NCBI GenBank assembly: GCA_002402375.1
Contig: DHFT01000047.1
Span: 1-63,092 of the forward strand
Origin: Elusimicrobia bacterium UBA4817
GTDB lineage: Bacteria; Elusimicrobiota; UBA8919
Length of the DNA: 63,092 nt
Reading direction: 5' to 3'
Shown here: in pieces, positions 1 through 63,092 of the stretch
How positions within the stretch are numbered: position 1 is the stretch's first letter
How the letters are laid out: every line of letters starts with the position of its first letter
The notes under the pieces: model-generated
The model's input: the letters and a program-made list of their open reading frames with translations, nothing else
Databases searched by the model: none
What the model was told of the DNA's origin: nothing
Translations under genes and position numbers: made by a program

Positions 1-1
1 T

Positions 2-985
2 GTTATGACAACCAATGCCGCCTCTTGTGCGCTGGTAAAATTTGCGCCGGACGGTTCAATCAATCTTTCAATGGGAACTATTGACTACGGGCAGGGTGCG
101 TTAACGGCGCTCAGCCAGATTTGTGCGGAAAGGATTCAACTGCCTTTTGAAAAGATACATATGTCGCGTGAAACGGATACCCAGTTTTCACCTTACGAAT
201 GGCAGACGGTTGCATCTCGCGGTACCTGGTCGGTAGGGAATGCCATAGTTGCCGCCTGTGATGATGCGATAGAAAAAATAAAGAAAAATGCATCATATCT
301 TTTTAAGACGCCTGCAAAAAATCTGGTTTATGAAAAGGGCTTTGTTTTTATTAAAAACAACCGGAAAAAGAAAATTCCGATAGAGCAACTTATTCACGGT
401 TATATGTTTGAAGACGGGCATACCGAAGGCGGTCCCGTCGTCGGTTACGGTTATTTTATGCCCAACATTCAGAACGCCGATAAGGAAACCGGACAGGGCA
501 GGTGTGTCGGCGAATGGACGGGCGGTTGTCAGTCGGTTATAATAGAAATTGACACGGAAACCGGTGTTATAACCCCGATAAAAATGGTAACGGCAATTGA
601 TGCCGGAAAAATCGTAAATCCGAAACTTGCCCGCGGGCAGATAGTCGGTGCGATGGTCCAGGCATTGGGTTCGGCAATATACGAAGGAATAATTTATTCG
701 GATAAAGGTAAAATGCGTTCCGACCATTTCACCGATTACAAAATTCCTACGCCGGAAGATGTCTTCAACTGCGATATGGAAGTTATTTTCATAGAGACGC
801 CGGAGGAGGGTGGTCCGTTCGGAGCAAGGAGTTTGGCGGAACATCCTGTCGTAGCATTGCCGTCGGCTATCGGCAATGCCGTCCACAACGGAACGGGTAT
901 AGATTTTTTTGAGTTGCCCATAACATCCGATAAATTGCTGATAAAGTTAAAGGAAAAAAAGTCGCTCACAAGCAAGTTTCTTTGA
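2..985 (+). CDS. Xanthine dehydrogenase/aldehyde oxidase-family molybdopterin-binding large subunit (L1), C-terminal part; 5' end lies outside the window
   Basis: The frame is open to the window edge. It has a C-terminal Mo-hydroxylase domain pattern (GPFGARSLAEHP loop with conserved Glu) and by-eye paralogy with L2 (2527..4836) and L3 (13365..15698). Confidence 0.85.
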   Translation, partial: VMTTNAASCALVKFAPDGSINLSMGTIDYGQGALTALSQICAERIQLPFEKIHMSRETDTQFSPYEWQTVASRGTWSVGNAIVAACDDAIEKIKKNASYLFKTPAKNLVYEKGFVFIKNNRKKKIPIEQLIHGYMFEDGHTEGGPVVGYGYFMPNIQNADKETGQGRCVGEWTGGCQSVIIEIDTETGVITPIKMVTAIDAGKIVNPKLARGQIVGAMVQALGSAIYEGIIYSDKGKMRSDHFTDYKIPTPEDVFNCDMEVIFIETPEEGGPFGARSLAEHPVVALPSAIGNAVHNGTGIDFFELPITSDKLLIKLKEKKSLTSKFL

Positions 986-1077
986 GACGCTCGTCAGAAC
1001 TCGCTCTGCAATTTGCTCCTGGAAGGAATAAGTCGCAAATTGAGGCTCTGCAGAAACTTCTTGTTCGCTCCGTGAGT
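961..1077 (+). repeat. ~120-bp TIR repeat element, copy 1 (family R120)
   Basis: Aligns by eye over its full length with 54690..54809 and with the reverse complement of 13273..13389. The ends GTCGCTCACAAGCAAGTTTC ... GAAACTTCTTGTTCGCTC are imperfect inverted repeats. Confidence 0.8.
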
Positions 1078-1093
1078 AATAGGGTAAATAATT

Positions 1094-1960
1094 ATGTTTT
1101 CGCGATTTGATTATTATGCGCCTCAAACGTTGAACGATGCCTTCGCCGCGTTAAGCAAAAACGGGAATGCCCGTATACTTGCCGGCGGCACCGATCTGGT
1201 CGTCAACATCCGTTCCGGTAAAATAAAACCGTCGCTTATTGTTGACCTGAAAAAAATCAAGTGGCTTTCCGGCGTTACAAAAACCGACAGGGGCATAGAA
1301 ATAGGCCCGCTTACGACTATGAACGAACTGGCTGAATCATCTCTGTTAAAAGGCCCGTATTCGCTTTTAAGTTATGCCGCAAAAATTATGGGATGTTATG
1401 AAATAAGAAACAGGGCTACCGTCGGCGGAAATATAATCAACGCCTCGCCCGGCGCTGAAACCCTTACGCCCCTTACAGTGCTTCATGCGTCGGTGGAAGT
1501 TTCCGGCAACAATAACAAAAAACTGATTCCGCTTAATAAATTCGTTACCGGCCCCAACAATACCGTGCTTTCCGGAGGCGAAATAGTAACAAAAATAATT
1601 CTTCCTTTTTATCCGCAGTTGACGGCCGGTTATTATATGCGGCGTGCCCGCGTAAAAGGTATGGATTTGGCATCTGTTAACTGCTCCGTTCTGGTTGTGA
1701 ATCCGAATAATATTGAGAAATGTCAGGTGAGAGCGGCTTTCGGAACCGTTATGCCGACGCCTTATAGGTCACAAAAAGCGGAGGAGATTTTGTCGGGCAA
1801 AAAAATCACTCTTGATTTAATAAAACAGGCCGCATCCGTTATAAATTCCGAGATAAATCCAAGGGCGACATCTTTGCGTGCCACACCTGAATATAAACGT
1901 TTTATGGTTGAATATTTTCTGAAAACCGGTTTATCAAAAATTTTAGGGGTGACATTTTGA
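1094..1960 (+). CDS. Mo-hydroxylase FAD-binding medium subunit (CoxM/XdhB-like), M1
   Basis: AGGTDLVVN FAD-binding motif, ~288 aa. Its stop overlaps the start of the 2Fe-2S subunit gene. Confidence 0.85.
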   Translation: MFSRFDYYAPQTLNDAFAALSKNGNARILAGGTDLVVNIRSGKIKPSLIVDLKKIKWLSGVTKTDRGIEIGPLTTMNELAESSLLKGPYSLLSYAAKIMGCYEIRNRATVGGNIINASPGAETLTPLTVLHASVEVSGNNNKKLIPLNKFVTGPNNTVLSGGEIVTKIILPFYPQLTAGYYMRRARVKGMDLASVNCSVLVVNPNNIEKCQVRAAFGTVMPTPYRSQKAEEILSGKKITLDLIKQAASVINSEINPRATSLRATPEYKRFMVEYFLKTGLSKILGVTF

Positions 1961-2421
1961 TGAAAATAAAATTCAAATTAAACGGTGAACTAAAAACCGC
2001 CGAGATAGTTTCTTATATGACGCTTCTTGAGGTTCTGCGGGATACATTCGGTCTTACCGGCACAAAGTGCGGTTGCGGCAACGGAGAATGCGGCGCCTGC
2101 ACCGTAATTATGAACGGCCACCCTGTTCGTTCCTGTCTCATTTTAGGAGTTGAAGCGGACGGCAGCGAGATATTTACGATTGAGTCCGTTTCCGCTAATG
2201 GTCTTAGTGATTTACAGAAGGCATTCCTTGAAGAAGGTGCCGTGCAGTGCGGTTTTTGCACCCCGGGTTTTATCATGGCCGGCGAGGCGTTGTTTAAGAG
2301 AACGCAAAATCCTACCGATGAAGAAATAAAAATAGCCCTCGGCGGGCATCTTTGCCGGTGCACGGGCTACGATGCCATATTCAAAGCATTCAAAAAAGTC
2401 AAAGTTAAAAAAACTTTGTAA
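1957..2421 (+). CDS. Mo-hydroxylase [2Fe-2S] small subunit (CoxS/XdhC-iron-sulfur type), S1
   Basis: CGCGNGECGACTV, CGFCTPG and CRCTGY cysteine motifs. Confidence 0.9.
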   Translation: MMKIKFKLNGELKTAEIVSYMTLLEVLRDTFGLTGTKCGCGNGECGACTVIMNGHPVRSCLILGVEADGSEIFTIESVSANGLSDLQKAFLEEGAVQCGFCTPGFIMAGEALFKRTQNPTDEEIKIALGGHLCRCTGYDAIFKAFKKVKVKKTL

Positions 2422-2503
2422 CCACAGATGGACGCAAATTTTCATGGATTAAAAAACCACAAATTATTTTTGTTTCTTTGAATTTATCTGTGTGAATCCG
2501 TGG
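2422..2503. repeat. CCACAGA-type palindromic intergenic repeat (family PAL-B)
   Basis: CCACAGATGGACGCAAATTTTCATGGATT ... AATTTATCTGTGTGAATCCGTGG. Same type as 16175..16258, 19007..19110, 41862..41922 and 58643..58737. Confidence 0.6.
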
Positions 2504-2526
2504 CAAGGTTTTTCAATGGTCAGATT

Positions 2527-4836
2527 ATGAAAAAAACCTTATCTAAAAATAATTTTCATTCAGTAGGCAATTCCGTTATTCGCAATGATGTTATAGAAAA
2601 AGTTACAGGCACTGCGAAATATATTGACGATTATAAATTCGGCGATATGCTTTACGGCGCCACTGTCCGAGCAACAGTGCCTCACGGAAATATAAAATCT
2701 TTTAATTCCGCCCTCGCCTTAAAAATAGACGGTGTTATAGCGGTTTATACATATAAAGATGTGCCCGGGAAAAATGAAGTTCCATTTATTTTAAATGATT
2801 ATCCGTTGTTGGCTTCCGACAAGGTTTTGTTTCACGGCCAGGCCATCGCCCTGGTTGTCGCAAAAACTCCTGAAATTGCAAAATTCGCCGCCAAAAAAGT
2901 GGAGGTTACATACCAAGAACTGCCGGCTATTAACGATGTGCATCAGTCGTTAAAAAAGGATGCCGTTAAAATTTTCGGTAATGATAACATTTTTAAAAGA
3001 TACGACATTATTCGCGGCGATGCGGAAAATGTATTTGAGAAAGCTGCCGTTGTTGTAGAAGGAAAATACACCACTAACTATCAGGTGCATGCCTACCTTG
3101 AAACGCAGGGTATGGTGGCTGACCCTCAACCCGACGGAAGTATTGTTATTTACGGCTCCATGCAGTGTCCTTTTTATATCCACGATGCAATAGTTCATAT
3201 TCTTAATGTGCCGCAAAATAAAGTGCGCATCGTCCAGACGACGACCGGAGGTGCTTTCGGCGGAAAAGAGGATGTCCCTTCAATAGTTGCGGCGCACGCC
3301 GCACTTGCGGCTTATTTATCCAAAAAACCGGTAAAAATTATTTATTCCCGCGAGGAAGATTTTCAGGCGATGTCAAAAAGGCATCCCTCTTACATTGAAA
3401 TGAAATATGCCGCCGATAAAAAAGGAAAAATAACAGCGGCACAGGTCCGATATATTTTAGACGGCGGTGCATTTTCAACTTTAAGTCCGGTGGTTTTATG
3501 GCGCGGCGCCGTGCATGCTGCCGGTCCGTATAATATTCCCAATGTTAAAATTGAGGCAATTTGCGCTGCTACAAATAAAGTGCCGTGCGGCGCTTTCCGC
3601 GGTTTCGGCCAGCCGCAGACAACTTTTGCCAATGAATCGCTGATTGACGAATTGGCCGTTAAATTAAACATTTCGCCGTTGGAATTGAGACGAATAAATA
3701 TGATGAAGGTCGGCTCCCGGACGGCGACAGGACAGAAAATCACACGCAGTTGCGGACTGGAAAAAGTCATAAAGCAGGTCGTCCAAAAATCCGACTGGAA
3801 TAAAATATATTTGTCTCCGGAAAAACGTACGGGCACAATAAGAACCGGTATAGGCATAGCGGCAAGTTTTTACGGTGTGGGGCTTGGCGCCGGAGGAAAA
3901 TATTTAGACCGCGCGGGAAGTTATGTTCAGGTTCAAAAAGACGGCACCGTAATAATTGCCATCGGCAACACTGAACTCGGACAAGGCGTGTTCACGGTTA
4001 TTTCGCAGATTGCCGCCGAAATGCTGGGTTGTCCGTATAATTTTGTAAGAGTGCTCAAGACGGATACTACCCGTGTTCCGGATAGCGGGCCTACCGTTGC
4101 CTCAAGGTCAACGCTGATGTCCGGCAATGCCGTCCGAAACGCGGCGGGAATTATCCGGCTAAGAATAGATAAAATGGTTTTGGAAATGCTTAATGTAAAA
4201 AGCGGTGCTGTTAAATCAAACGGTAAAAATTATTTTTTATCATCCGACCCGAAAAAGAAAGTTCGCTATCAGGATGTCGTCAAAAAATGTTACGGTAAAA
4301 GAATAAACCTTACTTCTAACGGCTGGTACGCCGGCGAAGATGTAACTTTTTCTCAGGAAACCGGTCAGGGCAATGCGTATTATACGTATTCGTATTCGGC
4401 AACTGCGGCAATTGTAAAAGTTAATACTGAAACCTGCGAAGTTAGCGTAGAAAAATTAGTCAGCGGGCATGACATAGGCAAGGCGCTCAATCCGCAACTC
4501 TGTGAAGGTCAGATTGAGGGCGGTGTTATTCAATCGCTGGGTTACGCTTTAACTGAAAACCTTATCATTAAAAACGGCATTATGTTAAATCCGAGTTTCG
4601 CGGGATATTTAATTCCGACTTCTTCGGATATTCCGGAAATTATTCCGGTAATTGTTGAAGAACCATATCACGACGGTCCTTTCGGTGCGAAAGGGCTCGG
4701 CGAACCGCCTATGATTACTCCGGCGACGGCTATAGCGAACGCAATTTACAATGCCACGGGTTGGCGGACGGATAAATTACCGGTAACACCGGAAGTTTTA
4801 TTGGATATAAAAAAACATTTATGGAAAAAAATATAA
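2527..4836 (+). CDS. Xanthine dehydrogenase-family molybdopterin-binding large subunit, L2
   Basis: TTGGAFGGKEDV, CGAFRGFGQPQ and GPFGAKGLGEPP motifs. The ATG at 2527 is preferred because the GTG at 2500 lies inside a palindromic repeat. Confidence 0.9.
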   Translation: MKKTLSKNNFHSVGNSVIRNDVIEKVTGTAKYIDDYKFGDMLYGATVRATVPHGNIKSFNSALALKIDGVIAVYTYKDVPGKNEVPFILNDYPLLASDKVLFHGQAIALVVAKTPEIAKFAAKKVEVTYQELPAINDVHQSLKKDAVKIFGNDNIFKRYDIIRGDAENVFEKAAVVVEGKYTTNYQVHAYLETQGMVADPQPDGSIVIYGSMQCPFYIHDAIVHILNVPQNKVRIVQTTTGGAFGGKEDVPSIVAAHAALAAYLSKKPVKIIYSREEDFQAMSKRHPSYIEMKYAADKKGKITAAQVRYILDGGAFSTLSPVVLWRGAVHAAGPYNIPNVKIEAICAATNKVPCGAFRGFGQPQTTFANESLIDELAVKLNISPLELRRINMMKVGSRTATGQKITRSCGLEKVIKQVVQKSDWNKIYLSPEKRTGTIRTGIGIAASFYGVGLGAGGKYLDRAGSYVQVQKDGTVIIAIGNTELGQGVFTVISQIAAEMLGCPYNFVRVLKTDTTRVPDSGPTVASRSTLMSGNAVRNAAGIIRLRIDKMVLEMLNVKSGAVKSNGKNYFLSSDPKKKVRYQDVVKKCYGKRINLTSNGWYAGEDVTFSQETGQGNAYYTYSYSATAAIVKVNTETCEVSVEKLVSGHDIGKALNPQLCEGQIEGGVIQSLGYALTENLIIKNGIMLNPSFAGYLIPTSSDIPEIIPVIVEEPYHDGPFGAKGLGEPPMITPATAIANAIYNATGWRTDKLPVTPEVLLDIKKHLWKKI

Positions 4837-5297
4837 AATTTATATTGAATGGAAAAGAGGTTGAAGTCACAGTTCATCCGGTAAAGACGCTGCTTAAAGT
4901 ATTGCGTGAAGATCTTGGGCATACTGAAGTGAAAGCGGGATGCGAGCAGGGAGAGTGTGGCAGTTGTACGGTTATTATTGACGGGAAAATAGTGAATTCC
5001 TGCATCTTTCCGGTCGGCCAGGCGGAAGGTTCAAGCATTATTACGATAGCCGGGTTATGTAAAGAAGGAGAACTTCATCCTATACAAAAGATTTTTATTG
5101 AAGAAGGCGCTGTCCAGTGCGGTTTCTGTACTCCAGGTATAATACTTGCCGTTAAGGTTTTGCTTGACAGAACGTTGTCGCCCGGTGACGAAGAAATTCG
5201 GGAAGCGGTTTCCGGAAATCTGTGCCGCTGTACGGGTTATTCAAAAATATTTAGCGCCATAAAAAAAGCAGCGGTGTATATGAGGACCAAAAAATGA
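4821..5297 (+). CDS. Mo-hydroxylase [2Fe-2S] small subunit, S2
   Basis: CEQGECGSCTV, CGFCTPG and CRCTGY. Overlaps the L2 stop and the M2 start, so it is translationally coupled. Confidence 0.9.
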   Translation: MEKNIKFILNGKEVEVTVHPVKTLLKVLREDLGHTEVKAGCEQGECGSCTVIIDGKIVNSCIFPVGQAEGSSIITIAGLCKEGELHPIQKIFIEEGAVQCGFCTPGIILAVKVLLDRTLSPGDEEIREAVSGNLCRCTGYSKIFSAIKKAAVYMRTKK

Positions 5298-6163
5298 TTT
5301 ATCCCGAGTATATTCAGCCCGTTTCTTTAACAGATTTATGGGGCAAATTTCCGCAGGATAAAAAAATTTATTTTCTTGCCGGCGGAACTGACCTATTTAA
5401 TTATTTAAGAGACGGGTTGATAGATGCCTCAAGCAGTTGCTTTGTTGATATCAGTTTGCTTAAACAATTAGACGGCATAACTGAAGAATCGGAAAATATA
5501 AGAATCGGTGCCTTGACAACTTTCAGCACTATTTCAGAAAGCGGATTATTAAAAAAGTATTGTCCGGATTTGGTTGCAGCGGCAAAAGTGCTGGGGACTC
5601 CGCAGATAGCAAACAGGGCGACCATCGGCGGTAATATCGGCAATGCTTCTCCCGCTGGCGACGCTCTTCCGTCTCTCGCGGCTCATTTTGCAAAAGCGGA
5701 GGTTGCTAATTCAAAAGGCAGTCGGTTGCTCAATATATCGGATGTATTTGCCGGTCCCAAAAAGACAACACTTGCCAACGGTGAAATAATTACGGCTGTC
5801 GTTATCCCGAAAATCAAAGTAAAAGCGGGTTTTACCGTCGTCGGAACTTTTAAAAAAATCGGCGGAAGAAAATCGCACATAATAGCCAAAGCGTCCGTTG
5901 CGGTTTTTGCCGTTGTCAAAAATAAATCGGTGGACTATATTAGTGTTGCGCTTGGCGCCGTAGGACCTAAGATAATTGAAGTAAGAAACATATCAAAAAT
6001 TTTATCAGGTAAAAAGGTTTCGCCGGAATTAACGGAAAAATGCAAAGATGAAATCCGCAAAATCGCCTCCCCGATAGATGATTTCCGCTCTACCGCCGAA
6101 TACAGACAAGAGGTTATCTGTCCTTTATTTGAACAGGCATTAAATGAAATAGTAAAGGACTAA
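5294..6163 (+). CDS. Mo-hydroxylase FAD-binding medium subunit, M2
   Basis: LAGGTDLFNY motif; CoxM-like length and C-terminal domain. Confidence 0.85.
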   Translation: MIYPEYIQPVSLTDLWGKFPQDKKIYFLAGGTDLFNYLRDGLIDASSSCFVDISLLKQLDGITEESENIRIGALTTFSTISESGLLKKYCPDLVAAAKVLGTPQIANRATIGGNIGNASPAGDALPSLAAHFAKAEVANSKGSRLLNISDVFAGPKKTTLANGEIITAVVIPKIKVKAGFTVVGTFKKIGGRKSHIIAKASVAVFAVVKNKSVDYISVALGAVGPKIIEVRNISKILSGKKVSPELTEKCKDEIRKIASPIDDFRSTAEYRQEVICPLFEQALNEIVKD

Positions 6164-6167
6164 TTTG

Positions 6168-6797
6168 ATGAGTCGTTCTCAAAATCTTTCCATAACGGGA
6201 ATTATTCTTGCCGCAGGTTCCGGCGTCCGTCTCGGCGGCAAAGTAAAAGCACTCCTAAAACTCGGTAATAGAACATTTGTAGAAACTATTATTTCAAACT
6301 TCCAAAAATCCGGTATTAAAAATATCATTATTGTTCTCGGCTATAAGGCCAGCGTCATAAAAAAGTATTTAGAATTAAAGAAAATTTTCCGGAAGGGAAC
6401 ATCTCTAAAAGTTCTGGTCAACCACAATTACAATTCGCAGCAGTTGACATCTTTGAGATTAGCGATAAAAAATCTGCCTGAAAATTGCGCCGGCATAATT
6501 TTCACGCCTGTTGACCATCCGCTGGTTAAATTAACAACATATAAAAAACTTTTGTCAACTTGGAAAAAAGACAAGAGTAAAATTTGCCTTCCCAGTTACA
6601 ATTACCGCAAAGGTCACCCGGCGCTTTTTCCGAAAGAGATATTTGAAAAAATTTTAACTGAAAAACTTTCCGGCGGCGCGCGTGACATAATTAAAAAATA
6701 TCCGAAAAAAGTGAGATATGTCGTCGTTCACGACCCCGGCACAGTGAATGATTTTGACAGTATGGGGGATTTCCAAAAATACGGATTAGAAAAATGA
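6168..6797 (+). CDS. mocA: Molybdenum cofactor cytidylyl/guanylyl-transferase (MocA/MobA-like NTP transferase)
   Basis: GIILAAGSGVRLGG nucleotide-binding loop, TPVDHP, and GHPALFP near the C-terminus. Sits immediately after the XDH-family genes. Confidence 0.75.
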   Translation: MSRSQNLSITGIILAAGSGVRLGGKVKALLKLGNRTFVETIISNFQKSGIKNIIIVLGYKASVIKKYLELKKIFRKGTSLKVLVNHNYNSQQLTSLRLAIKNLPENCAGIIFTPVDHPLVKLTTYKKLLSTWKKDKSKICLPSYNYRKGHPALFPKEIFEKILTEKLSGGARDIIKKYPKKVRYVVVHDPGTVNDFDSMGDFQKYGLEK

Positions 6798-6806
6798 TAA
6801 AAACAG

Positions 6807-6835
6807 TTGACTTTATGCAAAACTTTATGTAAACT
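6807..6835 (+). promoter_or_regulatory. Candidate sigma70 promoter of the fic gene (TTGACT-N17-TAAACT)
   Basis: -35 at 6807..6812 and -10 at 6830..6835. AAGGAG RBS at 6844..6849, 7 nt before the ATG at 6857. Confidence 0.45.
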
Positions 6836-6845
6836 TTATGCAAAA
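6811..6845 (+). repeat. Three tandem 11-12-bp direct repeats (CTTTATGYAAAA) overlapping the fic promoter; candidate operator
   Basis: CTTTATGCAAAA / CTTTATGTAAA / CTTTATGCAAAA read directly from the sequence. Confidence 0.7.
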
Positions 6846-6856
6846 GGAGACCTCTG

Positions 6857-7867
6857 ATGTGGAACCCTGTATATAAAGTAAATAATAGGACATTGGGTCT
6901 ATTGGAAAAAATTGCGGACCTGCGTTCAAAGATACAGACATCAATGATAAAACTGCCGTGGATACCGTCATTAGTCCGTGATGCTGTTGTCCGCTCGGCC
7001 CACGGTTCAACTGCCATAGAGGGCTGTACGTTATCGGTTGAAGCGGTAAAGTCGCTGCTTGACGGTAAAAAAGTTTTCGGTTATCCGGAAAAAGACGTCA
7101 ATATGGCAAAAAATTACATAAGTGCAATACAATGGCTGATAAAAAATGAAAAAAAACCTGTCGTTTTTGAAAAAGATATTTTACGACTTCATAAAATCAT
7201 TGTGACAGATGCATCGGATGGCGGACCGATTGGGATGTATAGAAAAGAAAATGTAAGAGCAGGTATTTATTCTGCGTCTGACTGGCATAAAGTGTCTTTC
7301 TTAATGAAGGACTTGATTGAATGGTTAAATATCGGCTCCAAAGAAATCCCTGCTGTTTTTTCCGCCGCATTATTGCATTTACAATTTGTAAATATCCATC
7401 CTTTCAGAGACGGTAACGGCAGATGCGCAAGGGCATTGGCGACATGGGAATTGTATCGCAAGGGATTTGATACGCTGCATATTTTTTCACTTGATGAAAT
7501 TTTGCTTGAAAACAGAAGTATGTATATAAAAAATCTTCAACGGGTTCAAGTGGAAAAATATCCTATTGATGCATGGTTAGAATTTATGTCAGAGGCAACT
7601 CTGGAAACACTCGGGCGTATTTATAACCGCATATTATCCACAGGTATTATTACGCGGAAACCGATTTCGCTTACGACGAGACAGATAAAATTATTACAGG
7701 TTTTCCGCGAACGCGGGATATTGAACATTCGCGATATCGCGAGAACTATAAGAACCACAGTCCCCGGTGCGCATTATGTCCTTAAACCGCTTATCAAACA
7801 AGGTGTAGTCGTCAGAATCGGTAAATATAAATCCGTTAAATATACAATTGCTTCAATCGGCAAATAG
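6857..7867 (+). CDS. Fic-family protein (AMPylase-type), class II with intramolecular inhibitory motif and C-terminal wHTH-like tail
   Basis: Canonical HPFRDGNGRCARA active-site motif (His181). Upstream STAIEG matches the [ST]xxxE[GN] inhibitory helix (Ser51-Gly56). Confidence 0.9.
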   Translation: MWNPVYKVNNRTLGLLEKIADLRSKIQTSMIKLPWIPSLVRDAVVRSAHGSTAIEGCTLSVEAVKSLLDGKKVFGYPEKDVNMAKNYISAIQWLIKNEKKPVVFEKDILRLHKIIVTDASDGGPIGMYRKENVRAGIYSASDWHKVSFLMKDLIEWLNIGSKEIPAVFSAALLHLQFVNIHPFRDGNGRCARALATWELYRKGFDTLHIFSLDEILLENRSMYIKNLQRVQVEKYPIDAWLEFMSEATLETLGRIYNRILSTGIITRKPISLTTRQIKLLQVFRERGILNIRDIARTIRTTVPGAHYVLKPLIKQGVVVRIGKYKSVKYTIASIGK

Positions 7868-7966
7868 TAAAATTACCGATATAAGATATTACTGCGGCGG
7901 ATTTCCAAAAATACGGATTGAAAAACAAAAATTGTAATTCCCGCAAAAAAGATGTAAAATAACTTC

Positions 7967-7995
7967 TTGATTTTCCAACGAAAAAATAGTAACAT
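7967..7995 (+). promoter_or_regulatory. Candidate promoter of the R-M operon (TTGATT-N17-TAACAT)
   Basis: Hexamers and spacing read from the sequence, ~50 nt upstream of the ATG at 8044. Confidence 0.3.
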
Positions 7996-8043
7996 AAAGT
8001 TCATAGTGGGTCAGAAAATCAAGGCGGTTATATTCTTAAAAAA

Positions 8044-9042
8044 ATGAGAAAACAAAAATATAAAGTGAAAAAGAAAAACAAGAAGACGCTTACTAAATTA
8101 TCTACAAAAATATTAGGTGTTGCAGAATCAGAAGAAAAGTATTTAGTAAAACGCGAAATTGAAAAAGAAGAAAAGAAATCAAAACTTGGGTTCAACAACT
8201 TGACACCCAGAGAGTGGGCTTTGCTTTCTAAAAATGTTATTAATGAAAATGAAATTTTAAATCCTGTCTGGAATGACTTGTCATCACCAAGAAATAAATA
8301 TCAACTTGAGCATGGAGCAGTTTATCCTATAAAACTCGCGGAACGATTAATTAAAATGTATTCAGCAGAAGGGGATGTTGTATTTGACCCATTTCTCGGA
8401 ATCGGCTCTACAATTATTGCAGCGCAATCGCAAGGCAGACACGGAGTAGGAATCGAGCTTAACCCAAAGTTTTCAAATATTGCACAACAGTGGCTTAGTG
8501 AAGTGCAAGGGCTTTTTGCAAATGATAAAGTTTATAAAATTATAAATGATGATTGCCGTAATTTGCTAAAACACATTCATAAAGATAAAATCCAACTTAC
8601 TGTAACTTCACCACCTTATGCGAACTTCATAAGAAAATCTATTGAAGATAGGACAACAACACATAAAACATCAATTATTACGCACGAAAATAATAGCACA
8701 GTAAAACCATACAGTGACCACGAACAAGACTTTGGAAATTTACCTTACAAGGATTTTTTGAAAGGTATCAAAGAAATTCTCAAAGACAATTTAGAGGTTA
8801 CAAAACCCGGTGGTTACTCCTGTTGGGTTGTAAAAGATTACCGGGACACTAAAAACAAAATCCCTTACATACCTTTTCACTCTGATTTAGCAGCGATAGG
8901 ACAAGAGGTAGGTTGGCTCTATCAGGATTTAATCATTTGGGACCAAACAGGGCAAAGACGTTTAGTGTTACTTGGCTATCCTTCGGTATTTTATGTAAAT
9001 CAAAATTGTTCATTCATTGTAGTATTTAGAAAATCAAAATGA
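8044..9042 (+). CDS. DNA methyltransferase 1 (N4-C/N6-A family, SPPY catalytic motif)
   Basis: AdoMet motif VFDPFLGIGST...GIELN precedes catalytic TVTSPPYANF. Lys-rich N-terminal tail. Confidence 0.8.
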   Translation: MRKQKYKVKKKNKKTLTKLSTKILGVAESEEKYLVKREIEKEEKKSKLGFNNLTPREWALLSKNVINENEILNPVWNDLSSPRNKYQLEHGAVYPIKLAERLIKMYSAEGDVVFDPFLGIGSTIIAAQSQGRHGVGIELNPKFSNIAQQWLSEVQGLFANDKVYKIINDDCRNLLKHIHKDKIQLTVTSPPYANFIRKSIEDRTTTHKTSIITHENNSTVKPYSDHEQDFGNLPYKDFLKGIKEILKDNLEVTKPGGYSCWVVKDYRDTKNKIPYIPFHSDLAAIGQEVGWLYQDLIIWDQTGQRRLVLLGYPSVFYVNQNCSFIVVFRKSK

Positions 9043-10178
9043 TGATTAAATCAGTACGAGAAATAGAATTTAATTTTAAAGGTGAGGATACTTCGTATCT
9101 CACCCACTCATTGCATCCATATCCGGCAAAATTTCCACCACAACTCCCCAAAAGAATTTTAGAACGGTATGCAGTAAAAGAGCAAACAGTTCTTGACCCG
9201 TTTTGCGGTTCTGGAACTACACTTATTGAAGCGAGGATTTTCGGAGTTAATGCAATCGGAGTGGATGTGAATGGATTATCAACGCTGCTTTCAAAAGTGA
9301 AAGCAACACCGCTATCGCAAAAGCAATTCAATACAATAGAAATATTTGTTTCTAAAATAGAGAACGAAGTTTTTAAATGGAAATTCAGCAACAGACCTAA
9401 AATAAAAGTAAAAGAAATTGAAGGGTTAGATCATTGGTTTCAGAATAATGTATCAGAAGAAATTACATTTTTACTTAACGAAATAAACTTAATCAAAAAT
9501 AATGATATTCGGGATTTTTTAAAAATTGTTTTGTCATCAATTATTGTTCGTGTTTCAAATCAGGATAGTGATACACGCTTTGCAGCAATTGACAAGAACA
9601 TTCAGAATGGATATACGCTTGAACAATTCTGCAAGAAAGCAAACGAATATAATTCCAGAATAATGGAGTATTCAAAACTCATTAATGACAAAACGGAATT
9701 ACAAATATTTAATGCTGATAGCAGAAATCTAGATTTCATTCCTGATAACTCAATTGACTTAATAATTACTTCTCCACCCTATGCTAACAGTTACGATTAT
9801 TATTTATATCATAAATTCAGAAAACTCTGGCTTGATTTAGATGTTAAGTTTGCACAGAATAATGAAATTGGTTCAAGGCGGGAATACTCAAGTTTAAAAG
9901 AGAATCCTGAAAAGTGGAATAACGATTTAATAAAATGTTTTATAGAAATGCAACGAGTATTAAAACCCAATCATCTTGCATTTATTGTAATCGGAGACAG
10001 CGTGATAAAAAAAGAACTGATAAAAATTGAAAAAGAAATATCGGACTTTGCTCCAAGCACTGGTTTTAGAGTTAATGAAATTTTATCTTCTGATTTATCA
10101 AATCATTCAAAAATATTTAATCCGACTTTTGCTCAAAAAGGCAAGAAGGAACATCTGATAATTTTACAAAAGCAATAA
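9039..10178 (+). CDS. DNA methyltransferase 2 (N4-C/N6-A family, SPPY catalytic motif)
   Basis: HPYPAKFPPQL, then LDPFCGSGTTLIEA, then ~155 aa, then IITSPPYANSYDY. The start overlaps the MTase 1 stop (ATGA). Confidence 0.8.
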   Translation: MMIKSVREIEFNFKGEDTSYLTHSLHPYPAKFPPQLPKRILERYAVKEQTVLDPFCGSGTTLIEARIFGVNAIGVDVNGLSTLLSKVKATPLSQKQFNTIEIFVSKIENEVFKWKFSNRPKIKVKEIEGLDHWFQNNVSEEITFLLNEINLIKNNDIRDFLKIVLSSIIVRVSNQDSDTRFAAIDKNIQNGYTLEQFCKKANEYNSRIMEYSKLINDKTELQIFNADSRNLDFIPDNSIDLIITSPPYANSYDYYLYHKFRKLWLDLDVKFAQNNEIGSRREYSSLKENPEKWNNDLIKCFIEMQRVLKPNHLAFIVIGDSVIKKELIKIEKEISDFAPSTGFRVNEILSSDLSNHSKIFNPTFAQKGKKEHLIILQKQ

Positions 10179-12001
10179 TGGAAATAAGAATTTACTACGA
10201 ATGTTTAGAACAGGGATATAATTACATCAAGCCCATCATTGATGAAATTCTTCTTAATAGAGATATTCCTGTCAAGTTAATAAAACGGTCACGTAAGCCA
10301 GAACAATTACCCAAAGGTGTTCTCTTTGCAATCCAGTCGTTAACCACTCCGGACATTTTAATTACTGCCATAAATGAAAACAAAGAACATCCTTTAGTTT
10401 TAATTGAGTTTACTGAAGCAGTAACCACAGAAGACCACGAATTACAAAGGACTTATGGGGCAGTTGCCTCTTATCTTTCTGATATGTATTACATCAAAGT
10501 TTCAGGATATAAAAAATCCGAAAAGATTTTTGGAGGAGCCGAATATAATCCATATTCAACTCCGAAAATTCTAATAGACAATTTTAACTACGAAGGATTT
10601 ATTATTGCTGATTGGAAAACTGAGGATGAAAATATTTACAATCTCAGCAGAAGCAGTAATTTACTCGGTTGTCCCCCTCTCATACCGATTCTCAAAGATA
10701 CTATACAATTGGCTGTAAAAAGTTTTATTGACTCATCTGAAAATTGGTTTAAGAATTCGATTGTATTGCTTAAGAAGAGAAACACATATCTAATATTTCG
10801 TGAAAAAGTTGATAAAGCAACCGGCACGGAAGTTCTTTTAAAAACTTGGAAAGAAAGAGAAGAAAGAAACGAGAATAGAAATAATTTGAGGTATTTCGTT
10901 GACAAAAAATGGATTGGTGCAAAAATCAATCGCTTTTCACACGCGATGGATCCTGACAGAGGAATTTTAACATTCATTTCATTTGTTTGGTCCAACTCTT
11001 ATGAAATCTTTGGCATTTACGCGCTTGTAAGACAAAGAGGAGAAGATATTCTAAAAAGTGAACTGAAAAATTTAAAGCAACTTAAAACAAAACTGAAAGC
11101 AGCAATAGAAAAAGATGGAGGAGGTATTCCGAAATGGTTTGCCGATGAATTAAAAAAAGTTGTGTTATCTGCAAAAACACTAAATGCAGAGATAAATTTT
11201 CAACCCGTTTGGGAAAAATATAAAAACAAGATTTCAGAAAATAAAGTGGTAATGACAATTGCATATTTTCTTGATGGAATGTATTTAAACCATAATGGAA
11301 TAAAACTATATTGGGACAGATATAAACTTTTGGGAAAGAGTAAAAGTGATTTTATTCCCTTGATGAAAAGCTACTTTGGATTCAATAATTATGTTTCCGC
11401 TATTTCCACGGAAAAAATTGAAATGGAAGTTGATGAAGATGAAGTTACATATGCAATAGTACACCGAGTTTTAATCCCCAACAAATTTCGAATAGTTTCG
11501 ATTAGTTATCCTGGCTCACAAGGTGGCGGTGCAATTTTACCAGACCCTGATTTAGGAAAAGCACAACCACGAGAGTATCCTGATATTATTGCTTTACCAC
11601 CAGAGAAAGATAAAAACATTGATGTCATTTTGAATGAAAGTAAAGGAATGTTTAACCAAGCAAGTGTTGAAAAAGACATGGGCAAAATTTTGCGTTATAA
11701 AACTGATAAAAAACTTCAAAAAGCATTGAAGGAAACACTCATAGTTGCAAAAGTAATAGACCAAAACGACAATGTTTATAAGATACTTATTGGTGTTGCA
11801 TTTGGAGTGACAAACAACACATCGACAACTTGGAAACCAGACAAAGTTGATTTTATTTTTAGAATTGTTAATAGAGAAAATTGGGCAATTGGAATTTTTA
11901 ATCAGTCATTGCGGGAGTTAATTCCGACTATTTCGGGAAAGACAAATTTCCCGGAAGTATATAAAATTGTTGACGAGCATAGCCAACAAAATTTGTTTTA
12001 A
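10178..12001 (+). CDS. Candidate restriction endonuclease (607 aa) with a C-terminal PD-(D/E)xK motif
   Basis: The start overlaps the MTase 2 stop (TAATG). YPD469IIAL...(18 aa)...NE487SK489 fits PD...ExK. There is also a degenerate N-terminal look-alike, TPD59ILIT...IE77FT. Confidence 0.55.
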   Translation: MEIRIYYECLEQGYNYIKPIIDEILLNRDIPVKLIKRSRKPEQLPKGVLFAIQSLTTPDILITAINENKEHPLVLIEFTEAVTTEDHELQRTYGAVASYLSDMYYIKVSGYKKSEKIFGGAEYNPYSTPKILIDNFNYEGFIIADWKTEDENIYNLSRSSNLLGCPPLIPILKDTIQLAVKSFIDSSENWFKNSIVLLKKRNTYLIFREKVDKATGTEVLLKTWKEREERNENRNNLRYFVDKKWIGAKINRFSHAMDPDRGILTFISFVWSNSYEIFGIYALVRQRGEDILKSELKNLKQLKTKLKAAIEKDGGGIPKWFADELKKVVLSAKTLNAEINFQPVWEKYKNKISENKVVMTIAYFLDGMYLNHNGIKLYWDRYKLLGKSKSDFIPLMKSYFGFNNYVSAISTEKIEMEVDEDEVTYAIVHRVLIPNKFRIVSISYPGSQGGGAILPDPDLGKAQPREYPDIIALPPEKDKNIDVILNESKGMFNQASVEKDMGKILRYKTDKKLQKALKETLIVAKVIDQNDNVYKILIGVAFGVTNNTSTTWKPDKVDFIFRIVNRENWAIGIFNQSLRELIPTISGKTNFPEVYKIVDEHSQQNLF

Positions 12002-12071
12002 GTTTATTTTTAAAGTAGATAATGTAAAGTGACATTGTGTATAATAAATCATTATGTTTCAGGAGCGAAAT

Positions 12072-12884
12072 ATGAACGACATTTTTTCAAAAATTGCGGA
12101 ATTGCAGAAGGAAAACAAACCGTTTGTTTTGGCTACTCTTGTGAATACTTCCGAGTCGGTTCCGCAGCATATCGGCGCAAAAATAATAATTCTGCCTGAC
12201 GGTAAGACATTCGGGACCATCGGCGGCGGTGCTTTGGAAAAAAATACTGTTAAAGAGGCGCAGAAACTTCTATCATCGGGCGAAAACAAAGTCGTGAAGA
12301 TTACTTACGATTTAACGCTCAAAAAGAACAGCGAAAGAGGAATTATGCTGGGGATGTTGTGCGGCGGTCGTGCGGAGGTTATGTTTGAGGTAGTGGTTCC
12401 GTCAAATGATATGGTCATCTGCGGCGGCGGTCATATCGGGGAAAAACTTGCAGTGCTCTGCGATATTTTGGGATTTTCATACTCAGTTATTGATAATCGG
12501 CCGGAATTTGCCGACGAGAAACGCTTTCCGAATGCCTCAAAAGTTGTCTGCAAAAAATTTTCGCAGGCGTTAAAAGAGATGAAAATAAGCGGTTCAACGG
12601 CAATCGTAATAGTTACTTTCGGGCATCTATATGACGAGGAATGTTTGAAAGCGGCGATTAAGTCACCCGCTTATTATATCGGTATGATAGGAAGTAAAAA
12701 CAAGGTGGAAACGATTTTTGAGCATCTTACAAAACAGGGACTAAAAATTAGCGACAAAGTTTATTCGCCAATCGGATTGGATGTCGGCAGCGAGACCCCC
12801 GCCGGAATTGCTTTAAGTATTCTCGCTGAAATTTTGAAAGTGAAAAACAAAACCACCGGAAAATCATTGAGAATACAGGTTTAA
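12072..12884 (+). CDS. xdhC: XdhC/CoxI-family molybdoenzyme maturation chaperone
   Basis: N-terminal FVLATLVNTSESVPQHIGAKIIILPDGKTFGTIGGGALE pattern plus a C-terminal Rossmann-like half (VICGGGHIG). AGGAG RBS before the ATG at 12072. Confidence 0.8.
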   Translation: MNDIFSKIAELQKENKPFVLATLVNTSESVPQHIGAKIIILPDGKTFGTIGGGALEKNTVKEAQKLLSSGENKVVKITYDLTLKKNSERGIMLGMLCGGRAEVMFEVVVPSNDMVICGGGHIGEKLAVLCDILGFSYSVIDNRPEFADEKRFPNASKVVCKKFSQALKEMKISGSTAIVIVTFGHLYDEECLKAAIKSPAYYIGMIGSKNKVETIFEHLTKQGLKISDKVYSPIGLDVGSETPAGIALSILAEILKVKNKTTGKSLRIQV

Positions 12885-12912
12885 CGACAATTAAAAATAT
12901 AAAATGCAAAAT

Positions 12913-12990
12913 TGACAGTGAAACTGTCATTCCCGTGAAAACGGGAATCTATGGATTCCGTGTCAAGCACGGAATGACACTTCGTGTCAT
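12913..12990. terminator. Four stacked hairpins between convergent genes (bidirectional terminator / REP-like cluster)
   Basis: TGACAGTgaaACTGTCA, TTCCCGTgaaaACGGGAA, ATTCCGTGtcaagCACGGAAT and ATGACACttcGTGTCAT, followed by a T-rich run. Confidence 0.55.
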
Positions 12991-13014
12991 TTTTAATTTT
13001 TAATTGCTTTTTTT

Positions 13015-13260
13015 CTATCCGCCGCCTATAGCCATAAGTACTTTAATGTTTGCTTTGTTGGGAATTTTTTCCGAAAAGTCGCCTACCGATTTGCTGTTTG
13101 AAATAATGGTGAGATGTCTTGAATGTTCCGGTGAGAATTTTAAAGATTTTGTCAGGAGTTGCTCGTAGGTAGTTCCTTCCTTGATTTTCAAAGTAAATTT
13201 ATTTTTTTTAATTTTTTTCTGCAAAGCCCCGAAAACTTCACATTCTATTGTATAGTTCAT
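13015..13260 (-). CDS. MoaD/ThiS-like ubiquitin-fold sulfur-carrier protein (81 aa, C-terminal GGG)
   Basis: Size, beta-grasp-like pattern and the C-terminus ...VLMAIGGG. Lies downstream of the minus-strand XDH-family operon. Confidence 0.5.
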   Translation of the reverse strand: MNYTIECEVFGALQKKIKKNKFTLKIKEGTTYEQLLTKSLKFSPEHSRHLTIISNSKSVGDFSEKIPNKANIKVLMAIGGG

Positions 13261-13272
13261 ATTTCTATTTTT

Positions 13273-13389
13273 TTAGTGAGAGCGAGGGAAAAATTTCTGA
13301 AGAGCCTCAATTTGCGACTTATTCTTTCCAAGAGCAAATTGCAGAGCGAGTTATGAAGAGCGTCTCAAAGAAATTTGTTCCCGAGCGAC
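13273..13389 (-). repeat. ~120-bp TIR repeat element, copy 2 (family R120, inverted orientation)
   Basis: Its reverse complement aligns by eye with 961..1077 at nearly every position. It overlaps the last 8 codons and the stop of L3. Confidence 0.8.
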
Positions 13390-15698
13390 TTTATTGCGGC
13401 AAGTACTTTATCCGGCGTGAAAGGGGCATTATACAGTCGCGCCCCGACGGCGTCATATATAGCATTGGCAATCACCGGACACGGACCGTTAATTCCTATT
13501 TCCGAAACGCTTTTTGCTCCGAAAGGTCCTGTCGGCTCATAAGTCGGGACAAGAATCGTTTTTATTTCAGGTAAATCTGCGGTGCTGAAAATTTTGTAAT
13601 TATCAAAATTGGGGTTAAGCATTCTGCCTTTTTCGTTGAATATGTATCTTTCGCAGAGCGCATATGACAAGCCGTTTAAAACCGCACCCTCCGTTTGTCC
13701 TTCTGCCGAAATCGGGTTAATAGCCGTCCCGCAATCAACAGCCGCAACATATTTTATAACCCGCACTTTGCCGGTCAGAGTATCAACCTCCACTTCGGCA
13801 AAATGCGCCGAAAAAGGCGGCGGCGATTTGTGGGTTATGTGAGAATCGCTCGCCATTATCTGGTGCTGATGTTTTGTGTAAAGCGAATAATTTGCGATTT
13901 CAGAGAAGGTAACTTTTCCGGTTTTCCCGAACACCGTAGAATGTTCTGCTTTAAGATTTTCCAGCGGTTCTTTAAGCATTTCCGAGGCGACTTTCAATAT
14001 CTGTTCTTTTACTTTCTGTGCCGTTTTTATCACTGCCTGTCCCGAAAGATATGTCGTTGAAGATGCATAAGCGCCGACGTCAAACGGCGTTAAGTCGGTA
14101 TCGGACGAATAAACAATCATTTTGTCCGTCTCAGTAGCCAGAACTTCCGCTGCAATCTGTGCCATAATAGTATCTGAGCCGGTGCCAAGGTCCGTTGCTC
14201 CTATAAGCAGATTGAACGAGCCGTCCTCATTCATTTTCATAAATGCGGCGCCCATATCAATTTCCGGAATGGACGAGCCCTGCATCATTATCGTCATTCC
14301 GACTCCGCGTCTGAATCTGCCTGTTTGTTTTTTTCTTCTTTTTTGGTACCAGTTGATTTCTTTCGCGCCCAATTCAATACATTTATCAAGTCCGCAGGAA
14401 GAAATACTCTGCTCAACGCCCTCAACTCCTTCGCCGAGCGCCGCAAAAACGGGGGAGGTCTCGCCGACCAGTATATGAATTTTTTTTGACCATTCAACGA
14501 TATCAACGCCGATTTTTTCAGCCATTTCGTCAAGTTGAATTCCCATCGCAAAATATCCCTCGGTAGCGCCGTAGCCGCGGTATGCACCGCAAACGGGAAG
14601 ATTGGTATAGACGACATCTCCGTCAAAGATTACATTTTTGCATTTGAATAACGGAAGAATTTTGCTGCCGGTGTTGCAAAGTATCGTTAAACTGTGGGAG
14701 CCGTACGCTCCGTTATTCTGAACTATTCTCATATCTATTGCGGAAAAGGTGCCGTCTTTTTTTACGCCGGTTTTAAGATTTATTATCTGAGGATGCCTGC
14801 ATCTTGAAGAGACGAATTCCTCGCTTCTCGTGTATTTTAAGCATACCGCCTGATTGGTTTTCATCGCAAGTGCGGCTACCAGCGGCTCAATAAGAACTTC
14901 CTGTTTTCCTCCGAAACCGCCGCCGATGCGCGGTTTTATCACTCTGATTTTTTGTACCGGAATATTCAGCGCTCTTGCGACTATTCTGCGCACGTGGAAC
15001 GGGACCTGAGTGCTTGTTAGTATAACCATTCTTCCGTGAACGTCAAAATATGCGGTTGAGATATGTGTCTCAATCGGAGTGTGCTGAGCGTAATGAATAT
15101 CGTATTCATGCTCAATAACATAGTCAGATTCTTTCAATGCTTTTTCAGCGTCGCCGATTTTTATGTCTATATGAGCGCAAATATTTTTTTTTGGTTGATA
15201 TGCAAGAGGCAGAGGCATGCGGGCTTCTTTTTCATCGTGGATTACAGGTGCGTTTTTTTTTCTGGAATTTTTCGGGTCAAGGAGCGGTTCCAAAATTTCA
15301 TAGTCAACTTTTATAAGTTTCAGCGCTTCGTTTGCGATTTCTTCCGTTTCCGCCGCGACCGCCGCCACCCTGTCACCGACGAACCTTACCTTATTGTCTA
15401 AGATGAAAGAATCATATGGAGACGGCTCAGGAGCGCCCTGACCTGCCGTCGTGAACGGAATCCGCGGGACGTCTTTATATGTCAGAACGGCTTTTACACC
15501 GGGCAATTTTTCGGCTTTGGATGTATCTATTTTTTTTATTCTTGCATGCGCGTGCGGACTCCATAAGACCTTCGCCCACAGCATTCCTGGTATGATAAAA
15601 TCACCTACGAACACCGGCTGTCCGGTGACCAGCGCCTGTCCGTCAACTTTTATTTTGCTTTTTCCGACTTGCAGAAAATTATTTTTTACTTCGTTCAT
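13365..15698 (-). CDS. Xanthine dehydrogenase-family molybdopterin-binding large subunit, L3
   Basis: RIGGGFGGKQEV, CGAYRGYGATE and GPFGAKSVSEIG motifs; 777 aa. Confidence 0.9.
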   Translation of the reverse strand: MNEVKNNFLQVGKSKIKVDGQALVTGQPVFVGDFIIPGMLWAKVLWSPHAHARIKKIDTSKAEKLPGVKAVLTYKDVPRIPFTTAGQGAPEPSPYDSFILDNKVRFVGDRVAAVAAETEEIANEALKLIKVDYEILEPLLDPKNSRKKNAPVIHDEKEARMPLPLAYQPKKNICAHIDIKIGDAEKALKESDYVIEHEYDIHYAQHTPIETHISTAYFDVHGRMVILTSTQVPFHVRRIVARALNIPVQKIRVIKPRIGGGFGGKQEVLIEPLVAALAMKTNQAVCLKYTRSEEFVSSRCRHPQIINLKTGVKKDGTFSAIDMRIVQNNGAYGSHSLTILCNTGSKILPLFKCKNVIFDGDVVYTNLPVCGAYRGYGATEGYFAMGIQLDEMAEKIGVDIVEWSKKIHILVGETSPVFAALGEGVEGVEQSISSCGLDKCIELGAKEINWYQKRRKKQTGRFRRGVGMTIMMQGSSIPEIDMGAAFMKMNEDGSFNLLIGATDLGTGSDTIMAQIAAEVLATETDKMIVYSSDTDLTPFDVGAYASSTTYLSGQAVIKTAQKVKEQILKVASEMLKEPLENLKAEHSTVFGKTGKVTFSEIANYSLYTKHQHQIMASDSHITHKSPPPFSAHFAEVEVDTLTGKVRVIKYVAAVDCGTAINPISAEGQTEGAVLNGLSYALCERYIFNEKGRMLNPNFDNYKIFSTADLPEIKTILVPTYEPTGPFGAKSVSEIGINGPCPVIANAIYDAVGARLYNAPFTPDKVLAAIKSLGNKFL

Positions 15699-16165
15699 TT
15701 TTTACCTTGTAATTTTTTTGCCGCAAGTTTCACCGCATCAATAATTTTTACATATCCCGTGCATCTGCAAAGATTACCGTCTAATGCGAGTTTTATTTCT
15801 TCATCTTTTGGCATCGGATTTTTATCCAACAGCGATTTGGTGCTCAATACCATCCCCGGCGTGCAATACCCGCACTGTACGGCTCCCGTTTCCAGATATG
15901 CCTGCTGTATTTTATCCAGGTTGTTTGGTTTGCCTAATCCTTCTATAGTTGTGATTTTTTTGCCGCTTGTCCGTCCAGCCGGATAAATACAGGAGTTAAC
16001 CGCTAATCCGTTTATGAGCACGACGCATGCTCCGCATTGTCCCTGCCTGCACCCTTCTTTTGCGCCGATATAACCGTGGCGTCTTAAAACATCAAGCAAC
16101 GGCTCGGTATAACCTTTTATGTTAAGTTTCTTTTTTTCTTCGTTTATAAACGTTTCAATTTTCAT
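15695..16165 (-). CDS. Mo-hydroxylase [2Fe-2S] small subunit, S3
   Basis: CRQGQCGACVV, CGYCTPG and CRCTGY. Confidence 0.9.
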   Translation of the reverse strand: MKIETFINEEKKKLNIKGYTEPLLDVLRRHGYIGAKEGCRQGQCGACVVLINGLAVNSCIYPAGRTSGKKITTIEGLGKPNNLDKIQQAYLETGAVQCGYCTPGMVLSTKSLLDKNPMPKDEEIKLALDGNLCRCTGYVKIIDAVKLAAKKLQGKK

Positions 16166-16174
16166 AATTCTTTT

Positions 16175-16258
16175 TACCGCAGAGACGATGAGAACGCAGA
16201 GTAAATCTTAAAAATTATTTATTTTTGTCTTTCTCTGCGACCTCTGTGGCTCCGCGGT
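16175..16258. repeat. PAL-B palindromic repeat spanning the M3 stop and the S3 start region
   Basis: ACCGCAGAGACGATGAGAACGCAGAG ... CTCTGCGACCTCTGTGGCTCCGCGGT. The right arm encodes the M3 tail ...GATEVAEKD. Confidence 0.6.
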
Positions 16259-17096
16259 TATATTTATTGTTTATCAATTCAAGAAAAATTGCTCCCAATA
16301 TTTCCCGTTTATAATCTTTTGCGACACGGATGTCCGCACTGATAACCGCTTCGTCTTGAAGTGATTTTGTCAGCAATTTTATCGTATTAGCCGTCAGTTG
16401 TTTATTTTTAAGCAGTTTCTCCGTTTTTATAAATCTTTGGGGAAGAATTGTAAGACCCGTTGCTACTATTTTTATATTTTCAATTGTGCTTTTGTTTTTT
16501 AGTTTGTAAAGTACGCCCATGCTTAAAATAGGATAATCGGTAGAGGTCAAAGAAAACTTTTTCCATCCGCCGATTAAATCTTTGTTGTCCAGCGGAATTC
16601 TGATTTCAGTAACGATATCTTTTCCCAGTATAGTTTTTGGAAGTTTGGAAAAAAATTCTTTTGCCGGATAAATTTTTCCTTTTGCCGTGATTATTTTACC
16701 ATCCAGCAAAAGCAAAACTCCCGGCAGCGCCGACCACGGCCTTAAGCCCACTATGTTGCCGCCTGCCGTAATCATATTTCTGTTCGGCGTTGATGCTATT
16801 GCAATAGCGCATTTCCGAATTAAGCCGTTCCACGGTTCGCCCTGCGCCCGTTTTTGGGCTTGAGGCCAGACCGACAATTGTCCGATTGTTGTCATCGCTC
16901 CGACGGATAAGTTGTTTTTGTCCGATTTAATGTAGTTAAGATTTAGTCCGTCTAATTCTATGTATGAAGCATTCTCGGTTGGATTTATTAAAAGTGTAGT
17001 TCCCCCGGCAAGCGGTAAAATCTTTTCTTTGCCGCTATTAAGTATTTTTAACGCTTCCGGTAGTTTCTTGGGAAGATATACGGTATTATTATTCAT
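16215..17096 (-). CDS. Mo-hydroxylase FAD-binding medium subunit, M3
   Basis: LAGGTTLLINP motif and CoxM-like architecture. The last ~15 codons lie in a palindromic repeat. Confidence 0.8.
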   Translation of the reverse strand: MNNNTVYLPKKLPEALKILNSGKEKILPLAGGTTLLINPTENASYIELDGLNLNYIKSDKNNLSVGAMTTIGQLSVWPQAQKRAQGEPWNGLIRKCAIAIASTPNRNMITAGGNIVGLRPWSALPGVLLLLDGKIITAKGKIYPAKEFFSKLPKTILGKDIVTEIRIPLDNKDLIGGWKKFSLTSTDYPILSMGVLYKLKNKSTIENIKIVATGLTILPQRFIKTEKLLKNKQLTANTIKLLTKSLQDEAVISADIRVAKDYKREILGAIFLELINNKYNRGATEVAEKDKNK

Positions 17097-17136
17097 TAAA
17101 GTAATTCTATAATATTTTTTTTATTTTGTCAACATT

Positions 17137-18228
17137 TTATTTATTTTCAAAAATTATTATTCCGTCTTTCCAAAAAGCCGTTTTTATTTTTAGTCCGTTC
17201 CGGAGATTATATCTTTTATAAATAAGCGAGGGAAACTTCGCCAAAAAAACAGGTTTTTTTCCGCCGGATAAAATATGCAATCTCATCATACAGGTGTCGG
17301 AAAAAAAATAGGAAGATATAATTTCTGCGTCAAACATATTTTCTTTGAGTTCTTCTCTTATTGGATAACCTTCTTTTATCACTTTTATCGCGTCGGGTCT
17401 TATACAAAATTTTATATTTTGACCGGTTTCAAATTTCTTAATATCGCTGTTAGCGTATATTTTCATACCGTTATATTCCAAAATTATATTTTGTCCGTCC
17501 TGTGAAATAATTTTCCCGTCAAAGATATTTTTCAATCCAAGAAATTTTGCCGCTGTTTCATTTTTTGGTTTTGTAAAAATTTGCTCTGCTGTACCCTGCT
17601 GAATAATTTCGCCGTCAATAATTATACCCATTTTATCGGCAACCGCATAACCTTCGTCAAGATTGTGAGTAATGTGTATTGTCGGAGTTCCTAATTTTTT
17701 TAATATGTTTTTTAACTCAAACCATAACTCATTTTTCAATCCTTCGTGAATTGCCGAGAAGGGCTCATCAAGCAACAAAACTTTCGGTTTTACAACCAAC
17801 GCTCTTGCAAGTGCTATCCTTTGCGCTTCGCCACCAGAAAGATTTTTTATTTCACGCTCAAGGAGTAATTCTATATCCAACAGTTTTGCGATTTTCAGCA
17901 CCTCATTTTTTGTTTCGTCCGATTTTTTCTTAATTTTCAATCCGAAAGCAATATTTTCAAAAACATTCATATTCGGAAACAGCAGATAATTTTGCGGCAA
18001 AAATCCTATATTTCTTTCTTCGGGCATAATATTTGAGAGTTCTTTTCCGTTTAAGAATATTTTTCCTGTAGTTGTTTTGTTCAGTCCGAGAATGCTTTTA
18101 AGCAAAGTCGTTTTGCCGCTGCCGGTAGGTCCCAGAAGTACGAAATACCGGTTGTTTTCAACTTCAAGATTTATATCCGCGAGACAAAATTTTCCGATTT
18201 TATAATTGAGGTTTTCTATTTTCAGCAT
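17137..18228 (-). CDS. modC: Molybdate/tungstate ABC transporter ATP-binding protein with C-terminal TOBE-like domain
   Basis: Walker A GPTGSGKTT, signature LSGGEAQRIALARAL, Walker B LLLDEP. ~120-aa C-terminal extension. Confidence 0.8.
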   Translation of the reverse strand: MLKIENLNYKIGKFCLADINLEVENNRYFVLLGPTGSGKTTLLKSILGLNKTTTGKIFLNGKELSNIMPEERNIGFLPQNYLLFPNMNVFENIAFGLKIKKKSDETKNEVLKIAKLLDIELLLEREIKNLSGGEAQRIALARALVVKPKVLLLDEPFSAIHEGLKNELWFELKNILKKLGTPTIHITHNLDEGYAVADKMGIIIDGEIIQQGTAEQIFTKPKNETAAKFLGLKNIFDGKIISQDGQNIILEYNGMKIYANSDIKKFETGQNIKFCIRPDAIKVIKEGYPIREELKENMFDAEIISSYFFSDTCMMRLHILSGGKKPVFLAKFPSLIYKRYNLRNGLKIKTAFWKDGIIIFENK

Positions 18229-18997
18229 AAATGTGTATCCCGTACAAAACCACTATTCCTATAAAGAGTGAGATGAATATCAAAATTATTGCGTTATAGA
18301 TATCGCATGAAGCAAAGGAAAGAAAAATTGCTATCGGCATCGTTTCCGTTTTCATAGTTGTTGCACCCGCCAGTGTAACGGCGGCGCCGAATTCCCCGAC
18401 CGCTCTTGCCCAGATAAGAAGGAATGCGGACAGAATACCTTTTTTAGCGGTTGGTAAAAGTATGCGGAAAAATGTCTGCGGCTGTGTTGCGCCCAGCGTT
18501 CTTGCGACAAGTTCATATTCGGGATTTATGTAATCAAACACCGATTTTATAAGAGAAATAGCCAGCCCGATGATTACGATAAACTGCGCTAAAATTATCG
18601 CGGGGACCTCAAAGACGACTCTGAAAACATTGGACTCAAAAAATTTTCCGGCTGGCGTATTAAAAAAAATAAGAAGCATAGCGCCGAGAGCAATGGGCGA
18701 AATGACAATCGGGAGATACAAAATTGAATTGACGATATTTTTCAGGGGGAAATTATGCCTTGATAAAATATAAGCGATAGGAACTGCGAATATTAAGGCG
18801 CTCAGCGACGAAACGGTTGCGGTTAGAAGTGTGAGTTTTATCGCAAAAAATATTTCCCCAAACGCAAATTGTTTTTGGACGGACGTAATTTTTAATTGAT
18901 TAAATAATCCGAAGATTAGAGTTAAAAAAAATAGAACAAGGGATATGAGAAAAGCCCAGAGGAAAATCTTGAAAATTTTATTTTTCATTTTTTGCAA
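18200..18997 (-). CDS. modB: Molybdate/tungstate ABC transporter permease
   Basis: Polytopic membrane protein with the EAA-type loop ARTLGATQPQTFFRILLPTAKKG. Confidence 0.8.
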   Translation of the reverse strand: MQKMKNKIFKIFLWAFLISLVLFFLTLIFGLFNQLKITSVQKQFAFGEIFFAIKLTLLTATVSSLSALIFAVPIAYILSRHNFPLKNIVNSILYLPIVISPIALGAMLLIFFNTPAGKFFESNVFRVVFEVPAIILAQFIVIIGLAISLIKSVFDYINPEYELVARTLGATQPQTFFRILLPTAKKGILSAFLLIWARAVGEFGAAVTLAGATTMKTETMPIAIFLSFASCDIYNAIILIFISLFIGIVVLYGIHIYAENRKPQL

Positions 18998-19006
18998 CGC
19001 AGATTA

Positions 19007-19147
19007 CACAGATAACAGTATTGCTGTCATTCTGAGGACGAAGTCCGAAGAATCTCGAAACAAATCAGATGTTTCGCTAACGCTCAGCATGACATCTTGC
19101 ATTATCTGTGTTCATCGGAGCCTGCCCCCGAGTGATTTTATCGGGGG
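19007..19147. repeat. Compound palindromic repeats filling the modA-modB gap
   Basis: Nested stems: CACAGATAA(19007)/TTATCTGTG(19102) and GTCATTCTGAG(19026)/CTCAGCATGAC(19083). A second hairpin follows: CCCCCGAgtgattttaTCGGGGG (19125..19147). Confidence 0.65.
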
Positions 19148-19158
19148 TCTATCTGCGG

Positions 19159-20001
19159 TTACGGTTTTCTTATAAACTCAAAATATTTTCCCGGGAGTTT
19201 ATATTCGCCGCCGATTTTTGCTTCGGGAGCATATTTTTTCGCTTTATTCACATCGGAAATATAGCCCCATTTCTTAAAAATTTTTTTGCCTTTTTCCGGC
19301 GACAAAATATAATCAATAAATTTTTCCGCAAGTTTCCTGTTTTTTACAAAAACAGGTATTGCGAGTGGAATGGTTGAAATTCTCGGAATTTGTTTTTTGT
19401 CAATTTTTATCCATTTGACATCTTTTGGATTCCAACTTTCAAAAACATCCCAGCCGAGTATGGCATCAACTTTTTTTAGGACACAGATAGTCGCGGTATC
19501 CTCGCAACTTTTGGCAAAAACGGCAACATTAGGCAAAACCTTTTCAAGTAAATTGTTGTAATCCAAAAGTTCCACACCGTATAATCCTAAACACACCGTC
19601 TCGGGATTTCCCATTCCTACCCTTACGCCTTTTTTTGACAAATCTTCCAGTTTTTGGATATTTTTCGGATTTTCCTTCGGGACAATTATTGCAGGAACAA
19701 GGTAGGAAACAATTTTATCCGTTCCTTTAATAAGAAGTCCTCGCCTAACTCCGATATCAATATAATCCGGCGACCCGCAGAGGTACACATCACCCCGGTT
19801 AGACAACTCCATCTGTGAAAGAAGCGTTCCCGAGCCGCTGTATGTAACATTAACTTTTACCCCCGTTTCTTTCTCATAATTCTTAATGATTTCCCGCATC
19901 GGTACTGCAACAGCTGCCCCGCAGAAGAAAAATAACTCTTCCGTCGCCCAAATAAAATTAGCCCAAACCAACAAAATGCCGATAATAAATACTTTTCTCA
20001 T
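19159..20001 (-). CDS. modA: Molybdate/tungstate ABC transporter periplasmic substrate-binding protein
   Basis: Signal peptide. ModA/WtpA-like pattern (YSGSGTLLSQ, GNPETVCLGLYG, DAILGWDV, AEKFIDYILSPEGKKIF). Confidence 0.75.
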   Translation of the reverse strand: MRKVFIIGILLVWANFIWATEELFFFCGAAVAVPMREIIKNYEKETGVKVNVTYSGSGTLLSQMELSNRGDVYLCGSPDYIDIGVRRGLLIKGTDKIVSYLVPAIIVPKENPKNIQKLEDLSKKGVRVGMGNPETVCLGLYGVELLDYNNLLEKVLPNVAVFAKSCEDTATICVLKKVDAILGWDVFESWNPKDVKWIKIDKKQIPRISTIPLAIPVFVKNRKLAEKFIDYILSPEKGKKIFKKWGYISDVNKAKKYAPEAKIGGEYKLPGKYFEFIRKP

Positions 20002-20009
20002 CGCGTATC

Positions 20010-20963
20010 TTAAAATTTAACCTGCAACTCGGACATTATTAAATCGTTCTTTATGCTCGGTGTCTCCATTTTTCGTTCGTAATTATTTCTAAATAGAACA
20101 TTTTTATCAAGGAAGTAATTCAATCCTAAAGTCCATCTGCGGTTTTTCTCGCCGCCGGTTTTCAAACTGGAATCCCACACATCATATCTTGCAAGCGCCA
20201 TAACGGAAGGTTTAACCGTGTATCCGACGGTCGCATAATAACCTTCTTTTTTTATGGTATCATCTTTTCCGAAAATATACTCGGCTTTACAGAGTAATTT
20301 ATCAAATTCATACTTTGCCTCTAAACCCGTTCTGTCTTTGGCGACTGCCTCGGCCCCGGTTTTTCCGTCATATACGGAACCGCCGATATGGAAATCTTTA
20401 AGCGGAGTAAAAATTGCACGAACTACAATTGATTTATAATCATTTTCGTCTGCTTGATTACTGCCGCTGCCATTTATCACAGCAACGGAATAGTCTGCTT
20501 TTACGGATTTTATGAGAAAATTTTTTGATACCTCCGCGCCGATATCCCTCGTCGGGTTTATCAGATTATTGGCGACTGCCGATTTAGTTATTAATTCCAG
20601 TTCCTGATCGGGTGTTACATTCTCAAGCGAAAATTTATACTTAAACTGTCCCACTCTGGCTGAAAAATACGGAATCGATTTTATGTCAATATAGGCGTCA
20701 CAAACGGCCTTATTATTGATGGTGTCCGCATTTGTACCCTCAAACGAAAAAGAAAAAGCCACATCTTTTGATATATCGCCTTTCAACCCGAGGCGCGCCT
20801 GCGCGATCGTAAAACCGTCTTTTGCGCCAGCCGTTGTGTCAACGGTATATCTTGCCCTTGCGAATCCTGTCGGTTTTATCGTCGTTAAATTATTCTCCGA
20901 AGAAAAAAGGTGCGCCGTCCGCAATCCCAAACCGACAACAAAAACCAAAAACCACTTTTTCAT
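20010..20963 (-). CDS. Outer-membrane beta-barrel porin (OprO/P-like anion porin candidate)
   Basis: N-terminal signal peptide, alternating amphipathic beta-strand pattern, and a C-terminal ...LQVKF (terminal Phe). Co-oriented 9 nt upstream of modA. Confidence 0.6.
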   Translation of the reverse strand: MKKWFLVFVVGLGLRTAHLFSSENNLTTIKPTGFARARYTVDTTAGAKDGFTIAQARLGLKGDISKDVAFSFSFEGTNADTINNKAVCDAYIDIKSIPYFSARVGQFKYKFSLENVTPDQELELITKSAVANNLINPTRDIGAEVSKNFLIKSVKADYSVAVINGSGSNQADENDYKSIVVRAIFTPLKDFHIGGSVYDGKTGAEAVAKDRTGLEAKYEFDKLLCKAEYIFGKDDTIKKEGYYATVGYTVKPSVMALARYDVWDSSLKTGGEKNRRWTLGLNYFLDKNVLFRNNYERKMETPSIKNDLIMSELQVKF

Positions 20964-20975
20964 TTTCGCCTCCTT

Positions 20976-21608
20976 TCAAGCATTTAGATATTCTATTTCT
21001 TTTGTAAATTTTTTTATTATATGCGGTATGCCCAATTCTTTTCTCGTTTTTATAAAAATTCCGATATATTTTCGCGAAAATGCAATGGGGTGTGCCGGTG
21101 CTCCGTTTTTCCTCATTATTAAAATATTCTTTTTTGATTTTTTAATTTTATCACAGACCGATTTGTAAATTTGTTCGCTTTGCGGCTGGGAGAGAAAGGT
21201 TATGATAAAATATTCGTCCGTCGCATCCAGTGCGGACACCCCGCATTTTACGGATGTTATAATCGGCAGATTCCGCTTTTCGTTTTTTACCGTTCTTAAA
21301 TCTTCAACCTTAAACTTATCAATATACTTGCGGGTATCGTTGCTGTAAATAAAAATAATTTTTGAAAAATTATTTGCCGCGCGGTTTATGTAATTTATCG
21401 CTCTCAAAGCAATTTGCCCGGCGCATTTTTTTGCTCCCAAAACCATCAGTGCCGGCAACCGCTTTTGTTTTTTACCGGTACCGATATAGGATAAAACAGC
21501 CACCGGTTCATAATCTTTACTGATTATTATTTCTTTTTTTTGCTTTAATCGGGCAATTTCTTTTAAAAGGTTTTTCCTTAATCGGGTTATGTTTATTACT
21601 TCCGCCAT
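20976..21608 (-). CDS. Degenerate MocA/MobA-like domain protein with an N-terminal Phd/YefM-like segment
   Basis: The C-terminal two thirds align by eye with MocA at 6168..6797 (IIFIYS / IIIVLG; GAPAHPIAFSRKY / KGHPALFPKEI; IPHIIKKF / ARDIIKKY). The GxGxRxG NTP loop is missing. The first ~45 aa resemble Phd/YefM antitoxins. Confidence 0.35.
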   Translation of the reverse strand: MAEVINITRLRKNLLKEIARLKQKKEIIISKDYEPVAVLSYIGTGKKQKRLPALMVLGAKKCAGQIALRAINYINRAANNFSKIIFIYSNDTRKYIDKFKVEDLRTVKNEKRNLPIITSVKCGVSALDATDEYFIITFLSQPQSEQIYKSVCDKIKKSKKNILIMRKNGAPAHPIAFSRKYIGIFIKTRKELGIPHIIKKFTKEIEYLNA

Positions 21609-21645
21609 ACAGGTCTATCCAGCCCTTATTTACATTTTTACGCTC

Positions 21646-21674
21646 ATTATAATGCAATTGTGAAAATTTGTCAA
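21646..21674 (-). promoter_or_regulatory. Consensus sigma70 promoter (TTGACA-N17-TATAAT) for the Mo-uptake/XDH minus-strand operon
   Basis: The reverse complement of 21646..21674 reads TTGACAaattttcacaattgcatTATAAT, ~35 nt upstream of the start at 21608. Confidence 0.6.
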
Positions 21675-21686
21675 GCAAAAAAGTGC

Positions 21687-21714
21687 TTGACGAATTATTT
21701 TTTTTTGATATAAT
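21687..21714 (+). promoter_or_regulatory. Sigma70 promoter (TTGACG-N16-TATAAT) for the DUF2723/TPR gene, with a palindrome over the -35
   Basis: Hexamers at 21687..21692 and 21709..21714. TCAAGCAaaaaagTGCTTGA (21671..21690) overlaps both divergent -35 boxes. Confidence 0.55.
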
Positions 21715-21764
21715 AAAAACAACGTATCTTACCGTTAGACCGTTAGAAATTTTGGGAAATATAA

Positions 21765-23810
21765 ATGGGATTTATTTTTGTCTTTCCGTTTTTTCTTTTT
21801 TATCTTTTTACTCTTCATCCTGTCGTTTCGGTCGGCGACAGCGGGGAACTTATTACTGCCGCATATACGCTCGGTATTGCTCATCCGCCGGGTTATCCGC
21901 TTTGGACAATTCTCGGCAAAATTTTTACCGTAATAATTCCGTTCGGAAACATCGCCTATCGCGTCAATTTGATGAGCGCATTCTTCGGCGCTTTGACCTG
22001 CGGAGTTGTGTATCTGATACTACAAAAAATGGGAGACGGGAGACGGGAGACGGGAGACGGAAAACCTTTTACCTTTTACCTTTTACCTTTTACCGCTGTT
22101 CTTTGTCTGGTTTTCTCAAAAACATTCTGGTCGCAGGCGATAATTTCCGAGGTCTACACGCTTAACGCATTTTTTGTTGTTTTGATTATCTACTTACTAC
22201 TTACTACTTACCACTTACCGCTTACCGCTTTTATCTACGGACTTTCACTTGCCAATCATTACATTATGTTTCTTTTCGGTCCGGTTTTTGCGTTTTATGT
22301 AATTTGGAAAAAACCCGAGATATTCAGTATTAAAAACATTTTGTCGCTTTCGGCATTTTTTATTCCCGGACTTTTTTTATATTTTTATCTACCGATTCGC
22401 TCGTCGGTAAATCCGCCGATTGACTGGGGCAATCCCGAAAATCTTAAAAATTTTATCGCTCATATCGGAAGATTTCAATACAAAGGACTTGAAATGGCGG
22501 CAAAGGTCGGATTTGCGACTAAACTTCTGTTTGTAAGAGATTTTTTCAGTCAGTTGGTAGAAAATTTCGGATTATTTACAGTTCTTTCCGTTTTCGGACT
22601 TGTGAGTTTAATTAAAAAAGATTTTAAATTTGCTATGCTTACTATTTTAATTTTTTTGGCGAATACGTTTGGGTTGATAATTCTGCTCAATTTCAAATTC
22701 ACGCCGCAGGATATTGACGCTTTTACTCCGTATTATATTCCCGCATGGATTATGGTTGTGCTCTGGGCGGGTTATAAAATAATAGAATGGCGGAATGTAA
22801 GGTTTTTTCTGCCGATAGTTTTTGTGGTGCTGGCTTTTTATGTGTATCAAAACAGCAAAAGCGGCCTGCCGAGATATAATTTTGTTGCTTACGATTATCC
22901 GGTTAATATGTTAAAAACCGTCGAGAAAAATAACACTCTGTATTTGCATGAAGAGGTTGATGAAACCATTTTTACGCTTTCTTATCTGAAAAATGTTCTT
23001 AAAAAGAGGCAGGACATTACAATAGTTGACTCATATAACAATATATTTTTATCAAAAAATATTGACGGTAAATCAAGAGTTTATTACTCTGCAGTTAATA
23101 CGGCGAAAATAAACAAGCCGCTTTATTTGAACGGGCTGTTATGGACAGAACAAAAAGGAACGAACAAAAATATCTTGGATTTTTATGTAGTTCGCGAGTT
23201 GCCAAAAAAATACGAATACAGGGAGCAGGAAGTTATTGCCCGATATTCTTATTTTTACGGAAAATTTTTAATTGATTCGGGGAACATAAAAGACGGAATT
23301 TTTGAATTAAAGAAATCGCTAAAAGCCGGGCCCGAACTTATCTGGCTTTACAATAATGTTGGCGATATTTTAAGGCAACAAAAGGATTACGAAAGTGCGT
23401 TGCATTCTTTAAGTCATGCAATTTCGCTTGATTCTTCATATTCGGCTGCTTATTACAATCTCGGGCTTTTATATTCAGAGAAAAAAAATGATGAGCAGGC
23501 AATTGAATATTTTCAGAAAGCATACCGGTATGATAAAACGGATGAGGATTCGCTTAAACGGATTTCCAAAATTTATCAGAAAAAGGGCTATGAAAATTTT
23601 GTCGGCGGTAAAACGGAAGATGCAATCGCTGAATATAAGAAAGCGATTGAGTATACACCGTCGTCCGCCGATATCTATTATAACATAGGCGTGATTTATT
23701 CGCAATTGCAAAACAAAAAAGAAGCGAAAAATTATTTCCAAAAATACATTCAATTAAAACCGGGAGGCACAAATGCGGAAACAATTAAAAAGTGGCTGGC
23801 AAACAATTAG
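21765..23810 (+). CDS. DUF2723-type polytopic membrane protein (glycosyltransferase-C-like) with C-terminal TPR repeats
   Basis: N-terminus ...VGDSGELITAAYTLGIAHPPGYPLWTILGKIF is typical of DUF2723. Multiple TM helices and C-terminal TPR units (AYYNLGLLY, IYYNIGVIY). Confidence 0.7.
   Translation: MGFIFVFPFFLFYLFTLHPVVSVGDSGELITAAYTLGIAHPPGYPLWTILGKIFTVIIPFGNIAYRVNLMSAFFGALTCGVVYLILQKMGDGRRETGDGKPFTFYLLPFTAVLCLVFSKTFWSQAIISEVYTLNAFFVVLIIYLLLTTYHLPLTAFIYGLSLANHYIMFLFGPVFAFYVIWKKPEIFSIKNILSLSAFFIPGLFLYFYLPIRSSVNPPIDWGNPENLKNFIAHIGRFQYKGLEMAAKVGFATKLLFVRDFFSQLVENFGLFTVLSVFGLVSLIKKDFKFAMLTILIFLANTFGLIILLNFKFTPQDIDAFTPYYIPAWIMVVLWAGYKIIEWRNVRFFLPIVFVVLAFYVYQNSKSGLPRYNFVAYDYPVNMLKTVEKNNTLYLHEEVDETIFTLSYLKNVLKKRQDITIVDSYNNIFLSKNIDGKSRVYYSAVNTAKINKPLYLNGLLWTEQKGTNKNILDFYVVRELPKKYEYREQEVIARYSYFYGKFLIDSGNIKDGIFELKKSLKAGPELIWLYNNVGDILRQQKDYESALHSLSHAISLDSSYSAAYYNLGLLYSEKKNDEQAIEYFQKAYRYDKTDEDSLKRISKIYQKKGYENFVGGKTEDAIAEYKKAIEYTPSSADIYYNIGVIYSQLQNKKEAKNYFQKYIQLKPGGTNAETIKKWLANN
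22032..22094 (+). repeat. Tandem heptamers (GGGAGAC)x4-GGAAAAC-(CTTTTAC)x4 inside the DUF2723 CDS
   Basis: Read directly. 63 nt (9 heptamers) keeps the frame and encodes GDGRRETGDGKPFTFYLLPFT. Confidence 0.9.
22191..22229 (+). repeat. Tandem heptamers (YRCTTAC)x5 inside the DUF2723 CDS
   Basis: CTACTTACTACTTACTACTTACCACTTACCGCTTACCGC encodes LLLTTYHLPLT. Confidence 0.9.
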
Positions 23811-24927
23811 ATGGAAGCGGGAAGTAGGAAGCGGGAAGTTGTTAAAATCTGTACTACTTACTACTTACTACTTACTACTTACTACTTACGGTCTTTACTG
23901 TCAAACGACGATTTCTTATCCCGTATATTTATGTGAATCCGGCAATCCCGACGACTACCGGCTTTTTGCCAATGGCGGCGGTTGGGACGGCTTCTGGTAT
24001 GTCGGATATAACAGGGTTTGGATAGAAAAAATATTCATACCGGAACATTTTTCAGATTACAAAAAAATTTTTATCGGAGCCAAACTCGGACGGATGAAAT
24101 CAAGACAACTTTATGAAAATGGAAAAGCCGTCCTTGACAAAGAAGCAATTCCGGGTGATATTTTTATGGCCGTGTCATCAACACCTTCGTGGAAAAAAAC
24201 AAACTGGAAATTTTTGACGACTACCAACGATATTCCTTTTGAAGGTGATAATGAACTTGCCATTGAGCAGGTCGGCGAATCCCGATGGTTTTGGGCTGAA
24301 GTTCGGTCGGACGAAATAAATTTCGGCGGTGAAAATTATATTGCACTCTGGTCAACATCCGCCTATCTAACAGATTCTTCAAATAGTCCAATAATTGCTG
24401 CTGCATGGGGTAATAAGAACGCAAATAGTTTTATCAATGATGAAATAAAAGGCGTCCCGCCGCAACATTACAGTACCACAACACTTAAATCGCCGATAAC
24501 CGTTTTTGAACCGGCCATCGCAATAAAATTCGTTCCGGAATTATCCCAGAATATAACGGTCGGGTTAATGGGCATAACGGATGGTGAAAATCTCACCGAA
24601 AAAAAAGTAATTTATGCTTCCGTGATTGCCAACGAAATCCAAAAGGTCTGGCTTGAAATTTCCCAAGACAATAAAATTTGGAAAAAACACAGTTTAATTT
24701 TTTATACTTCGCCGTATATATTTTCGCTAAATCCTAAAAAATTATCGGTGGATATTGGATATGAAAATAAAAACCGCGCCGCTTTCCCGCTTTTTATTCG
24801 GGTTTGTGCAACCGACATCTGGGAAAATACGGGACGAAGCCCGTCTCTTAAACTTTTTATAGTTGACCCATCCCTTCCTGAAAAGTCCTTAAGGAAGAGC
24901 GGGGTTGACAAAAAGCGAAAAAAATGA
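23773..24927 (+). CDS. Hypothetical exported protein (start uncertain)
   Basis: Long ORF whose hydrophobic N-terminal segment (LLKSVLLTTYYLLLTTYGLY) is encoded by a heptamer array. No recognisable domain. Confidence 0.5.
   Translation: MRKQLKSGWQTIRWKREVGSGKLLKSVLLTTYYLLLTTYGLYCQTTISYPVYLCESGNPDDYRLFANGGGWDGFWYVGYNRVWIEKIFIPEHFSDYKKIFIGAKLGRMKSRQLYENGKAVLDKEAIPGDIFMAVSSTPSWKKTNWKFLTTTNDIPFEGDNELAIEQVGESRWFWAEVRSDEINFGGENYIALWSTSAYLTDSSNSPIIAAAWGNKNANSFINDEIKGVPPQHYSTTTLKSPITVFEPAIAIKFVPELSQNITVGLMGITDGENLTEKKVIYASVIANEIQKVWLEISQDNKIWKKHSLIFYTSPYIFSLNPKKLSVDIGYENKNRAAFPLFIRVCATDIWENTGRSPSLKLFIVDPSLPEKSLRKSGVDKKRKK
23813..23890 (+). repeat. Tandem heptamers (GGAAGYR)x4 then (TACTTAC)x5 at the 5' end of the exported-protein ORF
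   Basis: GGAAGCGGGAAGTAGGAAGCGGGAAGT ... TACTACTTACTACTTACTACTTACTACTTACTACTTAC read directly. Confidence 0.9.
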
Positions 24928-25328
24928 TAGTATTAAACAATATGGGAAAAAAAGCATTTATTGTTGACGATGACCCGAATATAGTTGAACTTTTTAGACA
25001 TATTCTTGAAAAAGAAAATCTTGAGGTTTTTACCGCATTAGACGGCGAAGAAGCACTTAAAAAAATTCCGGAAGCGAAACCGGATATTATTGTACTTGAT
25101 CTTATGCTTCCGAGACGGGGTGGGTTTCAGGTGTTAAAATCGCTTCAGCAAAATGAAAACACAAAAAATATTCCCATATTGATTATCACCGGTAAATTTG
25201 CCGACGGAACGACTTATGATTTTGTAAAGTCACAACCGAATGTGAGAGGTTTTTATTCCAAGCCAATAGACCCTGCTGTTTTTGCGGTGGATGTAAAAAA
25301 AATTTTAGGGGGATACGATGTTCAATAA
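24924..25328 (+). CDS. Stand-alone CheY-like response regulator receiver domain
   Basis: IVDDDPN acidic pocket, IIVLDLMLP phospho-acceptor Asp context, conserved ILIITGK. Confidence 0.8.
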   Translation: MIVLNNMGKKAFIVDDDPNIVELFRHILEKENLEVFTALDGEEALKKIPEAKPDIIVLDLMLPRRGGFQVLKSLQQNENTKNIPILIITGKFADGTTYDFVKSQPNVRGFYSKPIDPAVFAVDVKKILGGYDVQ

Positions 25329-25623
25329 AAAATGGTTCCGCGTTGCTATTGCCGTAATTTTAACTGTTATAGCAATGTACATTATGATTTATCTTGATGT
25401 CTGGTTCCGTGCGAAACATTCTTACAATGAGGCAGAAAAGGCAGCGGCAAACAACGACTGGAAAATGGCATATACATGGTATCAGACGGCGGTTGAGCAA
25501 TTTTCTCCGCCTAATTCAAAATGGGTAAAAATGTCCAAAGAAAAAATGCCTATTGCGCTTGAAAAATGGAAAGAGGATTTGAGAAAGAAAAAAATTCCAT
25601 TTGAGGATTACATGCTGGAATGA
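25318..25623 (+). CDS. Small hypothetical membrane-anchored protein
   Basis: One N-terminal TM helix; overlapping start/stop with its neighbours. No recognisable domain. Confidence 0.4.
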   Translation: MFNKKWFRVAIAVILTVIAMYIMIYLDVWFRAKHSYNEAEKAAANNDWKMAYTWYQTAVEQFSPPNSKWVKMSKEKMPIALEKWKEDLRKKKIPFEDYMLE

Positions 25624-25639
25624 AGGAGGGGGTGATAAA

Positions 25640-25993
25640 ATGTTCAGAATAATGGCAAAGTCAAAAATACAGTTGGCAAAAGTTACGGGCAAAAATCTGA
25701 ATTATCTCGGTTCCATAAAAATTGACAGAAAACTTATGGACCTTGCCGATATTTATCCTTATGAAATCGTGCTGGTCGTTAACAAAACCACCGGCGCCAG
25801 ATTTGAAACATATGTGCTTGTAGGCAAAAAGAACTCAGGATGCATTGAATTAAACGGCGGCGCTGCGCGGCTGGGTGAAGTCGGCGACGAGCTTATAATT
25901 ATTTCTAATGAGTTTGTAGAGGAAGAAAGAGCAAAAAAATACAAGCCGAAGATTGTTTTTCTTGACGAAAAAAACAGACCCGTAAAAAAATAA
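25640..25993 (+). CDS. panD: Aspartate 1-decarboxylase (pyruvoyl-dependent)
   Basis: MFRIMAKSKIQLAKVTGKNLNYLGSIKID with the Gly-Ser self-cleavage site. GGAGGGGG RBS before the ATG at 25640. Confidence 0.85.
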   Translation: MFRIMAKSKIQLAKVTGKNLNYLGSIKIDRKLMDLADIYPYEIVLVVNKTTGARFETYVLVGKKNSGCIELNGGAARLGEVGDELIIISNEFVEEERAKKYKPKIVFLDEKNRPVKK

Positions 25994-25996
25994 ATA

Positions 25997-26145
25997 TCGC
26001 TCACAAGCAAATTTGTCGGAAAAGTCCCTAAAGGGATTCCCTTTGGTCACTCATCCGACCACCCTGTCGGATTTCGTTCTAATCGTTGCTCTTGAAAGCG
26101 AAGTCGCTCCTCAAGGTTCCTTACAAATTTCTTGCTTCGCTCTGG
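25997..26145 (+). repeat. R120-family repeat, longer variant (copy 3)
   Basis: Shares both arms (TCGCTCACAAGCAAATTTG ... CAAATTTCTTGCTTCGCTC) with the other copies. This explains the spurious N-terminal extension of ORF 26013. Confidence 0.7.
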
Positions 26146-26153
26146 AAAAAAGA

Positions 26154-27521
26154 ATGAAGAAAATAAACCTTCTTATAAAAAACGGAACGCTTGTAACTGC
26201 CGAAAAAATTTTTAATTCGGACATTTTTATTTCCGGAGAAAAAATTATAGAAATCGGAAGAATACGGTTCCGGAAAAATTGCAAAATTATAGACGCGAAA
26301 AATAAATACGTTTTTCCCGGTATTATAGATGCTCATACCCACTTCGGTCTTGAAGCATATAGTTCCAGAACTTCCGATAATTTTTTAAGCGGTACAAAAG
26401 CCGCCGCGGCCGCCGGAATTACGACAATTATTGATTATGCAATTCCTCAAAAGAACGAGACGATGCTTGCTTCTGTAATACGCCGAAAAAAAGAAGCCGA
26501 AAAATCATACATTGATTATTCTTTCCATTCGCAGATTGTCAACTGGACAGAGCAGAGCCAAAGTGATTTTAAGAAACTCGTCTCCGGTTATGGCATTAAA
26601 TCGTTTAAGGTTTTTATGCCGAAAACGGAGGGCTGGGGGGTCGGCGATTACGAACTGCTGAAAATTTTGGAAGCATCAAAAAAATATCACACCATTATTG
26701 AAGTTCATGCCGAAAGCAGCCCTCTTATAGACGGCTTTGTTAAAACTTTTGTTGACCGCAAAAAAACGGCAGTTTCAAATTTTTATTATACAAGACCGAA
26801 CATTGCGGAAGAAGAAGCGGTAAATCGCGCGGTATTTTTGGCGGACAAATCCGGCGGAAATCTTTATGTTGTTCACACAACATCGGAGGGAACGTTGAAA
26901 ATTGCCCATGCGGCACAAAAAAGAGGCGTGAATGTTACCATTGAAACCTGTCCGCAATATCTTATTCTGAATAAAAAAGTTTTTGAAAAAAAGGACGGGT
27001 ATCTTTTTGCGACTTGCCCGCCCGTAAAATTACCGTCGGATAATAAAGCGTTGTGGGAAGGGCTTAAAAATGGAACGGTGAAAACGGTTGCGACCGACCA
27101 CTGCGCATTTTCAAAAAAAGATAAGCAAAAGGCAGAAAATGATTTCAGAAAATTAAGGTTCGGTATGCCGGGTGTTGAAACATTGTTCCCGGTTTTATTT
27201 TCAGAAGGCGTTGTGAAAAAAAGAATAACGCTGAAAAAACTTGCCCAGGTGACGTCTCAAAATCCCGCAAAAATTTTCGGGTTGTATCCTAAAAAAGGCT
27301 GCATAAAAACCGGCAGCGACGCCGATTTGACAATTTTTGACCCGAAGATAAAGTGGCGGATTGATTACAAAAAACTTTATAATACAAACTGCGGCTGGAA
27401 TCCTTATCAGAATATGAAAATTACGGGTAAACCGGTTATGACTCTGCTTCGCGGAAAAATAATTTATGATAACGGCAAATTTATGTCGGACAGCGGTTAC
27501 GGGAAATTTTTGAAAAGATAG
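26154..27521 (+). CDS. Dihydropyrimidinase / D-hydantoinase (cyclic amidohydrolase)
   Basis: IDAHTHF metal motif, GITTIIDYA, carbamylated-Lys context GIKSFKVFM, TDHCAF. Start set at the ATG at 26154, downstream of the repeat. Confidence 0.85.
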   Translation: MKKINLLIKNGTLVTAEKIFNSDIFISGEKIIEIGRIRFRKNCKIIDAKNKYVFPGIIDAHTHFGLEAYSSRTSDNFLSGTKAAAAAGITTIIDYAIPQKNETMLASVIRRKKEAEKSYIDYSFHSQIVNWTEQSQSDFKKLVSGYGIKSFKVFMPKTEGWGVGDYELLKILEASKKYHTIIEVHAESSPLIDGFVKTFVDRKKTAVSNFYYTRPNIAEEEAVNRAVFLADKSGGNLYVVHTTSEGTLKIAHAAQKRGVNVTIETCPQYLILNKKVFEKKDGYLFATCPPVKLPSDNKALWEGLKNGTVKTVATDHCAFSKKDKQKAENDFRKLRFGMPGVETLFPVLFSEGVVKKRITLKKLAQVTSQNPAKIFGLYPKKGCIKTGSDADLTIFDPKIKWRIDYKKLYNTNCGWNPYQNMKITGKPVMTLLRGKIIYDNGKFMSDSGYGKFLKR

Positions 27522-27533
27522 GAGGAGAAGAAG

Positions 27534-30128
27534 ATGGCTGAAAAATCTGTTTATGACGGGCTTTATTTAACGGATGCACAACTGAAAAACGAATTTGCAA
27601 AGTGCGAGTTCTGCGAGGAAAAACCATGTATGACGGCTTGTCCCTGCAACTGCTCCGCTGCCGATTTTATTATGGCCTCCAGGGTTTTTGATAAATCGGA
27701 TATAAAAAGGTCTGCCGCACAAATAATGAAAAACAATCCGTTCGGCGGTGTCTGCGGAATGGTCTGCCCGGACAGGTTTTGCGTTGCCGCCTGCGTTCAT
27801 AAAAAATTTGATTCACCCGTCAACATTCCTGCCGTTCAGGCGACGATTATAAAAAAAGCCAGAGAGTCGGGCGGGATTGCCGAATTTACAAAACCGCAGC
27901 CGAACGGAAAAAAAGTTGCAATAATAGGCGCTGGCCCGGCCGGATTAGGTGCCGCATCCGTTCTCGGTTCTCTCGGTTATAAAGTTGACATTTACGAAAA
28001 AGAAAATTTTGCCGGCGGAATGTGTAATCTTATTCCGGAGTACCGTCTTGAAAAAAACATGCTTAAAGAGGATTTAAAATTTCTAATATCACTCGGTGAT
28101 ATAAACATAAAATTAAATTCAGAGATAGAAAATCCGGAAATTTTGCTGAAAAAAAAATATGAGGCAATTCTTGTTGCGACTGGTTTAACAGAGCCGATAA
28201 AAGCGGGTATTAAAAATGAGGATTTTGCAATTGTCGGATTAGATTATCTGAAAAACCCGAGAAAATATAAACTGAAAGGAAAAGTTGCAGTTATCGGCGG
28301 CGGTGCAACTGCTGCTGACGCCGCGATGACAGCGAAATCCGTAGGCGGCGCCGAAAGTGTTGAAATGCTCGCTCTGGAAACTGTCGGCGAAATGCCGCTG
28401 ACACAGAGAGAGATGAATGAACTTCTTGAAAACAATATTGAAATAACGGGAAGGCTGCGGGTTACGGCGATTATTAAAAAAGGAGACCATATTTCAGGTC
28501 TTGAGACGGTAAAGGTTTCACTTCCTAAAGGCGTAAAATTTAATCTCAAGGATTTAAAAGAAGTGACGGGCACAAATCAGGTTAGAAATGATATATCAAC
28601 GGTAATAATTGCAATCGGCGCGCGTTCCAAAAGGGAAAAATCTGCTCAACCGTCCGTATTTTATGCGGGCGATTCTGTTCAGGGTCCGACTACTGTCGTG
28701 GAAGCAACCGCTGCGGGAAAAAATGCGGCTTTGAAAATAGATGCATTCGTCAATAAATCCGAAAAACCCGTGATTGAAAAAGAGGTTAAAAGTGATACGG
28801 TACTCAAAGGTTATGTGCATTCTCCCGTATCGCTTGAAACCGACTTTTTCGGCAGAAAAATTTCATCTCCGTTTTTGCTTTCAGCCGCCCCGCCTTCCGA
28901 CGGATACGACCAGATGAAAAAAGCGTACGAGGCGGGTTGGTCGGGCGGAATAATGAAGACCTCGTTTGACAACGTGCCCATTCACATTCCCGGCGAATAT
29001 ATGCATGTATTCAATAATCTGACTTACGGGAACTGCGACAATGTTTCCGGTCATCATCTTGACAGGGTGGTAAAGGAAATTCAGAAATTGGTAAAAGAAT
29101 ATCCCGACCGTCTGACGATGGCATCAACCGGCGGGCCCGTTACCGGTAACGATGAAAATGATAAAAAGGGCTGGCAGTCAAACACGAAAAAACTTGAAGC
29201 GTCCGGCGTAATGGGGATTGAATACTCGCTTTCCTGTCCGCAGGGCGGCGACGGCACCGAGGGTGATATCGTTTCCCAGAATGCCGCATTGACCGCAAAA
29301 ATAATTGACTGGGTGATGGAGGTCGGCGACCCGGAAATTCCGAAACTTTTCAAACTTACGGCTGCGGTGACGTCCATAGTCCCGATTGCCAACGCCATCA
29401 AAAAGGTCTTTACAAAGTATCCGAATAAAAAAGCGGGAATAACTTTAGCGAATACTTTTCCGACGATGTTTTTCAGGACCAGAAAAATGAATTTGCGAAA
29501 TGAGGGACTTCAGTCCCTCGTCAATGTAGCAAATTCAAACCACAATGTAGCCGACACTTCAGTGTCGGTGAGCGAAGCGAATAGATGGGAGGAAGGTATT
29601 ATCGTCGGGATGAGCGGCGAAGGTGTTTTGCCGATAAGTTATCTCACGATTGCCAATGTGTCGTCTCTCGGTGTTACCGTTTCCGGAAACGGCGGGCCTA
29701 TGGATTACAAAGCGGCGATGAATTTTCTTGCACTCGGCGTAAAAACGGTGCAGTTCTGCACTATTGCGACCAAACACGGCTACAAAATTTTTGACGAACT
29801 TGTCAACGGCACCGCTTATCTGATGAAAGAGCGCGGAATAAAATCAATGAAGGAACTTATCGGTATTGCTCTTCCGAAACCGATTACAGGTTTTATGGAA
29901 TTGACGCCGGTAAAAAAAATCTCAACCTGCGATACCGATTTATGTCTTATCTGCGGCAATTGTTCCAGATGTCCTTATCAGGCGATTTCACTTGATAAAG
30001 ACAGACATCCTGTGACGGATGCGGAAAAATGTATCGGATGCAGTATCTGCGTGCAAAAATGTTTCTCCGGTGCGCTGTCTATGCGCGAAAGAACTCCCGA
30101 AGAAACCGCCGCGCTAAAAGAAGATTAG
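27534..30128 (+). CDS. Fused dihydropyrimidine dehydrogenase-like oxidoreductase (GltD/PreT-like FeS-FAD-NAD(P) half, PreA/DHOD-like TIM barrel, 2x[4Fe-4S] tail)
   Basis: N-terminal Cys clusters, VAIIGAGPAGL and VAVIGGGATAAD dinucleotide folds, DHOD-like middle, and C-terminal CLICGNCSRCP / CIGCSICVQKC. Confidence 0.8.
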   Translation: MAEKSVYDGLYLTDAQLKNEFAKCEFCEEKPCMTACPCNCSAADFIMASRVFDKSDIKRSAAQIMKNNPFGGVCGMVCPDRFCVAACVHKKFDSPVNIPAVQATIIKKARESGGIAEFTKPQPNGKKVAIIGAGPAGLGAASVLGSLGYKVDIYEKENFAGGMCNLIPEYRLEKNMLKEDLKFLISLGDINIKLNSEIENPEILLKKKYEAILVATGLTEPIKAGIKNEDFAIVGLDYLKNPRKYKLKGKVAVIGGGATAADAAMTAKSVGGAESVEMLALETVGEMPLTQREMNELLENNIEITGRLRVTAIIKKGDHISGLETVKVSLPKGVKFNLKDLKEVTGTNQVRNDISTVIIAIGARSKREKSAQPSVFYAGDSVQGPTTVVEATAAGKNAALKIDAFVNKSEKPVIEKEVKSDTVLKGYVHSPVSLETDFFGRKISSPFLLSAAPPSDGYDQMKKAYEAGWSGGIMKTSFDNVPIHIPGEYMHVFNNLTYGNCDNVSGHHLDRVVKEIQKLVKEYPDRLTMASTGGPVTGNDENDKKGWQSNTKKLEASGVMGIEYSLSCPQGGDGTEGDIVSQNAALTAKIIDWVMEVGDPEIPKLFKLTAAVTSIVPIANAIKKVFTKYPNKKAGITLANTFPTMFFRTRKMNLRNEGLQSLVNVANSNHNVADTSVSVSEANRWEEGIIVGMSGEGVLPISYLTIANVSSLGVTVSGNGGPMDYKAAMNFLALGVKTVQFCTIATKHGYKIFDELVNGTAYLMKERGIKSMKELIGIALPKPITGFMELTPVKKISTCDTDLCLICGNCSRCPYQAISLDKDRHPVTDAEKCIGCSICVQKCFSGALSMRERTPEETAALKED
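29502..29584 (+). repeat. Hairpin repeat element (family HP-C) inserted in frame in the DPD-like CDS
   Basis: GAGGGACttcaGTCCCTC, then AATGTAGCC-GACACttcaGTGTC-GGTGAGCGAAGCGAATAGA. The flanks are identical to 37165..37209. Confidence 0.8.
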
Positions 30129-30219
30129 TATCGGTGGATGTAAATCCATGAATTGTAGCGGTGGGATTGTCCGCCACTGAGTCATTGGCGGATTTGCCTC
30201 AGGCATGACTATCCCACGA

Positions 30220-30307
30220 TGTAGGGCCGGGCTTTAGCCCTGCTTAAAAAACGCAAACCTATCATGCCGAAGGCAGACCCGCCTCTGGCGGGAAGGTTTG
30301 CCCTACA
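30220..30307. repeat. Nested-palindrome element downstream of the DPD-like gene
   Basis: Outer stem TGTAGGGC/GCCCTACA. Inner stem GCAAACCT/AGGTTTGC encloses the hairpins TGCCgaaGGCA and CCCGCCtctGGCGGG. Confidence 0.6.
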
Positions 30308-30397
30308 GAAATTTCTTGATACAAGCGTGTAAACTGCCTGTATCTTGCTTCGCGCTGCGATTTATGCAAAAATCATTACTTTCGGAGATTTAATCAA

Positions 30398-31189
30398 ATG
30401 AATATAGAACAAGACAATTTTCAGAAGGGTTTGCTAAAACACACCGAGGATTTTAGAAAAGTTCTCGCAACGCCGGCGGGTGATTGGTCGGTTAAAGGTT
30501 TTATAGATATTGCCAAAAACATTTATACTATTTCTGTTGATACAAAAGTTGTTTCCAAAATAATTGAGTTAATGATGTTTCCGGTGCTTCAGAAATTCGC
30601 AAAAGAAAATGGTTATGAAATGATTTTTTCGGCAGAACAAAATCACTATCCAGATGTTACTTTTATCACCAAAGACAAAAAGAAAATCGCTTTTGACCTA
30701 AAAAGTACTTACAGAAAAAATTCCGATGTCGTTTCGGGTTTTACTCTTGGTGCTTTTACAGGTTATTTTCGTTTTAGGGACTCAAAGAAAAATATAACTT
30801 TTCCATACAAGGAATACGAAAAACATTATATTCTCGGTATAATTTATACCCAGCAACAAGAACTGATTGACGAAAACAAGGTTTATACGATTGACGATTT
30901 GGAAAACATTTTATCGGTGGTAAAGGATTTTGATTTTATTGTCCAGGAGAAATACCGGATTGCCAAAGACTGTCCGGGCAGTGGTAACACCAAAAATATT
31001 GGCTCTTGTATAAAAATCAGTGAGTTACGGGAAGGCACTGGCCCATTTTCTACTTTAGGTGTGAAAATTTTTGATGATTACTGGATGAATTATATGACAT
31101 TAGAAATGTCGCGGAATGCAAAGTTGAAAAAACCGCCTTATTCAAATCTCAGAGAGTATTTAAAATATAGGAACATTAAAAATATCTAA
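30398..31189 (+). CDS. EcoRV-family type II restriction endonuclease
   Basis: By-eye collinear match to R.EcoRV: QNHYPDVTF (EcoRV QNHYPDFTL, Asp74), KIAFDLKSTY (IAIDIKTTY, Asp90/Lys92), FTLGAFTGYFR, GSGNTKNIGS, FDDYWMNY. Confidence 0.85.
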   Translation: MNIEQDNFQKGLLKHTEDFRKVLATPAGDWSVKGFIDIAKNIYTISVDTKVVSKIIELMMFPVLQKFAKENGYEMIFSAEQNHYPDVTFITKDKKKIAFDLKSTYRKNSDVVSGFTLGAFTGYFRFRDSKKNITFPYKEYEKHYILGIIYTQQQELIDENKVYTIDDLENILSVVKDFDFIVQEKYRIAKDCPGSGNTKNIGSCIKISELREGTGPFSTLGVKIFDDYWMNYMTLEMSRNAKLKKPPYSNLREYLKYRNIKNI

Positions 31190-31191
31190 TT

Positions 31192-32274
31192 ATGCCTATT
31201 TCACAACAACAACAATCGCAATTATTTAAAGATTTGCCGATGATAAAAACAGGTGTTTTGCCCTCCACCCGTTATCAGGGAAGCAAATACAAAATTTTAG
31301 ATTGGATAAATTATCATACAAAGGATTTAGTATTTGATTCTGTCCTTGATGCTTTTGGCGGCACCGGTTGTGTTAGTTATATGTATAAAAAGAACGGCAA
31401 GAGGGTTATTTATAACGATTCGTTAAAATTTAATTACTATATCGGGTTGGCATTGATAGAAAATTCAAAAACTATTTTGGATGATAACGATACGGATTTT
31501 ATTTTGAAAAAACACTCAAATATCAATTACCCGACTTTTATTTATGATACTTTTCATGATATTTATTATACCGACGGCGAGAACAAGTGGCTTGATGTTG
31601 TCATCACAAATATCAAAAATATAAAAAACAAATATAAGCAATCGTTAGCATACTACGCGTTGTTCCAATCTTGTATTATCAAAAGACCATACAATCTATT
31701 TCACAGAAAAAATCTTTACATAAGAACAGCAGAAATTGAAAGAAGTTTCGGCAATAAAAAAACTTGGGATACTCCGTTTGAAGAACATTTTCTAAAATTT
31801 GCCCAAGAGGCAAACGATGCCGTATTTGATAACGGGGAAAAAAATACTGCCTCCCATTCAGATGTTTTTGATTTAGAAATTCCTAAAGTTGACCTCGTCT
31901 ATATTGATACGCCCTACATTTCCGCACAAGGCAGCGGAGTAGATTATTTTGACTTTTATCACTTCCTTGAGGGCATTGTTTCTTACGACCAATGGAGAAA
32001 TCTTATTGATGAAAAATCAAAACACAAAAAAATAAAGAACGGAAAAAACGAGTGGTGCAATAAGGGAGAAATACACCGGGCATTTGAGAAATTATTTGAT
32101 AAGTTCAAAAACTCTATTCTGGTAGTTTCCTACAGAGACGCCGGCACACCCGCTATTTCCGAATTGGTAGGAATGTTAAAGGTTCAAAAAAAAGACATTT
32201 CTGTAAAAAAACTTGATTACAAATATGTTTTGAGCAACGGAAACTCAAAAGAGGTTTTGATTATAGCCAAATAG
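31192..32274 (+). CDS. Dam/D12-class N6-adenine DNA methyltransferase (cognate MTase of the EcoRV-like enzyme)
   Basis: YQGSKYKIL, DAFGGTGCV AdoMet motif, and catalytic VYIDTPYIS (DPPY variant). Starts 3 nt after the stop of the nuclease gene. Confidence 0.8.
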   Translation: MPISQQQQSQLFKDLPMIKTGVLPSTRYQGSKYKILDWINYHTKDLVFDSVLDAFGGTGCVSYMYKKNGKRVIYNDSLKFNYYIGLALIENSKTILDDNDTDFILKKHSNINYPTFIYDTFHDIYYTDGENKWLDVVITNIKNIKNKYKQSLAYYALFQSCIIKRPYNLFHRKNLYIRTAEIERSFGNKKTWDTPFEEHFLKFAQEANDAVFDNGEKNTASHSDVFDLEIPKVDLVYIDTPYISAQGSGVDYFDFYHFLEGIVSYDQWRNLIDEKSKHKKIKNGKNEWCNKGEIHRAFEKLFDKFKNSILVVSYRDAGTPAISELVGMLKVQKKDISVKKLDYKYVLSNGNSKEVLIIAK

Positions 32275-32288
32275 TTTTATGTAAAAAA

Positions 32289-33637
32289 GGGACAGGTTCA
32301 AAAAGTATCAGATAGTATAATGAAAATTAAGTGCAACTCCTGAAAGAGATATTGTATAATGTATCTGAAGAACAAATCTCTAAACAGGAGGTGCACAATG
32401 TATTACTTAGGCGTCGATTGCCACAAAAAGTACTCACAAGTTGCCGTATTGGACGGAGAAGGAAAACTCAAAATGAACCTGCGAGTTCAAAACAATAAGG
32501 AACATTTTGCTTCATTAGTAGATAATCTCGGTCAACCTTGCCAAGCAGTAATCGAAACCGGTTACACTTGGGGCATTATGTACGATATATTAACTGAATT
32601 CGGCATTGACGTAAAAGTCGCCCATGCACTTAAAGTAAAAGCAATTGCGTCTGCGAAAATAAAAACTGATACTATTGATGCCCGGACTTTAGCCGAACTT
32701 TTGCGTGCCAATTTAATTCCCGAAGTTTACGTGCCGGCTAAAGATATACGCAGTCAGAAAGACATTATACGGCAACGATGCTGGTTAGTCAAGTTGAAAA
32801 CGATGCTAAAAAACAGAATACATCAAGTTATCGGCCGCAACCACATAGAATCGCCCGGTTTCTCCGATATATTCGGGGTCGGTGGCAGAAAATTTCTTAA
32901 CTCGTTAGAGTTGCCTCAACCCGATCAGGATATTCTCCGTCAGGATTTGTCCCTATTTGATTTTATCAATGAACAGATAAAACTTACTGAAAAATGGATT
33001 GAGGACTTTCTTGCAGATAATCATTACAGAAAAATCATTCAGACAATTCCGGGTTTCGGTAAAATACTTTCAACGTTAGTTGCTCTTGAAATAAATGACA
33101 TCAACCGTTTTAATTATCCCGGGAAACTTGCTGCTTATTCCGGTCTTGTGCCGACCACATATGCTTCCGGCGGTAAAGTTTTCCACGGCGATTTGCTGCC
33201 GGGTTGTAATCGCTGGTTGCGGTACGCCTTTGTTGAAGCCGCATGGAAATCAATAGTCGTATCTCCTTATTGCCGTTCGCTGTATGATCGGCTGAAAAAA
33301 CGCAAGTGTTCTAATACCGCTATTGTCGCGGTTGCCCGCAGATTGTCGGAAATCGCATATCTCTGTCTCAAGGAGAACCGATGCTATGAAGAAAGACCTT
33401 ACAAATTATATGAAAAAAGATTTGCTAAAATTTAAATATCATTCCGGTTGCCCTCAGGACGGTTTAATCCTTTAGGGATTCTGTATCAGATTAGGGAGCC
33501 GGAGTTCGGATAACTATTTTGTGCTTTTGCGGCACGCAGAGAAGATTGAATTAAGTTCAAATTATCGTTATTTGTTTTAATGGTCATTTGTTTAGGGCAG
33601 TTCAGGAGTTGACAATTTTCAGAGAAGAACCGTCCCC
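32289..33637 (+). mobile_element. IS110-family insertion sequence (boundaries provisional)
   Basis: Nested inverted repeats: GGGACAGGTTC (32289) / GAACCGTCCCC (33627) and AACTCCTGAA (32335) / TTCAGGAGTT (33601). They bracket a DEDD transposase ORF. Confidence 0.65.
32398..33435 (+). CDS. IS110-family (DEDD/RuvC-like) transposase
   Basis: MYYLGVDCHKKYSQVAVLD N-terminus (first Asp). C-terminal Transposase_20-type IPGFGKILSTLVALEINDINRF. AGGAGG RBS before the ATG at 32398. Confidence 0.9.
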   Translation: MYYLGVDCHKKYSQVAVLDGEGKLKMNLRVQNNKEHFASLVDNLGQPCQAVIETGYTWGIMYDILTEFGIDVKVAHALKVKAIASAKIKTDTIDARTLAELLRANLIPEVYVPAKDIRSQKDIIRQRCWLVKLKTMLKNRIHQVIGRNHIESPGFSDIFGVGGRKFLNSLELPQPDQDILRQDLSLFDFINEQIKLTEKWIEDFLADNHYRKIIQTIPGFGKILSTLVALEINDINRFNYPGKLAAYSGLVPTTYASGGKVFHGDLLPGCNRWLRYAFVEAAWKSIVVSPYCRSLYDRLKKRKCSNTAIVAVARRLSEIAYLCLKENRCYEERPYKLYEKRFAKI

Positions 33638-33684
33638 GAATTACTCAAGGTTCCTTACAAATTTCTTGCTTCGCGCTGCGATTT

Positions 33685-34257
33685 ATGCAAAAATATAAAA
33701 AAATTTTAATTTTCTTGCCGGCATTTATCTTAATTCCCACAATCTGTTTTGCTGATGGTGGTGGCCCGATATTGCTCATTGTCAACGCATATGCGTTTAT
33801 TTTGGGACAAGTATGGATATTATTGTCTGAATATATTTATCTGGCCGTCTTATTAAAATCTACATCTTTATCAAAAGGAAATATTCTAAAATTTACATTT
33901 ATAATGAATATCCTCTCTACTATTGTTGGTGCTCTTCTTTTTCCTTTTCTATTGGCTCTTGTAACTCTACCAGGTATATTTTATATGGAAACAAAATGGG
34001 GTGGATTGCTGATGGCACTTGGAACATGGATAGCGGGGGATAATTCTCCTTATCCTGAAGTAGCAATGGGTTCTACAATAGCGGGTTTTATAATCACTTT
34101 TATTTTAACTGTGTGGATTGAATGTAAGTATCTAAGACGATTATCTCAAAAAAGGCAAATAGAATTTGGAAACAATCTTTTTAAACATTGCATTTGCTTA
34201 AATATAATCAGTTATGTCGGATTAATAACCTTGTTTTTTGTTTTCAAAAAATTATAG
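33685..34257 (+). CDS. Hypothetical polytopic membrane protein (190 aa)
   Basis: Signal/TM segment plus 4-5 further hydrophobic helices. No recognisable domain. Confidence 0.45.
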   Translation: MQKYKKILIFLPAFILIPTICFADGGGPILLIVNAYAFILGQVWILLSEYIYLAVLLKSTSLSKGNILKFTFIMNILSTIVGALLFPFLLALVTLPGIFYMETKWGGLLMALGTWIAGDNSPYPEVAMGSTIAGFIITFILTVWIECKYLRRLSQKRQIEFGNNLFKHCICLNIISYVGLITLFFVFKKL

Positions 34258-34323
34258 AACATCTTAATATTAAAAGAAAAATGGGATGCTTTACATAACC
34301 TTTGCAAGTGTTGGGGAGAATAG

Positions 34324-34683
34324 ATGAAAGAAGAAAATGAAAAAGGAAAAATCGCAGGGAAAAAAGAAGTTCTTTTAGCGAAAACGCTTAAACTTGCAAA
34401 TCTTGTAAGTTACCAAAAAAAGTCCGTTGTAAGTCGCACTCTCATCAATAAAAAGACAGGGACTGTAACGCTTTTCGCGTTTGCTAAAGGGCAGGGTTTA
34501 AGCGAACACACCGCTCCGTTTGATGCGATGGTTTATATTCTTGACGGTGAAGCGAAAATTACGATTTCCGGCAAACCGCTGCCGGCAAAAAAAGGCGAGA
34601 TGGTGATTATGCCGGTGAACAAACCGCATTCGCTCAAAGCGGAAAAAAAATTCAAAATGCTTCTTGTAATGATAAAAAATTAG
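34324..34683 (+). CDS. Cupin-domain protein
   Basis: GLSEHTAPFDAMVYILDGEAKITISG...PHSLKA, a cupin_2-like two-motif pattern. Confidence 0.7.
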   Translation: MKEENEKGKIAGKKEVLLAKTLKLANLVSYQKKSVVSRTLINKKTGTVTLFAFAKGQGLSEHTAPFDAMVYILDGEAKITISGKPLPAKKGEMVIMPVNKPHSLKAEKKFKMLLVMIKN

Positions 34684-34722
34684 AAAAAAAGACAGATATA
34701 ATTTTTATTATGGAGGTTAGGT

Positions 34723-36069
34723 ATGCTTACTTTGTTGTGCAATGGGACGGTGATTACGCCGTCTGAGGTAATTGAAAACGGCGGGGTTTTGTTTGAAGAC
34801 GGAGTGATAAAAGATGTGGGAAATACCGACGAGGTAAGAGCAAAAGTTTTCAGAGTTTCAGAGGATAAAATTCAACTGAAAATTATTGACGCCAAGAAAA
34901 AAATAATTCTTCCGGGATTTATCAACACGCACCACCATCTGTATTCCACTTTCTCCCGCGGGATGTATATTCCGGGGACTCCTGCAAAAAACTTTGTTGA
35001 AGTTCTTGAAAAACTCTGGTGGAAACTGGACAGGGTTTTGACGGCGGAAGATATTTATTATTCCTCGTTAATCCCTTTGATTGAATGCGTGAAAAACGGC
35101 ACGACGACAATCTTTGACCATCACGAATCGCAGGAATTCCAGACCGGTTCGCTTGACGAGATTCAAAAAGCAGTGGAACAAATCGGTATCCGCGCCTGCT
35201 TGTGTCTTGGGTCGTCGGACAGATACGGGAAAGGACAGGAAGGGCTTGAAGAAAACGAAAGGTTTTTGTCAAAAATCAAAAATGAAAAACCGGAACTTAT
35301 CGCCGGCATGGTCGGGCTTCATGCACCATTCACCGTCAATAACGATACATTGGAAAAGCATGCCGCTTTGGCGAAAAAATACAAAGTAGGAATGCACATC
35401 CATTGTGCCGAGGACTTGGCTGACGAAAATGACTCCGTTGAAAAATATAAAATGCGCATTGTTGAGCGGCTGAAAAAATTCGGCGCTCTCGGTGAAAAGA
35501 CAATGCTTATTCACTGCATTCACATAGACGAAAAAGAAATGGATATAATGAAAGAAACAAAAACGAATGCGGTGCACAATCCCGAAAGCAATATGAACAA
35601 TGCGGTCGGATGTGCGGATGTTCTTACGATGCTCAAAAAAGGCATTACCGTAGGTCTTGGCACGGACGGGATGTCGTCCGATATGCTTTCGCAGATGAGA
35701 TGCGCGTATCTAATTCACCGCCACAACAAAAAAGACCCGCGGGTCGCTTTCTGCGAAGCCCCGGAAATGCTTTTGCAGAACAATTCAAAAATCGCAGAAA
35801 AAGTTTTCGGAAAAAAACTCGGAAAAATTGAAGTCGGTTCTCCGGCTGATTTGGTTGTTCTTGACTATAACCCGCCTACCCCTTTATCAAAAGACAATTT
35901 CCTGGGACACTTGATTTTCGGGATGGTGGATGCGACGGTGGATACGACAATTTGCAACGGCAGGGTTCTTATGAAAGACAAAAAACTTGAAGGCATAAAC
36001 GAAGAGCAACTCTGCCAGAAATCGCGCGAACTTTCGTCAAAATTTTGGGAAAGAATAAAAAAATTATAA
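34723..36069 (+). CDS. ssnA: SsnA-type putative aminohydrolase (amidohydrolase superfamily)
   Basis: By-eye collinear match to E. coli SsnA: INTHHHLYS, LWWKLDRVL, HAPFTV, HIHCAEDL, VHNPESNMNN, LGTDGMSSDM. Confidence 0.8.
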   Translation: MLTLLCNGTVITPSEVIENGGVLFEDGVIKDVGNTDEVRAKVFRVSEDKIQLKIIDAKKKIILPGFINTHHHLYSTFSRGMYIPGTPAKNFVEVLEKLWWKLDRVLTAEDIYYSSLIPLIECVKNGTTTIFDHHESQEFQTGSLDEIQKAVEQIGIRACLCLGSSDRYGKGQEGLEENERFLSKIKNEKPELIAGMVGLHAPFTVNNDTLEKHAALAKKYKVGMHIHCAEDLADENDSVEKYKMRIVERLKKFGALGEKTMLIHCIHIDEKEMDIMKETKTNAVHNPESNMNNAVGCADVLTMLKKGITVGLGTDGMSSDMLSQMRCAYLIHRHNKKDPRVAFCEAPEMLLQNNSKIAEKVFGKKLGKIEVGSPADLVVLDYNPPTPLSKDNFLGHLIFGMVDATVDTTICNGRVLMKDKKLEGINEEQLCQKSRELSSKFWERIKKL

Positions 36070-36071
36070 AA

Positions 36072-37496
36072 ATGCTTAAATCAAAAGATGTAGTACTTCA
36101 TTATGGCGAAAAGATTTTGTCAGATTTCATTCCGCAAAAAGTGATTGATAACGGGCAATTTTTTCCTCTGATATATCCAGAAAAACTTCCTGTTATCAAA
36201 GATATTGAAAAAAAATTGGAAGATGCGCTTGAAAAACCGGTCGGGGCTCAAAAACCTTTAAGTATTCTCATAAAAGAAAATTACCGCGGCGGCGATTTAT
36301 CAATAATAGTTGACGACCACGACAGACCGAACATCCACACCCGATTGCTTCTTCCTTATCTGGTTGACTTACTACTTACCACTTACCACTTACCACTTAC
36401 TAAAATAAAAGTTGTAATAGCAACCGGCACCCATCGTCCGTCTACCGATGAAGAACTCAAAAATATTCTGGGCATTCAAATGTTCGGCAAGTTGAATTAT
36501 GTAATTCATAAATGCAGGGAAAATAATGTTGAAGCAGGCAAAATTGACGGTTTAACGGTAAAAATCAACGGCACGGTTTTTAATTCCGATATCATAATTC
36601 CGCTGACGGATGTGGAGAACCATTATTTTGCCGGAATCGCCGGCGGGCCAAAGGCAATATGTCCTGGCATTTGCGATATGGAAACGATAACTTACGAGCA
36701 CTTAAAAATGTTCGGCGAGTGCGGGTTCGCACACAACGTTGATTTGGGAAGTATAGATGGCAACCCGGTTTTTGAGACGAAGAAAAAAATCGTAAAGGCG
36801 GTTATTGAGACGCTGAAAAAAAATAAAAGAGAGGTCTATACTATAACTTCAATCATTGATACTGACGGTGATTTGGTCCATCTTTCCGGCGGGGAAACAT
36901 TTGAAAGCCATCTTAGAGCGGCGGAAATTCTAAAAAATGTCTGGACGGTAAATATAAAAGAGCGGGCGGATATTGTTATTTCCGGCGCAAGCCACTGGGG
37001 AGTGAATCTTTACCAGATGGGCAAAGCCACCCACTGCGCATATCACGCCGTTAAAAAAGGCGGAATCGTTCTTAATGTTGCACCGTGCGAGCAAGGTTGG
37101 GGGAACGAAGAATTTAAAAATCTTATGAAGGTGGGGATGAACGAACTCAACAAAACCGACGATAAATGTAGCCCCCGATTTCAATCGGGGGTGAGCGAAG
37201 CGAATAGAATAAAACAAGCGCTGGTGAGCGTTATAAATGCCGTGAAAAAAGATTTTAAGATAGGCAGGCAAAAGCCGGTTGACCTTTTTCAGATACTGCA
37301 TTTTGTCGGGTGGGGGAATTTGCACATAATTCAGGACGGTATTCCCGAAGAAGATTTCAAATTCCTGCCTTTTGTTTTTTGGGGCGATAAATCGGAACCG
37401 GTTGAAAAACGCTTAAAGTCGTGGCTTGAAAAATATCTCGTCGGCAAGACGGTTGCAGTTGTGGATAATCCCAATTTTCTGATAAAACCTGTATGA
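36072..37496 (+). CDS. LarA-like (DUF2088) nickel-pincer-cofactor-dependent 2-hydroxyacid racemase/epimerase homologue
   Basis: IVDDHDRP, IATGTHRP and HYFAGIAGGPKAICPG (Lys in the GGxK tether position). The ATG at 36072 is 3 nt after the ssnA stop. Confidence 0.7.
   Translation: MLKSKDVVLHYGEKILSDFIPQKVIDNGQFFPLIYPEKLPVIKDIEKKLEDALEKPVGAQKPLSILIKENYRGGDLSIIVDDHDRPNIHTRLLLPYLVDLLLTTYHLPLTKIKVVIATGTHRPSTDEELKNILGIQMFGKLNYVIHKCRENNVEAGKIDGLTVKINGTVFNSDIIIPLTDVENHYFAGIAGGPKAICPGICDMETITYEHLKMFGECGFAHNVDLGSIDGNPVFETKKKIVKAVIETLKKNKREVYTITSIIDTDGDLVHLSGGETFESHLRAAEILKNVWTVNIKERADIVISGASHWGVNLYQMGKATHCAYHAVKKGGIVLNVAPCEQGWGNEEFKNLMKVGMNELNKTDDKCSPRFQSGVSEANRIKQALVSVINAVKKDFKIGRQKPVDLFQILHFVGWGNLHIIQDGIPEEDFKFLPFVFWGDKSEPVEKRLKSWLEKYLVGKTVAVVDNPNFLIKPV
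36366..36403 (+). repeat. Tandem heptamers (YACTTAC)x5 inside the LarA-like CDS
   Basis: GACTTACTACTTACCACTTACCACTTACCACTTACTAA encodes DLLLTTYHLPLT, the same peptide as at 22191..22229. Confidence 0.9.
37165..37209 (+). repeat. HP-C hairpin repeat inserted in frame in the LarA-like CDS
   Basis: AATGTAGCC-CCCGAtttcaaTCGGG-GGTGAGCGAAGCGAATAGA. Same flanks as 29523..29586, with a different but still complementary stem. Confidence 0.8.
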
Positions 37497-38998
37497 GAAT
37501 TATAGAGGGAAAGGCAAACATTATTTCCGGATTTTTAACATATTTGCAGGACGAATCAAAACTTTCGTTCGGGGATGTGGAATATCTGGCTTTCCCCGAA
37601 AACGAAAAGGATGTTTGCGAATTTCTGAAATTCTGCTCGGATAAAAATTTGCCGGTTACGGTTTCCAACGGCAAAACGGGCGTCGTCGGCGGCGCTGTGC
37701 CTGTTGCCGGCGCTTTGATGTCGCTTGAAAAGTTTAATAAGATTTTTGGGGTAAAAAGTGTCAACGGCGAATATCTCGTCCGGCTTGAAAGCGGGGTATC
37801 GCTTGATGAATTTTATAAATTTTTGGAAAATGAAAATTTTTCCGGAGGAAAATATTTTTATCCCGTTGATGTAACGGAATCAACTGCAAAAATCGGCGGG
37901 ACCGTTTCTACGAATGCCTCCGGGGAGAGAAGTTTCAAATACGGTCCGACCAGAAACTGGGTCAGGTCTTTGCGGGTTGTTTTGTCCGACGGTAATGTTT
38001 TATCAATTGAAAGAGGAAAGATTTTTGCAGATGATTATGATTTGGAAATAAAATTACCGGACGGAAGCATCAAAAAAATAAAAATTCCTCAATACAAAAT
38101 GCCTTCCGTTAAGAACGCCGCTGGTTATTATGTGAAAAAAAACATGGACTTGATAGATTTATTCATCGGCAGCGAGGGAACGCTCGGAGTGATAACCGAA
38201 GTAGAACTTGCGCTGACAAAAAAACCGGAAAACATAATGACCTTGCTTGCTTTTTTTCCGCAAGAACAAAATGCAATGAATTTCTTTTTTGAATGTAAAA
38301 AAAATCTTAAGTCGGCGGTAGTTTTTGAATATTTTGACAAGGGCGCAATGGAACTTCTAAAACCCAAAATGGCGGACCTGCCTTCGGATAAAAATGCCGC
38401 AATTTTTTTTGAAATTGAATATACCGACGAAGATTTGGAAAAAATTTCTTCCGACATAGAATTACTTCTCAAAAAAAACGGTTCGTCAATGGATAACACC
38501 TGGGGCGGTTTTGAAAAAAAAGATATTGAAAAAATAAGACAAATCAGGCATGCTATTCCTGAGACCATAAACGAAACTCTTGCCAGGACAAAACAAAAAT
38601 ATCCTGCAATTCACAAAATCTCCGCAGACATTGCAGTGCCGGCGTTAAAATTTTCGGAAATGATTTCGTATTATAAATCAGAACTTGAACCCTTAAAATT
38701 GCGATATACTTTATTCGGTCACATCGGGGAAAACCATCTCCACATGAACATTCTTCCGAGGAATAACGAAGAATTTCTTAAAGCCAAAGAACTTCATCTG
38801 GATTTTGCCGAAAAGGCAGTATCGCTGGGCGGCACCGTTTCCGCGGAACACGGAATCGGAAAAATTAAGCATCAATATTTGGAGATTATGTACGGAAAAG
38901 AAGGAATAAAACAGATGGCTGCCGTAAAAAAAGTGCTTGACCCGAAAGGCATTCTCAACAGGGGAAATATATTTAATGAGGAATATCTGAATGCGTAG
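37493..38998 (+). CDS. FAD-linked oxidase (GlcD / D-2-hydroxyacid dehydrogenase family)
   Basis: FAD_binding_4-type N-terminal half (PVTVSNGKTGVVGGAVP, GSEGTLGVITE) and a C-terminal FAD-oxidase domain (HIGENHLH, SAEHGIG). Confidence 0.8.
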   Translation: MRIIEGKANIISGFLTYLQDESKLSFGDVEYLAFPENEKDVCEFLKFCSDKNLPVTVSNGKTGVVGGAVPVAGALMSLEKFNKIFGVKSVNGEYLVRLESGVSLDEFYKFLENENFSGGKYFYPVDVTESTAKIGGTVSTNASGERSFKYGPTRNWVRSLRVVLSDGNVLSIERGKIFADDYDLEIKLPDGSIKKIKIPQYKMPSVKNAAGYYVKKNMDLIDLFIGSEGTLGVITEVELALTKKPENIMTLLAFFPQEQNAMNFFFECKKNLKSAVVFEYFDKGAMELLKPKMADLPSDKNAAIFFEIEYTDEDLEKISSDIELLLKKNGSSMDNTWGGFEKKDIEKIRQIRHAIPETINETLARTKQKYPAIHKISADIAVPALKFSEMISYYKSELEPLKLRYTLFGHIGENHLHMNILPRNNEEFLKAKELHLDFAEKAVSLGGTVSAEHGIGKIKHQYLEIMYGKEGIKQMAAVKKVLDPKGILNRGNIFNEEYLNA

Positions 38999-39833
38999 AA
39001 TATCCGCTCACAAAATTGCTGAAACTGTAAAAACTCTTCTGCTTGATGCCAATTTTTCACTTTCCCAAGATGTTTTGAAAAAAATAAAAAGCGCGTGCAA
39101 CAATGAAAAAAATCCGCGTGCAAAAATGATTTTTGAGCAAATCCTCAAAAACGAAAATATTGCCCGTCGGGAAAAAATTCCGCTCTGTCAGGATACTGGC
39201 ACGGCGGTTGTTTTTTTGGAGGTCGGTCAGGATATTCGGATTGTTGGCGGTAATTTAACTGATGCGATAAACGAAGGCGTAAGGCGGGCGTATAAAAAAG
39301 GATATTTAAGAAATTCAATTGTTTCTGACCCGCTTGAAAGAAAAAACACCGGCGACAATACGCCTGCCGTAATACATATAAAGATTGTTCCGGGAAACAA
39401 ATTAAAAATTTCTGTTCTTGCCAAGGGCGGCGGCGCCGAAAATATGTCTGCGTTAAAAATGTTTCCGCCTTCGGCAACAATTAAGGATATAAAAAATTTT
39501 ATAATTGAGACGGTAATCTCTGCCGGCGCAAACGCCTGTCCGCCGGTTGTGGTCGGTATAGGCATTGGCGGAACTTTTGATACCGTCGGCTTTCTTGCCA
39601 AAAAGTCGCTTTTAAGAGAATTAGATTCTAAAAATCCTAAAAAAATTTATCAAAAATTAGAAAAAGAAATTCTTGCCGATATAAATAAGACGGGCTTGGG
39701 TCCGATGGCTCTCGGCGGCAGAACAACGGCTCTTGCCGTTTTGATTGAAACTGCATCCACGCATATTACATCGCTTCCGGTTGCGGTAAATATTCAATGC
39801 CATGCATTAAGAAAAAAAAGTGTTGTGTTGTGA
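38991..39833 (+). CDS. Fe-S hydro-lyase alpha subunit (class I fumarate hydratase / L-tartrate dehydratase alpha type)
   Basis: PLCQDTGTAVVFLEVGQD and GGGAENMS patterns; 280 aa. Overlaps the upstream gene by 8 nt. No beta subunit gene is adjacent. Confidence 0.75.
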   Translation: MRRISAHKIAETVKTLLLDANFSLSQDVLKKIKSACNNEKNPRAKMIFEQILKNENIARREKIPLCQDTGTAVVFLEVGQDIRIVGGNLTDAINEGVRRAYKKGYLRNSIVSDPLERKNTGDNTPAVIHIKIVPGNKLKISVLAKGGGAENMSALKMFPPSATIKDIKNFIIETVISAGANACPPVVVGIGIGGTFDTVGFLAKKSLLRELDSKNPKKIYQKLEKEILADINKTGLGPMALGGRTTALAVLIETASTHITSLPVAVNIQCHALRKKSVVL

Positions 39834-39862
39834 GTCAAAATTTTATAAAATAAACTCTCTAT

Positions 39863-40435
39863 ATGGAAAAACAAAACCGGACAGTTATCATTGGTAATAT
39901 CTTATTCAAGTACAGAAGTTATTTTTTTGTTCCGATTTTGCTGCTCTTGATAATTTTTACACGCCCGCAAATATCGTTTGACTCAAAAATTGCCGATGTC
40001 TTTTTTGATATTTTCGGTTTTCTCCTCGCTTTACTTGGTTTTCTTATAAGGGTTATTGTTATCGGCTGCAAGAAACCGGGAACAAGCGGACGCGGGACGA
40101 ACATTGATGTCCAAGAGGTTGTTACCGACGGAATGTATCAGGTTTGCAGAAATCCGCTTTATTTTGCAAATTTTTTAATGTGGCTTGGTTTGACAATAAT
40201 GTGGTGGGAAATATATTTTTTTGCGGTTATCGTCGGTTTCTTTGCCGTTGAGTATTTTTTTATAATAAAAGCCGAGGAATCGTATCTGTCGGATAAGTTC
40301 GGTGCGGTGTATGATGATTATAGAAAATCTGTTCCTGCGTTTCTGCCGAGAATAAAAACTTCAGAAAACCGGACAGACCTTTTAACTGGAAGAAAGTGCT
40401 TAAAAACGAAACAAATTTACTGCTTTTTATTTTAA
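39863..40435 (+). CDS. Isoprenylcysteine carboxyl / phospholipid methyltransferase-family membrane protein (3' end possibly frameshifted)
   Basis: VTDGMYQVCRNPLYFANFLMWLG and EESYLSDKFGAVYDDYRKSVPAFLP motifs. Confidence 0.65.
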   Translation: MEKQNRTVIIGNILFKYRSYFFVPILLLLIIFTRPQISFDSKIADVFFDIFGFLLALLGFLIRVIVIGCKKPGTSGRGTNIDVQEVVTDGMYQVCRNPLYFANFLMWLGLTIMWWEIYFFAVIVGFFAVEYFFIIKAEESYLSDKFGAVYDDYRKSVPAFLPRIKTSENRTDLLTGRKCLKTKQIYCFLF

Positions 40436-40536
40436 TTTTGCTGCTGTTAATTTATATCTACGAACATAATTTGTGGAAATTCTGCGTTTCACTTTTTTAG
40501 AATTGTGAAATTGTGAAATACTGAAATGGAGGAAAA

Positions 40537-41838
40537 ATGGAAAGATTAGTCAGCGTTTTAGGAACGGTTGTGCTGGTCGGAATTGCCTGGCTTTTTTCAA
40601 TGAACAGGAAAAAAATCAACTGGAAGACGGTTGCCGTCGGCATTGCCTTACAGGTAATTCTCGCCCTGATAGTTCTGGTATCGCCTCCTGGCCGATGGTT
40701 TTTTTCTAAAATGAATGATGTTATCGTAAAAATGCTTTCATTCTCGGAAGACGGGGCGAGATTTTTATTCGGTAACCTTGTGTCAAATTATATTCCCGTC
40801 GGCGTTTTGGAAAACTATAATTTTGTTGCAACGATAAAAACAGTCGCCTACGGCGGCGCATTCTTTGCTTTTTCCGTTTTACCGACTATAATTTTCTTTT
40901 CATCATTGATGTCGGTTATGTATTATCTCGGAGTTATGCAGTTGATTGTTCTTGCTTTCGCAAAAGTTATGACGAAGTTTATGGGCGTGTCCGGCGCCGA
41001 ATCGCTTTCCTGTTCCGCAAACATTTTCGTCGGTCAAACGGAAGCGCCTCTTTTGGTAAGACCGTTTATTTCCGATATGACGAAGTCGGAACTTTTAGCG
41101 GTTATGACAGGCGGAATGGCAACTGTCGCCGGCGGAGTTATGGCTGCTTATGTCGGAATGCTGAAAGATTATTTTCCCAGCATAGCGGGTCATCTTTTAA
41201 CGGCATCGGTGATGTCCGCTCCCGCTGCACTGGTTATGGCGAAAATAATTTTACCGGAGACGGAGGAATCAAAAACGGCAGGCGTCGTAAAAATCCATTA
41301 TGAAAAAACGGATGCCAATATAATTGACGCTGCTGCAAACGGCGCCACAGTGGGACTTCAACTTGCTCTGAATGTCGCCGGCTGTCTTATTGCGTTTATG
41401 TCGCTTCTTGCGATGTTGAATTTTTTAATTGGATGGTCAGGCGGTTTATTCGGTGTTGCCGGTTTATCGCTTCAAAAAATATTCGGATTTATTTTTGCTC
41501 CGCTGGCGTGGATTATGGGTGTTCCTTGGAAGGACTGTTTTATTATCGGAAATCTGATGGGCGTTAAGACCGCTCTCAATGAATTTGTCGCATATTTTGA
41601 TTTTGCGGTATTCATCAAAGATAATCCGGGCGTGTTAGCGGAAAGGTCAATGATAATAGCGACATATGCCCTGTGCGGTTTCTCTAACTTTTTATCAATT
41701 GCAATCCAGATAGGCGGCATCGGTGGTATTGCTCCAAACAGAAGACACGATTTAGCAAAACTGGGTTTGTGGTCGGTTCTTGCAGGTTCGCTTGCCTGTT
41801 TTATGACGGCAACAATTGCAGGGATTTTGATAAAATAA
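40537..41838 (+). CDS. nupC: NupC/CNT-family concentrative nucleoside transporter
   Basis: Length, polytopic profile and CNT-family patterns (IFVGQTEAPLLVRPF, MTGGMATVAGGVMAAY, ALCGFSNF). Confidence 0.8.
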   Translation: MERLVSVLGTVVLVGIAWLFSMNRKKINWKTVAVGIALQVILALIVLVSPPGRWFFSKMNDVIVKMLSFSEDGARFLFGNLVSNYIPVGVLENYNFVATIKTVAYGGAFFAFSVLPTIIFFSSLMSVMYYLGVMQLIVLAFAKVMTKFMGVSGAESLSCSANIFVGQTEAPLLVRPFISDMTKSELLAVMTGGMATVAGGVMAAYVGMLKDYFPSIAGHLLTASVMSAPAALVMAKIILPETEESKTAGVVKIHYEKTDANIIDAAANGATVGLQLALNVAGCLIAFMSLLAMLNFLIGWSGGLFGVAGLSLQKIFGFIFAPLAWIMGVPWKDCFIIGNLMGVKTALNEFVAYFDFAVFIKDNPGVLAERSMIIATYALCGFSNFLSIAIQIGGIGGIAPNRRHDLAKLGLWSVLAGSLACFMTATIAGILIK

Positions 41839-41861
41839 GTTTTTGGAAACTATAGAATATT

Positions 41862-41922
41862 ACCACTGAAGCACTGAATTAAAGATTTTTTCTGTGTCTC
41901 CGCTTTTCCGTGTTTCAGTGGT
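41862..41922. repeat. PAL-B palindromic intergenic repeat (possible terminator of nupC)
   Basis: ACCACTGAAGCACTGAA ... TCTGTGTCTCCGCTTTTCCGTGTTTCAGTGGT. Confidence 0.55.
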
Positions 41923-41945
41923 TATGAAGTTTTCTTGATAGAGAT

Positions 41946-43172
41946 ATGACAAATGATAAAAATGTAAATTTGAAAAATTTATCGGTTCAGGAAAAGCGCG
42001 ATTTTTTGCGTTCCGCGGATAGTTCGCAAATCAAAAAGATATTCAGAAAAGTTTCGCCGTCGGAGATTGCGGAAATAATAGGCGGTTTGCCTTCCGACGA
42101 ACTGGTTGACATTCTTGAAGTTTTTCCGAAATCGCAACAGACCGAAATTCTTGAAAACATAGACACGGAAAAAGCCAGAAAGGTCTCGCAACTTCTTCTT
42201 TACGGCAAGGACACTGCCGGCGGAATGATGGCGGTTGAGTTTTCGGCATTCAATCAAAATGTTACGATTGAGGTTGTCATAGACAAAATCAGAAAGGACT
42301 CGCCGGATACAAACCGCGCATTTTACATTTATGTAGTGGATGACATGAATCGTTTATTAGGAGTTATTTCGCTCCGGGATTTAATAACAAAACCGCCTCA
42401 GACCGTTATCAGAAATATTTTGAAAAAATCGGTTGTTTCCGTCCCTCATATATTGGACCGGGAAGCGACGGCAAATTTTTTTCAGAAATATAATTTTCTT
42501 GCTATACCTGTTGTAGATGAAAAAAATTGTATTCTGGGCATTATAACCGCCGACGATGTTTCAAGAGCCGTGAGACAAGAGGCGACGGAAGATTTGATTA
42601 GAATTACCGGTATTTCTTCCGACGACCTTTCAATTGATGCACCGTTAACTCTGTCGCTCAAAAAGCGTTTGCCTTGGCTTGTATTCAATATGTTTTTAGA
42701 TGTAATCGCCGTAAGTGTCGTGGCAATTTATCAGGGAACAATTCAAGCGGTTGTTGCGATTGCTGTCTTGATGCCTGTTATTTCCGATATGAGCGGCAAC
42801 ACCGGTTTTCAGGGGCTAACGCTTATTGTCCGCGGTTTTGCATTAGGCAAAATTTCAACGAAAGATTTCTGGAAGATTTTCAGAAGGCAATCTATTCTCG
42901 GACTTATCACCGGAATCGTTTTAGGGCTTGAGGTTGCCCTATTGGCATATCTGTGGAAATGGAATCCGTATTTCGGGCTTGTCGCCGGTGCTGCGATGTT
43001 TTGCAGCATTTACATAGCGGGTTTCGTCGGAATAATGATTCCTTTATTTCTGAAATTTATAAAAGTTGACCCTGCCGTCGCAACAGGTCCCGTATTAACT
43101 ACGATTACCGACTTAACAGGGTTTTTCATTACATTATCGCTCGCCACAAAAGCAATTGATTTGATAAAGTAA
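41946..43172 (+). CDS. mgtE: Magnesium transporter MgtE (N-domain, CBS pair, TM domain)
   Basis: MgtE-N-like start, CBS pair (LGVISLRDL, LGIITADDV), and a TM domain with PVISDMSGNTG and ATGPVLTTITDLTGF. Confidence 0.85.
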   Translation: MTNDKNVNLKNLSVQEKRDFLRSADSSQIKKIFRKVSPSEIAEIIGGLPSDELVDILEVFPKSQQTEILENIDTEKARKVSQLLLYGKDTAGGMMAVEFSAFNQNVTIEVVIDKIRKDSPDTNRAFYIYVVDDMNRLLGVISLRDLITKPPQTVIRNILKKSVVSVPHILDREATANFFQKYNFLAIPVVDEKNCILGIITADDVSRAVRQEATEDLIRITGISSDDLSIDAPLTLSLKKRLPWLVFNMFLDVIAVSVVAIYQGTIQAVVAIAVLMPVISDMSGNTGFQGLTLIVRGFALGKISTKDFWKIFRRQSILGLITGIVLGLEVALLAYLWKWNPYFGLVAGAAMFCSIYIAGFVGIMIPLFLKFIKVDPAVATGPVLTTITDLTGFFITLSLATKAIDLIK

Positions 43173-43190
43173 GATTGGAGGCAAAAGTTT

Positions 43191-44414
43191 ATGGGTATTA
43201 TTTTCACGTTTTTTATTATCGGGCTTATAATATTTATAGGATTTCTCGGCGGTCTGGTTTTCGAGAAAACAAAAATCTCGGAAATCCTGGTGCTTATTTT
43301 CATAGGAATTATTTTAGGACCGGTGTTAAAATTGCTTTCTCCGGAAAAATTGTCGCAGTTTACGGAAATTTTCGGCGCACTTGCGCTTATGGTCATTCTT
43401 TTTGAAGGCGGTATGGAGTTGGATTTAGAAAAGGTTTTTAAGACATTCTCTTTCGCCGCCCTGCTTGTTTCAATTACATTTATCGGGACAACAGTTGCTA
43501 TTGCCCTTTTCACGCATCTTTTCTGGGGCTATCCTTTTTTAGAAGCATTTATGCTCGGCGCGGTCTTAGGATGTACCAGCGGCGCTATAGTTATTCCGCT
43601 TGTATCAAAAATGAATATTTCTCAGGAAACGAAAACAATATTATCATTAGAATCGGTTTTAAGCGATGTTTTGGCAATCGTAATAATGATTTCACTTATG
43701 AAATTAGCGTCTGCTAAAGAACCGAATATGTTTTTAGGTTTTAAGGATCTGGCGAGCGCATTTTCTGTTGCAGCAGTCATAGGAATTCTGACGGGTTTTT
43801 TGTGGCTTAAAATCTTAAAAACTGTTAAAGATAAACCGTTTTCCTATATGATTACTATTGCCGCTGTTTTATGCGTCTATGCGATTACCGAATTTTTAGG
43901 CGGTAACGGTCCCGTTTCATCTCTTGTTTTCGGTCTTGTGCTGGGTAATGAGGAAAAAATAGCCCCGTTTTTCAAGATTAAAAAAAGTGAGCTTTTAGGT
44001 GAAAAGATTAAGTGGTTTCATTCGGAGTTCGCGTTTTTTATCAGGACATTCTTCTTCGTCTATATCGGAATGATATTTTCTTTGAAAGATTTGAGTTCGG
44101 ATTTTTTTGTAGGCATTGCTGCGATAATTCTTTTAATTTTTCTTGTAAGATATATATCCACATACTTTATGGTATCCGTCTATAAAGAAAAAAAAGAAGA
44201 AAGGTATATTATCGGAACTATGGCGCCGCGAGGACTTGCTTCCGCCGTTCTTGCCACAGTACCTATTGCCTCCGGTTTTGCTTTGGCGGGAAGGTTTATT
44301 GAATATACATCAATGGTTATTATAGCAACTAACATTATAGTTACCGTCGGTGTCTTTGTAATTGAAAGACGGACGTATGATAAAAGAAAAGGTAGGGAGG
44401 TTAAAAATGATTAA
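43191..44414 (+). CDS. Cation:proton antiporter (CPA1, NhaP-type Na+/H+ exchanger)
   Basis: ~11 TM helices. FEGGMELD and ESVLSDVLAIV patterns typical of Na_H_Exchanger proteins. Confidence 0.75.
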   Translation: MGIIFTFFIIGLIIFIGFLGGLVFEKTKISEILVLIFIGIILGPVLKLLSPEKLSQFTEIFGALALMVILFEGGMELDLEKVFKTFSFAALLVSITFIGTTVAIALFTHLFWGYPFLEAFMLGAVLGCTSGAIVIPLVSKMNISQETKTILSLESVLSDVLAIVIMISLMKLASAKEPNMFLGFKDLASAFSVAAVIGILTGFLWLKILKTVKDKPFSYMITIAAVLCVYAITEFLGGNGPVSSLVFGLVLGNEEKIAPFFKIKKSELLGEKIKWFHSEFAFFIRTFFFVYIGMIFSLKDLSSDFFVGIAAIILLIFLVRYISTYFMVSVYKEKKEERYIIGTMAPRGLASAVLATVPIASGFALAGRFIEYTSMVIIATNIIVTVGVFVIERRTYDKRKGREVKND

Positions 44415-45477
44415 TGAAACATTTCAGTCGATACTGAAACAACAGTATTTCGGCAACACCGTTCAGAATTATGGCGTGGCAGTGATTGTATTTACAGGGA
44501 TAATAGTCGTTTTATATTTTTTCAGAGCGGTTATTATCGCCCGGCTCAGAGCACTGGCGAAAAAAACGGTAAGCGATTTTGACGATTTTCTTGTCGGTCT
44601 TGTTGAACAAATTGGTCCCTCAGTTTACCTTTTTATTTCTTTTTATATCGCTACGAGAGCGCTTTCCTTAAATAAGGCGGTTGATAAAGTTATCACATTC
44701 GCTTTTGTGCTTGCGATTACCGTCAAAGTAATTAAACTGCTTCAGTCGTGTATCGGATACGGCGTTGAAAAAATTTACATTAAGAATGAAGATAAAGACC
44801 CGTCAAGTATTGAAGCGGTGAAAAATATCACCAAGATATTGAACGGTGTTCTTTGGGCGGGCGGCGTTGTGTTTATTTTAGACAACCTCGGCGTTAATAT
44901 ATCGGCGGTGGTTGCAGGACTCGGAATCGGCGGAGTCGCTATCGCACTTGCGGCGCAGGCGGTTTTGGGCGACCTTTTCAGTTCTTTCGCTATTTTTATG
45001 GACAAACCGTTTAAGGTGGGCGATTTCATTATTGTCGGAGATCTTCTCGGAACCGTTGAACAGATAGGAATTAAAACAACCCGCATCAGAAGTTTGCACG
45101 GCGAACAACTTATTTTTTCCAATTCCGATTTAACAAACAGCCGGATCAGAAATTATAAAAGGATGGAAACAAGACGGGTCGCTTTCAAGATAGGTGTAAC
45201 CTACCAGACCACACTTGAACAGTTAAAAAAGATTCCGCCGCTCGTCACAGAGATAATAAAAAAAGTTGATAAGGCGAAATTAGACAGGGTTCATTTTTTC
45301 AGTTACGGCGATTTCAGTTTGGTTTTTGAGATTGTATATTATGTGCTTGGCAGCGATTACAATCTGTATATGGATGTCCAGCAGCAGATAAATTTTGAGT
45401 TAAAAGAAAAGTTTGAAAAAGAAAAAATAGAATTCGCATATCCCACACAGACGCTGTTTGTAACAAAAGAAAAGTAA
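44407..45477 (+). CDS. MscS-family mechanosensitive channel
   Basis: TM3/beta-domain pattern GIGGVAIALAAQ...FKVGDFIIVGDLLGTVEQIGIKTTRIRS. GGGAGG RBS before the ATG at 44407. Confidence 0.8.
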   Translation: MINETFQSILKQQYFGNTVQNYGVAVIVFTGIIVVLYFFRAVIIARLRALAKKTVSDFDDFLVGLVEQIGPSVYLFISFYIATRALSLNKAVDKVITFAFVLAITVKVIKLLQSCIGYGVEKIYIKNEDKDPSSIEAVKNITKILNGVLWAGGVVFILDNLGVNISAVVAGLGIGGVAIALAAQAVLGDLFSSFAIFMDKPFKVGDFIIVGDLLGTVEQIGIKTTRIRSLHGEQLIFSNSDLTNSRIRNYKRMETRRVAFKIGVTYQTTLEQLKKIPPLVTEIIKKVDKAKLDRVHFFSYGDFSLVFEIVYYVLGSDYNLYMDVQQQINFELKEKFEKEKIEFAYPTQTLFVTKEK

Positions 45478-45495
45478 AAGGAAAGAATTTTGACG

Positions 45496-48400
45496 ATGTT
45501 TAAGAAAAAAAACTATTTTGTGAACGAGCCACAGTGGTATAAAGACGCCGTGATTTACGAACTGAATATAAAAGCGTTTTGCGATAGTAATGCGGACGGT
45601 ATAGGCGATTTTAAGGGGCTCGTTAAAAAACTTGATTACCTGGATGACCTCGGAGTAACCGCCATCTGGCTTCTTCCTTTTTACCCGTCACCGTTAAGAG
45701 ACGATGGTTACGACATATCCGATTATTATAACATACATCCCAATTACGGCACCATAAAAGATTTTAAAGAATTTTTGAATGCGGCGCATAAAAGAGGCAT
45801 AAGGGTTATTACCGAACTTGTTCTGAATCATACATCCGACCAGCATGAATGGTTTAAAAAAGCGCGGACATCAAAGCCGGGTTCTCCGTTGCGAAATTTT
45901 TATGTCTGGAGCGATACCTCCGAAAAATATAAGGATGCGCGGATAATTTTCAAGGATTTTGAGACCTCCAACTGGGCATGGGACCCTGTTGCAAAAGCAT
46001 ATTACTGGCACCGTTTTTATTCGCATCAGCCGGATTTGAATTACGAAAATCCGCAGGTCCAGAAAGCGATGTTAAAAGTTATAAATTACTGGTTTGATAT
46101 GGGTGTGGACGGAATGCGTCTGGATGCGGTTCCTTATCTTTTTGAAAGAGAAGGAACCAATTGCGAGAACCTGCCTGAGACATATCAGTTTCTGAAAAAA
46201 TTGAGACAGCACATTGACGGCAAATATAAGGACAAAATGCTTCTTGCCGAGGCGAACCAGTGGCCCGAAGACGCTGCCGCCTATTTCGGAAACGGCGACG
46301 TCTGTCAGATGGCTTTTCATTTTCCTTTGATGCCGAGAATGTTTATGTCCATCTGGTTGGAGGACAGATTTCCCATAATTGATATTTTTGAACAAACGCC
46401 GAAAATTCCCGAAAATTGCCAGTGGGCGCTTTTTTTAAGGAATCACGACGAACTGACCCTTGAGATGGTTACCGACGAGGAACGGGACTATATGTACAGG
46501 GTTTATGCAAAGGATTCCTCAGCAAGAATAAATCTCGGTATCCGTCGCCGCCTTGCGCCTCTTCTGTCCAATCACAGAAGAAAAATAGAGTTGATGAATT
46601 TTTTGCTTTTTTCACTGCCCGGCACTCCGGTTATTTATTACGGAGACGAAATCGGTATGGGCGACAATTATTATCTCGGCGACAGAAACGGCGTCAGGAC
46701 GCCTATGCAGTGGAACTCCGACAGAAACGCGGGATTTTCCATGGCAAACCCGCAAAAACTTTACCTTCCGATTATAATAGATCCCGAGTATCATTACGAG
46801 TCGGTGAATGTTGAAAACAGCGAACGAAATCAATCGTCGTTTCTATGGTGGATGAAAAGAATTGTCTCAATGCGCCGGCGATTCAAACCGTTCGGCCGCG
46901 GCGACATAGAGTTTCTGCCTTCCGACAATCCGAAAGTTCTTGCCTTTATCAGAAAATATCAGGATGAAAGCATGCTCGTAGTAATTAACCTGTCCAGATT
47001 TTCGCAGGCGGTTGAGCTTGACCTTTCAAAGTTTGCCGGCTATTTCCCTCAGGAGGTATTCAGCAGAAACAGATTTCCTTTGATAAAAGATACGCCTTAT
47101 ATTTTTACTCTCGGATTTTACGATTATTTTTGGTTTGTGCTCAGACAAAAAGAAGATATTGCCAAAATTACGGAAGAAACAATGGCGGAGTTAACCGTTG
47201 ACGGCAAATTGGAGAATGTATTGCAGGGAAAGTCGCAGGAAAATTTGGAACATAGTGTGCTTCCTTTATATTTGGAAAACCGCAGATGGTTCAGGTCAAA
47301 GGCGAGAAAAATTCAGTCGGTAAAAATTATTGAAAAAATAAGTATAGGAAGAAATTCTTCGGCTGCACATCTGCTTTTTTTGGAAGTTTTATATGTAGAG
47401 GGACTATCGGAGACATATCTGCTTCCGGTATGCTTCGCATCAAAAAATGAATCGGAAAAAATTATAAAAGAAAATCCATCTTCGGTTATATCAAAGTTAA
47501 AATGTGAAAATGTGGACGGAATTATATACGAAGGTACTTTTAACGAAGATTTCCGTAAAAATATTCTTTTAATGTTCGCAAAAAAAGGCAGTATTGACGG
47601 ATTGCACGGAAAATTGATAGCGTATCCGGGAAAGTTTCTGAAAACATTTTTTCAGCCGGGCAAATCACTCCCGCTTGAAAAATCACAGGTTTTAAAAGCG
47701 GAGCAGAGCAATACCTCCTTTTTATATGAGGATAAACTGTTTTTCAAACTTTTCAGAAAACTTGAAGAAGGGCTCAATCCCGAACTTGAAATCGGAAGGT
47801 TTCTTACCGAAAAAACGCAATTCAGAAACACGCCTTTATTCGCCGGCGCAATTGAGTATGTAAGGCCCGGCTTAAAGCCGTTCGTTATAGGAATGCTTCA
47901 GAGTTCCGTCGTAAATCAGGGAGACGCATGGAAATATTCGTTGGATTCTCTGGGAAGGTACTACGAGAAAGTCCTTGCAAGAAAAACAGAAATACAAAAA
48001 ATCCCGCCGTCGCCCGGTTTTATTTTAGAGGCGGCTTATATTGAAATTCCTCCGTTGGTTAACGAACTGGTCGGCGCAGATTATTTTGAGATGGTGCGGC
48101 TTTTGGGAAAAAGAACGGCTGAACTTCATAGAGCGCTGAATTGCGAAACGCAGGATTCATATTTTACCGCAGAGCCGTTTTCCGCACTTGAGCAGCGTTC
48201 AATTTATCAGTCAATGCAGGGACTCACAAAAAAGGTTTTTGAGTCATTGCGGAAAAATCAGAAAAATCTGCCGGAGAGCGTCAGAGCGGAAGCGTCCGAA
48301 CTATTAAGTTCCGAAAAAGAAATAATCGGTAAATTCAAAACGCTCCTCAATAAAAAAATATCGGCGGTAAAGATAAGAATACACGGCGACTACCATCTCG

Positions 48401-48819
48401 GTCAGGTTCTTTTTGCCGGGAATGATTTTGTTATCATTGATTTTGAAGGCGAGCCGATGAGGTCGTTAAGCGAAAGACGACTTAAACGCTCGCCGTTAAG
48501 GGATGTTGCGGGAATGCTCCGCTCCTTTCATTATGCGGCATATACCGCATTAAATAAAAACACTACCGTTAAAACGGAAAATATTTCCGAATTGGAACAG
48601 TGGGCCGTTTTGTGGTATAATTATGTCGCGGGCGCATTTCTGAAAGCGTATCTTGACACGGTAAAGGATATGCCGTTTGTTCCGCAGAATAAGGAAGAAC
48701 TTAAAATTATGCTTAATGCGTTTATTCTTGAAAAAGCCGTCTACGAACTGGGATATGAAATTAACAATCGTCCGGAATGGCTCACAATCCCCATAAAAGG
48801 CATAAAGAGTTTACTCTGA
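45496..48819 (+). CDS. treS: Trehalose synthase (maltose alpha-D-glucosyltransferase) fused to maltokinase (TreS-Mak/Pep2)
   Basis: GH13 motifs (GVDGMRLDAVPYL, FLRNHDELTLE) in the N-terminal ~560 aa. C-terminal kinase with IHGDYHLGQVL and IDFEGEP. Confidence 0.85.
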   Translation: MFKKKNYFVNEPQWYKDAVIYELNIKAFCDSNADGIGDFKGLVKKLDYLDDLGVTAIWLLPFYPSPLRDDGYDISDYYNIHPNYGTIKDFKEFLNAAHKRGIRVITELVLNHTSDQHEWFKKARTSKPGSPLRNFYVWSDTSEKYKDARIIFKDFETSNWAWDPVAKAYYWHRFYSHQPDLNYENPQVQKAMLKVINYWFDMGVDGMRLDAVPYLFEREGTNCENLPETYQFLKKLRQHIDGKYKDKMLLAEANQWPEDAAAYFGNGDVCQMAFHFPLMPRMFMSIWLEDRFPIIDIFEQTPKIPENCQWALFLRNHDELTLEMVTDEERDYMYRVYAKDSSARINLGIRRRLAPLLSNHRRKIELMNFLLFSLPGTPVIYYGDEIGMGDNYYLGDRNGVRTPMQWNSDRNAGFSMANPQKLYLPIIIDPEYHYESVNVENSERNQSSFLWWMKRIVSMRRRFKPFGRGDIEFLPSDNPKVLAFIRKYQDESMLVVINLSRFSQAVELDLSKFAGYFPQEVFSRNRFPLIKDTPYIFTLGFYDYFWFVLRQKEDIAKITEETMAELTVDGKLENVLQGKSQENLEHSVLPLYLENRRWFRSKARKIQSVKIIEKISIGRNSSAAHLLFLEVLYVEGLSETYLLPVCFASKNESEKIIKENPSSVISKLKCENVDGIIYEGTFNEDFRKNILLMFAKKGSIDGLHGKLIAYPGKFLKTFFQPGKSLPLEKSQVLKAEQSNTSFLYEDKLFFKLFRKLEEGLNPELEIGRFLTEKTQFRNTPLFAGAIEYVRPGLKPFVIGMLQSSVVNQGDAWKYSLDSLGRYYEKVLARKTEIQKIPPSPGFILEAAYIEIPPLVNELVGADYFEMVRLLGKRTAELHRALNCETQDSYFTAEPFSALEQRSIYQSMQGLTKKVFESLRKNQKNLPESVRAEASELLSSEKEIIGKFKTLLNKKISAVKIRIHGDYHLGQVLFAGNDFVIIDFEGEPMRSLSERRLKRSPLRDVAGMLRSFHYAAYTALNKNTTVKTENISELEQWAVLWYNYVAGAFLKAYLDTVKDMPFVPQNKEELKIMLNAFILEKAVYELGYEINNRPEWLTIPIKGIKSLL

Positions 48820-48856
48820 CAAATGACGACCTTCCGCAAAATTTCAATATTAAAAG

Positions 48857-48885
48857 TTGACAATTTCCCCATAATTTAATAAAAT
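48857..48885 (+). promoter_or_regulatory. Candidate sigma70 promoter of acsB (TTGACA-N17-TAAAAT)
   Basis: Hexamers at 48857..48862 and 48880..48885. AGGAGG RBS at 48904..48909 before the ATG at 48919. Confidence 0.5.
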
Positions 48886-48918
48886 TAAAAAGTTGGCTGA
48901 AATAGGAGGATAGATAAA

Positions 48919-51096
48919 ATGTCCGAATTGGTGGTAAATCTGGCTAAATCCGGTGCGAAGAAGATTTTTGATGAAACTAAAACTGCGGTAGAAAATTTTA
49001 TTAAACAAAAAGGGGCTTCTTCAAAAATAGAATTTCCGGCGACGGCTTTTTATCTTCCGATTATTTACGGTCTACTCGGTTATGAGGTGAAAACTGCCGG
49101 TGATTTATTATTGCCGATAGAAAAAGCAAAAAAACTTCTTGAAAATGAGAACGCCGGCGGATTGTGGCTTCCGCAATTAGACGGCGCACTTAATGCCGGA
49201 ATATCCACTTTGATTTGCGAAGAAATTTTAGCGGCTATCGGATATTCCGAAGGCACCGAACCGGAGAAAGGTTATAACGGATTTATACCGGACAATGTTT
49301 TAAGATCACTCGGCGTTCAATTAGTTGACGGCCGTATTTCCGGAATTGCTGCGGTTATCGGTGCCTCGCCGGACGATAAAACTACCGCCGGTTTGATAAG
49401 CGAACTGCAATCAAAAAATCTGGTAATTTTGTCCAGCGGTTCCACGAACGGACAAAATATCAAGACGCAGTTGGAAAGAGAAAACGCGGAGATAGGGCTT
49501 CAAACCTACATAGTTCCGCTCGGTACGAAAACGGGTTCGGTAATTTACGCTTTGAATTTTGCCATGAGAGCGGCTTTAACATTCGGCGGCAAAAAGAAAG
49601 GCGAATGGCAGGAAATTCTTGATTATTTAAGAAAAAGGGTTCCCGCTTTTGCACTTGTGCTCGGTGCTCCGGACGACAAAACCGTAGCACTTGGAGCCGG
49701 TGCTATTGCATTCGGAATTCCGGTTATTGCCGATACGGACGTTCCGGAAATAGGGAAAACGGATGTGACCGTCTACGAAGCGCTCGTCAAAGAAACGGAT
49801 TATAAAAAAATCGTTCCGAAGTGTCTGGAAACCCGCGGGATAAAAGTAAAAATTTTGAACATACCGGTTCCCGTAGCATATTCGGCGGCATTTGAAGGGG
49901 AAAGAGTCCGTCGCCAGCAGACATATCTGGAGTTAGGCGGCCGTGCTTCAACTGCATTTGAATATGTTACTCTCGGGGATATAGAGGAAATTATTGACGG
50001 TAAAATAGAAGTAATAGGTCCGGAGATTGACGATATAAAAGAAGGCGGTTCTCTGCCGCTCGCCATTTTTATAGAAGTCGCGGGAAGAAAAATGCAAAAA
50101 GAGTTTGAGTCAATTGTTGAAAGGCAGATTCACACATTTTTGAATGAAGCGCAGGGAGTGATGCATACGGGTCAGCGCGACCTTATGTGGCTGCGTATTT
50201 CCAAAGACGCCAAATCAAAAGGATTCAAGTTAAAACATCTCGGTACGATTGTACATGCCAGAATTCACGAAGTATTCGGAACGATTGTTGATAAAGTTCA
50301 GGTGAAAATTTACACGAATGAAGAGGACGTAAAAAGATTACTCCCGGCTGCACGTGCATCGTATAAGTCGCGTGATGACAGAATGGGAGAAATGACGGAC
50401 GAGTCGGTGGATACTTTTTATTCCTGTCTTCTGTGCCAATCTTTTGCACCGAATCATGTTTGTATCGTGAAGCCGGAACGTCCCGGGCTTTGCGGCGGTT
50501 ATAACTGGCTTGATTGTAAAACATCTTTTGAGGTCAATCCGACGGGTCCCAACCAGCCGGTAAAAAAAGGGAAAGTTTTGGATGAAAAATACGGCGAATG
50601 GGAGAGTGTTAACGAGTTCGTAAAGGAAAAATCTCATAGTACGATTGAAAGATTTCATGGTTATTCAATAATGACTTTCCCGGAAACAAGTTGCGGCTGT
50701 TTTGAATGCATAGGCGCTATCGTTCCTGAAGCGAGCGGGTTTATGGTTGTTAACCGTGAATATATGGGGATGACTCCTCTCGGGATGACCTTTTCCACTC
50801 TTGCAGGTTCCGTCGGCGGCGGCGTTCAGACGCCGGGTTTTATGGGATTTGGTCGTCTTTATATTACCTCTAAAAAATTTATTAAAGCGGACGGCGGTCT
50901 GAAAAGAATTGTATGGATGCCCAAAGAACTTAAAGAGGCGCTTGCCGATAAAATTAAAGTTCGCGCTGCAGAAGAAGGAGTTCCTGATTTATTTGACAAA
51001 ATTGCCGACGAGACAATTGCATCCGACACTGAAAAACTTTTGGAATTTTTGCAGAAAGTGAACCATCCGGTACTCACAATGGACCCGCTGATGTAA
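48919..51096 (+). CDS. acsB: Acetyl-CoA synthase (A-cluster subunit of CODH/ACS)
   Basis: A-cluster ligands CLLCQSFAPNHVCIVKPERPGLCG and ETSCGCFEC. Bacterial full length (725 aa). Confidence 0.9.
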   Translation: MSELVVNLAKSGAKKIFDETKTAVENFIKQKGASSKIEFPATAFYLPIIYGLLGYEVKTAGDLLLPIEKAKKLLENENAGGLWLPQLDGALNAGISTLICEEILAAIGYSEGTEPEKGYNGFIPDNVLRSLGVQLVDGRISGIAAVIGASPDDKTTAGLISELQSKNLVILSSGSTNGQNIKTQLERENAEIGLQTYIVPLGTKTGSVIYALNFAMRAALTFGGKKKGEWQEILDYLRKRVPAFALVLGAPDDKTVALGAGAIAFGIPVIADTDVPEIGKTDVTVYEALVKETDYKKIVPKCLETRGIKVKILNIPVPVAYSAAFEGERVRRQQTYLELGGRASTAFEYVTLGDIEEIIDGKIEVIGPEIDDIKEGGSLPLAIFIEVAGRKMQKEFESIVERQIHTFLNEAQGVMHTGQRDLMWLRISKDAKSKGFKLKHLGTIVHARIHEVFGTIVDKVQVKIYTNEEDVKRLLPAARASYKSRDDRMGEMTDESVDTFYSCLLCQSFAPNHVCIVKPERPGLCGGYNWLDCKTSFEVNPTGPNQPVKKGKVLDEKYGEWESVNEFVKEKSHSTIERFHGYSIMTFPETSCGCFECIGAIVPEASGFMVVNREYMGMTPLGMTFSTLAGSVGGGVQTPGFMGFGRLYITSKKFIKADGGLKRIVWMPKELKEALADKIKVRAAEEGVPDLFDKIADETIASDTEKLLEFLQKVNHPVLTMDPLM

Positions 51097-51099
51097 TCT

Positions 51100-51243
51100 A
51101 TGAAAAAAATAAAAATTACTAATAGCGAAAAAAAACATATTCTTGAAAATTACAAGTGGTTTTCAAAATTCTTGCCGGTTGAAAAATTGAAAATCGCCAA
51201 AAGGGCGTCAAAATTCGCCCAGATTTTAAAAAATGCAAAATGA
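51100..51243 (+). CDS. Small basic ORF (47 aa) overlapping the start of the nucleotidyltransferase gene; candidate antitoxin/partner
   Basis: Read by hand (MKKIKITNSEKKHILENYKWFSKFLPVEKLKIAKRASKFAQILKNAK). Too short for the ORF track. Overlaps ORF 51233 by 11 nt. Confidence 0.3.
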   Translation: MKKIKITNSEKKHILENYKWFSKFLPVEKLKIAKRASKFAQILKNAK

Positions 51244-51727
51244 TTTTGGACAGGACAAAGAAATAAAATTTTTTGAACTTTTAAGTGCTAAAAAAGTTAG
51301 ATATTTGCTTATTGGAAGACAAGCGTGTATAATTTACGGTCTGCCGGTTAATACATTTGACTATGATATTGCTGTTGACAATACTTCTGAAAATTTGATG
51401 AAAGTTCTGGAAATTGCAAAGGACTTGGACTTGAAACCGAGTAAAAGCAAAGATGATATTTTGAATAAAAGAGTTGCTCTTTTTAATTTGCAAAACGATA
51501 TAAAAATAGATGTCTTCTGTGCTAAAAGATACGGAACAACCAATAATAAATTTGTTGTTTTTTCAGAAGCGTTTGAAAGAAGAAAAATAGTCAAAGATAA
51601 AAAATACGGACTGGTATTTTATGTGCCAGCCATTGATGATTTAATAATGTTCAAAAAAATAAATCCGAGAGAAAAGGACTTTGAAGATATAAAAATGTTA
51701 GAAAGCATAAAAGGCAAAAAAAAATAA
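51233..51727 (+). CDS. Minimal Pol-beta-fold nucleotidyltransferase-like protein
   Basis: LLIGRQACIIYGLPVNTFDYDIAV fits hG[GS]x9-13DxD, with GR in place of GS. Confidence 0.45.
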   Translation: MQNDFGQDKEIKFFELLSAKKVRYLLIGRQACIIYGLPVNTFDYDIAVDNTSENLMKVLEIAKDLDLKPSKSKDDILNKRVALFNLQNDIKIDVFCAKRYGTTNNKFVVFSEAFERRKIVKDKKYGLVFYVPAIDDLIMFKKINPREKDFEDIKMLESIKGKKK

Positions 51728-53361
51728 TGTTCAAAAAAATAAATGTCAGAATTATTATTATTCACTTGATTTCAGTATTGGTTGGGCTTGCCCTTGTGTT
51801 TTTATCAAGTTTTTTAATTGTTACATATTCCGCCATAATTTTTGCTTTTTTAGGAAATTTCTTAAAAGGATTTACAAGTATTTGGGCTTTAGTAATTGTA
51901 TTTATTTTAGGCATTTTTGTAATCCTTAATTTTTTGCCAGAATCTTCTATCTTTAATACTTTTAATTTATGGGCAGGGTATAAAAGAACACTTATAAAAA
52001 AAAGATTTTTCAGAAGTTTCAATAAATACAAATATGAAAAAATAGAACCGGATTTCAAGCCGCTTGTAAAAAACTTTTTGCCATTTTTTGTTGGGTTTAT
52101 TTTATTATGTGTTTTTTCGTCTCTTGCGATAAATTTTGTAACCGGTAAAATAATATCTCGTAAAATTAAGGAAATGAAGCGAAAAGGTTATCCAACTAGA
52201 TTTTCAGATTTCCATAGAGATATTGCAGAAGAACAAAACGCTGCGGAAGCACTTAATAATATTTCTATATTGGCAAGTGCAGAATTGAAAACTTTTTTTG
52301 AAGACGGACTGAACTATGAAAAAAAATTAGATGCTTTGCTGACAAATAAAAAATGGGATGCTACTAAAAAGAAACAAGCAGAAATAATTCTTTCAAAATG
52401 TTCGTATATTTTTAACAAAACAGAATTGATTCTTAAAAAATATAAATATTACCAATATGTAGATTATAAAAAGGCGGAGAAATATCCGTTCGAAGTAAAA
52501 TTTCCGCAATCAATTTTCCCGCTTCGGAATCTTTTTCTTTTTAGGGCAAAGTATAACTTTAAAATCGGCAACTACAATTTATTTTGGAAAGATATCAAAA
52601 ACGTTGCAAAACTTAAAGACCTTATTTCGCAGGATAAAAGTTTAATAAGACAGATGACTTCATTGTCTATAATTTCAAAAATCTGTGAAGTTATACTTAA
52701 TGCAATGAAAGAAAAACCCGAATTAGTTTGTTCGCAAGATGTCTTGGATGAATTGTTAAAAGCAAGAAAACAAAATTTTGCATTTGATGCATTAAAATTT
52801 GAAACAGTCAAAAATATGGAAGAATTAAAATATTTGGCAAGAGGAGATATGACAATAGAAGGATTAGGTTTCAAGATTTTTTTTATACCAACAGGCATAC
52901 TCAATCTAAATTTAATTGCCGTTATAGATTATCAAACAAAACTTTTGTCTTTTCATTCATTATCTCCCATAACCATTAAAGAAAAAGGTAAGGTTTTAGA
53001 CGACGAAATGAAAAAAAAACCTGCCTTTCCGTTTATATGGTATATTATTCCCCCGTCGTATCTACATAATTTTTATTTAAGCGAAGCAAAAACGGATACA
53101 GATGTCCAGATATTGGCAGTTGCAACAGCGATAAGGAAATACAGGATGCTGAATAAAAAATATCCGCAAAAACTTTCTGAGCTTGCGCCGAAACATTTAA
53201 CTTCCGAGTTAATTGTTGACCAATTTTCGGAAAAAGAACTCGTGTATAAATTGACAAAAAGCGGATTTTTGCTTTACAGCATTGGAAGAAATTTTAAAGA
53301 CGATAACGGGACTTTCGGATATTATAAACTTAATAATGATATTGGTGTATTGATGAATTAA
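51727..53361 (+). CDS. Hypothetical membrane-anchored Lys-rich protein (544 aa)
   Basis: 3-4 N-terminal TM helices. The C-terminal LLYSIGRNFKDDNG resembles the pseudopilin-type YSxGxDGxDD motif. No confident family. Confidence 0.4.
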   Translation: MFKKINVRIIIIHLISVLVGLALVFLSSFLIVTYSAIIFAFLGNFLKGFTSIWALVIVFILGIFVILNFLPESSIFNTFNLWAGYKRTLIKKRFFRSFNKYKYEKIEPDFKPLVKNFLPFFVGFILLCVFSSLAINFVTGKIISRKIKEMKRKGYPTRFSDFHRDIAEEQNAAEALNNISILASAELKTFFEDGLNYEKKLDALLTNKKWDATKKKQAEIILSKCSYIFNKTELILKKYKYYQYVDYKKAEKYPFEVKFPQSIFPLRNLFLFRAKYNFKIGNYNLFWKDIKNVAKLKDLISQDKSLIRQMTSLSIISKICEVILNAMKEKPELVCSQDVLDELLKARKQNFAFDALKFETVKNMEELKYLARGDMTIEGLGFKIFFIPTGILNLNLIAVIDYQTKLLSFHSLSPITIKEKGKVLDDEMKKKPAFPFIWYIIPPSYLHNFYLSEAKTDTDVQILAVATAIRKYRMLNKKYPQKLSELAPKHLTSELIVDQFSEKELVYKLTKSGFLLYSIGRNFKDDNGTFGYYKLNNDIGVLMN

Positions 53362-53373
53362 CGGAGGAGTTTT

Positions 53374-54687
53374 ATGGCACTGTCGGGACTTGATATTTAT
53401 AAACAATTACCTAAAACGAACTGCAAAAAATGCGGGTTCCCGACCTGTCTTGCTTTTGCCATGGCACTTGCCGGGAAAAAAACATCTTTGGATAAATGCC
53501 CGGATGTGACAGCCGCGGCAAAACAATTATTGGAGTCCGCTTCGCTTCCGCCTATGGCGACTATTACAATTGGCGCCGGTGAAAAAAAAGCAGAAGTCGG
53601 CGGCGAAACGGTGCTTTTCCGTCACGAAAAAACATTTTATCATCCGACTGCTATTGCCGTTTCAATTTCAGACAATGAACAAAATCTCTCCGTAAAAATT
53701 GAAAGAATAAAAAAACTGAATTTTGAACGGGTCGGAATAATGGTCGGTATAAATTTAATTGCGATTAAAAATGATTCAAACGATTTGTTAAAATTTTCTG
53801 CTGTTGCAAAAGAGGTTTCCCAAAAACTACAACTGCCTTTGATTCTTATAAGTGAAAATCCTCAAGCAATAGAAGAGGTGTTGAAAAATATATCGCAACT
53901 AAAACCGTTAATTTATTGCGCAACCGAGAAAAATGCCGAACAAATGTTCGGTATAACAAAAAAATATAATGTTCCGCTGTGTGTGTACGGAAAAAATATT
54001 GAAGAAACCGCATCGCTTTCGCAGAAAGCAATCTCTTCCGGCATTAAGGATATTGTGCTTGATTGCGGTTCAAGAGATGTTGCAAAATGCATTCGGGATT
54101 TTACTCAGATAAGACGGCTTGCACTGAAAAAAAATTTCAGACCGTTCGGTTTTCCTATGATTGCATTTGCGGATAATATTGCGGATGCGTCAACATACAT
54201 TACGAAATATGCCAATATACTTGTTGTCCGGATGGATAGTGTTGAGGAAATTCTTCCCTTAATTACGCTTCGTCTGAATATCTATACCGACCCGCAAAAA
54301 CCGATAATGATGGAGCCGAAACTTTATGAAATAGGGAAACCCGACGCTCAATCGCCGCTTTTAGTTACAACAAACTTTTCCTTAACGTATTTTACCGTCG
54401 CGCCGGAAATTGAAAACTCAAAAATTTCCTCTTGGCTTCTTGTTTGCGAAGCGGAGGGTATGTCAGTTTTAACCGCTTGGGCTGCCGATAAATTCAACGC
54501 TGAAATTATTGATGTCTGGATGAAAAAAACTGATGTCGCCGGAAAGGTCTCTCACAAAAAAATAATAATTCCCGGCTATGTTTCCGTATTATCCGGAAAA
54601 CTTGAAGATACAACCGGTTGGCAGGTATTGGTCGGACCGAAAGAGGCATCGGGGATTCCGAAATATCTGAAGGCGGTTTGGAAGTAA
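53374..54687 (+). CDS. acsC: Corrinoid iron-sulfur protein large subunit
   Basis: N-terminal [4Fe-4S] motif CKKCGFPTCLAFAMALAGKKTSLDKCP, TIM-barrel middle and C-terminal B12-binding domain. Confidence 0.85.
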   Translation: MALSGLDIYKQLPKTNCKKCGFPTCLAFAMALAGKKTSLDKCPDVTAAAKQLLESASLPPMATITIGAGEKKAEVGGETVLFRHEKTFYHPTAIAVSISDNEQNLSVKIERIKKLNFERVGIMVGINLIAIKNDSNDLLKFSAVAKEVSQKLQLPLILISENPQAIEEVLKNISQLKPLIYCATEKNAEQMFGITKKYNVPLCVYGKNIEETASLSQKAISSGIKDIVLDCGSRDVAKCIRDFTQIRRLALKKNFRPFGFPMIAFADNIADASTYITKYANILVVRMDSVEEILPLITLRLNIYTDPQKPIMMEPKLYEIGKPDAQSPLLVTTNFSLTYFTVAPEIENSKISSWLLVCEAEGMSVLTAWAADKFNAEIIDVWMKKTDVAGKVSHKKIIIPGYVSVLSGKLEDTTGWQVLVGPKEASGIPKYLKAVWK

Positions 54688-54689
54688 AA

Positions 54690-54809
54690 GTCGCTCGCAA
54701 GCAAATTTCTTTGGTCGCTCCTTTGTAGTCGCTCAAAGAATTTGCTCCTGCAGGGTATAGGTCGCAAATTCAAAACCTGCAGAAATTTCTTGCTTCGCTC
54801 CCTGAGTAA
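54690..54809 (+). repeat. ~120-bp TIR repeat element, copy 4 (family R120)
   Basis: Starts 3 nt after the acsC stop. Collinear with 961..1077. Confidence 0.8.
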
Positions 54810-54826
54810 AAAGGAAAAAAAGTAAA

Positions 54827-56452
54827 ATGTCCTGCACAATAAAATTTTTACCGGATGAAAAAGAAATAATTGTAGACGACAAAACCGATTTGTTGACAGC
54901 GGCTATTAAAGCAGGGGTCAGCATTTACAGTTCATGCGGCGGTGCGGGAACTTGCGGTAAATGCAAGGTGGTTGTTAACACAGGTGAGGTTGAGACCTCT
55001 GTTTCCCCGTTTGTTTCCGCCGAAGAGAAAGCAAAGGGTTATGTCCTTGCCTGTAAATCCTTTTGCAAAACTGATTTGGAAGTTTTTGTTCCCGAATCGT
55101 CACGAGTGGGCAAAGCGGAAATTTTAATGCGCGGTGAAAAAATTTTTATTCCGGCCGGCCTTCCCGCCGTCAAAAAAGGCAAATCCGCCTTCTTTAAAAC
55201 CGGCGTTGCGGTGGACATAGGAACGACTACCGTAGTAGTTTATCTCGTAGACCTTGATACCGGTGAATTGTGTGCAAGAGCGATGTATAACCCCCAAGTA
55301 TCGTTCGGCGAAGATGTAATAACCAGAATGATTTTTGCTGAAAGCGAGGACGGTAACCGGCAGTTGCATCAATCGCTTGTTGACGGTATAAATGAATTGA
55401 TGGAAAATTGTGCGAAGGAAAAAAATGTTTTTTTGAATAATATAAATGTGCTTGTTGCCGCGGGTAATACTACGATGACACACACGCTTTTCGGGCTCAA
55501 TCCGTCATACATCAGGAAAATTCCGTATTTACCGAAAATGGATTTTCTGCCTGTCAGTTCTGCAAAAAAGTCCGGAATAAGAATAAATGAAGACGGTGTT
55601 ATTAAGGCATTGCCTTCGGTATCCGCTTATGTCGGCGGCGATATAGTGGCAGGCGTAGTTGCCTGCGCTCTGCACAAGAGTGAAGACCTTGCGATTTTTA
55701 TTGATTTGGGTACGAACGGCGAGATCGTTTTCGGCAATAAAGAATTTTTGGTGTGTTGTTCAACATCCGCAGGTCCCTGTTTTGAAGGCGGCGGTATAAA
55801 ATGGGGAATGCGCGCCCAGTCCGGGGCTATTGAATCGCTTACTATTTCGGGCGATAATATTTCTTTTAACACGATAAGCAATCAAAAACCGGTGGGTATT
55901 TGCGGCGCCGGTATAATTTCTATAATTACGGAACTGTTATTGAACGGAATAATTGATAGGTCGGGTGCGTTTGTAAAAAACTCTTCTAAAAACTTAAAAT
56001 CCGGCGAAGAGGAACTGGAATTTTTTATCACAGATAAAATATCAATAACTGCCTCCGACATAAAAAATGTCATCAATTCAAAAGGTGCGGTTTTTTCCGG
56101 CTGTGATGTGCTTGTTAAAAAAATGGGATTTGAGTTTAAACAACTTTCCCAAGTAATAATAGCCGGCGGTCTCGGCAATGCGCTTGATATAAAAAAATCA
56201 ATAATTCTCGGGCTGCTTCCCGATTTACCGATAGAGAAATTCAGATTTATCGGCAACGCATCCGTTACCGGCGCAAAAATGTGTCTTTTGTCGCAGGAGA
56301 AATTTAATGAAGCAAAATTTATAGCGGAAACAATGACCTACATTGATTTAAGCACCGATAATGAGTTTATGAATAATTATACGGCGTCGCTATTTTTACC
56401 GCATACGAATTTAAGGTTATTTCCGACAGTAAAAAATATTATGGAGAAATAA
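54827..56452 (+). CDS. acsV: Reductive activator of the corrinoid Fe-S protein (RACo; 2Fe-2S ferredoxin plus ASKHA ATPase)
   Basis: SCGGAGTCGKCKV plant-type 2Fe-2S N-domain, followed by ASKHA motifs (VAVDIGTTTVV, IDLGTNGEI). Confidence 0.8.
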   Translation: MSCTIKFLPDEKEIIVDDKTDLLTAAIKAGVSIYSSCGGAGTCGKCKVVVNTGEVETSVSPFVSAEEKAKGYVLACKSFCKTDLEVFVPESSRVGKAEILMRGEKIFIPAGLPAVKKGKSAFFKTGVAVDIGTTTVVVYLVDLDTGELCARAMYNPQVSFGEDVITRMIFAESEDGNRQLHQSLVDGINELMENCAKEKNVFLNNINVLVAAGNTTMTHTLFGLNPSYIRKIPYLPKMDFLPVSSAKKSGIRINEDGVIKALPSVSAYVGGDIVAGVVACALHKSEDLAIFIDLGTNGEIVFGNKEFLVCCSTSAGPCFEGGGIKWGMRAQSGAIESLTISGDNISFNTISNQKPVGICGAGIISIITELLLNGIIDRSGAFVKNSSKNLKSGEEELEFFITDKISITASDIKNVINSKGAVFSGCDVLVKKMGFEFKQLSQVIIAGGLGNALDIKKSIILGLLPDLPIEKFRFIGNASVTGAKMCLLSQEKFNEAKFIAETMTYIDLSTDNEFMNNYTASLFLPHTNLRLFPTVKNIMEK

Positions 56453-56454
56453 GC

Positions 56455-57411
56455 ATGGAACCCGCGATAGAAAAATGGTCAGGCAAGGTTTATGAATTGA
56501 CGATTGGTGCGACAAAAGAGTCGGGAGGCAGTCGTTCAAAAAAAGTTAAAATCGGCGGTATGTCCGCCCTCCCCTTTCTTTCTTTTGAGGGAACAATTCC
56601 TAACCCGCCCGTTATTGCTATGGAGGTATGGGATGTGGAGCCGCCCGACTGGACTGATGTTCTTAAAAATGAATACGGCAACGTATTAAATGACCCCGCA
56701 CAGTGGGCAAAAAAATGCGAGCAAATGGGCTGTGACCTGATATGTCTTCGTCTTGAGAGTGTAAATCCCGACGGCAAAAATACTTCGGCGGCGGATGCGG
56801 CGAAAACGGTAAAGAATGTTTTATCAGCGACCACGCTCCCTTTGCTCATAATCGGCTGCGGAAATTCCGAAAAGGACTCGTCAATTATTACGGAAATTTC
56901 CGAAGCGGCGAAGGGTGAAAATTGTCTTTTAGGTATTGCAACGAAAGAGAATTATAAAACTTATGCTGCTGCTGCTCTTTCAGGCGGACATTCGGTAATT
57001 GCGGAAACCCCGCTTGATATAAATCTTGAAAAGCAGTTAAATATTTTAATGAGTGATATGGGTTTTTCTCCCGAACGGATTGTTATTCATCCGACGACTG
57101 GCGGGCTGGGATATGGATTTGAGTACTGTTATTCCATAATTGAAAGAACCCGTCTTGCCGCACTATCCGGCGACAAAATGATGTCGCAGCCGATAATTAC
57201 TTTTGTAGGGCAGGAAACTTGGAAGACAAAAGAATGCCAGGCGGATGAAACGGATATGCCTGCTTGGGGCTCATTAAAAGAAAGGGGAATCCTTTGGGAG
57301 ATAACGACTTCGGTGGGATATATCCAATCGGGCTGTGATATTATAGTCGTCAATCACCCGAAAACGGTCAAAGAAATGAAAAATTACATTAACGGATTAA
57401 TGGTTAGATAA
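56455..57411 (+). CDS. acsD: Corrinoid iron-sulfur protein small subunit
   Basis: CdhD/AcsD-like TIM-barrel protein of 318 aa, placed after acsC and RACo. Confidence 0.8.
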   Translation: MEPAIEKWSGKVYELTIGATKESGGSRSKKVKIGGMSALPFLSFEGTIPNPPVIAMEVWDVEPPDWTDVLKNEYGNVLNDPAQWAKKCEQMGCDLICLRLESVNPDGKNTSAADAAKTVKNVLSATTLPLLIIGCGNSEKDSSIITEISEAAKGENCLLGIATKENYKTYAAAALSGGHSVIAETPLDINLEKQLNILMSDMGFSPERIVIHPTTGGLGYGFEYCYSIIERTRLAALSGDKMMSQPIITFVGQETWKTKECQADETDMPAWGSLKERGILWEITTSVGYIQSGCDIIVVNHPKTVKEMKNYINGLMVR

Positions 57412-57426
57412 ATTCCGGAGGTTATA

Positions 57427-58617
57427 ATGAAAATTCTTGTATTGAATTTCAGAATCTATTCCGTTGAATATGAACTTTTTGAAATGCCGTCGGAAACGGA
57501 AATTTGCAAGGGAGAATTGAAACACATTGGTTTTGATGATGCCATTCTTACTTATACGGTAAAAAATAAAACGACAAAAATTGTTAAGCCGGTTTTAAAT
57601 CATACTGCCGGTCTTGAATTTATAATTGATACGTTAAAAAAATGCTGTATAAAATCAACCGATGAAATAGATGCCGTCGGTCATAGGGTTGTTCACGGCG
57701 GATGGAGTTTCCGTTCATCCGTATTAATAGATGACAGGGTAAAAAAGGAAATTGAAAGCGATTTTCTCATTGCTCCGATTCACAATCCTTACAATCTTAA
57801 AGGAATAAACGCAGCGGAGAAACTTTTGCCGGGCAAAAAAAACGTCGCCGTTTTTGATACATCTTTTCATCAGACACTTCCGGAGGTAGCGTTTAAGTAT
57901 GCGCTCCCGGAACGGTTGGAGCAAGAATATAAAATAAGAAAATACGGTTTTCACGGGATTTCCCACAAATATGTTTCCCAGAAAACGGCGCAATTATTGG
58001 GGAAAAAGAAAACCACGATGCTTTCCTTTCACCTCGGCGCGGGCTCAAGTATCTGTGCGATTAAAGACGGTAAGTCAGTTGATACTTCCATGGGATTTAC
58101 TCCGCTGGAAGGTCTCGTAATGACGGACAGATGCGGCGACCTTGATTGCGGAGTCGTAATTTATCTTATGAAACTCGGCTGGACGCTTACCGAAATAGAA
58201 AATTGTCTTAACAGGGAAAGCGGCACTCTGGGGGTTTCCGGTTTAAGCGACGAAATGAAAGAGGTTGTTGAAGAAGCAAAGAACGGCAATGAAAGGGCAA
58301 AACTTGCCGTTGACATATTTATTTACAGGGCGAGGAAATATCTCGGAGCGTATTATTTTGTTCTCGGCGGCGAGATAGAGGCGATATCTTTTACCGGTGC
58401 CATCGGCAACAATTCACCGTACATAAGAGAAAAAATTTTAAGCGGTCTTGAAAAATTCGGAATAAAATTAGACCGGAAAAAGAACGATAAAATTATCGGG
58501 GAGGAAGGTGAAATAAGTACGGAAGATGCAAAAATCAGGATATTTGTTATACCGAGAAACGAAAAGATACAGATAGCGAAAGAGACGATGGAAGTAATCA
58601 ACGGCAAAATAATATAA
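57427..58617 (+). CDS. ackA: Acetate/propionate kinase-family protein with divergent catalytic motifs
   Basis: GHRVVHGG, FDTSFHQT, YGFHGISHKY and DTSMGFTPLEG are conserved. The N-terminal NxGSSSxK loop reads NFRIYSVE, and GIGENS reads AIGNNS. Confidence 0.75.
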   Translation: MKILVLNFRIYSVEYELFEMPSETEICKGELKHIGFDDAILTYTVKNKTTKIVKPVLNHTAGLEFIIDTLKKCCIKSTDEIDAVGHRVVHGGWSFRSSVLIDDRVKKEIESDFLIAPIHNPYNLKGINAAEKLLPGKKNVAVFDTSFHQTLPEVAFKYALPERLEQEYKIRKYGFHGISHKYVSQKTAQLLGKKKTTMLSFHLGAGSSICAIKDGKSVDTSMGFTPLEGLVMTDRCGDLDCGVVIYLMKLGWTLTEIENCLNRESGTLGVSGLSDEMKEVVEEAKNGNERAKLAVDIFIYRARKYLGAYYFVLGGEIEAISFTGAIGNNSPYIREKILSGLEKFGIKLDRKKNDKIIGEEGEISTEDAKIRIFVIPRNEKIQIAKETMEVINGKII

Positions 58618-58642
58618 AAAATGAATTGGTTGAAAAACCTTG

Positions 58643-58737
58643 CCACAGAGACACGGAGAACACAGAGAAAAAAATTAAAGAATTTATTTTCATCGGTATT
58701 TTCTCTGTGAACCTCTTGGTTTTCTCTGTGGCTGTGG
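58643..58737. repeat. PAL-B palindromic intergenic repeat between ackA and fhs
   Basis: CCACAGAGACACGGAGAACACAGAGAAAA ... TTTTCTCTGTGAACCTCTTGGTTTTCTCTGTGGCTGTGG. Confidence 0.65.
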
Positions 58738-58765
58738 TTAAATGACTTTTTAATGGTCTCAAAAT

Positions 58766-60472
58766 ATGAAAAAAAATATTCCGTCGGACATCAAAATAGC
58801 GCAGTCAATCAAACTTAAACCGATAATTGATATTGCGAAAAAAATCGGAATTAAAAGCAGCGAGATTGAACTTTACGGCGATAATAAAGCAAAAATAAAA
58901 CTTGAGATTCTCAACCGGTTAAAGAATAATTGCACGGCAAAATATGTCGTCGTAACCGCAATGACCCCTACGCCGCTCGGTGAAGGCAAGACGGTTACCA
59001 CTATCGGACTTTCACTCGGTCTCGCAAAAATAGGAAAAAAGGTTATATCGTGTATCCGTCAGCCGTCGTTAGGTCCGGTGTTCGGGCTCAAAGGCGGTGC
59101 TGCCGGCGGAGGTTATTCCCAGGTTTTACCGATGGAAGATTTTAATTTGCATCTTACCGGCGATACCCACGCCGTTTCTTCGGCGCATAACCTGTGTGCT
59201 GCTTTTCTTGATAATTCGCTGTACAGAAAAAATAAACTTAACATTGATGCGAACAACATTTCATGGCGCCGGGTAGTTGACATTAATGACCGTTCTTTGC
59301 GAAATATAAAAATAGGTTTAGGTTCAAAAGAGGACGGTGTTCCGAGAAAAACCGGATTTGATATTTCCGCCGCTTCGGAAATAATGGCGGTTTTATCATT
59401 AACCTCAGGACTAAAAGATTTAAGAAAACGTCTCGGAAAAATCGTCGTTGCATTTACGTCCGCCGGTTTACCGGTTACCGCCGAGGATTTGGGTGTCGCA
59501 GGTTCTATGACCGTTTTGTTAAAGGATGCCGTAAAACCGAATCTACTTCAAACAACCGAGCATACGCCCTGTTTTGTCCATATGGGCCCGTTCGGAAACA
59601 TTGCCCACGGGAACAGTTCAATCCTTGCCGACCGGATTGCCGTAAAACTTGCAGATTATGTTGTTACGGAAAGCGGGTTCGGAGCCGATTGCGGCATGGA
59701 AAAATTTATGGACATAAAGTGCAGATACAGCGGTTTAACTCCCGACTGCGTTGTTGTGGTTTGTTCAATCCGCGCCCTGAAAATGCATTCGGGTAAGTTT
59801 AATGTTGTTGCAGGCAGACCGCTTGACGAAGGACTGCCTAAAGAAAACATTGATGCAATCGCCGGCGGATTTTGTAATCTTGAAAAACATATAGAAAACG
59901 CCAAAATGTTCGGAGTGCCCGTTGTAGTTGCGGTGAATAAATTCTCAACGGATACGGATAAAGAGATAGAATTTGTAAGATATAAGTCATTAGAAGCCGG
60001 CGCTGATGATGTCGCGGTCTCTACGGTTTGGGAGAACGGAGGGGCCGGCGGCAAAGAACTTGCAGAAGCAGTTGTAAATGCCTGCGCGAAAAAATCAAAA
60101 TTTAAGTTTTTATATCCGACCGATATGCCGATAAAAGAAAAAATTAGAATTATAGCGACGAAAATTTACGGCGCAAAGGATGTCCGTTATACACCGCTGG
60201 CGGAGGAAAAAATCAAACTTTATACTAAACTCGGCTGGGATAATATTCCTATTTGCATGGCTAAAACGCAATTTTCTTTGTCGCATGACCCGTCATTAAA
60301 AGGAAAACCCGAAGGATTTGTTTTGCCGGTTAATGATGTGGGTGCCGCCGTTGGCGCCGGATTTTTGTATCCGCTTTGCGGCAGGATAAGAACTATGCCG
60401 GGTCTCCCGTCCGTTCCTGCCGGGACTAAAATTGATATTGACAAAAACGGCAAGGTTATCGGTTTATTTTAG
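58766..60472 (+). CDS. fhs: Formate-tetrahydrofolate ligase
   Basis: TPTPLGEGKTVTTIGL P-loop, EHTPCFVHMGPFGNIAHG; 568 aa. Confidence 0.95.
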   Translation: MKKNIPSDIKIAQSIKLKPIIDIAKKIGIKSSEIELYGDNKAKIKLEILNRLKNNCTAKYVVVTAMTPTPLGEGKTVTTIGLSLGLAKIGKKVISCIRQPSLGPVFGLKGGAAGGGYSQVLPMEDFNLHLTGDTHAVSSAHNLCAAFLDNSLYRKNKLNIDANNISWRRVVDINDRSLRNIKIGLGSKEDGVPRKTGFDISAASEIMAVLSLTSGLKDLRKRLGKIVVAFTSAGLPVTAEDLGVAGSMTVLLKDAVKPNLLQTTEHTPCFVHMGPFGNIAHGNSSILADRIAVKLADYVVTESGFGADCGMEKFMDIKCRYSGLTPDCVVVVCSIRALKMHSGKFNVVAGRPLDEGLPKENIDAIAGGFCNLEKHIENAKMFGVPVVVAVNKFSTDTDKEIEFVRYKSLEAGADDVAVSTVWENGGAGGKELAEAVVNACAKKSKFKFLYPTDMPIKEKIRIIATKIYGAKDVRYTPLAEEKIKLYTKLGWDNIPICMAKTQFSLSHDPSLKGKPEGFVLPVNDVGAAVGAGFLYPLCGRIRTMPGLPSVPAGTKIDIDKNGKVIGLF

Positions 60473-60591
60473 CGCATCGGAATTTCAATCCGATACTTGA
60501 TTACAATGATAAAAAGAGCGATTACAACGATAAAATCAATGTCCGTTATATCGCTGTAATCAGTGCGACGAAGTCGCTTATCTTGAACATT

Positions 60592-61191
60592 ATGAAATAT
60601 ACGAATTATTCTGTCGGGAAATATCTCCGTGATTTGTCTGCGAAACTGCCTGTGCCCGGAGGTGGCAGTGCCGCCGCTTTAGTTTCAGCATTAGGGGTAT
60701 CCTGTCTTCTGAAAGCGGCGAATTTTACCGCCGGCAAAAAAGGTTATGAAAAAGAACAAAGCGAGGTTAAAAAAATCAGCAAAAAACTTATCGCATGCCG
60801 TTTAACGCTTACCGCCCTGATTGACGAAGATGCAAAAGCATATACCGGTTTTTCAGCGGCGCATAAAACGAAAAATAAAAAAGAAATGGCGGCTGCATTG
60901 CGAAAAACGATAGTTGTTCCGTGTAAAATTATTGAAATCTCTTCCGTCGCGGTTTTTCCGGCGTTGCGTCTGTCAAAAATCTGCAATAAAAATCTGTTAA
61001 GCGATGTCGCATGCGGACTTTCAATGTTAAGGGCGGGTATTGAATCGGCGAAATTCAATATAGATGTCAATCTGAAATTTGCCGCCGATTACAGATTTGC
61101 GGAAAAAACAAAAGTAAAATACGCCGGGATGTTAAAAACGGTTTTAAGAGATATAGAAAATACAATAGAAAACGTTACGGGACGATTATGA
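60592..61191 (+). CDS. fchA: Methenyl-THF cyclohydrolase / formimino-THF cyclodeaminase-family protein
   Basis: LSAKLPVPGGGSAAALVSALG, an FTCD_C-type N-terminus. Overlaps the folD start. Confidence 0.8.
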   Translation: MKYTNYSVGKYLRDLSAKLPVPGGGSAAALVSALGVSCLLKAANFTAGKKGYEKEQSEVKKISKKLIACRLTLTALIDEDAKAYTGFSAAHKTKNKKEMAAALRKTIVVPCKIIEISSVAVFPALRLSKICNKNLLSDVACGLSMLRAGIESAKFNIDVNLKFAADYRFAEKTKVKYAGMLKTVLRDIENTIENVTGRL

Positions 61192-62042
61192 ACGCAAAAA
61201 TTATTGACGGGAACAAAATTGCCGAAAAAATAAAACAGAAAATAAAAACAGAACTTGAAAAATTGAAAGCCAAGCTCGTGCTTGTGGCGGTTCAGGTCGG
61301 CGAAAACCCCGCGAGTAAAGTTTATGTAAAGAACCAAAAATCATCCTGCGAAGAGGTCGGTGTTATTTACAATTTGGTTCAACTTGCGGAAAATATTTCC
61401 GAAGATAGTTTAATTTCCGAGGTAAAAAAATTAGGTCAGAACGAAAAAATCACAGGAATAATTTTACAAATGCCGCTTCCACCGAGCATAAATTCAAGGA
61501 AAATCCAGATGTCAATTCCGGAAGAAAAAGATGTGGAAGGCGTCACACCTGCGAACCTCGGAAAACTTTTATATTCTGATGTCCAACCGGTCGTTGCCCC
61601 CTGCACGGCACTTTCCGTTATGGAATGCATAAAATCAACGGGTGAAAACATCAAAGGCAAAGAAGCCGTAATAGTTGGACATAGCGAGATAGTGGGAAAA
61701 CCGGTAATGCTTATGCTCCTTTCGTCGCTTTTGGAATCTGCCACTCCGACGGTATGTCATATTGCAACAAAGGATTTGGCAGGTCATACAAAACGGGCAG
61801 AGCTCCTTATTGTTGCCGTCGGACAAGCGGGACTTATAAAAGGTAATATGCTCAAAGAAGGAGCAATTGTAATAGACGTCGGTATAAATCGCGTCGGGAA
61901 TAAAATATGCGGCGATGTTGATTTTGACGAAGCGATAAAAGTTGCCGGCTATATTACGCCCGTGCCCGGCGGGGTCGGGGCGGTTACGACGGCAATGCTT
62001 CTGAAAAATCTTTTAGGTTTGTATAAAACCCGGATTGCATGA
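61188..62042 (+). CDS. folD: Bifunctional methylene-THF dehydrogenase / methenyl-THF cyclohydrolase
   Basis: KVYVKNQKSSCEEVG, ILQMPLP, VVGHSEIVGKP and PVPGGVGAVT motifs. Confidence 0.9.
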   Translation: MNAKIIDGNKIAEKIKQKIKTELEKLKAKLVLVAVQVGENPASKVYVKNQKSSCEEVGVIYNLVQLAENISEDSLISEVKKLGQNEKITGIILQMPLPPSINSRKIQMSIPEEKDVEGVTPANLGKLLYSDVQPVVAPCTALSVMECIKSTGENIKGKEAVIVGHSEIVGKPVMLMLLSSLLESATPTVCHIATKDLAGHTKRAELLIVAVGQAGLIKGNMLKEGAIVIDVGINRVGNKICGDVDFDEAIKVAGYITPVPGGVGAVTTAMLLKNLLGLYKTRIA

Positions 62043-62080
62043 GCGAGAACAAGACGGTTAATAAATATCTCAGACGATAA

Positions 62081-62103
62081 AATGGAACATTTGTTCCATT
62101 TTT
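62081..62103 (+). terminator. Rho-independent terminator after folD
   Basis: AATGGAACatttGTTCCATT stem-loop followed by TTT. Confidence 0.55.
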
Positions 62104-62118
62104 CAGACGGAGGAATTT

Positions 62119-63066
62119 ATGAAAATAGCAAAGTTTGTTTTGGGATTTATTCTTATCAATCTGTTTTGGTGGTTATCTGTTTTTATAAGCGAAGGAGTAC
62201 GCGGGTTTCTTTCTTTTATTAATATGGAGGCAATTTTAATTGTGTGGGGCGGAGTTTTTATTATCACACTTATGAGTTTTTCGCTTAAAGAGATTAAAAC
62301 AAGTTTTAGATGCGCGTTAACAAATTACAACAGACCGGAAAATGAATATATTACTGCCGACCACCTATTTAGTTCACTTGCCGATTCTTCTGTTGCTTTT
62401 GGACTTATTGCAACAATTCTTGGAATGATTTTACTTTTAATAAATGTTGACGACCCATCAAAAGTTCCGGTAAGAATGGCACTCGCGTTAACAGCGCTTT
62501 TTTACGGTTTTTTAATTTCCGAAATAATTTTTATTCCGCTTAAAAACAATGTCAAAAAGAAACTTGCAGAGTTCAAAATTTATCCAAAAAATGAGAGGGG
62601 CAGGGTTTTAGTCGGTGTTCTTGGATTTTTCATTATTCTGACCTGTTTTTTTGTGATGATGTATGCAATAACATCTGCTTTAGTGACTTCGCCTGTATCA
62701 AGAAGAAAAACCACGATTGACCAAAAACTCATTCCGTTTTTTAAACCCGGTAGTGCTAATTTATCGGGAGCAATGATAAAATATTTAGATTTAATCACCC
62801 CATCACTCATTTCCGATTCAGAAGAAAACACAATAGAAATTATCGGTTATTATGAGAAAGAAGAACCCTATTTGCCAAAATACAAATCTCATGCAGAATT
62901 AGCGGCATCCCGAGCACAAAATATTGCCGACTATTTAATAAAGAAAGGATTGTTGCCTGAAAATATGTTTTTGTCGGCGGTCGGTGAACCGGCTGAACCT
63001 GAATATCGTATTGAAATGGAAAAGGTAGAAGGCAGTAATCGGATGGTTAAAATAATAATTAAGTAA
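62119..63066 (+). CDS. Single-polypeptide MotA/PomA-like channel segment fused to a MotB/OmpA-like C-terminal domain
   Basis: N-half: ILIVWGGVFIITLMSF and GLIATILGMILLLINVDDPSKVPVRMALALTALFYGFLISEIIFIPL (PomA-like TM3-4). Then an extra TM helix, and an OmpA-like ...ELAASRAQNIADYLIKKGL. Confidence 0.5.
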   Translation: MKIAKFVLGFILINLFWWLSVFISEGVRGFLSFINMEAILIVWGGVFIITLMSFSLKEIKTSFRCALTNYNRPENEYITADHLFSSLADSSVAFGLIATILGMILLLINVDDPSKVPVRMALALTALFYGFLISEIIFIPLKNNVKKKLAEFKIYPKNERGRVLVGVLGFFIILTCFFVMMYAITSALVTSPVSRRKTTIDQKLIPFFKPGSANLSGAMIKYLDLITPSLISDSEENTIEIIGYYEKEEPYLPKYKSHAELAASRAQNIADYLIKKGLLPENMFLSAVGEPAEPEYRIEMEKVEGSNRMVKIIIK

Positions 63067-63092
63067 AAAATAACTTTTCCTTGTTTTTTTTG

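What the first reader, a model, noticed from the sequence alone, without database searches (positions are those of the whole stretch)
22032..22229. Tandem heptanucleotide arrays inside a conserved membrane-protein gene, one with a perfect G-quadruplex motif
(GGGAGAC)x4-GGAAAAC-(CTTTTAC)x4 at 22032..22094 and (YRCTTAC)x5 at 22191..22229 lie in frame in the DUF2723 gene, encoding GDGRRETGDGKPFTFYLLPFT and LLLTTYHLPLT. Seven is not a multiple of three, so gain or loss of a single unit by slipped-strand mispairing would shift the frame. The present arrays are in frame. The first array is GGGagacGGGagacGGGagacGGG, a textbook G3N4 quadruplex motif on the coding strand. The arrays resemble the short tandemly repeated heptamers known from cyanobacteria, but here they sit within ORFs.
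Basis: partly seen in the sequence, partly recalled or inferred. Interest (0 to 1): 0.65.

Follow-up and report, generated by a model that had tools for sequence, protein, structure and literature searches.

The report
Frame-shifting heptamer repeats inside Elusimicrobiota genes
Short runs of a 7-base unit sit in frame inside several ordinary genes of an uncultivated Elusimicrobiota bacterium, and one sister run in the same window occurs with one unit fewer on an otherwise identical DNA stretch, which breaks that gene, so these repeats can act as reading-frame switches.

Summary
(GGGAGAC)x4-GGAAAAC-(CTTTTAC)x4 lies at 22031-22093 and (YRCTTAC)x5.6 at 22191-22229. Both are in frame in a TMEM260-like/DUF2723 + TPR gene of an Elusimicrobiota MAG.

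They are not isolated. The window holds more arrays: the signal peptide of the next gene, and a LarA-like gene that encodes the same peptide, LLLTTYHLPLT. 249 kb of related Elusimicrobiota DNA holds 29 period-7 arrays against 0 in shuffles, mostly inside genes.

The arrays usually replace ancestral sequence at constant length, in permissive segments such as helix ends, loops and signal peptides. Orthologues carry different units at the same sites. The LarA array was gained at least twice, in two well-separated clades. The first array pair, with about 45 nt of non-repeat flank, is shared with a roughly 35%-identical paralogue in a run that appears to be the same genome, which points to gene conversion.

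An ENA contig is identical to the window over 12.3 kb except for loss of one ACTTACC unit. That loss truncates the LarA-like gene.

So the frame-switch idea is supported for a sister array but untested for the DUF2723 arrays. The G-quadruplex motif is present but not conserved, and probably incidental. This is a new variant of the known heptanucleotide repeats.

The parts
21765..23810 (+). Host gene: TMEM260-like/DUF2723 (GT-C type membrane glycosyltransferase-like) N-terminal domain plus C-terminal TPR repeats, 681 aa
   Evidence: ORF. Pfam PF11028 E = 9e-37 plus TPR families. Elusimicrobiota orthologues at 53-75% identity.
22031..22058 (+). (GGGAGAC)x4, purine-rich array encoding GDGRRETGD. 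It lies at the end of predicted helix 63-91 and in loop 92-100. It contains the G3N4 x3 G3 pattern at 22031-22054.
   Evidence: AF2 model: loop 92-100, with pLDDT below 50 at residues 94-98.
22059..22065 (+). GGAAAAC junction unit between the two arrays
22066..22093 (+). (CTTTTAC)x4, pyrimidine-rich array encoding PFTFYLLPFT, at the start of predicted helix 101-116. About 17 contigs of run X1 (a small 1.47-Mb run holding the window at 0.93-1.00 of sampled words) carry this array.
   Evidence: 17 records laid, summed depth about 400 against about 8 per single-copy locus.
21984..22110 (+). Tract nearly identical to a second, P0343-type DUF2723 paralogue in the same runs (X1 and X3): the array pair plus about 45 nt of non-repeat flank on the left and about 15 nt on the right. 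Probable gene-conversion tract.
   Evidence: P0343 loop LILQKTGDGRRETGDGKPFTFYLLPFTVVLCL against window LILQKMGDGRRETGDGKPFTFYLLPFTAVLCL, while its 87% relative P0016 differs there. The paralogue contig in X1/X3 shows one difference in 22095-22110, then 15 in 22111-22183. Upstream it shows 7 differences in 21936-22013, the last two listed at 21977 and 21983, and both contigs end at 22013. The stretch 22014-22065 was not covered by any laid contig.
22191..22229 (+). (TACTTAC)x3-CACTTAC-CGCTTAC-CGCT, array 3, encoding YLLLTTYHLPLTA. It spans the end of helix 129-146, a short loop and the start of helix 151-164. It is shared with orthologues P0003/L126 and P0007/L127 at the same length.
   Evidence: A same-strain contig and a contig about 92% identical both cross it without indels.
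23813..23839 (+). (GGAAGCG GGAAGTA)x1.9, purine-rich array in the n-region of the signal peptide of the next gene (WKREVGSGK). It is an insertion of about 13 codons relative to L001.
23852..23889 (+). (TACTTAC)x5.4, encoding the hydrophobic core of the signal peptide (LLTTYYLLLTTY) of ORF 23773..24927. This core has the same length as the non-repeat core in L001.
36072..37496 (+). LarA-like (Lar_N/LarA_C, DUF2088) gene that hosts a sister array
   Evidence: Pfam. PDB 6d6z malate racemase E = 1.3e-39. Orthologues start at MLKSKD.
36364..36402 (+). GAC TTA CTA CTT ACC ACT TAC CAC TTA CCA CTT ACT AAA = (ACTTACY)x5, peptide DLLLTTYHLPLTK. It replaces the ancestral EKLTVKYKIPSEK at constant length. 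It exists as a 5-unit allele (intact) and a 4-unit allele (frameshift).
   Evidence: The 7-nt deletion at 36374-36380 is the only difference in 12,327 aligned columns against L134.

Best explanation
The two arrays belong to dispersed families of heptanucleotide simple-sequence repeats. These repeats pervade this Elusimicrobiota genome and its relatives, inside genes as well as between them.

Shown:
1. The arrays lie in permissive protein segments: transmembrane-helix ends and loops, the n- and h-regions of a signal peptide, and a surface helix or loop.
2. They occur only in the strand and codon phase whose three-frame translation fits. Pyrimidine-rich units give L/T/Y/F/P stretches and purine-rich units give G/D/R/E/K stretches.
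3. They usually overwrite the ancestral sequence without changing its length.
4. Paralogues within one genome share units, while different genomes use different units at the same site.
5. One array of the family exists as a 5-unit allele and a 4-unit allele on otherwise identical DNA, and the 4-unit allele frameshifts its gene.

Inferred:
1. Arrays are made and homogenised by copying in a 7-nt register, meaning slipped-strand synthesis plus short-tract ectopic conversion between the many copies.
2. The DUF2723 arrays are as unstable as their sister array, so each acts as a stochastic frame switch for its gene.

Whether the cell exploits the switching is open. The G-quadruplex motif is a by-product of one unit's sequence.
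For: Excess of period 7: 29 arrays in 249 kb against 0.0 in shuffles, and none of period 9-12. Of 276 locally divergent patches between orthologues, 16 are 7-periodic, against 0-1 for other periods.

Same site, different units. At DUF2723 loop 1, L002 has ATGAGAT, L003 AGAGGAC, L004 TCATCTG, and L005 and L127 have octamers.

Constant length: LarA, array 3, SsnA in L128 and the signal-peptide core.

Structural position.

Phase fit: the observed phase is one of the two of 7 phases that score best against the ancestral profile.

Copy number: about 17 contigs with the CTTTTAC array and 7 with the ACTTACY array in the 1.47-Mb run X1.

Paralogue sharing: window and P0343, and two paralogues of L003 (10257 and 14445).

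Unit loss: L134 against the window gives 0 mismatches and one 7-nt gap in 12,327 columns. P0319 ends ...TTYHLLK*.
Against: The 4-unit allele comes from a single assembled contig, and no reads could be inspected. All Logan contigs that cross the LarA array have 5 units (X1, X3, X22).

The arrays are short (4-6 units). Unit number is identical among intact orthologues at 69-87% aa identity, so long-term behaviour looks stable. My sampling did favour intact proteins.

No variant was seen for the DUF2723 arrays.

The copying mechanism is inferred only. Not every case keeps length: the purine array at 23813 and the P0203 insertion do not.
Confidence: 0.6

Rival explanations
1. These are evolved contingency loci. 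The arrays are kept because reversible gain or loss of a unit switches the membrane glycosyltransferase-like gene, the neighbouring secreted protein and the LarA-like enzyme on and off, as the AAGACTC repeats do in E. coli neuO.
For: The unit length is not a multiple of 3. An OFF allele was found on an otherwise identical haplotype. The same array was installed at least twice independently at one LarA site, which could reflect selection for a switch. Two of the host genes encode envelope or secreted proteins. For the neuO precedent see PMC13001214.
Against: There are only 4-6 units, against 3-53 (most commonly 20) in neuO, where 65.6% of genomes are OFF. Here 1 of 6 same-strain assemblies or contig sets is OFF. 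Every orthologue I fetched is intact, though those were chosen as full-length proteins. Unit number does not vary among diverged lineages. The arrays also sit in cytoplasmic enzymes (SsnA, LarA-like) and in signal peptides, where tolerance explains them equally well. No evidence of reversibility.
Confidence: 0.25
2. The arrays are stable, neutral passengers with no meaningful switching. They are merely tolerated repeat-derived sequence, and the 4-unit LarA allele is an assembly or consensus artefact.
For: Length is constant across orthologues and in all Logan contigs that cross the arrays. The arrays are short. They sit exactly where proteins tolerate almost any sequence.
Against: The exactly periodic run in the LarA array is 27 nt, so I reasoned that no 28-mer repeats within it. 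The contig name (k141) indicates a final k-mer far longer than the array, which by this reasoning makes repeat collapse unlikely. This was argued, not computed. The single difference in 12.3 kb is exactly one unit. Gene callers found the two resulting ORFs independently.
Confidence: 0.2
3. The arrays are functional nucleic-acid structures: a G-quadruplex in the mRNA or coding strand, or a hairpin between the purine-rich and pyrimidine-rich arms. The structure would pause translation or transcription where a membrane helix or signal peptide emerges.
For: The G3N4 pattern is present, with 0.02 expected by chance. In L002 and L003 the two arms fold far better than shuffles (z = -6.1 and -3.1). 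By eye, the L127 arms are complementary if G.U pairs are allowed; this was not folded. A purine-then-pyrimidine arrangement recurs at two membrane-targeting sites.
Against: The window's own pair folds no better than shuffles (z = -0.14; 95 of 200 shuffles fold as well). The pair at 23808-23895 gives z = -1.6. The G-runs are absent from orthologues and from all other arrays. The LarA and SsnA arrays are single-armed and cytoplasmic. The polar-then-hydrophobic order is already explained by protein needs. Rfam finds nothing.
Confidence: 0.05
4. The arrays are cassettes installed by a dedicated, templated mechanism, such as a mobile mini-element, a recombinase or a reverse-transcriptase-type repeat writer, rather than by generic slippage and recombination.
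For: An identical 39 nt occurs at the identical LarA codon position in lineages of 68% DNA identity, with no flanking recombination tract (site identity 1.00, flanks 0.68-0.73). Array bearers were monophyletic in 0 of 200 bootstraps. The LarA array repeats about 33 nt of DUF2723 array 3 with 3 differences, in the same codon phase.
Against: No candidate enzyme was identified, though the window's genes were not screened for one. Most sites carry lineage-specific units, which fits local generic processes better. Identity of the LarA arrays largely follows from same unit plus same phase, and selection allows only 1-2 of the 7 phases. CTTACNN arrays occur in many phyla.
Confidence: 0.1

Closest known systems
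Long-unit simple sequence repeats (LSSR) of prokaryotes, among which heptanucleotides are the most abundant class (Mrazek et al. 2007, as summarised in PMC4679880 and PMC4692102)
   Same: Short tandem arrays of a 7-nt unit, far more frequent than chance, dispersed over the genome, with many different units. Polymerase slippage in a 7-nt register is the proposed cause.
   Different: Repeats whose unit is not a multiple of three are reported as under-represented in ORFs. Here most arrays lie inside intact genes. They often replace sequence at constant length, and they recur at the same protein sites in different lineages.
Cyanobacterial STRR heptamers, and the GGGNATC / GGGGA(C/T)T G4-forming heptamers of Xanthomonas and Nostoc (Rehm et al. 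2015, PMC4692102)
   Same: Tandem heptamers. The published preference for about four units and for a G3N4 G-quadruplex pattern matches the GGGAGAC x4 array.
   Different: The phylum is different (Elusimicrobiota) and so are the units. The published repeats are mainly intergenic, within 50 bp of ORF ends, and are under-represented on the coding strand of ORFs. Only one of the six arrays here has G-runs.
neuO heptanucleotide VNTR (AAGACTC)n of E. coli K1 phage CUS-3, a phase-variable O-acetyltransferase (PMC13001214)
   Same: A heptamer array inside the coding sequence, translated in all three frames. Full-length protein is made only when the unit number keeps the frame. A one-unit loss gives an OFF allele.
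   Different: neuO has 3-53 units, and two thirds of genomes are OFF. Here there are 4-6 units, one OFF allele has been seen, unit number is fixed among diverged orthologues, and there are many host genes, including cytoplasmic enzymes.
TAACTGA direct repeats of marine Beggiatoaceae, cyanobacteria and Bacteroidetes (MacGregor 2015, PMC4679880)
   Same: One heptamer family scattered in 2-6 copies per set through a genome of a free-living bacterium. Strand use is constrained by stop codons in the three-frame translation.
   Different: Those repeats are mostly intergenic, just upstream of start codons. CTTACNN arrays in other phyla behave the same way: only 4 of 53 'in-ORF' cases have an in-frame ATG within 40 codons upstream and at least 100 codons downstream. 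The Elusimicrobiota arrays lie within proteins.
Rickettsia palindromic elements (RPE), short repeats found in frame inside protein-coding genes (from my own knowledge, not checked here)
   Same: A dispersed short repeat tolerated inside ORFs at permissive surface positions.
   Different: RPEs are insertions of about 100-150 bp that lengthen the protein, and they are palindromic, not tandem heptamers. Most arrays here cause no length change.

Membership tests
Heptanucleotide LSSR (long-unit simple sequence repeat) | At least 3 head-to-tail copies of a 5-11 nt unit | tested here: met
   4.3, 4.4 and 5.6 copies, 93-100% matches.
Heptanucleotide LSSR (long-unit simple sequence repeat) | Frequency above chance, with period 7 favoured over neighbouring periods | tested here: met
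   29 arrays of period 7, 6 of period 8 and none of period 9-12 in 249 kb. Shuffles give 0.0.
Cyanobacterial STRR | Unit sequences CCCCAGT, TTGGTCA or CAACAGT (from my own knowledge) in heterocystous cyanobacteria | tested here: not met
   The units are GGGAGAC, CTTTTAC and CTTACNN. The organism is Elusimicrobiota.
Cyanobacterial STRR | Mainly intergenic location | tested here: not met
   All five strong arrays of the window lie inside ORFs that have homologues.
Phase-variable contingency locus (neuO type) | Repeat inside the coding sequence with a unit that is not a multiple of 3 | tested here: met
Phase-variable contingency locus (neuO type) | Unit-number variants, including out-of-frame alleles, among near-identical genomes or within a population | tested here: inconclusive
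   Met for the sister LarA array: 5 against 4 units with 0 other differences in 12.3 kb. Not seen for the DUF2723 arrays.
Phase-variable contingency locus (neuO type) | Reversible switching at high rate with a phenotypic consequence | not testable with these tools
   Needs raw reads, cultures or reporter constructs.
Phase-variable contingency locus (neuO type) | Long arrays (usually 10 or more units) with wide length spread between strains | tested here: not met
   4-6 units. The length is identical in orthologues of 69-87% identity, against 3-53 units in neuO.
G-quadruplex-forming heptamer repeat (Rehm 2015 type) | Four or more G3 tracts with loops of 1-7 nt | tested here: met
   GGGAGACGGGAGACGGGAGACGGG at 22031-22054.
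G-quadruplex-forming heptamer repeat (Rehm 2015 type) | G-tracts conserved in related copies or orthologues | tested here: not met
   Orthologous sites carry ATGAGAT, AGAGGAC, TCATCTG or non-repeat sequence. The exception is the converted paralogue P0343.
G-quadruplex-forming heptamer repeat (Rehm 2015 type) | G4 folding shown biophysically | not testable with these tools
   Needs CD or a thermal melt.
In-frame inserted repeat element (RPE-like) | The element is an insertion that lengthens the host protein | tested here: not met
   No gap at the LarA site, array 3, the SsnA site of L128, or the signal-peptide core. Loop 1 is 24 against 23 residues.

The most novel reading that the evidence does not exclude
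In this Elusimicrobiota clade, heptamer cassettes are installed repeatedly and precisely at particular codons of ordinary genes. The identical 39 nt appears at the same LarA position in at least two well-separated clades. They would be installed by a templated copy mechanism and retained as evolved ON/OFF frame switches, that is, a genome-wide, repeat-based phase-variation system in a free-living, uncultivated phylum, acting on metabolic as well as envelope genes.
Probability: 0.15. Interest if true: 0.85.

Novelty: new variant of a known kind. Interest (0 to 1): 0.62.

Why it matters
Heptanucleotide repeats are the commonest long-unit repeats in bacteria, yet their origin and use are still open, and they are thought to avoid coding sequence.

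This clade shows three things:
- The repeats routinely overwrite parts of proteins without changing their length.
- The same protein sites are hit again and again.
- Copies are homogenised between paralogues.

One such array has been caught in both an intact and a frameshifted state on the same haplotype. That makes two questions testable with public reads and simple reporter assays: how such repeats arise, and whether repeat-driven gene switching, known mostly from host-adapted pathogens, also operates in free-living environmental bacteria.

There is also a practical point. These arrays break assemblies and can split genes in MAG annotation.

Tried and rejected
1. Arrays as in-frame insertions. 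Rejected for most sites, because alignments show no gaps.
2. Hairpin between the window's two arms. Rejected: RNA fold z = -0.14 on the + strand and +0.24 on the - strand.
3. Known RNA family. Rfam finds nothing in the whole window.
4. Patch transfer by homologous recombination to explain the shared LarA array. Rejected: flanks of +/-60 nt are no more alike than the rest of the gene.
5. Single origin of the LarA array. Rejected: bearers were monophyletic in 0 of 200 bootstraps, and the window's closest relative, P0122 (91%), lacks the array.
6. Unit-number variants in JGI metagenomes. A flank-anchored pattern for arrays 1-2 found nothing. The pattern for the LarA array found two chance matches.
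7. Laying contigs on array 1.
8. Looking up runs with the 4-unit allele.
9. Truncated alleles in other clusters. P0339 (425 aa) is cut far from any array and was not followed.
10. The extra 11 codons in the window's LarA-like gene show no obvious 7-periodicity by eye.
Full report
**Observation.** The stretch 22031-22093 reads (GGGAGAC)x4, GGAAAAC, (CTTTTAC)x4. The stretch 22191-22229 reads (TACTTAC)x3, CACTTAC, CGCTTAC, CGCT. TRF reports both with 93-100% matches. The gene is a TMEM260-like/DUF2723 domain followed by TPR repeats. Its closest relatives are all Elusimicrobiota MAG proteins. The G3N4 pattern occurs once in the window, with 0.02 expected.

**The arrays are not alone.** The window holds three further arrays:
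- (GGAAGYR)x4 at 23813-23839 and (TACTTAC)x5.4 at 23852-23889. These encode the n-region and the hydrophobic core of the signal peptide of the next gene.
- (ACTTACY)x5 at 36367-36400, inside a LarA-like gene. It encodes the same peptide, LLLTTYHLPLT, as array 3.

In 249 kb of window plus related Elusimicrobiota loci I count 29 period-7 arrays, 6 of period 8 and none of period 9-12. Triplet shuffles give 0.0. Most lie inside intact genes. Among 276 locally divergent patches between orthologous proteins, 16 are strongly 7-periodic, against 0-1 for periods 5, 6, 8, 9 and 10.

A scan of one genome per species shows CTTACNN x4 arrays in many phyla. There they mostly sit just upstream of start codons. 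Only 4 of 53 apparent in-ORF cases have an in-frame ATG within 40 codons upstream and at least 100 codons downstream, and one of those four is again an Elusimicrobiota genome. The in-gene location is therefore what is peculiar to this clade.

**Where they sit in the proteins.** I predicted a structure for the DUF2723 protein (mean pLDDT 69). It places the arrays as follows:
- Array 1: end of helix 63-91 and loop 92-100.
- Array 2: start of helix 101-116.
- Array 3: end of helix 129-146, a short loop and the start of helix 151-164.

The LarA-like model (mean pLDDT 84.5) puts its array at the end of helix 88-104 and in the loop before strand 112-117. Purine-rich units give G/D/R/E/K stretches. 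Pyrimidine-rich units give L/T/Y/F/P stretches. For CTTTTAC and CTTACTA, the reverse strand runs into stop codons (checked by hand), so only the observed orientation can be coding.

**Comparison with orthologues.**
- *Loop 1.* This loop is hypervariable. L001 (75% aa identity, syntenic) has plain sequence of almost the same length (23 against 24 residues). L002, L003, L004, L005 and L127 each carry their own arrays at the same place: ATGAGAT, AGAGGAC, TCATCTG, or octamers.
- *Array 3.* It is shared, at the same length, with P0003/L126 and P0007/L127. It is decayed in L001 and replaced by CTCGCTA units in L002.
- *LarA-like gene.* The array aligns without a gap to the ancestral EKLTVKYKIPSEK and to PDB 6d6z.
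- *SsnA aminohydrolase.* L128 has (CTCGTCY)x5 exactly in place of the usual 11 residues, and it keeps the conserved L, R, P, S, L, V, T. P0203 instead has a 22-residue insertion containing another heptamer.

So arrays mostly overwrite permissive segments at constant length, although some are insertions.

**Parallel gain.** The identical 39 nt of the LarA array occurs in the window, P0123, P0131 and, as variants, P0127 and P0130. It is missing from P0122, P0124-P0126, P0128, P0129 and all more distant relatives, which keep the ancestral-type sequence. With the site excluded, the window is closest to the array-less P0122 (91%). Array bearers were never monophyletic in 200 bootstraps, and they fall in two well-separated clades. 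L128 and L130 are 100% identical across the site but 68-73% identical in the 60 nt on either side, so there is no recombination tract. Of the seven possible codon phases, the observed one is among the two that fit the ancestral residue profile. The others score far worse. Selection can therefore explain the shared phase and boundaries. The repeated arrival of the same unit is not fully explained.

**Copying between paralogues.** P0343 is a DUF2723 paralogue of the P0016 type, a lineage about 35% identical to the window's protein. It has LILQKTGDGRRETGDGKPFTFYLLPFTVVLCL where its 87% relative P0016 has a different, AGAGGAC-based loop. X1 is a small 1.47-Mb run that holds the window at 0.93-1.00 of sampled words, so I take it to represent the same genome. 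In X1, and likewise in X3, a second contig that continues into P0343-type sequence matches the window closely around the arrays:
- Right side: one difference between 22095 and 22110, then 15 differences in the next 73 nt.
- Left side: 7 differences in 21936-22013, the last two listed at 21977 and 21983, and both contigs stop at 22013, as expected where two loci become identical.

The stretch between 22014 and 22065 was not covered by any laid contig. This looks like gene conversion of about 125 nt that carried the array pair between paralogues. In L003, two tandem paralogues likewise share AGAGGAC units. The same run shows about 17 contigs with the CTTTTAC array and 7 with the ACTTACY array, so donors are plentiful.

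**Unit-number change.** The protein cluster of the LarA-like gene contains a 109-aa protein ending ...DLLLTTYHLLK* and a 338-aa protein, both on one ENA contig. That contig, L134 (12,320 nt), aligns to window 28972-41298 with no mismatch. Its single gap is the loss of one ACTTACC unit at 36374-36380. The exactly periodic run is only 27 nt and the contig name indicates k = 141, so I judge repeat collapse unlikely, but I could not inspect reads. Logan contigs of X1, X3 and X22 cross the array with 5 units.

For the DUF2723 arrays, no variant was seen:
- Array 3 is crossed without indels by a same-strain contig and by a relative about 92% identical.
- Array 2 breaks the contigs.

**Nucleic-acid structure.** The window's purine and pyrimidine arms fold no better than shuffles (z = -0.14). 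The arms in L002 and L003 are significantly complementary (z = -6.1 and -3.1). The G-runs are not conserved at the orthologous sites. I therefore treat the G4 motif as incidental, and the arm complementarity seen in some relatives as unexplained.

**Comparison with what is known.** Published work reports the following:
- Heptamers are the most abundant long-unit SSRs in bacteria, with 7-nt polymerase slippage as the suggested cause.
- G-rich heptamers with a four-unit preference occur in Xanthomonas and Nostoc, but they are intergenic and under-represented on the coding strand of ORFs.
- neuO is switched by a coding heptamer array with 3-53 units, and two thirds of genomes are OFF.

I found no paper on such repeats in Elusimicrobiota in the held library.

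**Verdict.** This is a new variant of a known kind. It is a heptanucleotide SSR family that lives inside genes, overwrites permissive protein segments, is homogenised within genomes, and can flip a reading frame. The G4 idea has no comparative support.

Noticed in passing
L002:2193-2347: An intergenic pair of inverted heptamer arrays (AATGTAA/AATTAAA ... TAATTTT) flanks a core of about 90 nt. The region folds far better than shuffles (z = -5.8). It looks like a MITE or a small structured RNA.
   Followed up: partly
L002:794-944; window 22064-22094: Arrays coincide with assembly breaks. A run of 100 N follows two arrays in L002. Logan contigs of several runs end inside the CTTTTAC array, and both paralogue contigs stop at 22013. 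MAG annotation around such arrays is therefore fragile.
   Followed up: partly
L127:5240-5330; L005:10240-10360; L002:12040-12100: Octamer arrays occur beside the heptamers. L127 has ACAGCGAC and GTTGCTGT arms, which by eye are complementary if G.U pairs are allowed. L005 has CTTACCCG. L002 and L127 share AGCGATTA in the n-region of the gene downstream of DUF2723.
   Followed up: partly
window about 37170-37205: The window's LarA-like gene has 11 extra codons (CSPRFQSGVSE...) that its close relatives lack. The distant P0131 shares ...KC..SEANRIK there. No obvious heptamer periodicity by eye.
   Followed up: partly
L003:10257-10294 and L003:14445-14510: Two of three tandem DUF2723 paralogues in one genome carry the same AGAGGAC unit at the same loop. 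This is concerted evolution of arrays within a genome.
   Followed up: partly
window 28972-41298 vs L134: L134 shows what this stretch of the window encodes: an EcoRV-type endonuclease with a D12-class methyltransferase, an IS110-family transposase, a cupin, the SsnA aminohydrolase, the LarA-like gene, an FAD oxidase and a fumarase. The wider synteny seen in L001 adds xanthine-dehydrogenase-family genes and Mo-cofactor-related genes (XdhC, NTP_transf_3), together with an ABC transporter.
   Followed up: no
window 36367-36402 in runs X1-X5, X22, X23: The array region recruits 3-8 contigs per run with unrelated flanks. One recurrent locus is preceded by the purine-rich GGGAATCCGAAGTAGGATAAGGATT. 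So purine-then-pyrimidine array pairs exist at further loci of this community.
   Followed up: no
L129:9959-9984: An (ACTTACA)x3.7 array overlaps the stop of panD and lies 17 nt upstream of the LarA-like gene, which itself carries the ACTTACY-type array 300 nt further on.
   Followed up: no

Follow-up and report, generated by a model that had tools for sequence, protein, structure and literature searches.

A GTAG-tagged hairpin repeat in frame within genes of groundwater Elusimicrobia

Bacteria are known to carry GTAG-tagged REPs and REPINs, and the RAYT (TnpA-REP, Y1 HUH) transposases associated with them (Nunvar 2010; Bertels & Rainey 2011; Ton-Hoang 2012; Messing 2012). The repeat described here resembles these REPs: its unit is 36-45 nt long and has GTAG, without variation, immediately 5' of an imperfect palindrome, and tens of copies are dispersed per genome, often between co-directional genes. 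Its core adjoins RAYT genes in other bacteria, and DnaE and UvrC are among its hosts; Di Nocera reportedly described, in 2013, some REPs inside genes, notably those of replication and repair. To our knowledge, Elusimicrobia are not among the phyla from which GTAG-tagged REPs or REPINs have been reported.

The Elusimicrobia repeat differs from the known REPs, however, in several respects. About half of its copies are intragenic and in frame (29 of 49 lie in ORFs), so that the family is not extragenic. Its 3' tail, GGTGAGCGAAGCGAAT, is conserved and unpaired, whereas in a classic REP (L110) it forms the hairpin loop. Its stems are highly diverse within one genome, its copies are mostly single rather than inverted doublets, and more than 90% of them lie on the sense strand. 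Further, no RAYT was found in the ~300 kb of Elusimicrobia DNA sampled.

The initial annotation of this DNA had drawn a different comparison, with the in-frame palindromic elements (RPEs) of Rickettsia (Ogata et al. 2000). This is a fair analogy. RPEs too are palindromic repeats found in frame in many unrelated genes, essential ones included, where they are translated and apparently tolerated as an additional surface segment; the Elusimicrobia repeat likewise sits in frame in many unrelated ORFs. The closer known kind is nevertheless the GTAG-tagged REP. The short form of the repeat, at 38-45 nt, is smaller than an RPE and is GTAG-tagged, and the likeness is one of analogy. Rickettsia RPEs are ~100-150 bp long and, as far as we know, are neither GTAG-tagged nor linked to RAYTs and are confined to Rickettsia. 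The present family would then be a second, independent case, with a much smaller unit, of the RPE phenomenon of in-frame palindromic repeats within essential genes, in a poorly studied phylum and in a form that can be tied to REP/RAYT biology.

Two further systems are similar in part. The MIRUs of mycobacteria (Supply et al. 1997) also occupy the intercistronic spacers of operons, follow the orientation of the genes, and extend into the stop and start signals on either side; they are, however, tandem-repeat units of 46-101 bp defined by small ORFs, not GTAG-tagged hairpins. The small dispersed repeats of heterocystous cyanobacteria (Elhai et al. 2008) are tiny mobile hairpins with conserved ends and variable interiors, and also differ in presence and absence between otherwise identical sequences. 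Unlike the Elusimicrobia repeat, they are ~21-27 nt long, mainly non-coding and without a GTAG tag, and they have another sequence and another host. For MIRUs, we know of no report of units in frame inside genes.

Copies in the window and the wider family

The window, the whole stretch of 63,092 nucleotides that was analysed, contains the unit AATGTAGCC-hairpin-GGTGAGCGAAGCGAATAGA twice, each time in frame in an ORF that runs uninterrupted across it (Table 1). These are the two copies that the initial annotation had located, and their positions needed only small corrections. The flanks are identical between copies, as had been claimed: the 63 kb contain the 18-mer GGTGAGCGAAGCGAATAG exactly two times, where 0.04 occurrences would be expected, and none of 100 shuffles gave two or more. 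The 9-mer AATGTAGCC alone has an unremarkable frequency in the window.

Table 1. Positions of the repeat copies, their parts and their host genes in the window
Feature	Position	Strand	Description	Basis
Host gene 1	27534..30128	+	fused dihydropyrimidine-dehydrogenase-like (DPD-like) oxidoreductase, 864 aa	Pfam, PDB, homologues
5' module of long-form (subtype A) composite, DPD-like gene	29483..29543	+		RNA fold, recurrence, orthologue alignments
Outer stem of 5' module	29488-29496 with 29529-29537		TGAATTTGC paired with GCAAATTCA	
Upstream (inner) hairpin	29502-29519		GAGGGAC-TTCA-GTCCCTC	
Second, imperfect AATGTAGCA, DPD-like gene	29523			
Core module, DPD-like gene	29544..29585	+	AATGTAGCC 29544-29552; stem GACAC 29553-29557; loop TTCA 29558-29561; stem GTGTC 29562-29566; GGTGAGCGAAGCGAATAGA 29567-29585	
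Host gene 2	36072..37496	+	LarA / DUF2088-like protein, 474 aa from ATG 36072	Pfam, PDB, orthologues
Short-form canonical copy, LarA-like gene	37165..37208	+	AATGTAGCC 37165-37173; stem CCCGA 37174-37178; loop TTTCAA 37179-37184; stem TCGGG 37185-37189; 19-mer GGTGAGCGAAGCGAATAGA 37190-37208	

Both copies share the reading frame of the 3' flank (VSEANR), whereas the 5' flank is read as NVA in one and KCS in the other, because the two hairpins differ by 2 nt. The DPD core module encodes NVADTSVSVSEANR and scores 55.1 bits (E = 9e-12) with a covariance model of the family; the LarA copy encodes (K)CSPRFQSGVSEANR and scores 74.4 bits. The LarA hairpin can also be drawn with a TTCA loop on a 9-bp stem, GCCCCCGAT / ATCGGGGGT. 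Fold energies are -13.9 and -17.6 kcal/mol.

The insertion in the DPD-like gene is real, but it extends beyond the 43-nt core. It is a composite of ~100 nt in which the 5' module and the core make up an insert block of ~103 nt, a net 90 nt over the orthologues. The upstream hairpin of the earlier description does exist, as the inner hairpin of a longer palindrome, with the linker AACCAC. The RNA fold has an energy of -37.3 kcal/mol (z = -4.7). The subtype A composite occurs also in L001, L031 (twice), L006 and L034. A second subtype, B, which covaries with it, is seen in L018, L022, L038, L027 and L035. Two intergenic hairpins of the window that had been taken for relatives (19125-19147 and 60484-60503) are unrelated; both flanks are missing, and the covariance model finds neither. 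Scanned over the whole window, the model finds no family member beyond the two genic copies.

Beyond the window, the repeat is a dispersed family in a groundwater Elusimicrobia clade. Of the 34 loci that a pattern scan gave, 30 belong to two related Elusimicrobia MAGs; these contain at least 20 and at least 12 copies with exact flanks, and diverged copies besides. The unit consists of (A)TGTAG-CC, a variable stem of 6-9 bp, a TTCA or TTTA loop, and GG-TGAGCGAAGCGAAT(AG/AA), with a GCGAAGC mini-hairpin in its tail. It comes in the short form and in a long form of ~100 nt that has an additional 5' hairpin module. In a set of 60 copies, the flanks are near-invariant and the loops, with few exceptions, read TTCA or TTTA; the GTAG (G7, T8, A9, G10) is the same in 44 of 44 aligned copies. 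Few half-decayed copies are seen in the two rich genomes.

The claim that the stems covary was borne out on this larger set. The family hairpins have 41 distinct stems, and 97.7% of their 691 stem pairs are Watson-Crick. Pairing holds in 96.9% of stem cells in the 60 copies against 76.4% after shuffling; both sides have changed in seven of nine stem pairs, and the observed covariation was reached by none of 500 shuffles. This covariation could arise in part from family variants being swapped at a site, rather than from compensation in place alone. The wobble pairs are skewed to the GTAG strand by 10 to 1 (p = 0.012).

Host genes and orthologous sites

The DPD-like protein matches Pfam Fer4_20 and Pyr_redox_2, and more weakly DHO_dh. 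Pig DPD (PDB) matches it at 1.5e-47, with query residues 625-690, which include the insert, left unaligned; orthologues are typically 833-834 aa long. The LarA-like protein matches Lar_N and LarA_C in Pfam and malate and lactate racemases in the PDB, and its orthologues have 461-463 aa. A TTG start at 36045 is probably an over-call.

In alignments, the LarA segment is absent from more than 50 orthologues and the DPD segments from most DPD orthologues; DPD sites 1 to 3 and the LarA site each have empty orthologous counterparts. Because close orthologues are without them, the segments in both enzymes are to be read, by alignment, as insertions, as had been proposed. Their net gains are 39, 39, 30, 33 and 90 nt, with 1-15 nt of host sequence apparently replaced. 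Comparison of empty and filled sites gave no target-site duplication, and the profile of the flanks around the copies shows just two motifs, AAAWT and TAR, one to each side.

Both insertions had been assigned to loop regions. For LarA this holds: in an AF2 model (pLDDT 93) the insert lies in the loop between helices 346-363 and 376-393, and its hairpin-encoded first part, residues 364-373, is the only segment of the model with pLDDT below 50. The model suggests that the insert is tolerated as a short flexible loop (CSPRxxSGVSEAN). The AF2 model of the DPD-like protein, with pLDDT 55, is too poor for use. In annotation, recurrent CSPRxxSGVSEAN peptides are to be taken as repeat-derived inserts, not protein motifs.

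Copies at the same site differ between genomes. DPD orthologues of 74-86% identity have patchy insert content, and sister genomes hold different family variants at one site with an identical 3' junction. The LarA site of a relative with 69% identity is filled by a hairpin-less version, its flanks joined precisely, though closer relatives have the site empty. More distant genomes hold decayed or truncated remnants. An orthologous DPD copy has 33 of 35 third positions identical, against 66% at synonymous sites of the host gene (p = 1.6e-4), and carries a compensatory stem change. Should many copies show such nucleotide-level conservation inside ORFs, the family would lend itself well to the study of how selection for RNA or DNA structure overlaps with selection for coding sequence.

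A probable REP-type mobile element

We give a probability of about 0.6 to the reading that the copies are a REP-type non-autonomous mobile element, which has colonised coding sequence as the RPEs did in Rickettsia. Here, as with other GTAG-tagged REPs, a RAYT-type HUH (Y1) transposase, acting in trans, would recognise the strand carrying GTAG and hairpin as single-stranded DNA. Under such recognition, the flanks would be retained along with the capacity for folding, and the sequence of the stem would be free to drift or to be swapped. It would also lead to a strand bias, which would appear as a sense-strand bias in these genomes, where genes are strongly co-oriented. Different variants with an identical 3' junction at one site fit repeated excision and re-insertion at preferred targets. 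Also in favour of this reading are the dispersal of the family, the invariant GTAG, the diverse but paired stems with their wobble skew, the empty orthologous sites, the patchy presence and decayed remnants in other genomes, and the LarA insert's place in a loop. The 49 copies analysed comprise 26 sense and three antisense copies in ORFs and 20 intergenic ones. They occupy only two types of site, short spacers within operons and ORFs that they enter in a stop-free frame and in which they are translated; 21 of the 26 sense copies are separated from both ORF ends by more than 50 aa. The hosts, confirmed by Pfam and by orthologue alignments, are unrelated genes, among them DnaE, a class I (Trp/Tyr-type) tRNA synthetase, TIM, UvrC, FabD and ETF, and several are housekeeping genes.

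The association with RAYTs is seen in other bacteria. Four Y1_Tnp / RAYT ORFs lie near copies, in metagenome contigs that were fetched by motif alone. One contig (L110) has a REP-RAYT-REP arrangement, with TGAGCGAAGCGAA as the hairpin loop of the REP; in another (L054), two hairpin-type copies precede a RAYT gene by ~110 and 175 nt. In a third (L119), a different GTAG REP flanks the RAYT gene more closely, and therefore part of the association may be mere co-occurrence of REP families. The REP core of GTAG, hairpin and TGAGCGAAGCGAA is thus common to distant phyla, yet its behaviour differs by genome: in the compact, co-oriented Elusimicrobia genome it is found in genes, on the sense strand, and in soil bacteria outside genes, without bias.

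Several observations stand against this explanation. When the window and ~300 kb of Elusimicrobia loci were searched with a small home-made HMM and a regular expression, neither a RAYT nor any other transposase turned up; the one borderline match, in L027, is a guanylate kinase. Most copies stand alone rather than in inverted REPIN doublets, and the insertions are non-seamless and without target-site duplication, a mismatch with the textbook "peel and paste" of IS200-type elements. The LarA site is filled in the 69%-identity relative though empty in closer ones. Further, the conservation of the DPD copy above synonymous sites would be unexpected for a purely selfish relic, unless that copy arrived recently or was homogenised.

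Placement, orientation and the alternative readings

A rival reading, which we hold to be unlikely, is that the element is, or has become, a cis-acting RNA module that serves its host. Here, some factor or the ribosome would bind to a structured stretch of mRNA, with an effect on the processing or stability of operon mRNAs or on translational coupling. Purifying selection would matter more than spread.

Orientation is in its favour. More than 90% of copies run in the direction of the genes. Intergenic copies are co-oriented with 18 of 18 upstream and 17 of 19 downstream neighbours, and the ratio of 26 to 3 within ORFs arises although only one third of sense frames are open, against two thirds of antisense frames (p = 4.5e-10). 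The placement of intergenic copies is likewise fixed. The TAG of ATGTAG serves some of them as the stop of the upstream gene, the element ends 0-17 nt ahead of the next start codon, and its GGGGGTGA is similar to the Shine-Dalgarno sequence GGAGGTGA. Split genes or translational bypass at these sites were rejected, since each flanking ORF is a gene in its own right and has its own start. The near-invariant flanks, the scarcity of half-decayed copies, the conserved orthologous copy with its compensatory change, and the skew of wobble pairs to the sense strand also count for an RNA module.

Replication-strand bias alone, of course, could yield ~85% sense copies, and the observed 45 of 49 is not different (p = 0.12). 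In the window, 45 of 53 genes lie on one strand, and loci L160 and L161 are wholly co-oriented; gene direction is so uniform in every locus that replication and transcription biases are inseparable. In high-GC soil bacteria, hairpin-type copies with this core lie outside genes and are without orientation bias. The Elusimicrobia copies are patchy in close relatives and decaying in others, and therefore no host gene depends on them. No Rfam family matched, and no trans-acting factor was identified.

A stronger form of this reading makes the element a portable structured-RNA module, a conserved motif of hairpin and tail that the hosts of this clade would keep through purifying selection in housekeeping coding sequence and at operon junctions, and not simply selfish DNA. 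Its contribution there would be a stop codon, a hairpin and a Shine-Dalgarno-like GGGGGUGA, and it would act on the mRNA via translation coupling or pausing, via processing, or via a dedicated factor. Taken jointly, these propositions are quite improbable.

A second rival dispenses with a dedicated transposase. Copies would spread by gene conversion or microhomology template switching, and quasi-palindrome correction would keep the arms complementary; covariation would then be a by-product of mechanism, not of selection. Host bases are indeed replaced rather than duplicated, and junction sizes vary. The LarA target is similar to both ends of the element (AAAAT...GGAAGGAAT vs AAAAT...GAAGCGAAT); long and short variants are exchanged at a site with the same 3' junction, the hairpin-less copy has its flanks joined precisely, and the Elusimicrobia DNA searched gave no transposase. 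Flanks of 9 and 19 nt are short for homologous recombination, however, and palindrome correction leaves the conserved TTYA loop and the GTAG unexplained. RAYTs are also said to recognise GTAG with a hairpin, and RAYT genes adjoin the same core elsewhere. We hold spread by patch copying to be very doubtful.

Hardly credible, finally, are stray CRISPR repeats (the copies are solitary, never arrayed with spacers, and the weak Rfam matches, at 20.6 and 12.9 bits, fall below the gathering scores of 42 and 45), intrinsic terminators (none called on either strand at either window copy, both of which lie inside ORFs), an assembly artefact (the same elements were recovered from independent NCBI, ENA and JGI assemblies) and ancestral protein sequence (the many orthologues without the segments). 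Rfam gave only such sub-threshold CRISPR-repeat matches for both copies, the whole window and 12 related loci. A terminator scan lent no support to the idea that antisense copies act as terminators.

As to other named classes, the copies are not MITEs, since their flanks are not complementary and target-site duplication is missing. Nor are they REPINs; they are single units, and the additional hairpin of the long form is a different one rather than the same unit inverted. Oppositely oriented copies are found in L037 and L038 only, hundreds of nt apart.

A repeat inserted in two enzyme genes

The initial annotation held that a repeat with identical flanks interrupts a DPD-like (dihydropyrimidine-dehydrogenase-like) gene and a LarA-like gene. 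Both copies are present, at the slightly corrected coordinates tabulated below, and an 18-mer from the 3' flank has exactly two occurrences in the window, where 0.04 would be expected. Both ORFs remain open across the element. The 3' flank is translated as VSEANR in each. The reading frame of the 5' flank differs between the copies, since one hairpin is 2 nt longer than the other.

Features of the window (an empty cell means that no entry is given)
Feature	Sequence	Position	Strand	Remark
DPD-like ORF		27534-30128	+	reads through insert
DPD outer stem (9 bp)		29488-29496 with 29529-29537		surrounds upstream hairpin
DPD upstream hairpin		29502-29519		real, as first claimed
DPD 5' flank	AATGTAGCC	29544-29552	+	
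DPD hairpin	GACAC-TTCA-GTGTC	29553-29566	+	
DPD 3' flank	GGTGAGCGAAGCGAATAGA	29567-29585	+	
LarA-like ORF		ending 37496	+	reads through insert
LarA 5' flank	AATGTAGCC	37165-37173	+	
LarA hairpin	CCCGA-TTTCAA-TCGGG	37174-37189	+	
LarA 3' flank	GGTGAGCGAAGCGAATAGA	37190-37208	+	19-mer, identical to DPD copy
Stand-alone hairpin	CCCCCGA...TCGGGGG	19125-19147		gene end; non-member
Stand-alone hairpin	ATCGGA-ATTTCAA-TCCGAT	60484-60503		gene end; non-member
7-nt tandem arrays		22031-22230, 23813-23889, 36367-36400		some within ORFs
~120-nt motif		949-1063, 25984-26163, 54678-54821		partial copy 33644-33678

Two stand-alone hairpins had also been offered as relatives. This does not hold: both lack both flanks (although the first has the canonical stem sequence), and the covariance model of the family detects neither.

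DPD orthologues are usually 833-834 amino acids long. Those of related Elusimicrobia carry extra CSPR(I/L/F)(H/Q/Y)SGVSEAN peptides at several different positions: three in orthologue P0003, one in P0005 at the same site as in the window, and others in P0008, P0016 and P0020. In the DNA, all of these peptides correspond to copies of the same element. Aligning orthologues, as initially proposed, finds the inserts patchy in DPD and missing from more than 50 LarA orthologues, where the empty site reads DK-SEG-IKK. Filled DPD sites exceed empty ones by a net 39, 39 and 30 nt, the window's DPD copy by 90 nt, and its LarA copy by 33 nt. Judged from these alignments, the DPD and LarA segments are insertions. 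An A-rich run precedes the insertion point. Filled and empty sites compared show no target-site duplication; instead, between 1 and 15 bases of the host have apparently been replaced.

At exactly the window's LarA site, locus L159 (11088-11116) has a hairpin-less copy, with AAATGTAG joined directly to GGTGAGCGAAGCGAATAGA. The LarA gene there is only 69% identical to the window's, and closer relatives have the site empty; this copy may mark a hot spot or, alternatively, an old polymorphism.

The DPD-like protein, which has an identical counterpart in an Elusimicrobia MAG, contains Fer4_20, Pyr_redox_2 and weak DHO_dh domains. It matches pig DPD, with query residues 625-690, containing the insert, left unaligned. 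The second host is a LarA/DUF2088 protein, whose ORF probably has its true start at the ATG at 36072. In its AF2 model, a confident one (pLDDT 93.2, pTM 0.89), pLDDT drops below 50 in a single stretch, residues 364-373, the portion of the insert that the hairpin encodes. This stretch lies between helices 346-363 and 376-393, in a loop, as had been supposed; VSEANR lengthens the second helix. Structural placement is taken from the LarA-like model, the DPD-like model being too poor.

Covariation and turnover of the hairpin

GTAG does not vary across 44 aligned copies, nor does most of the tail. The stems do. Among 85 copies having at most one stem mismatch, 41 different hairpins are found; their 691 stem pairs comprise 675 Watson-Crick pairs, 10 G-T pairs and 6 mismatches. 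Of these copies, 67 have a TTCA or TTTA loop, and most others have TTTCA. Combining arms from different copies gives only 70% pairing. In a model-based alignment of 60 copies, whose figures are biased towards structure because the alignment was fitted to structure, 96.9% of cells pair (76.4% when shuffled), 7 of 9 stem pairs show changes on both sides, and the covariation score is 0.466 against 0.118, a value matched by none of 500 shuffles; slid-partner controls collapse. The independent 85-copy count agrees, and the covariation first noticed in two stems extends to the family. Wobble pairs favor the GTAG strand (10 to 1, p = 0.012), so this is the strand that folds, as RNA or as single-stranded DNA.

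A long form of the element, ~100 nt, has a larger hairpin added on its 5' side and occurs as two subtypes, again with covarying stems; the window's DPD copy is of subtype A. Separately, in locus L003, labeled Syntrophomonadaceae, one DPD orthologue contains three in-frame copies of a 59-nt variant (1198-1256, 1381-1439, 1930-1988). Here, a second hairpin, CTGCCTGACGGCAAGGCAG, separates the first from the tail, and the variant encodes CSPRIHSGLPDGKAGVSGAN.

Insert content is patchy among orthologues of 74-86% identity, and more distant genomes hold decayed or truncated remnants, such as a lone tail or a copy that is full but degenerate. Sister genomes differ at two orthologous sites in having the long or the short canonical form, with the 3' junction identical. 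The DPD copy common to the window and locus L001 is identical at 100 of 106 positions and 33 of 35 third positions; the remainder of the gene is 83.4% identical, with 66% at third positions (p = 1.6e-4). This shared copy includes a compensatory change, GGGAC/GTCCC to GGGAT/ATCCC, and the tRNA-synthetase copies of two species are set apart by a compensatory change from A-T to T-A. These observations point either to constraint at the nucleotide level or to recent replacement and homogenisation.

Genomic placement and REP kinship

A scan for TGTAGCC-N10-22-GGTGAGCGAAGCGAA, with one genome per species, gave 34 loci, 30 of them in two groundwater Elusimicrobia MAGs (20 and 12 matches). Placement was analyzed for 49 copies, from the window and these loci. 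Inside ORFs, 26 are sense, 21 of these more than 50 amino acids from both ends, and 3 are antisense. The hosts include ETF-alpha, triosephosphate isomerase, a class I tRNA synthetase, UvrC, DnaE, FabD, a pyridine-nucleotide oxidoreductase, an AP-endonuclease-2-type protein and a GlgE-like protein. The other 20 are intergenic, in very short spacers, co-oriented with the upstream neighbor in 18 of 18 cases and the downstream neighbor in 17 of 19. In some, the TAG of the element's ATGTAG is the stop codon of the upstream gene. The next start codon follows within 0-17 nt, often after a GGAG, and the element's own GGGGGTGA resembles an extended Shine-Dalgarno sequence.

The excess of sense copies in ORFs (26 to 3, p = 4.5e-10) is not one of open frames, which are commoner in antisense. 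Single-strand transposition is, however, expected to give a replication-strand bias. Because most genes in these genomes share one direction, a strong co-orientation (45 of 53 genes in the window; all in loci L160 and L161), such a bias would by itself give ~85% sense, from which the observed 45 of 49 is indistinguishable (p = 0.12). Within the window, ~45 of 53 long ORFs lie on the + strand, with one - strand block at ~14-22 kb, and GC skew tracks gene direction.

GTAG-tagged REPs have as their hallmark a GTAG directly 5' of a short palindrome. In a metagenome scan, the core also appears in 50-65% GC contigs of other bacteria, and TGAGCGAAGCGAA frequently forms the loop of a conventional REP hairpin. 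Y1_Tnp (RAYT) proteins lie near copies in 4 of 120 contigs retrieved by motif alone. Contig L110 has the textbook REP-RAYT-REP layout; in L054, the RAYT gene is preceded by two hairpin-type copies, ~110 and 175 nt upstream of it; in L119, the closer flank of the RAYT is a different GTAG REP. No RAYT was found in the window or the Elusimicrobia loci, a sample of only ~300 kb. Hairpin-type copies in high-GC contigs are extragenic and without orientation bias, so the intragenic habit and sense bias are specific to the Elusimicrobia clade. The element is a miniature one of REP type that has spread into coding sequence and the junctions of operons in this clade, where it is probably mobilised by a RAYT; a host-level RNA function is possible. 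Di Nocera et al. 2013 reportedly described some REPs inside genes already.

Other repeats

GTGAGCGAAGCGAAC is widespread in many unrelated metagenome contigs (L048, L062 and L134, for example), where it is the loop of GC-rich hairpins, NNNN-GTGAGCGAAGCGAAC-N'N'N'N', and forms the loop of the REPs flanking the L110 RAYT gene (1187-1215, 1846-1875). In soil contigs of ~55% GC (L044, L101, L103, L114, L127, L147 and others), the core forms part of a larger conserved unit with several hairpins, ...cagGGCACgacttg-GTAGCC..GCGAA-aaaGTGCCgt..., which recurs in many samples and often adjoins a GGGCTTTAGCCC hairpin. L127 holds an Acido-Lenti-1 RNA elsewhere.

The window also has a conserved non-coding motif of ~120 nt, with repeated GTCGC(T)C boxes and ends ...TCGCTCACAAGCAAATTT / AAATTTCTTGCTTCGCTC. 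It finds no match in Rfam, directly precedes at least one ORF, the amidohydrolase-like one at ~26013, and may be a shared regulatory region. The 7-nt arrays (units GGGAGAC, ACCTTTT, CTACTTA/ACTTACC and TACTACT) recall the heptamer repeats (STRRs) of cyanobacteria. The array in the LarA-like gene, which encodes LLLTTYHLPLT, is conserved in the orthologues of loci L001 and L004.
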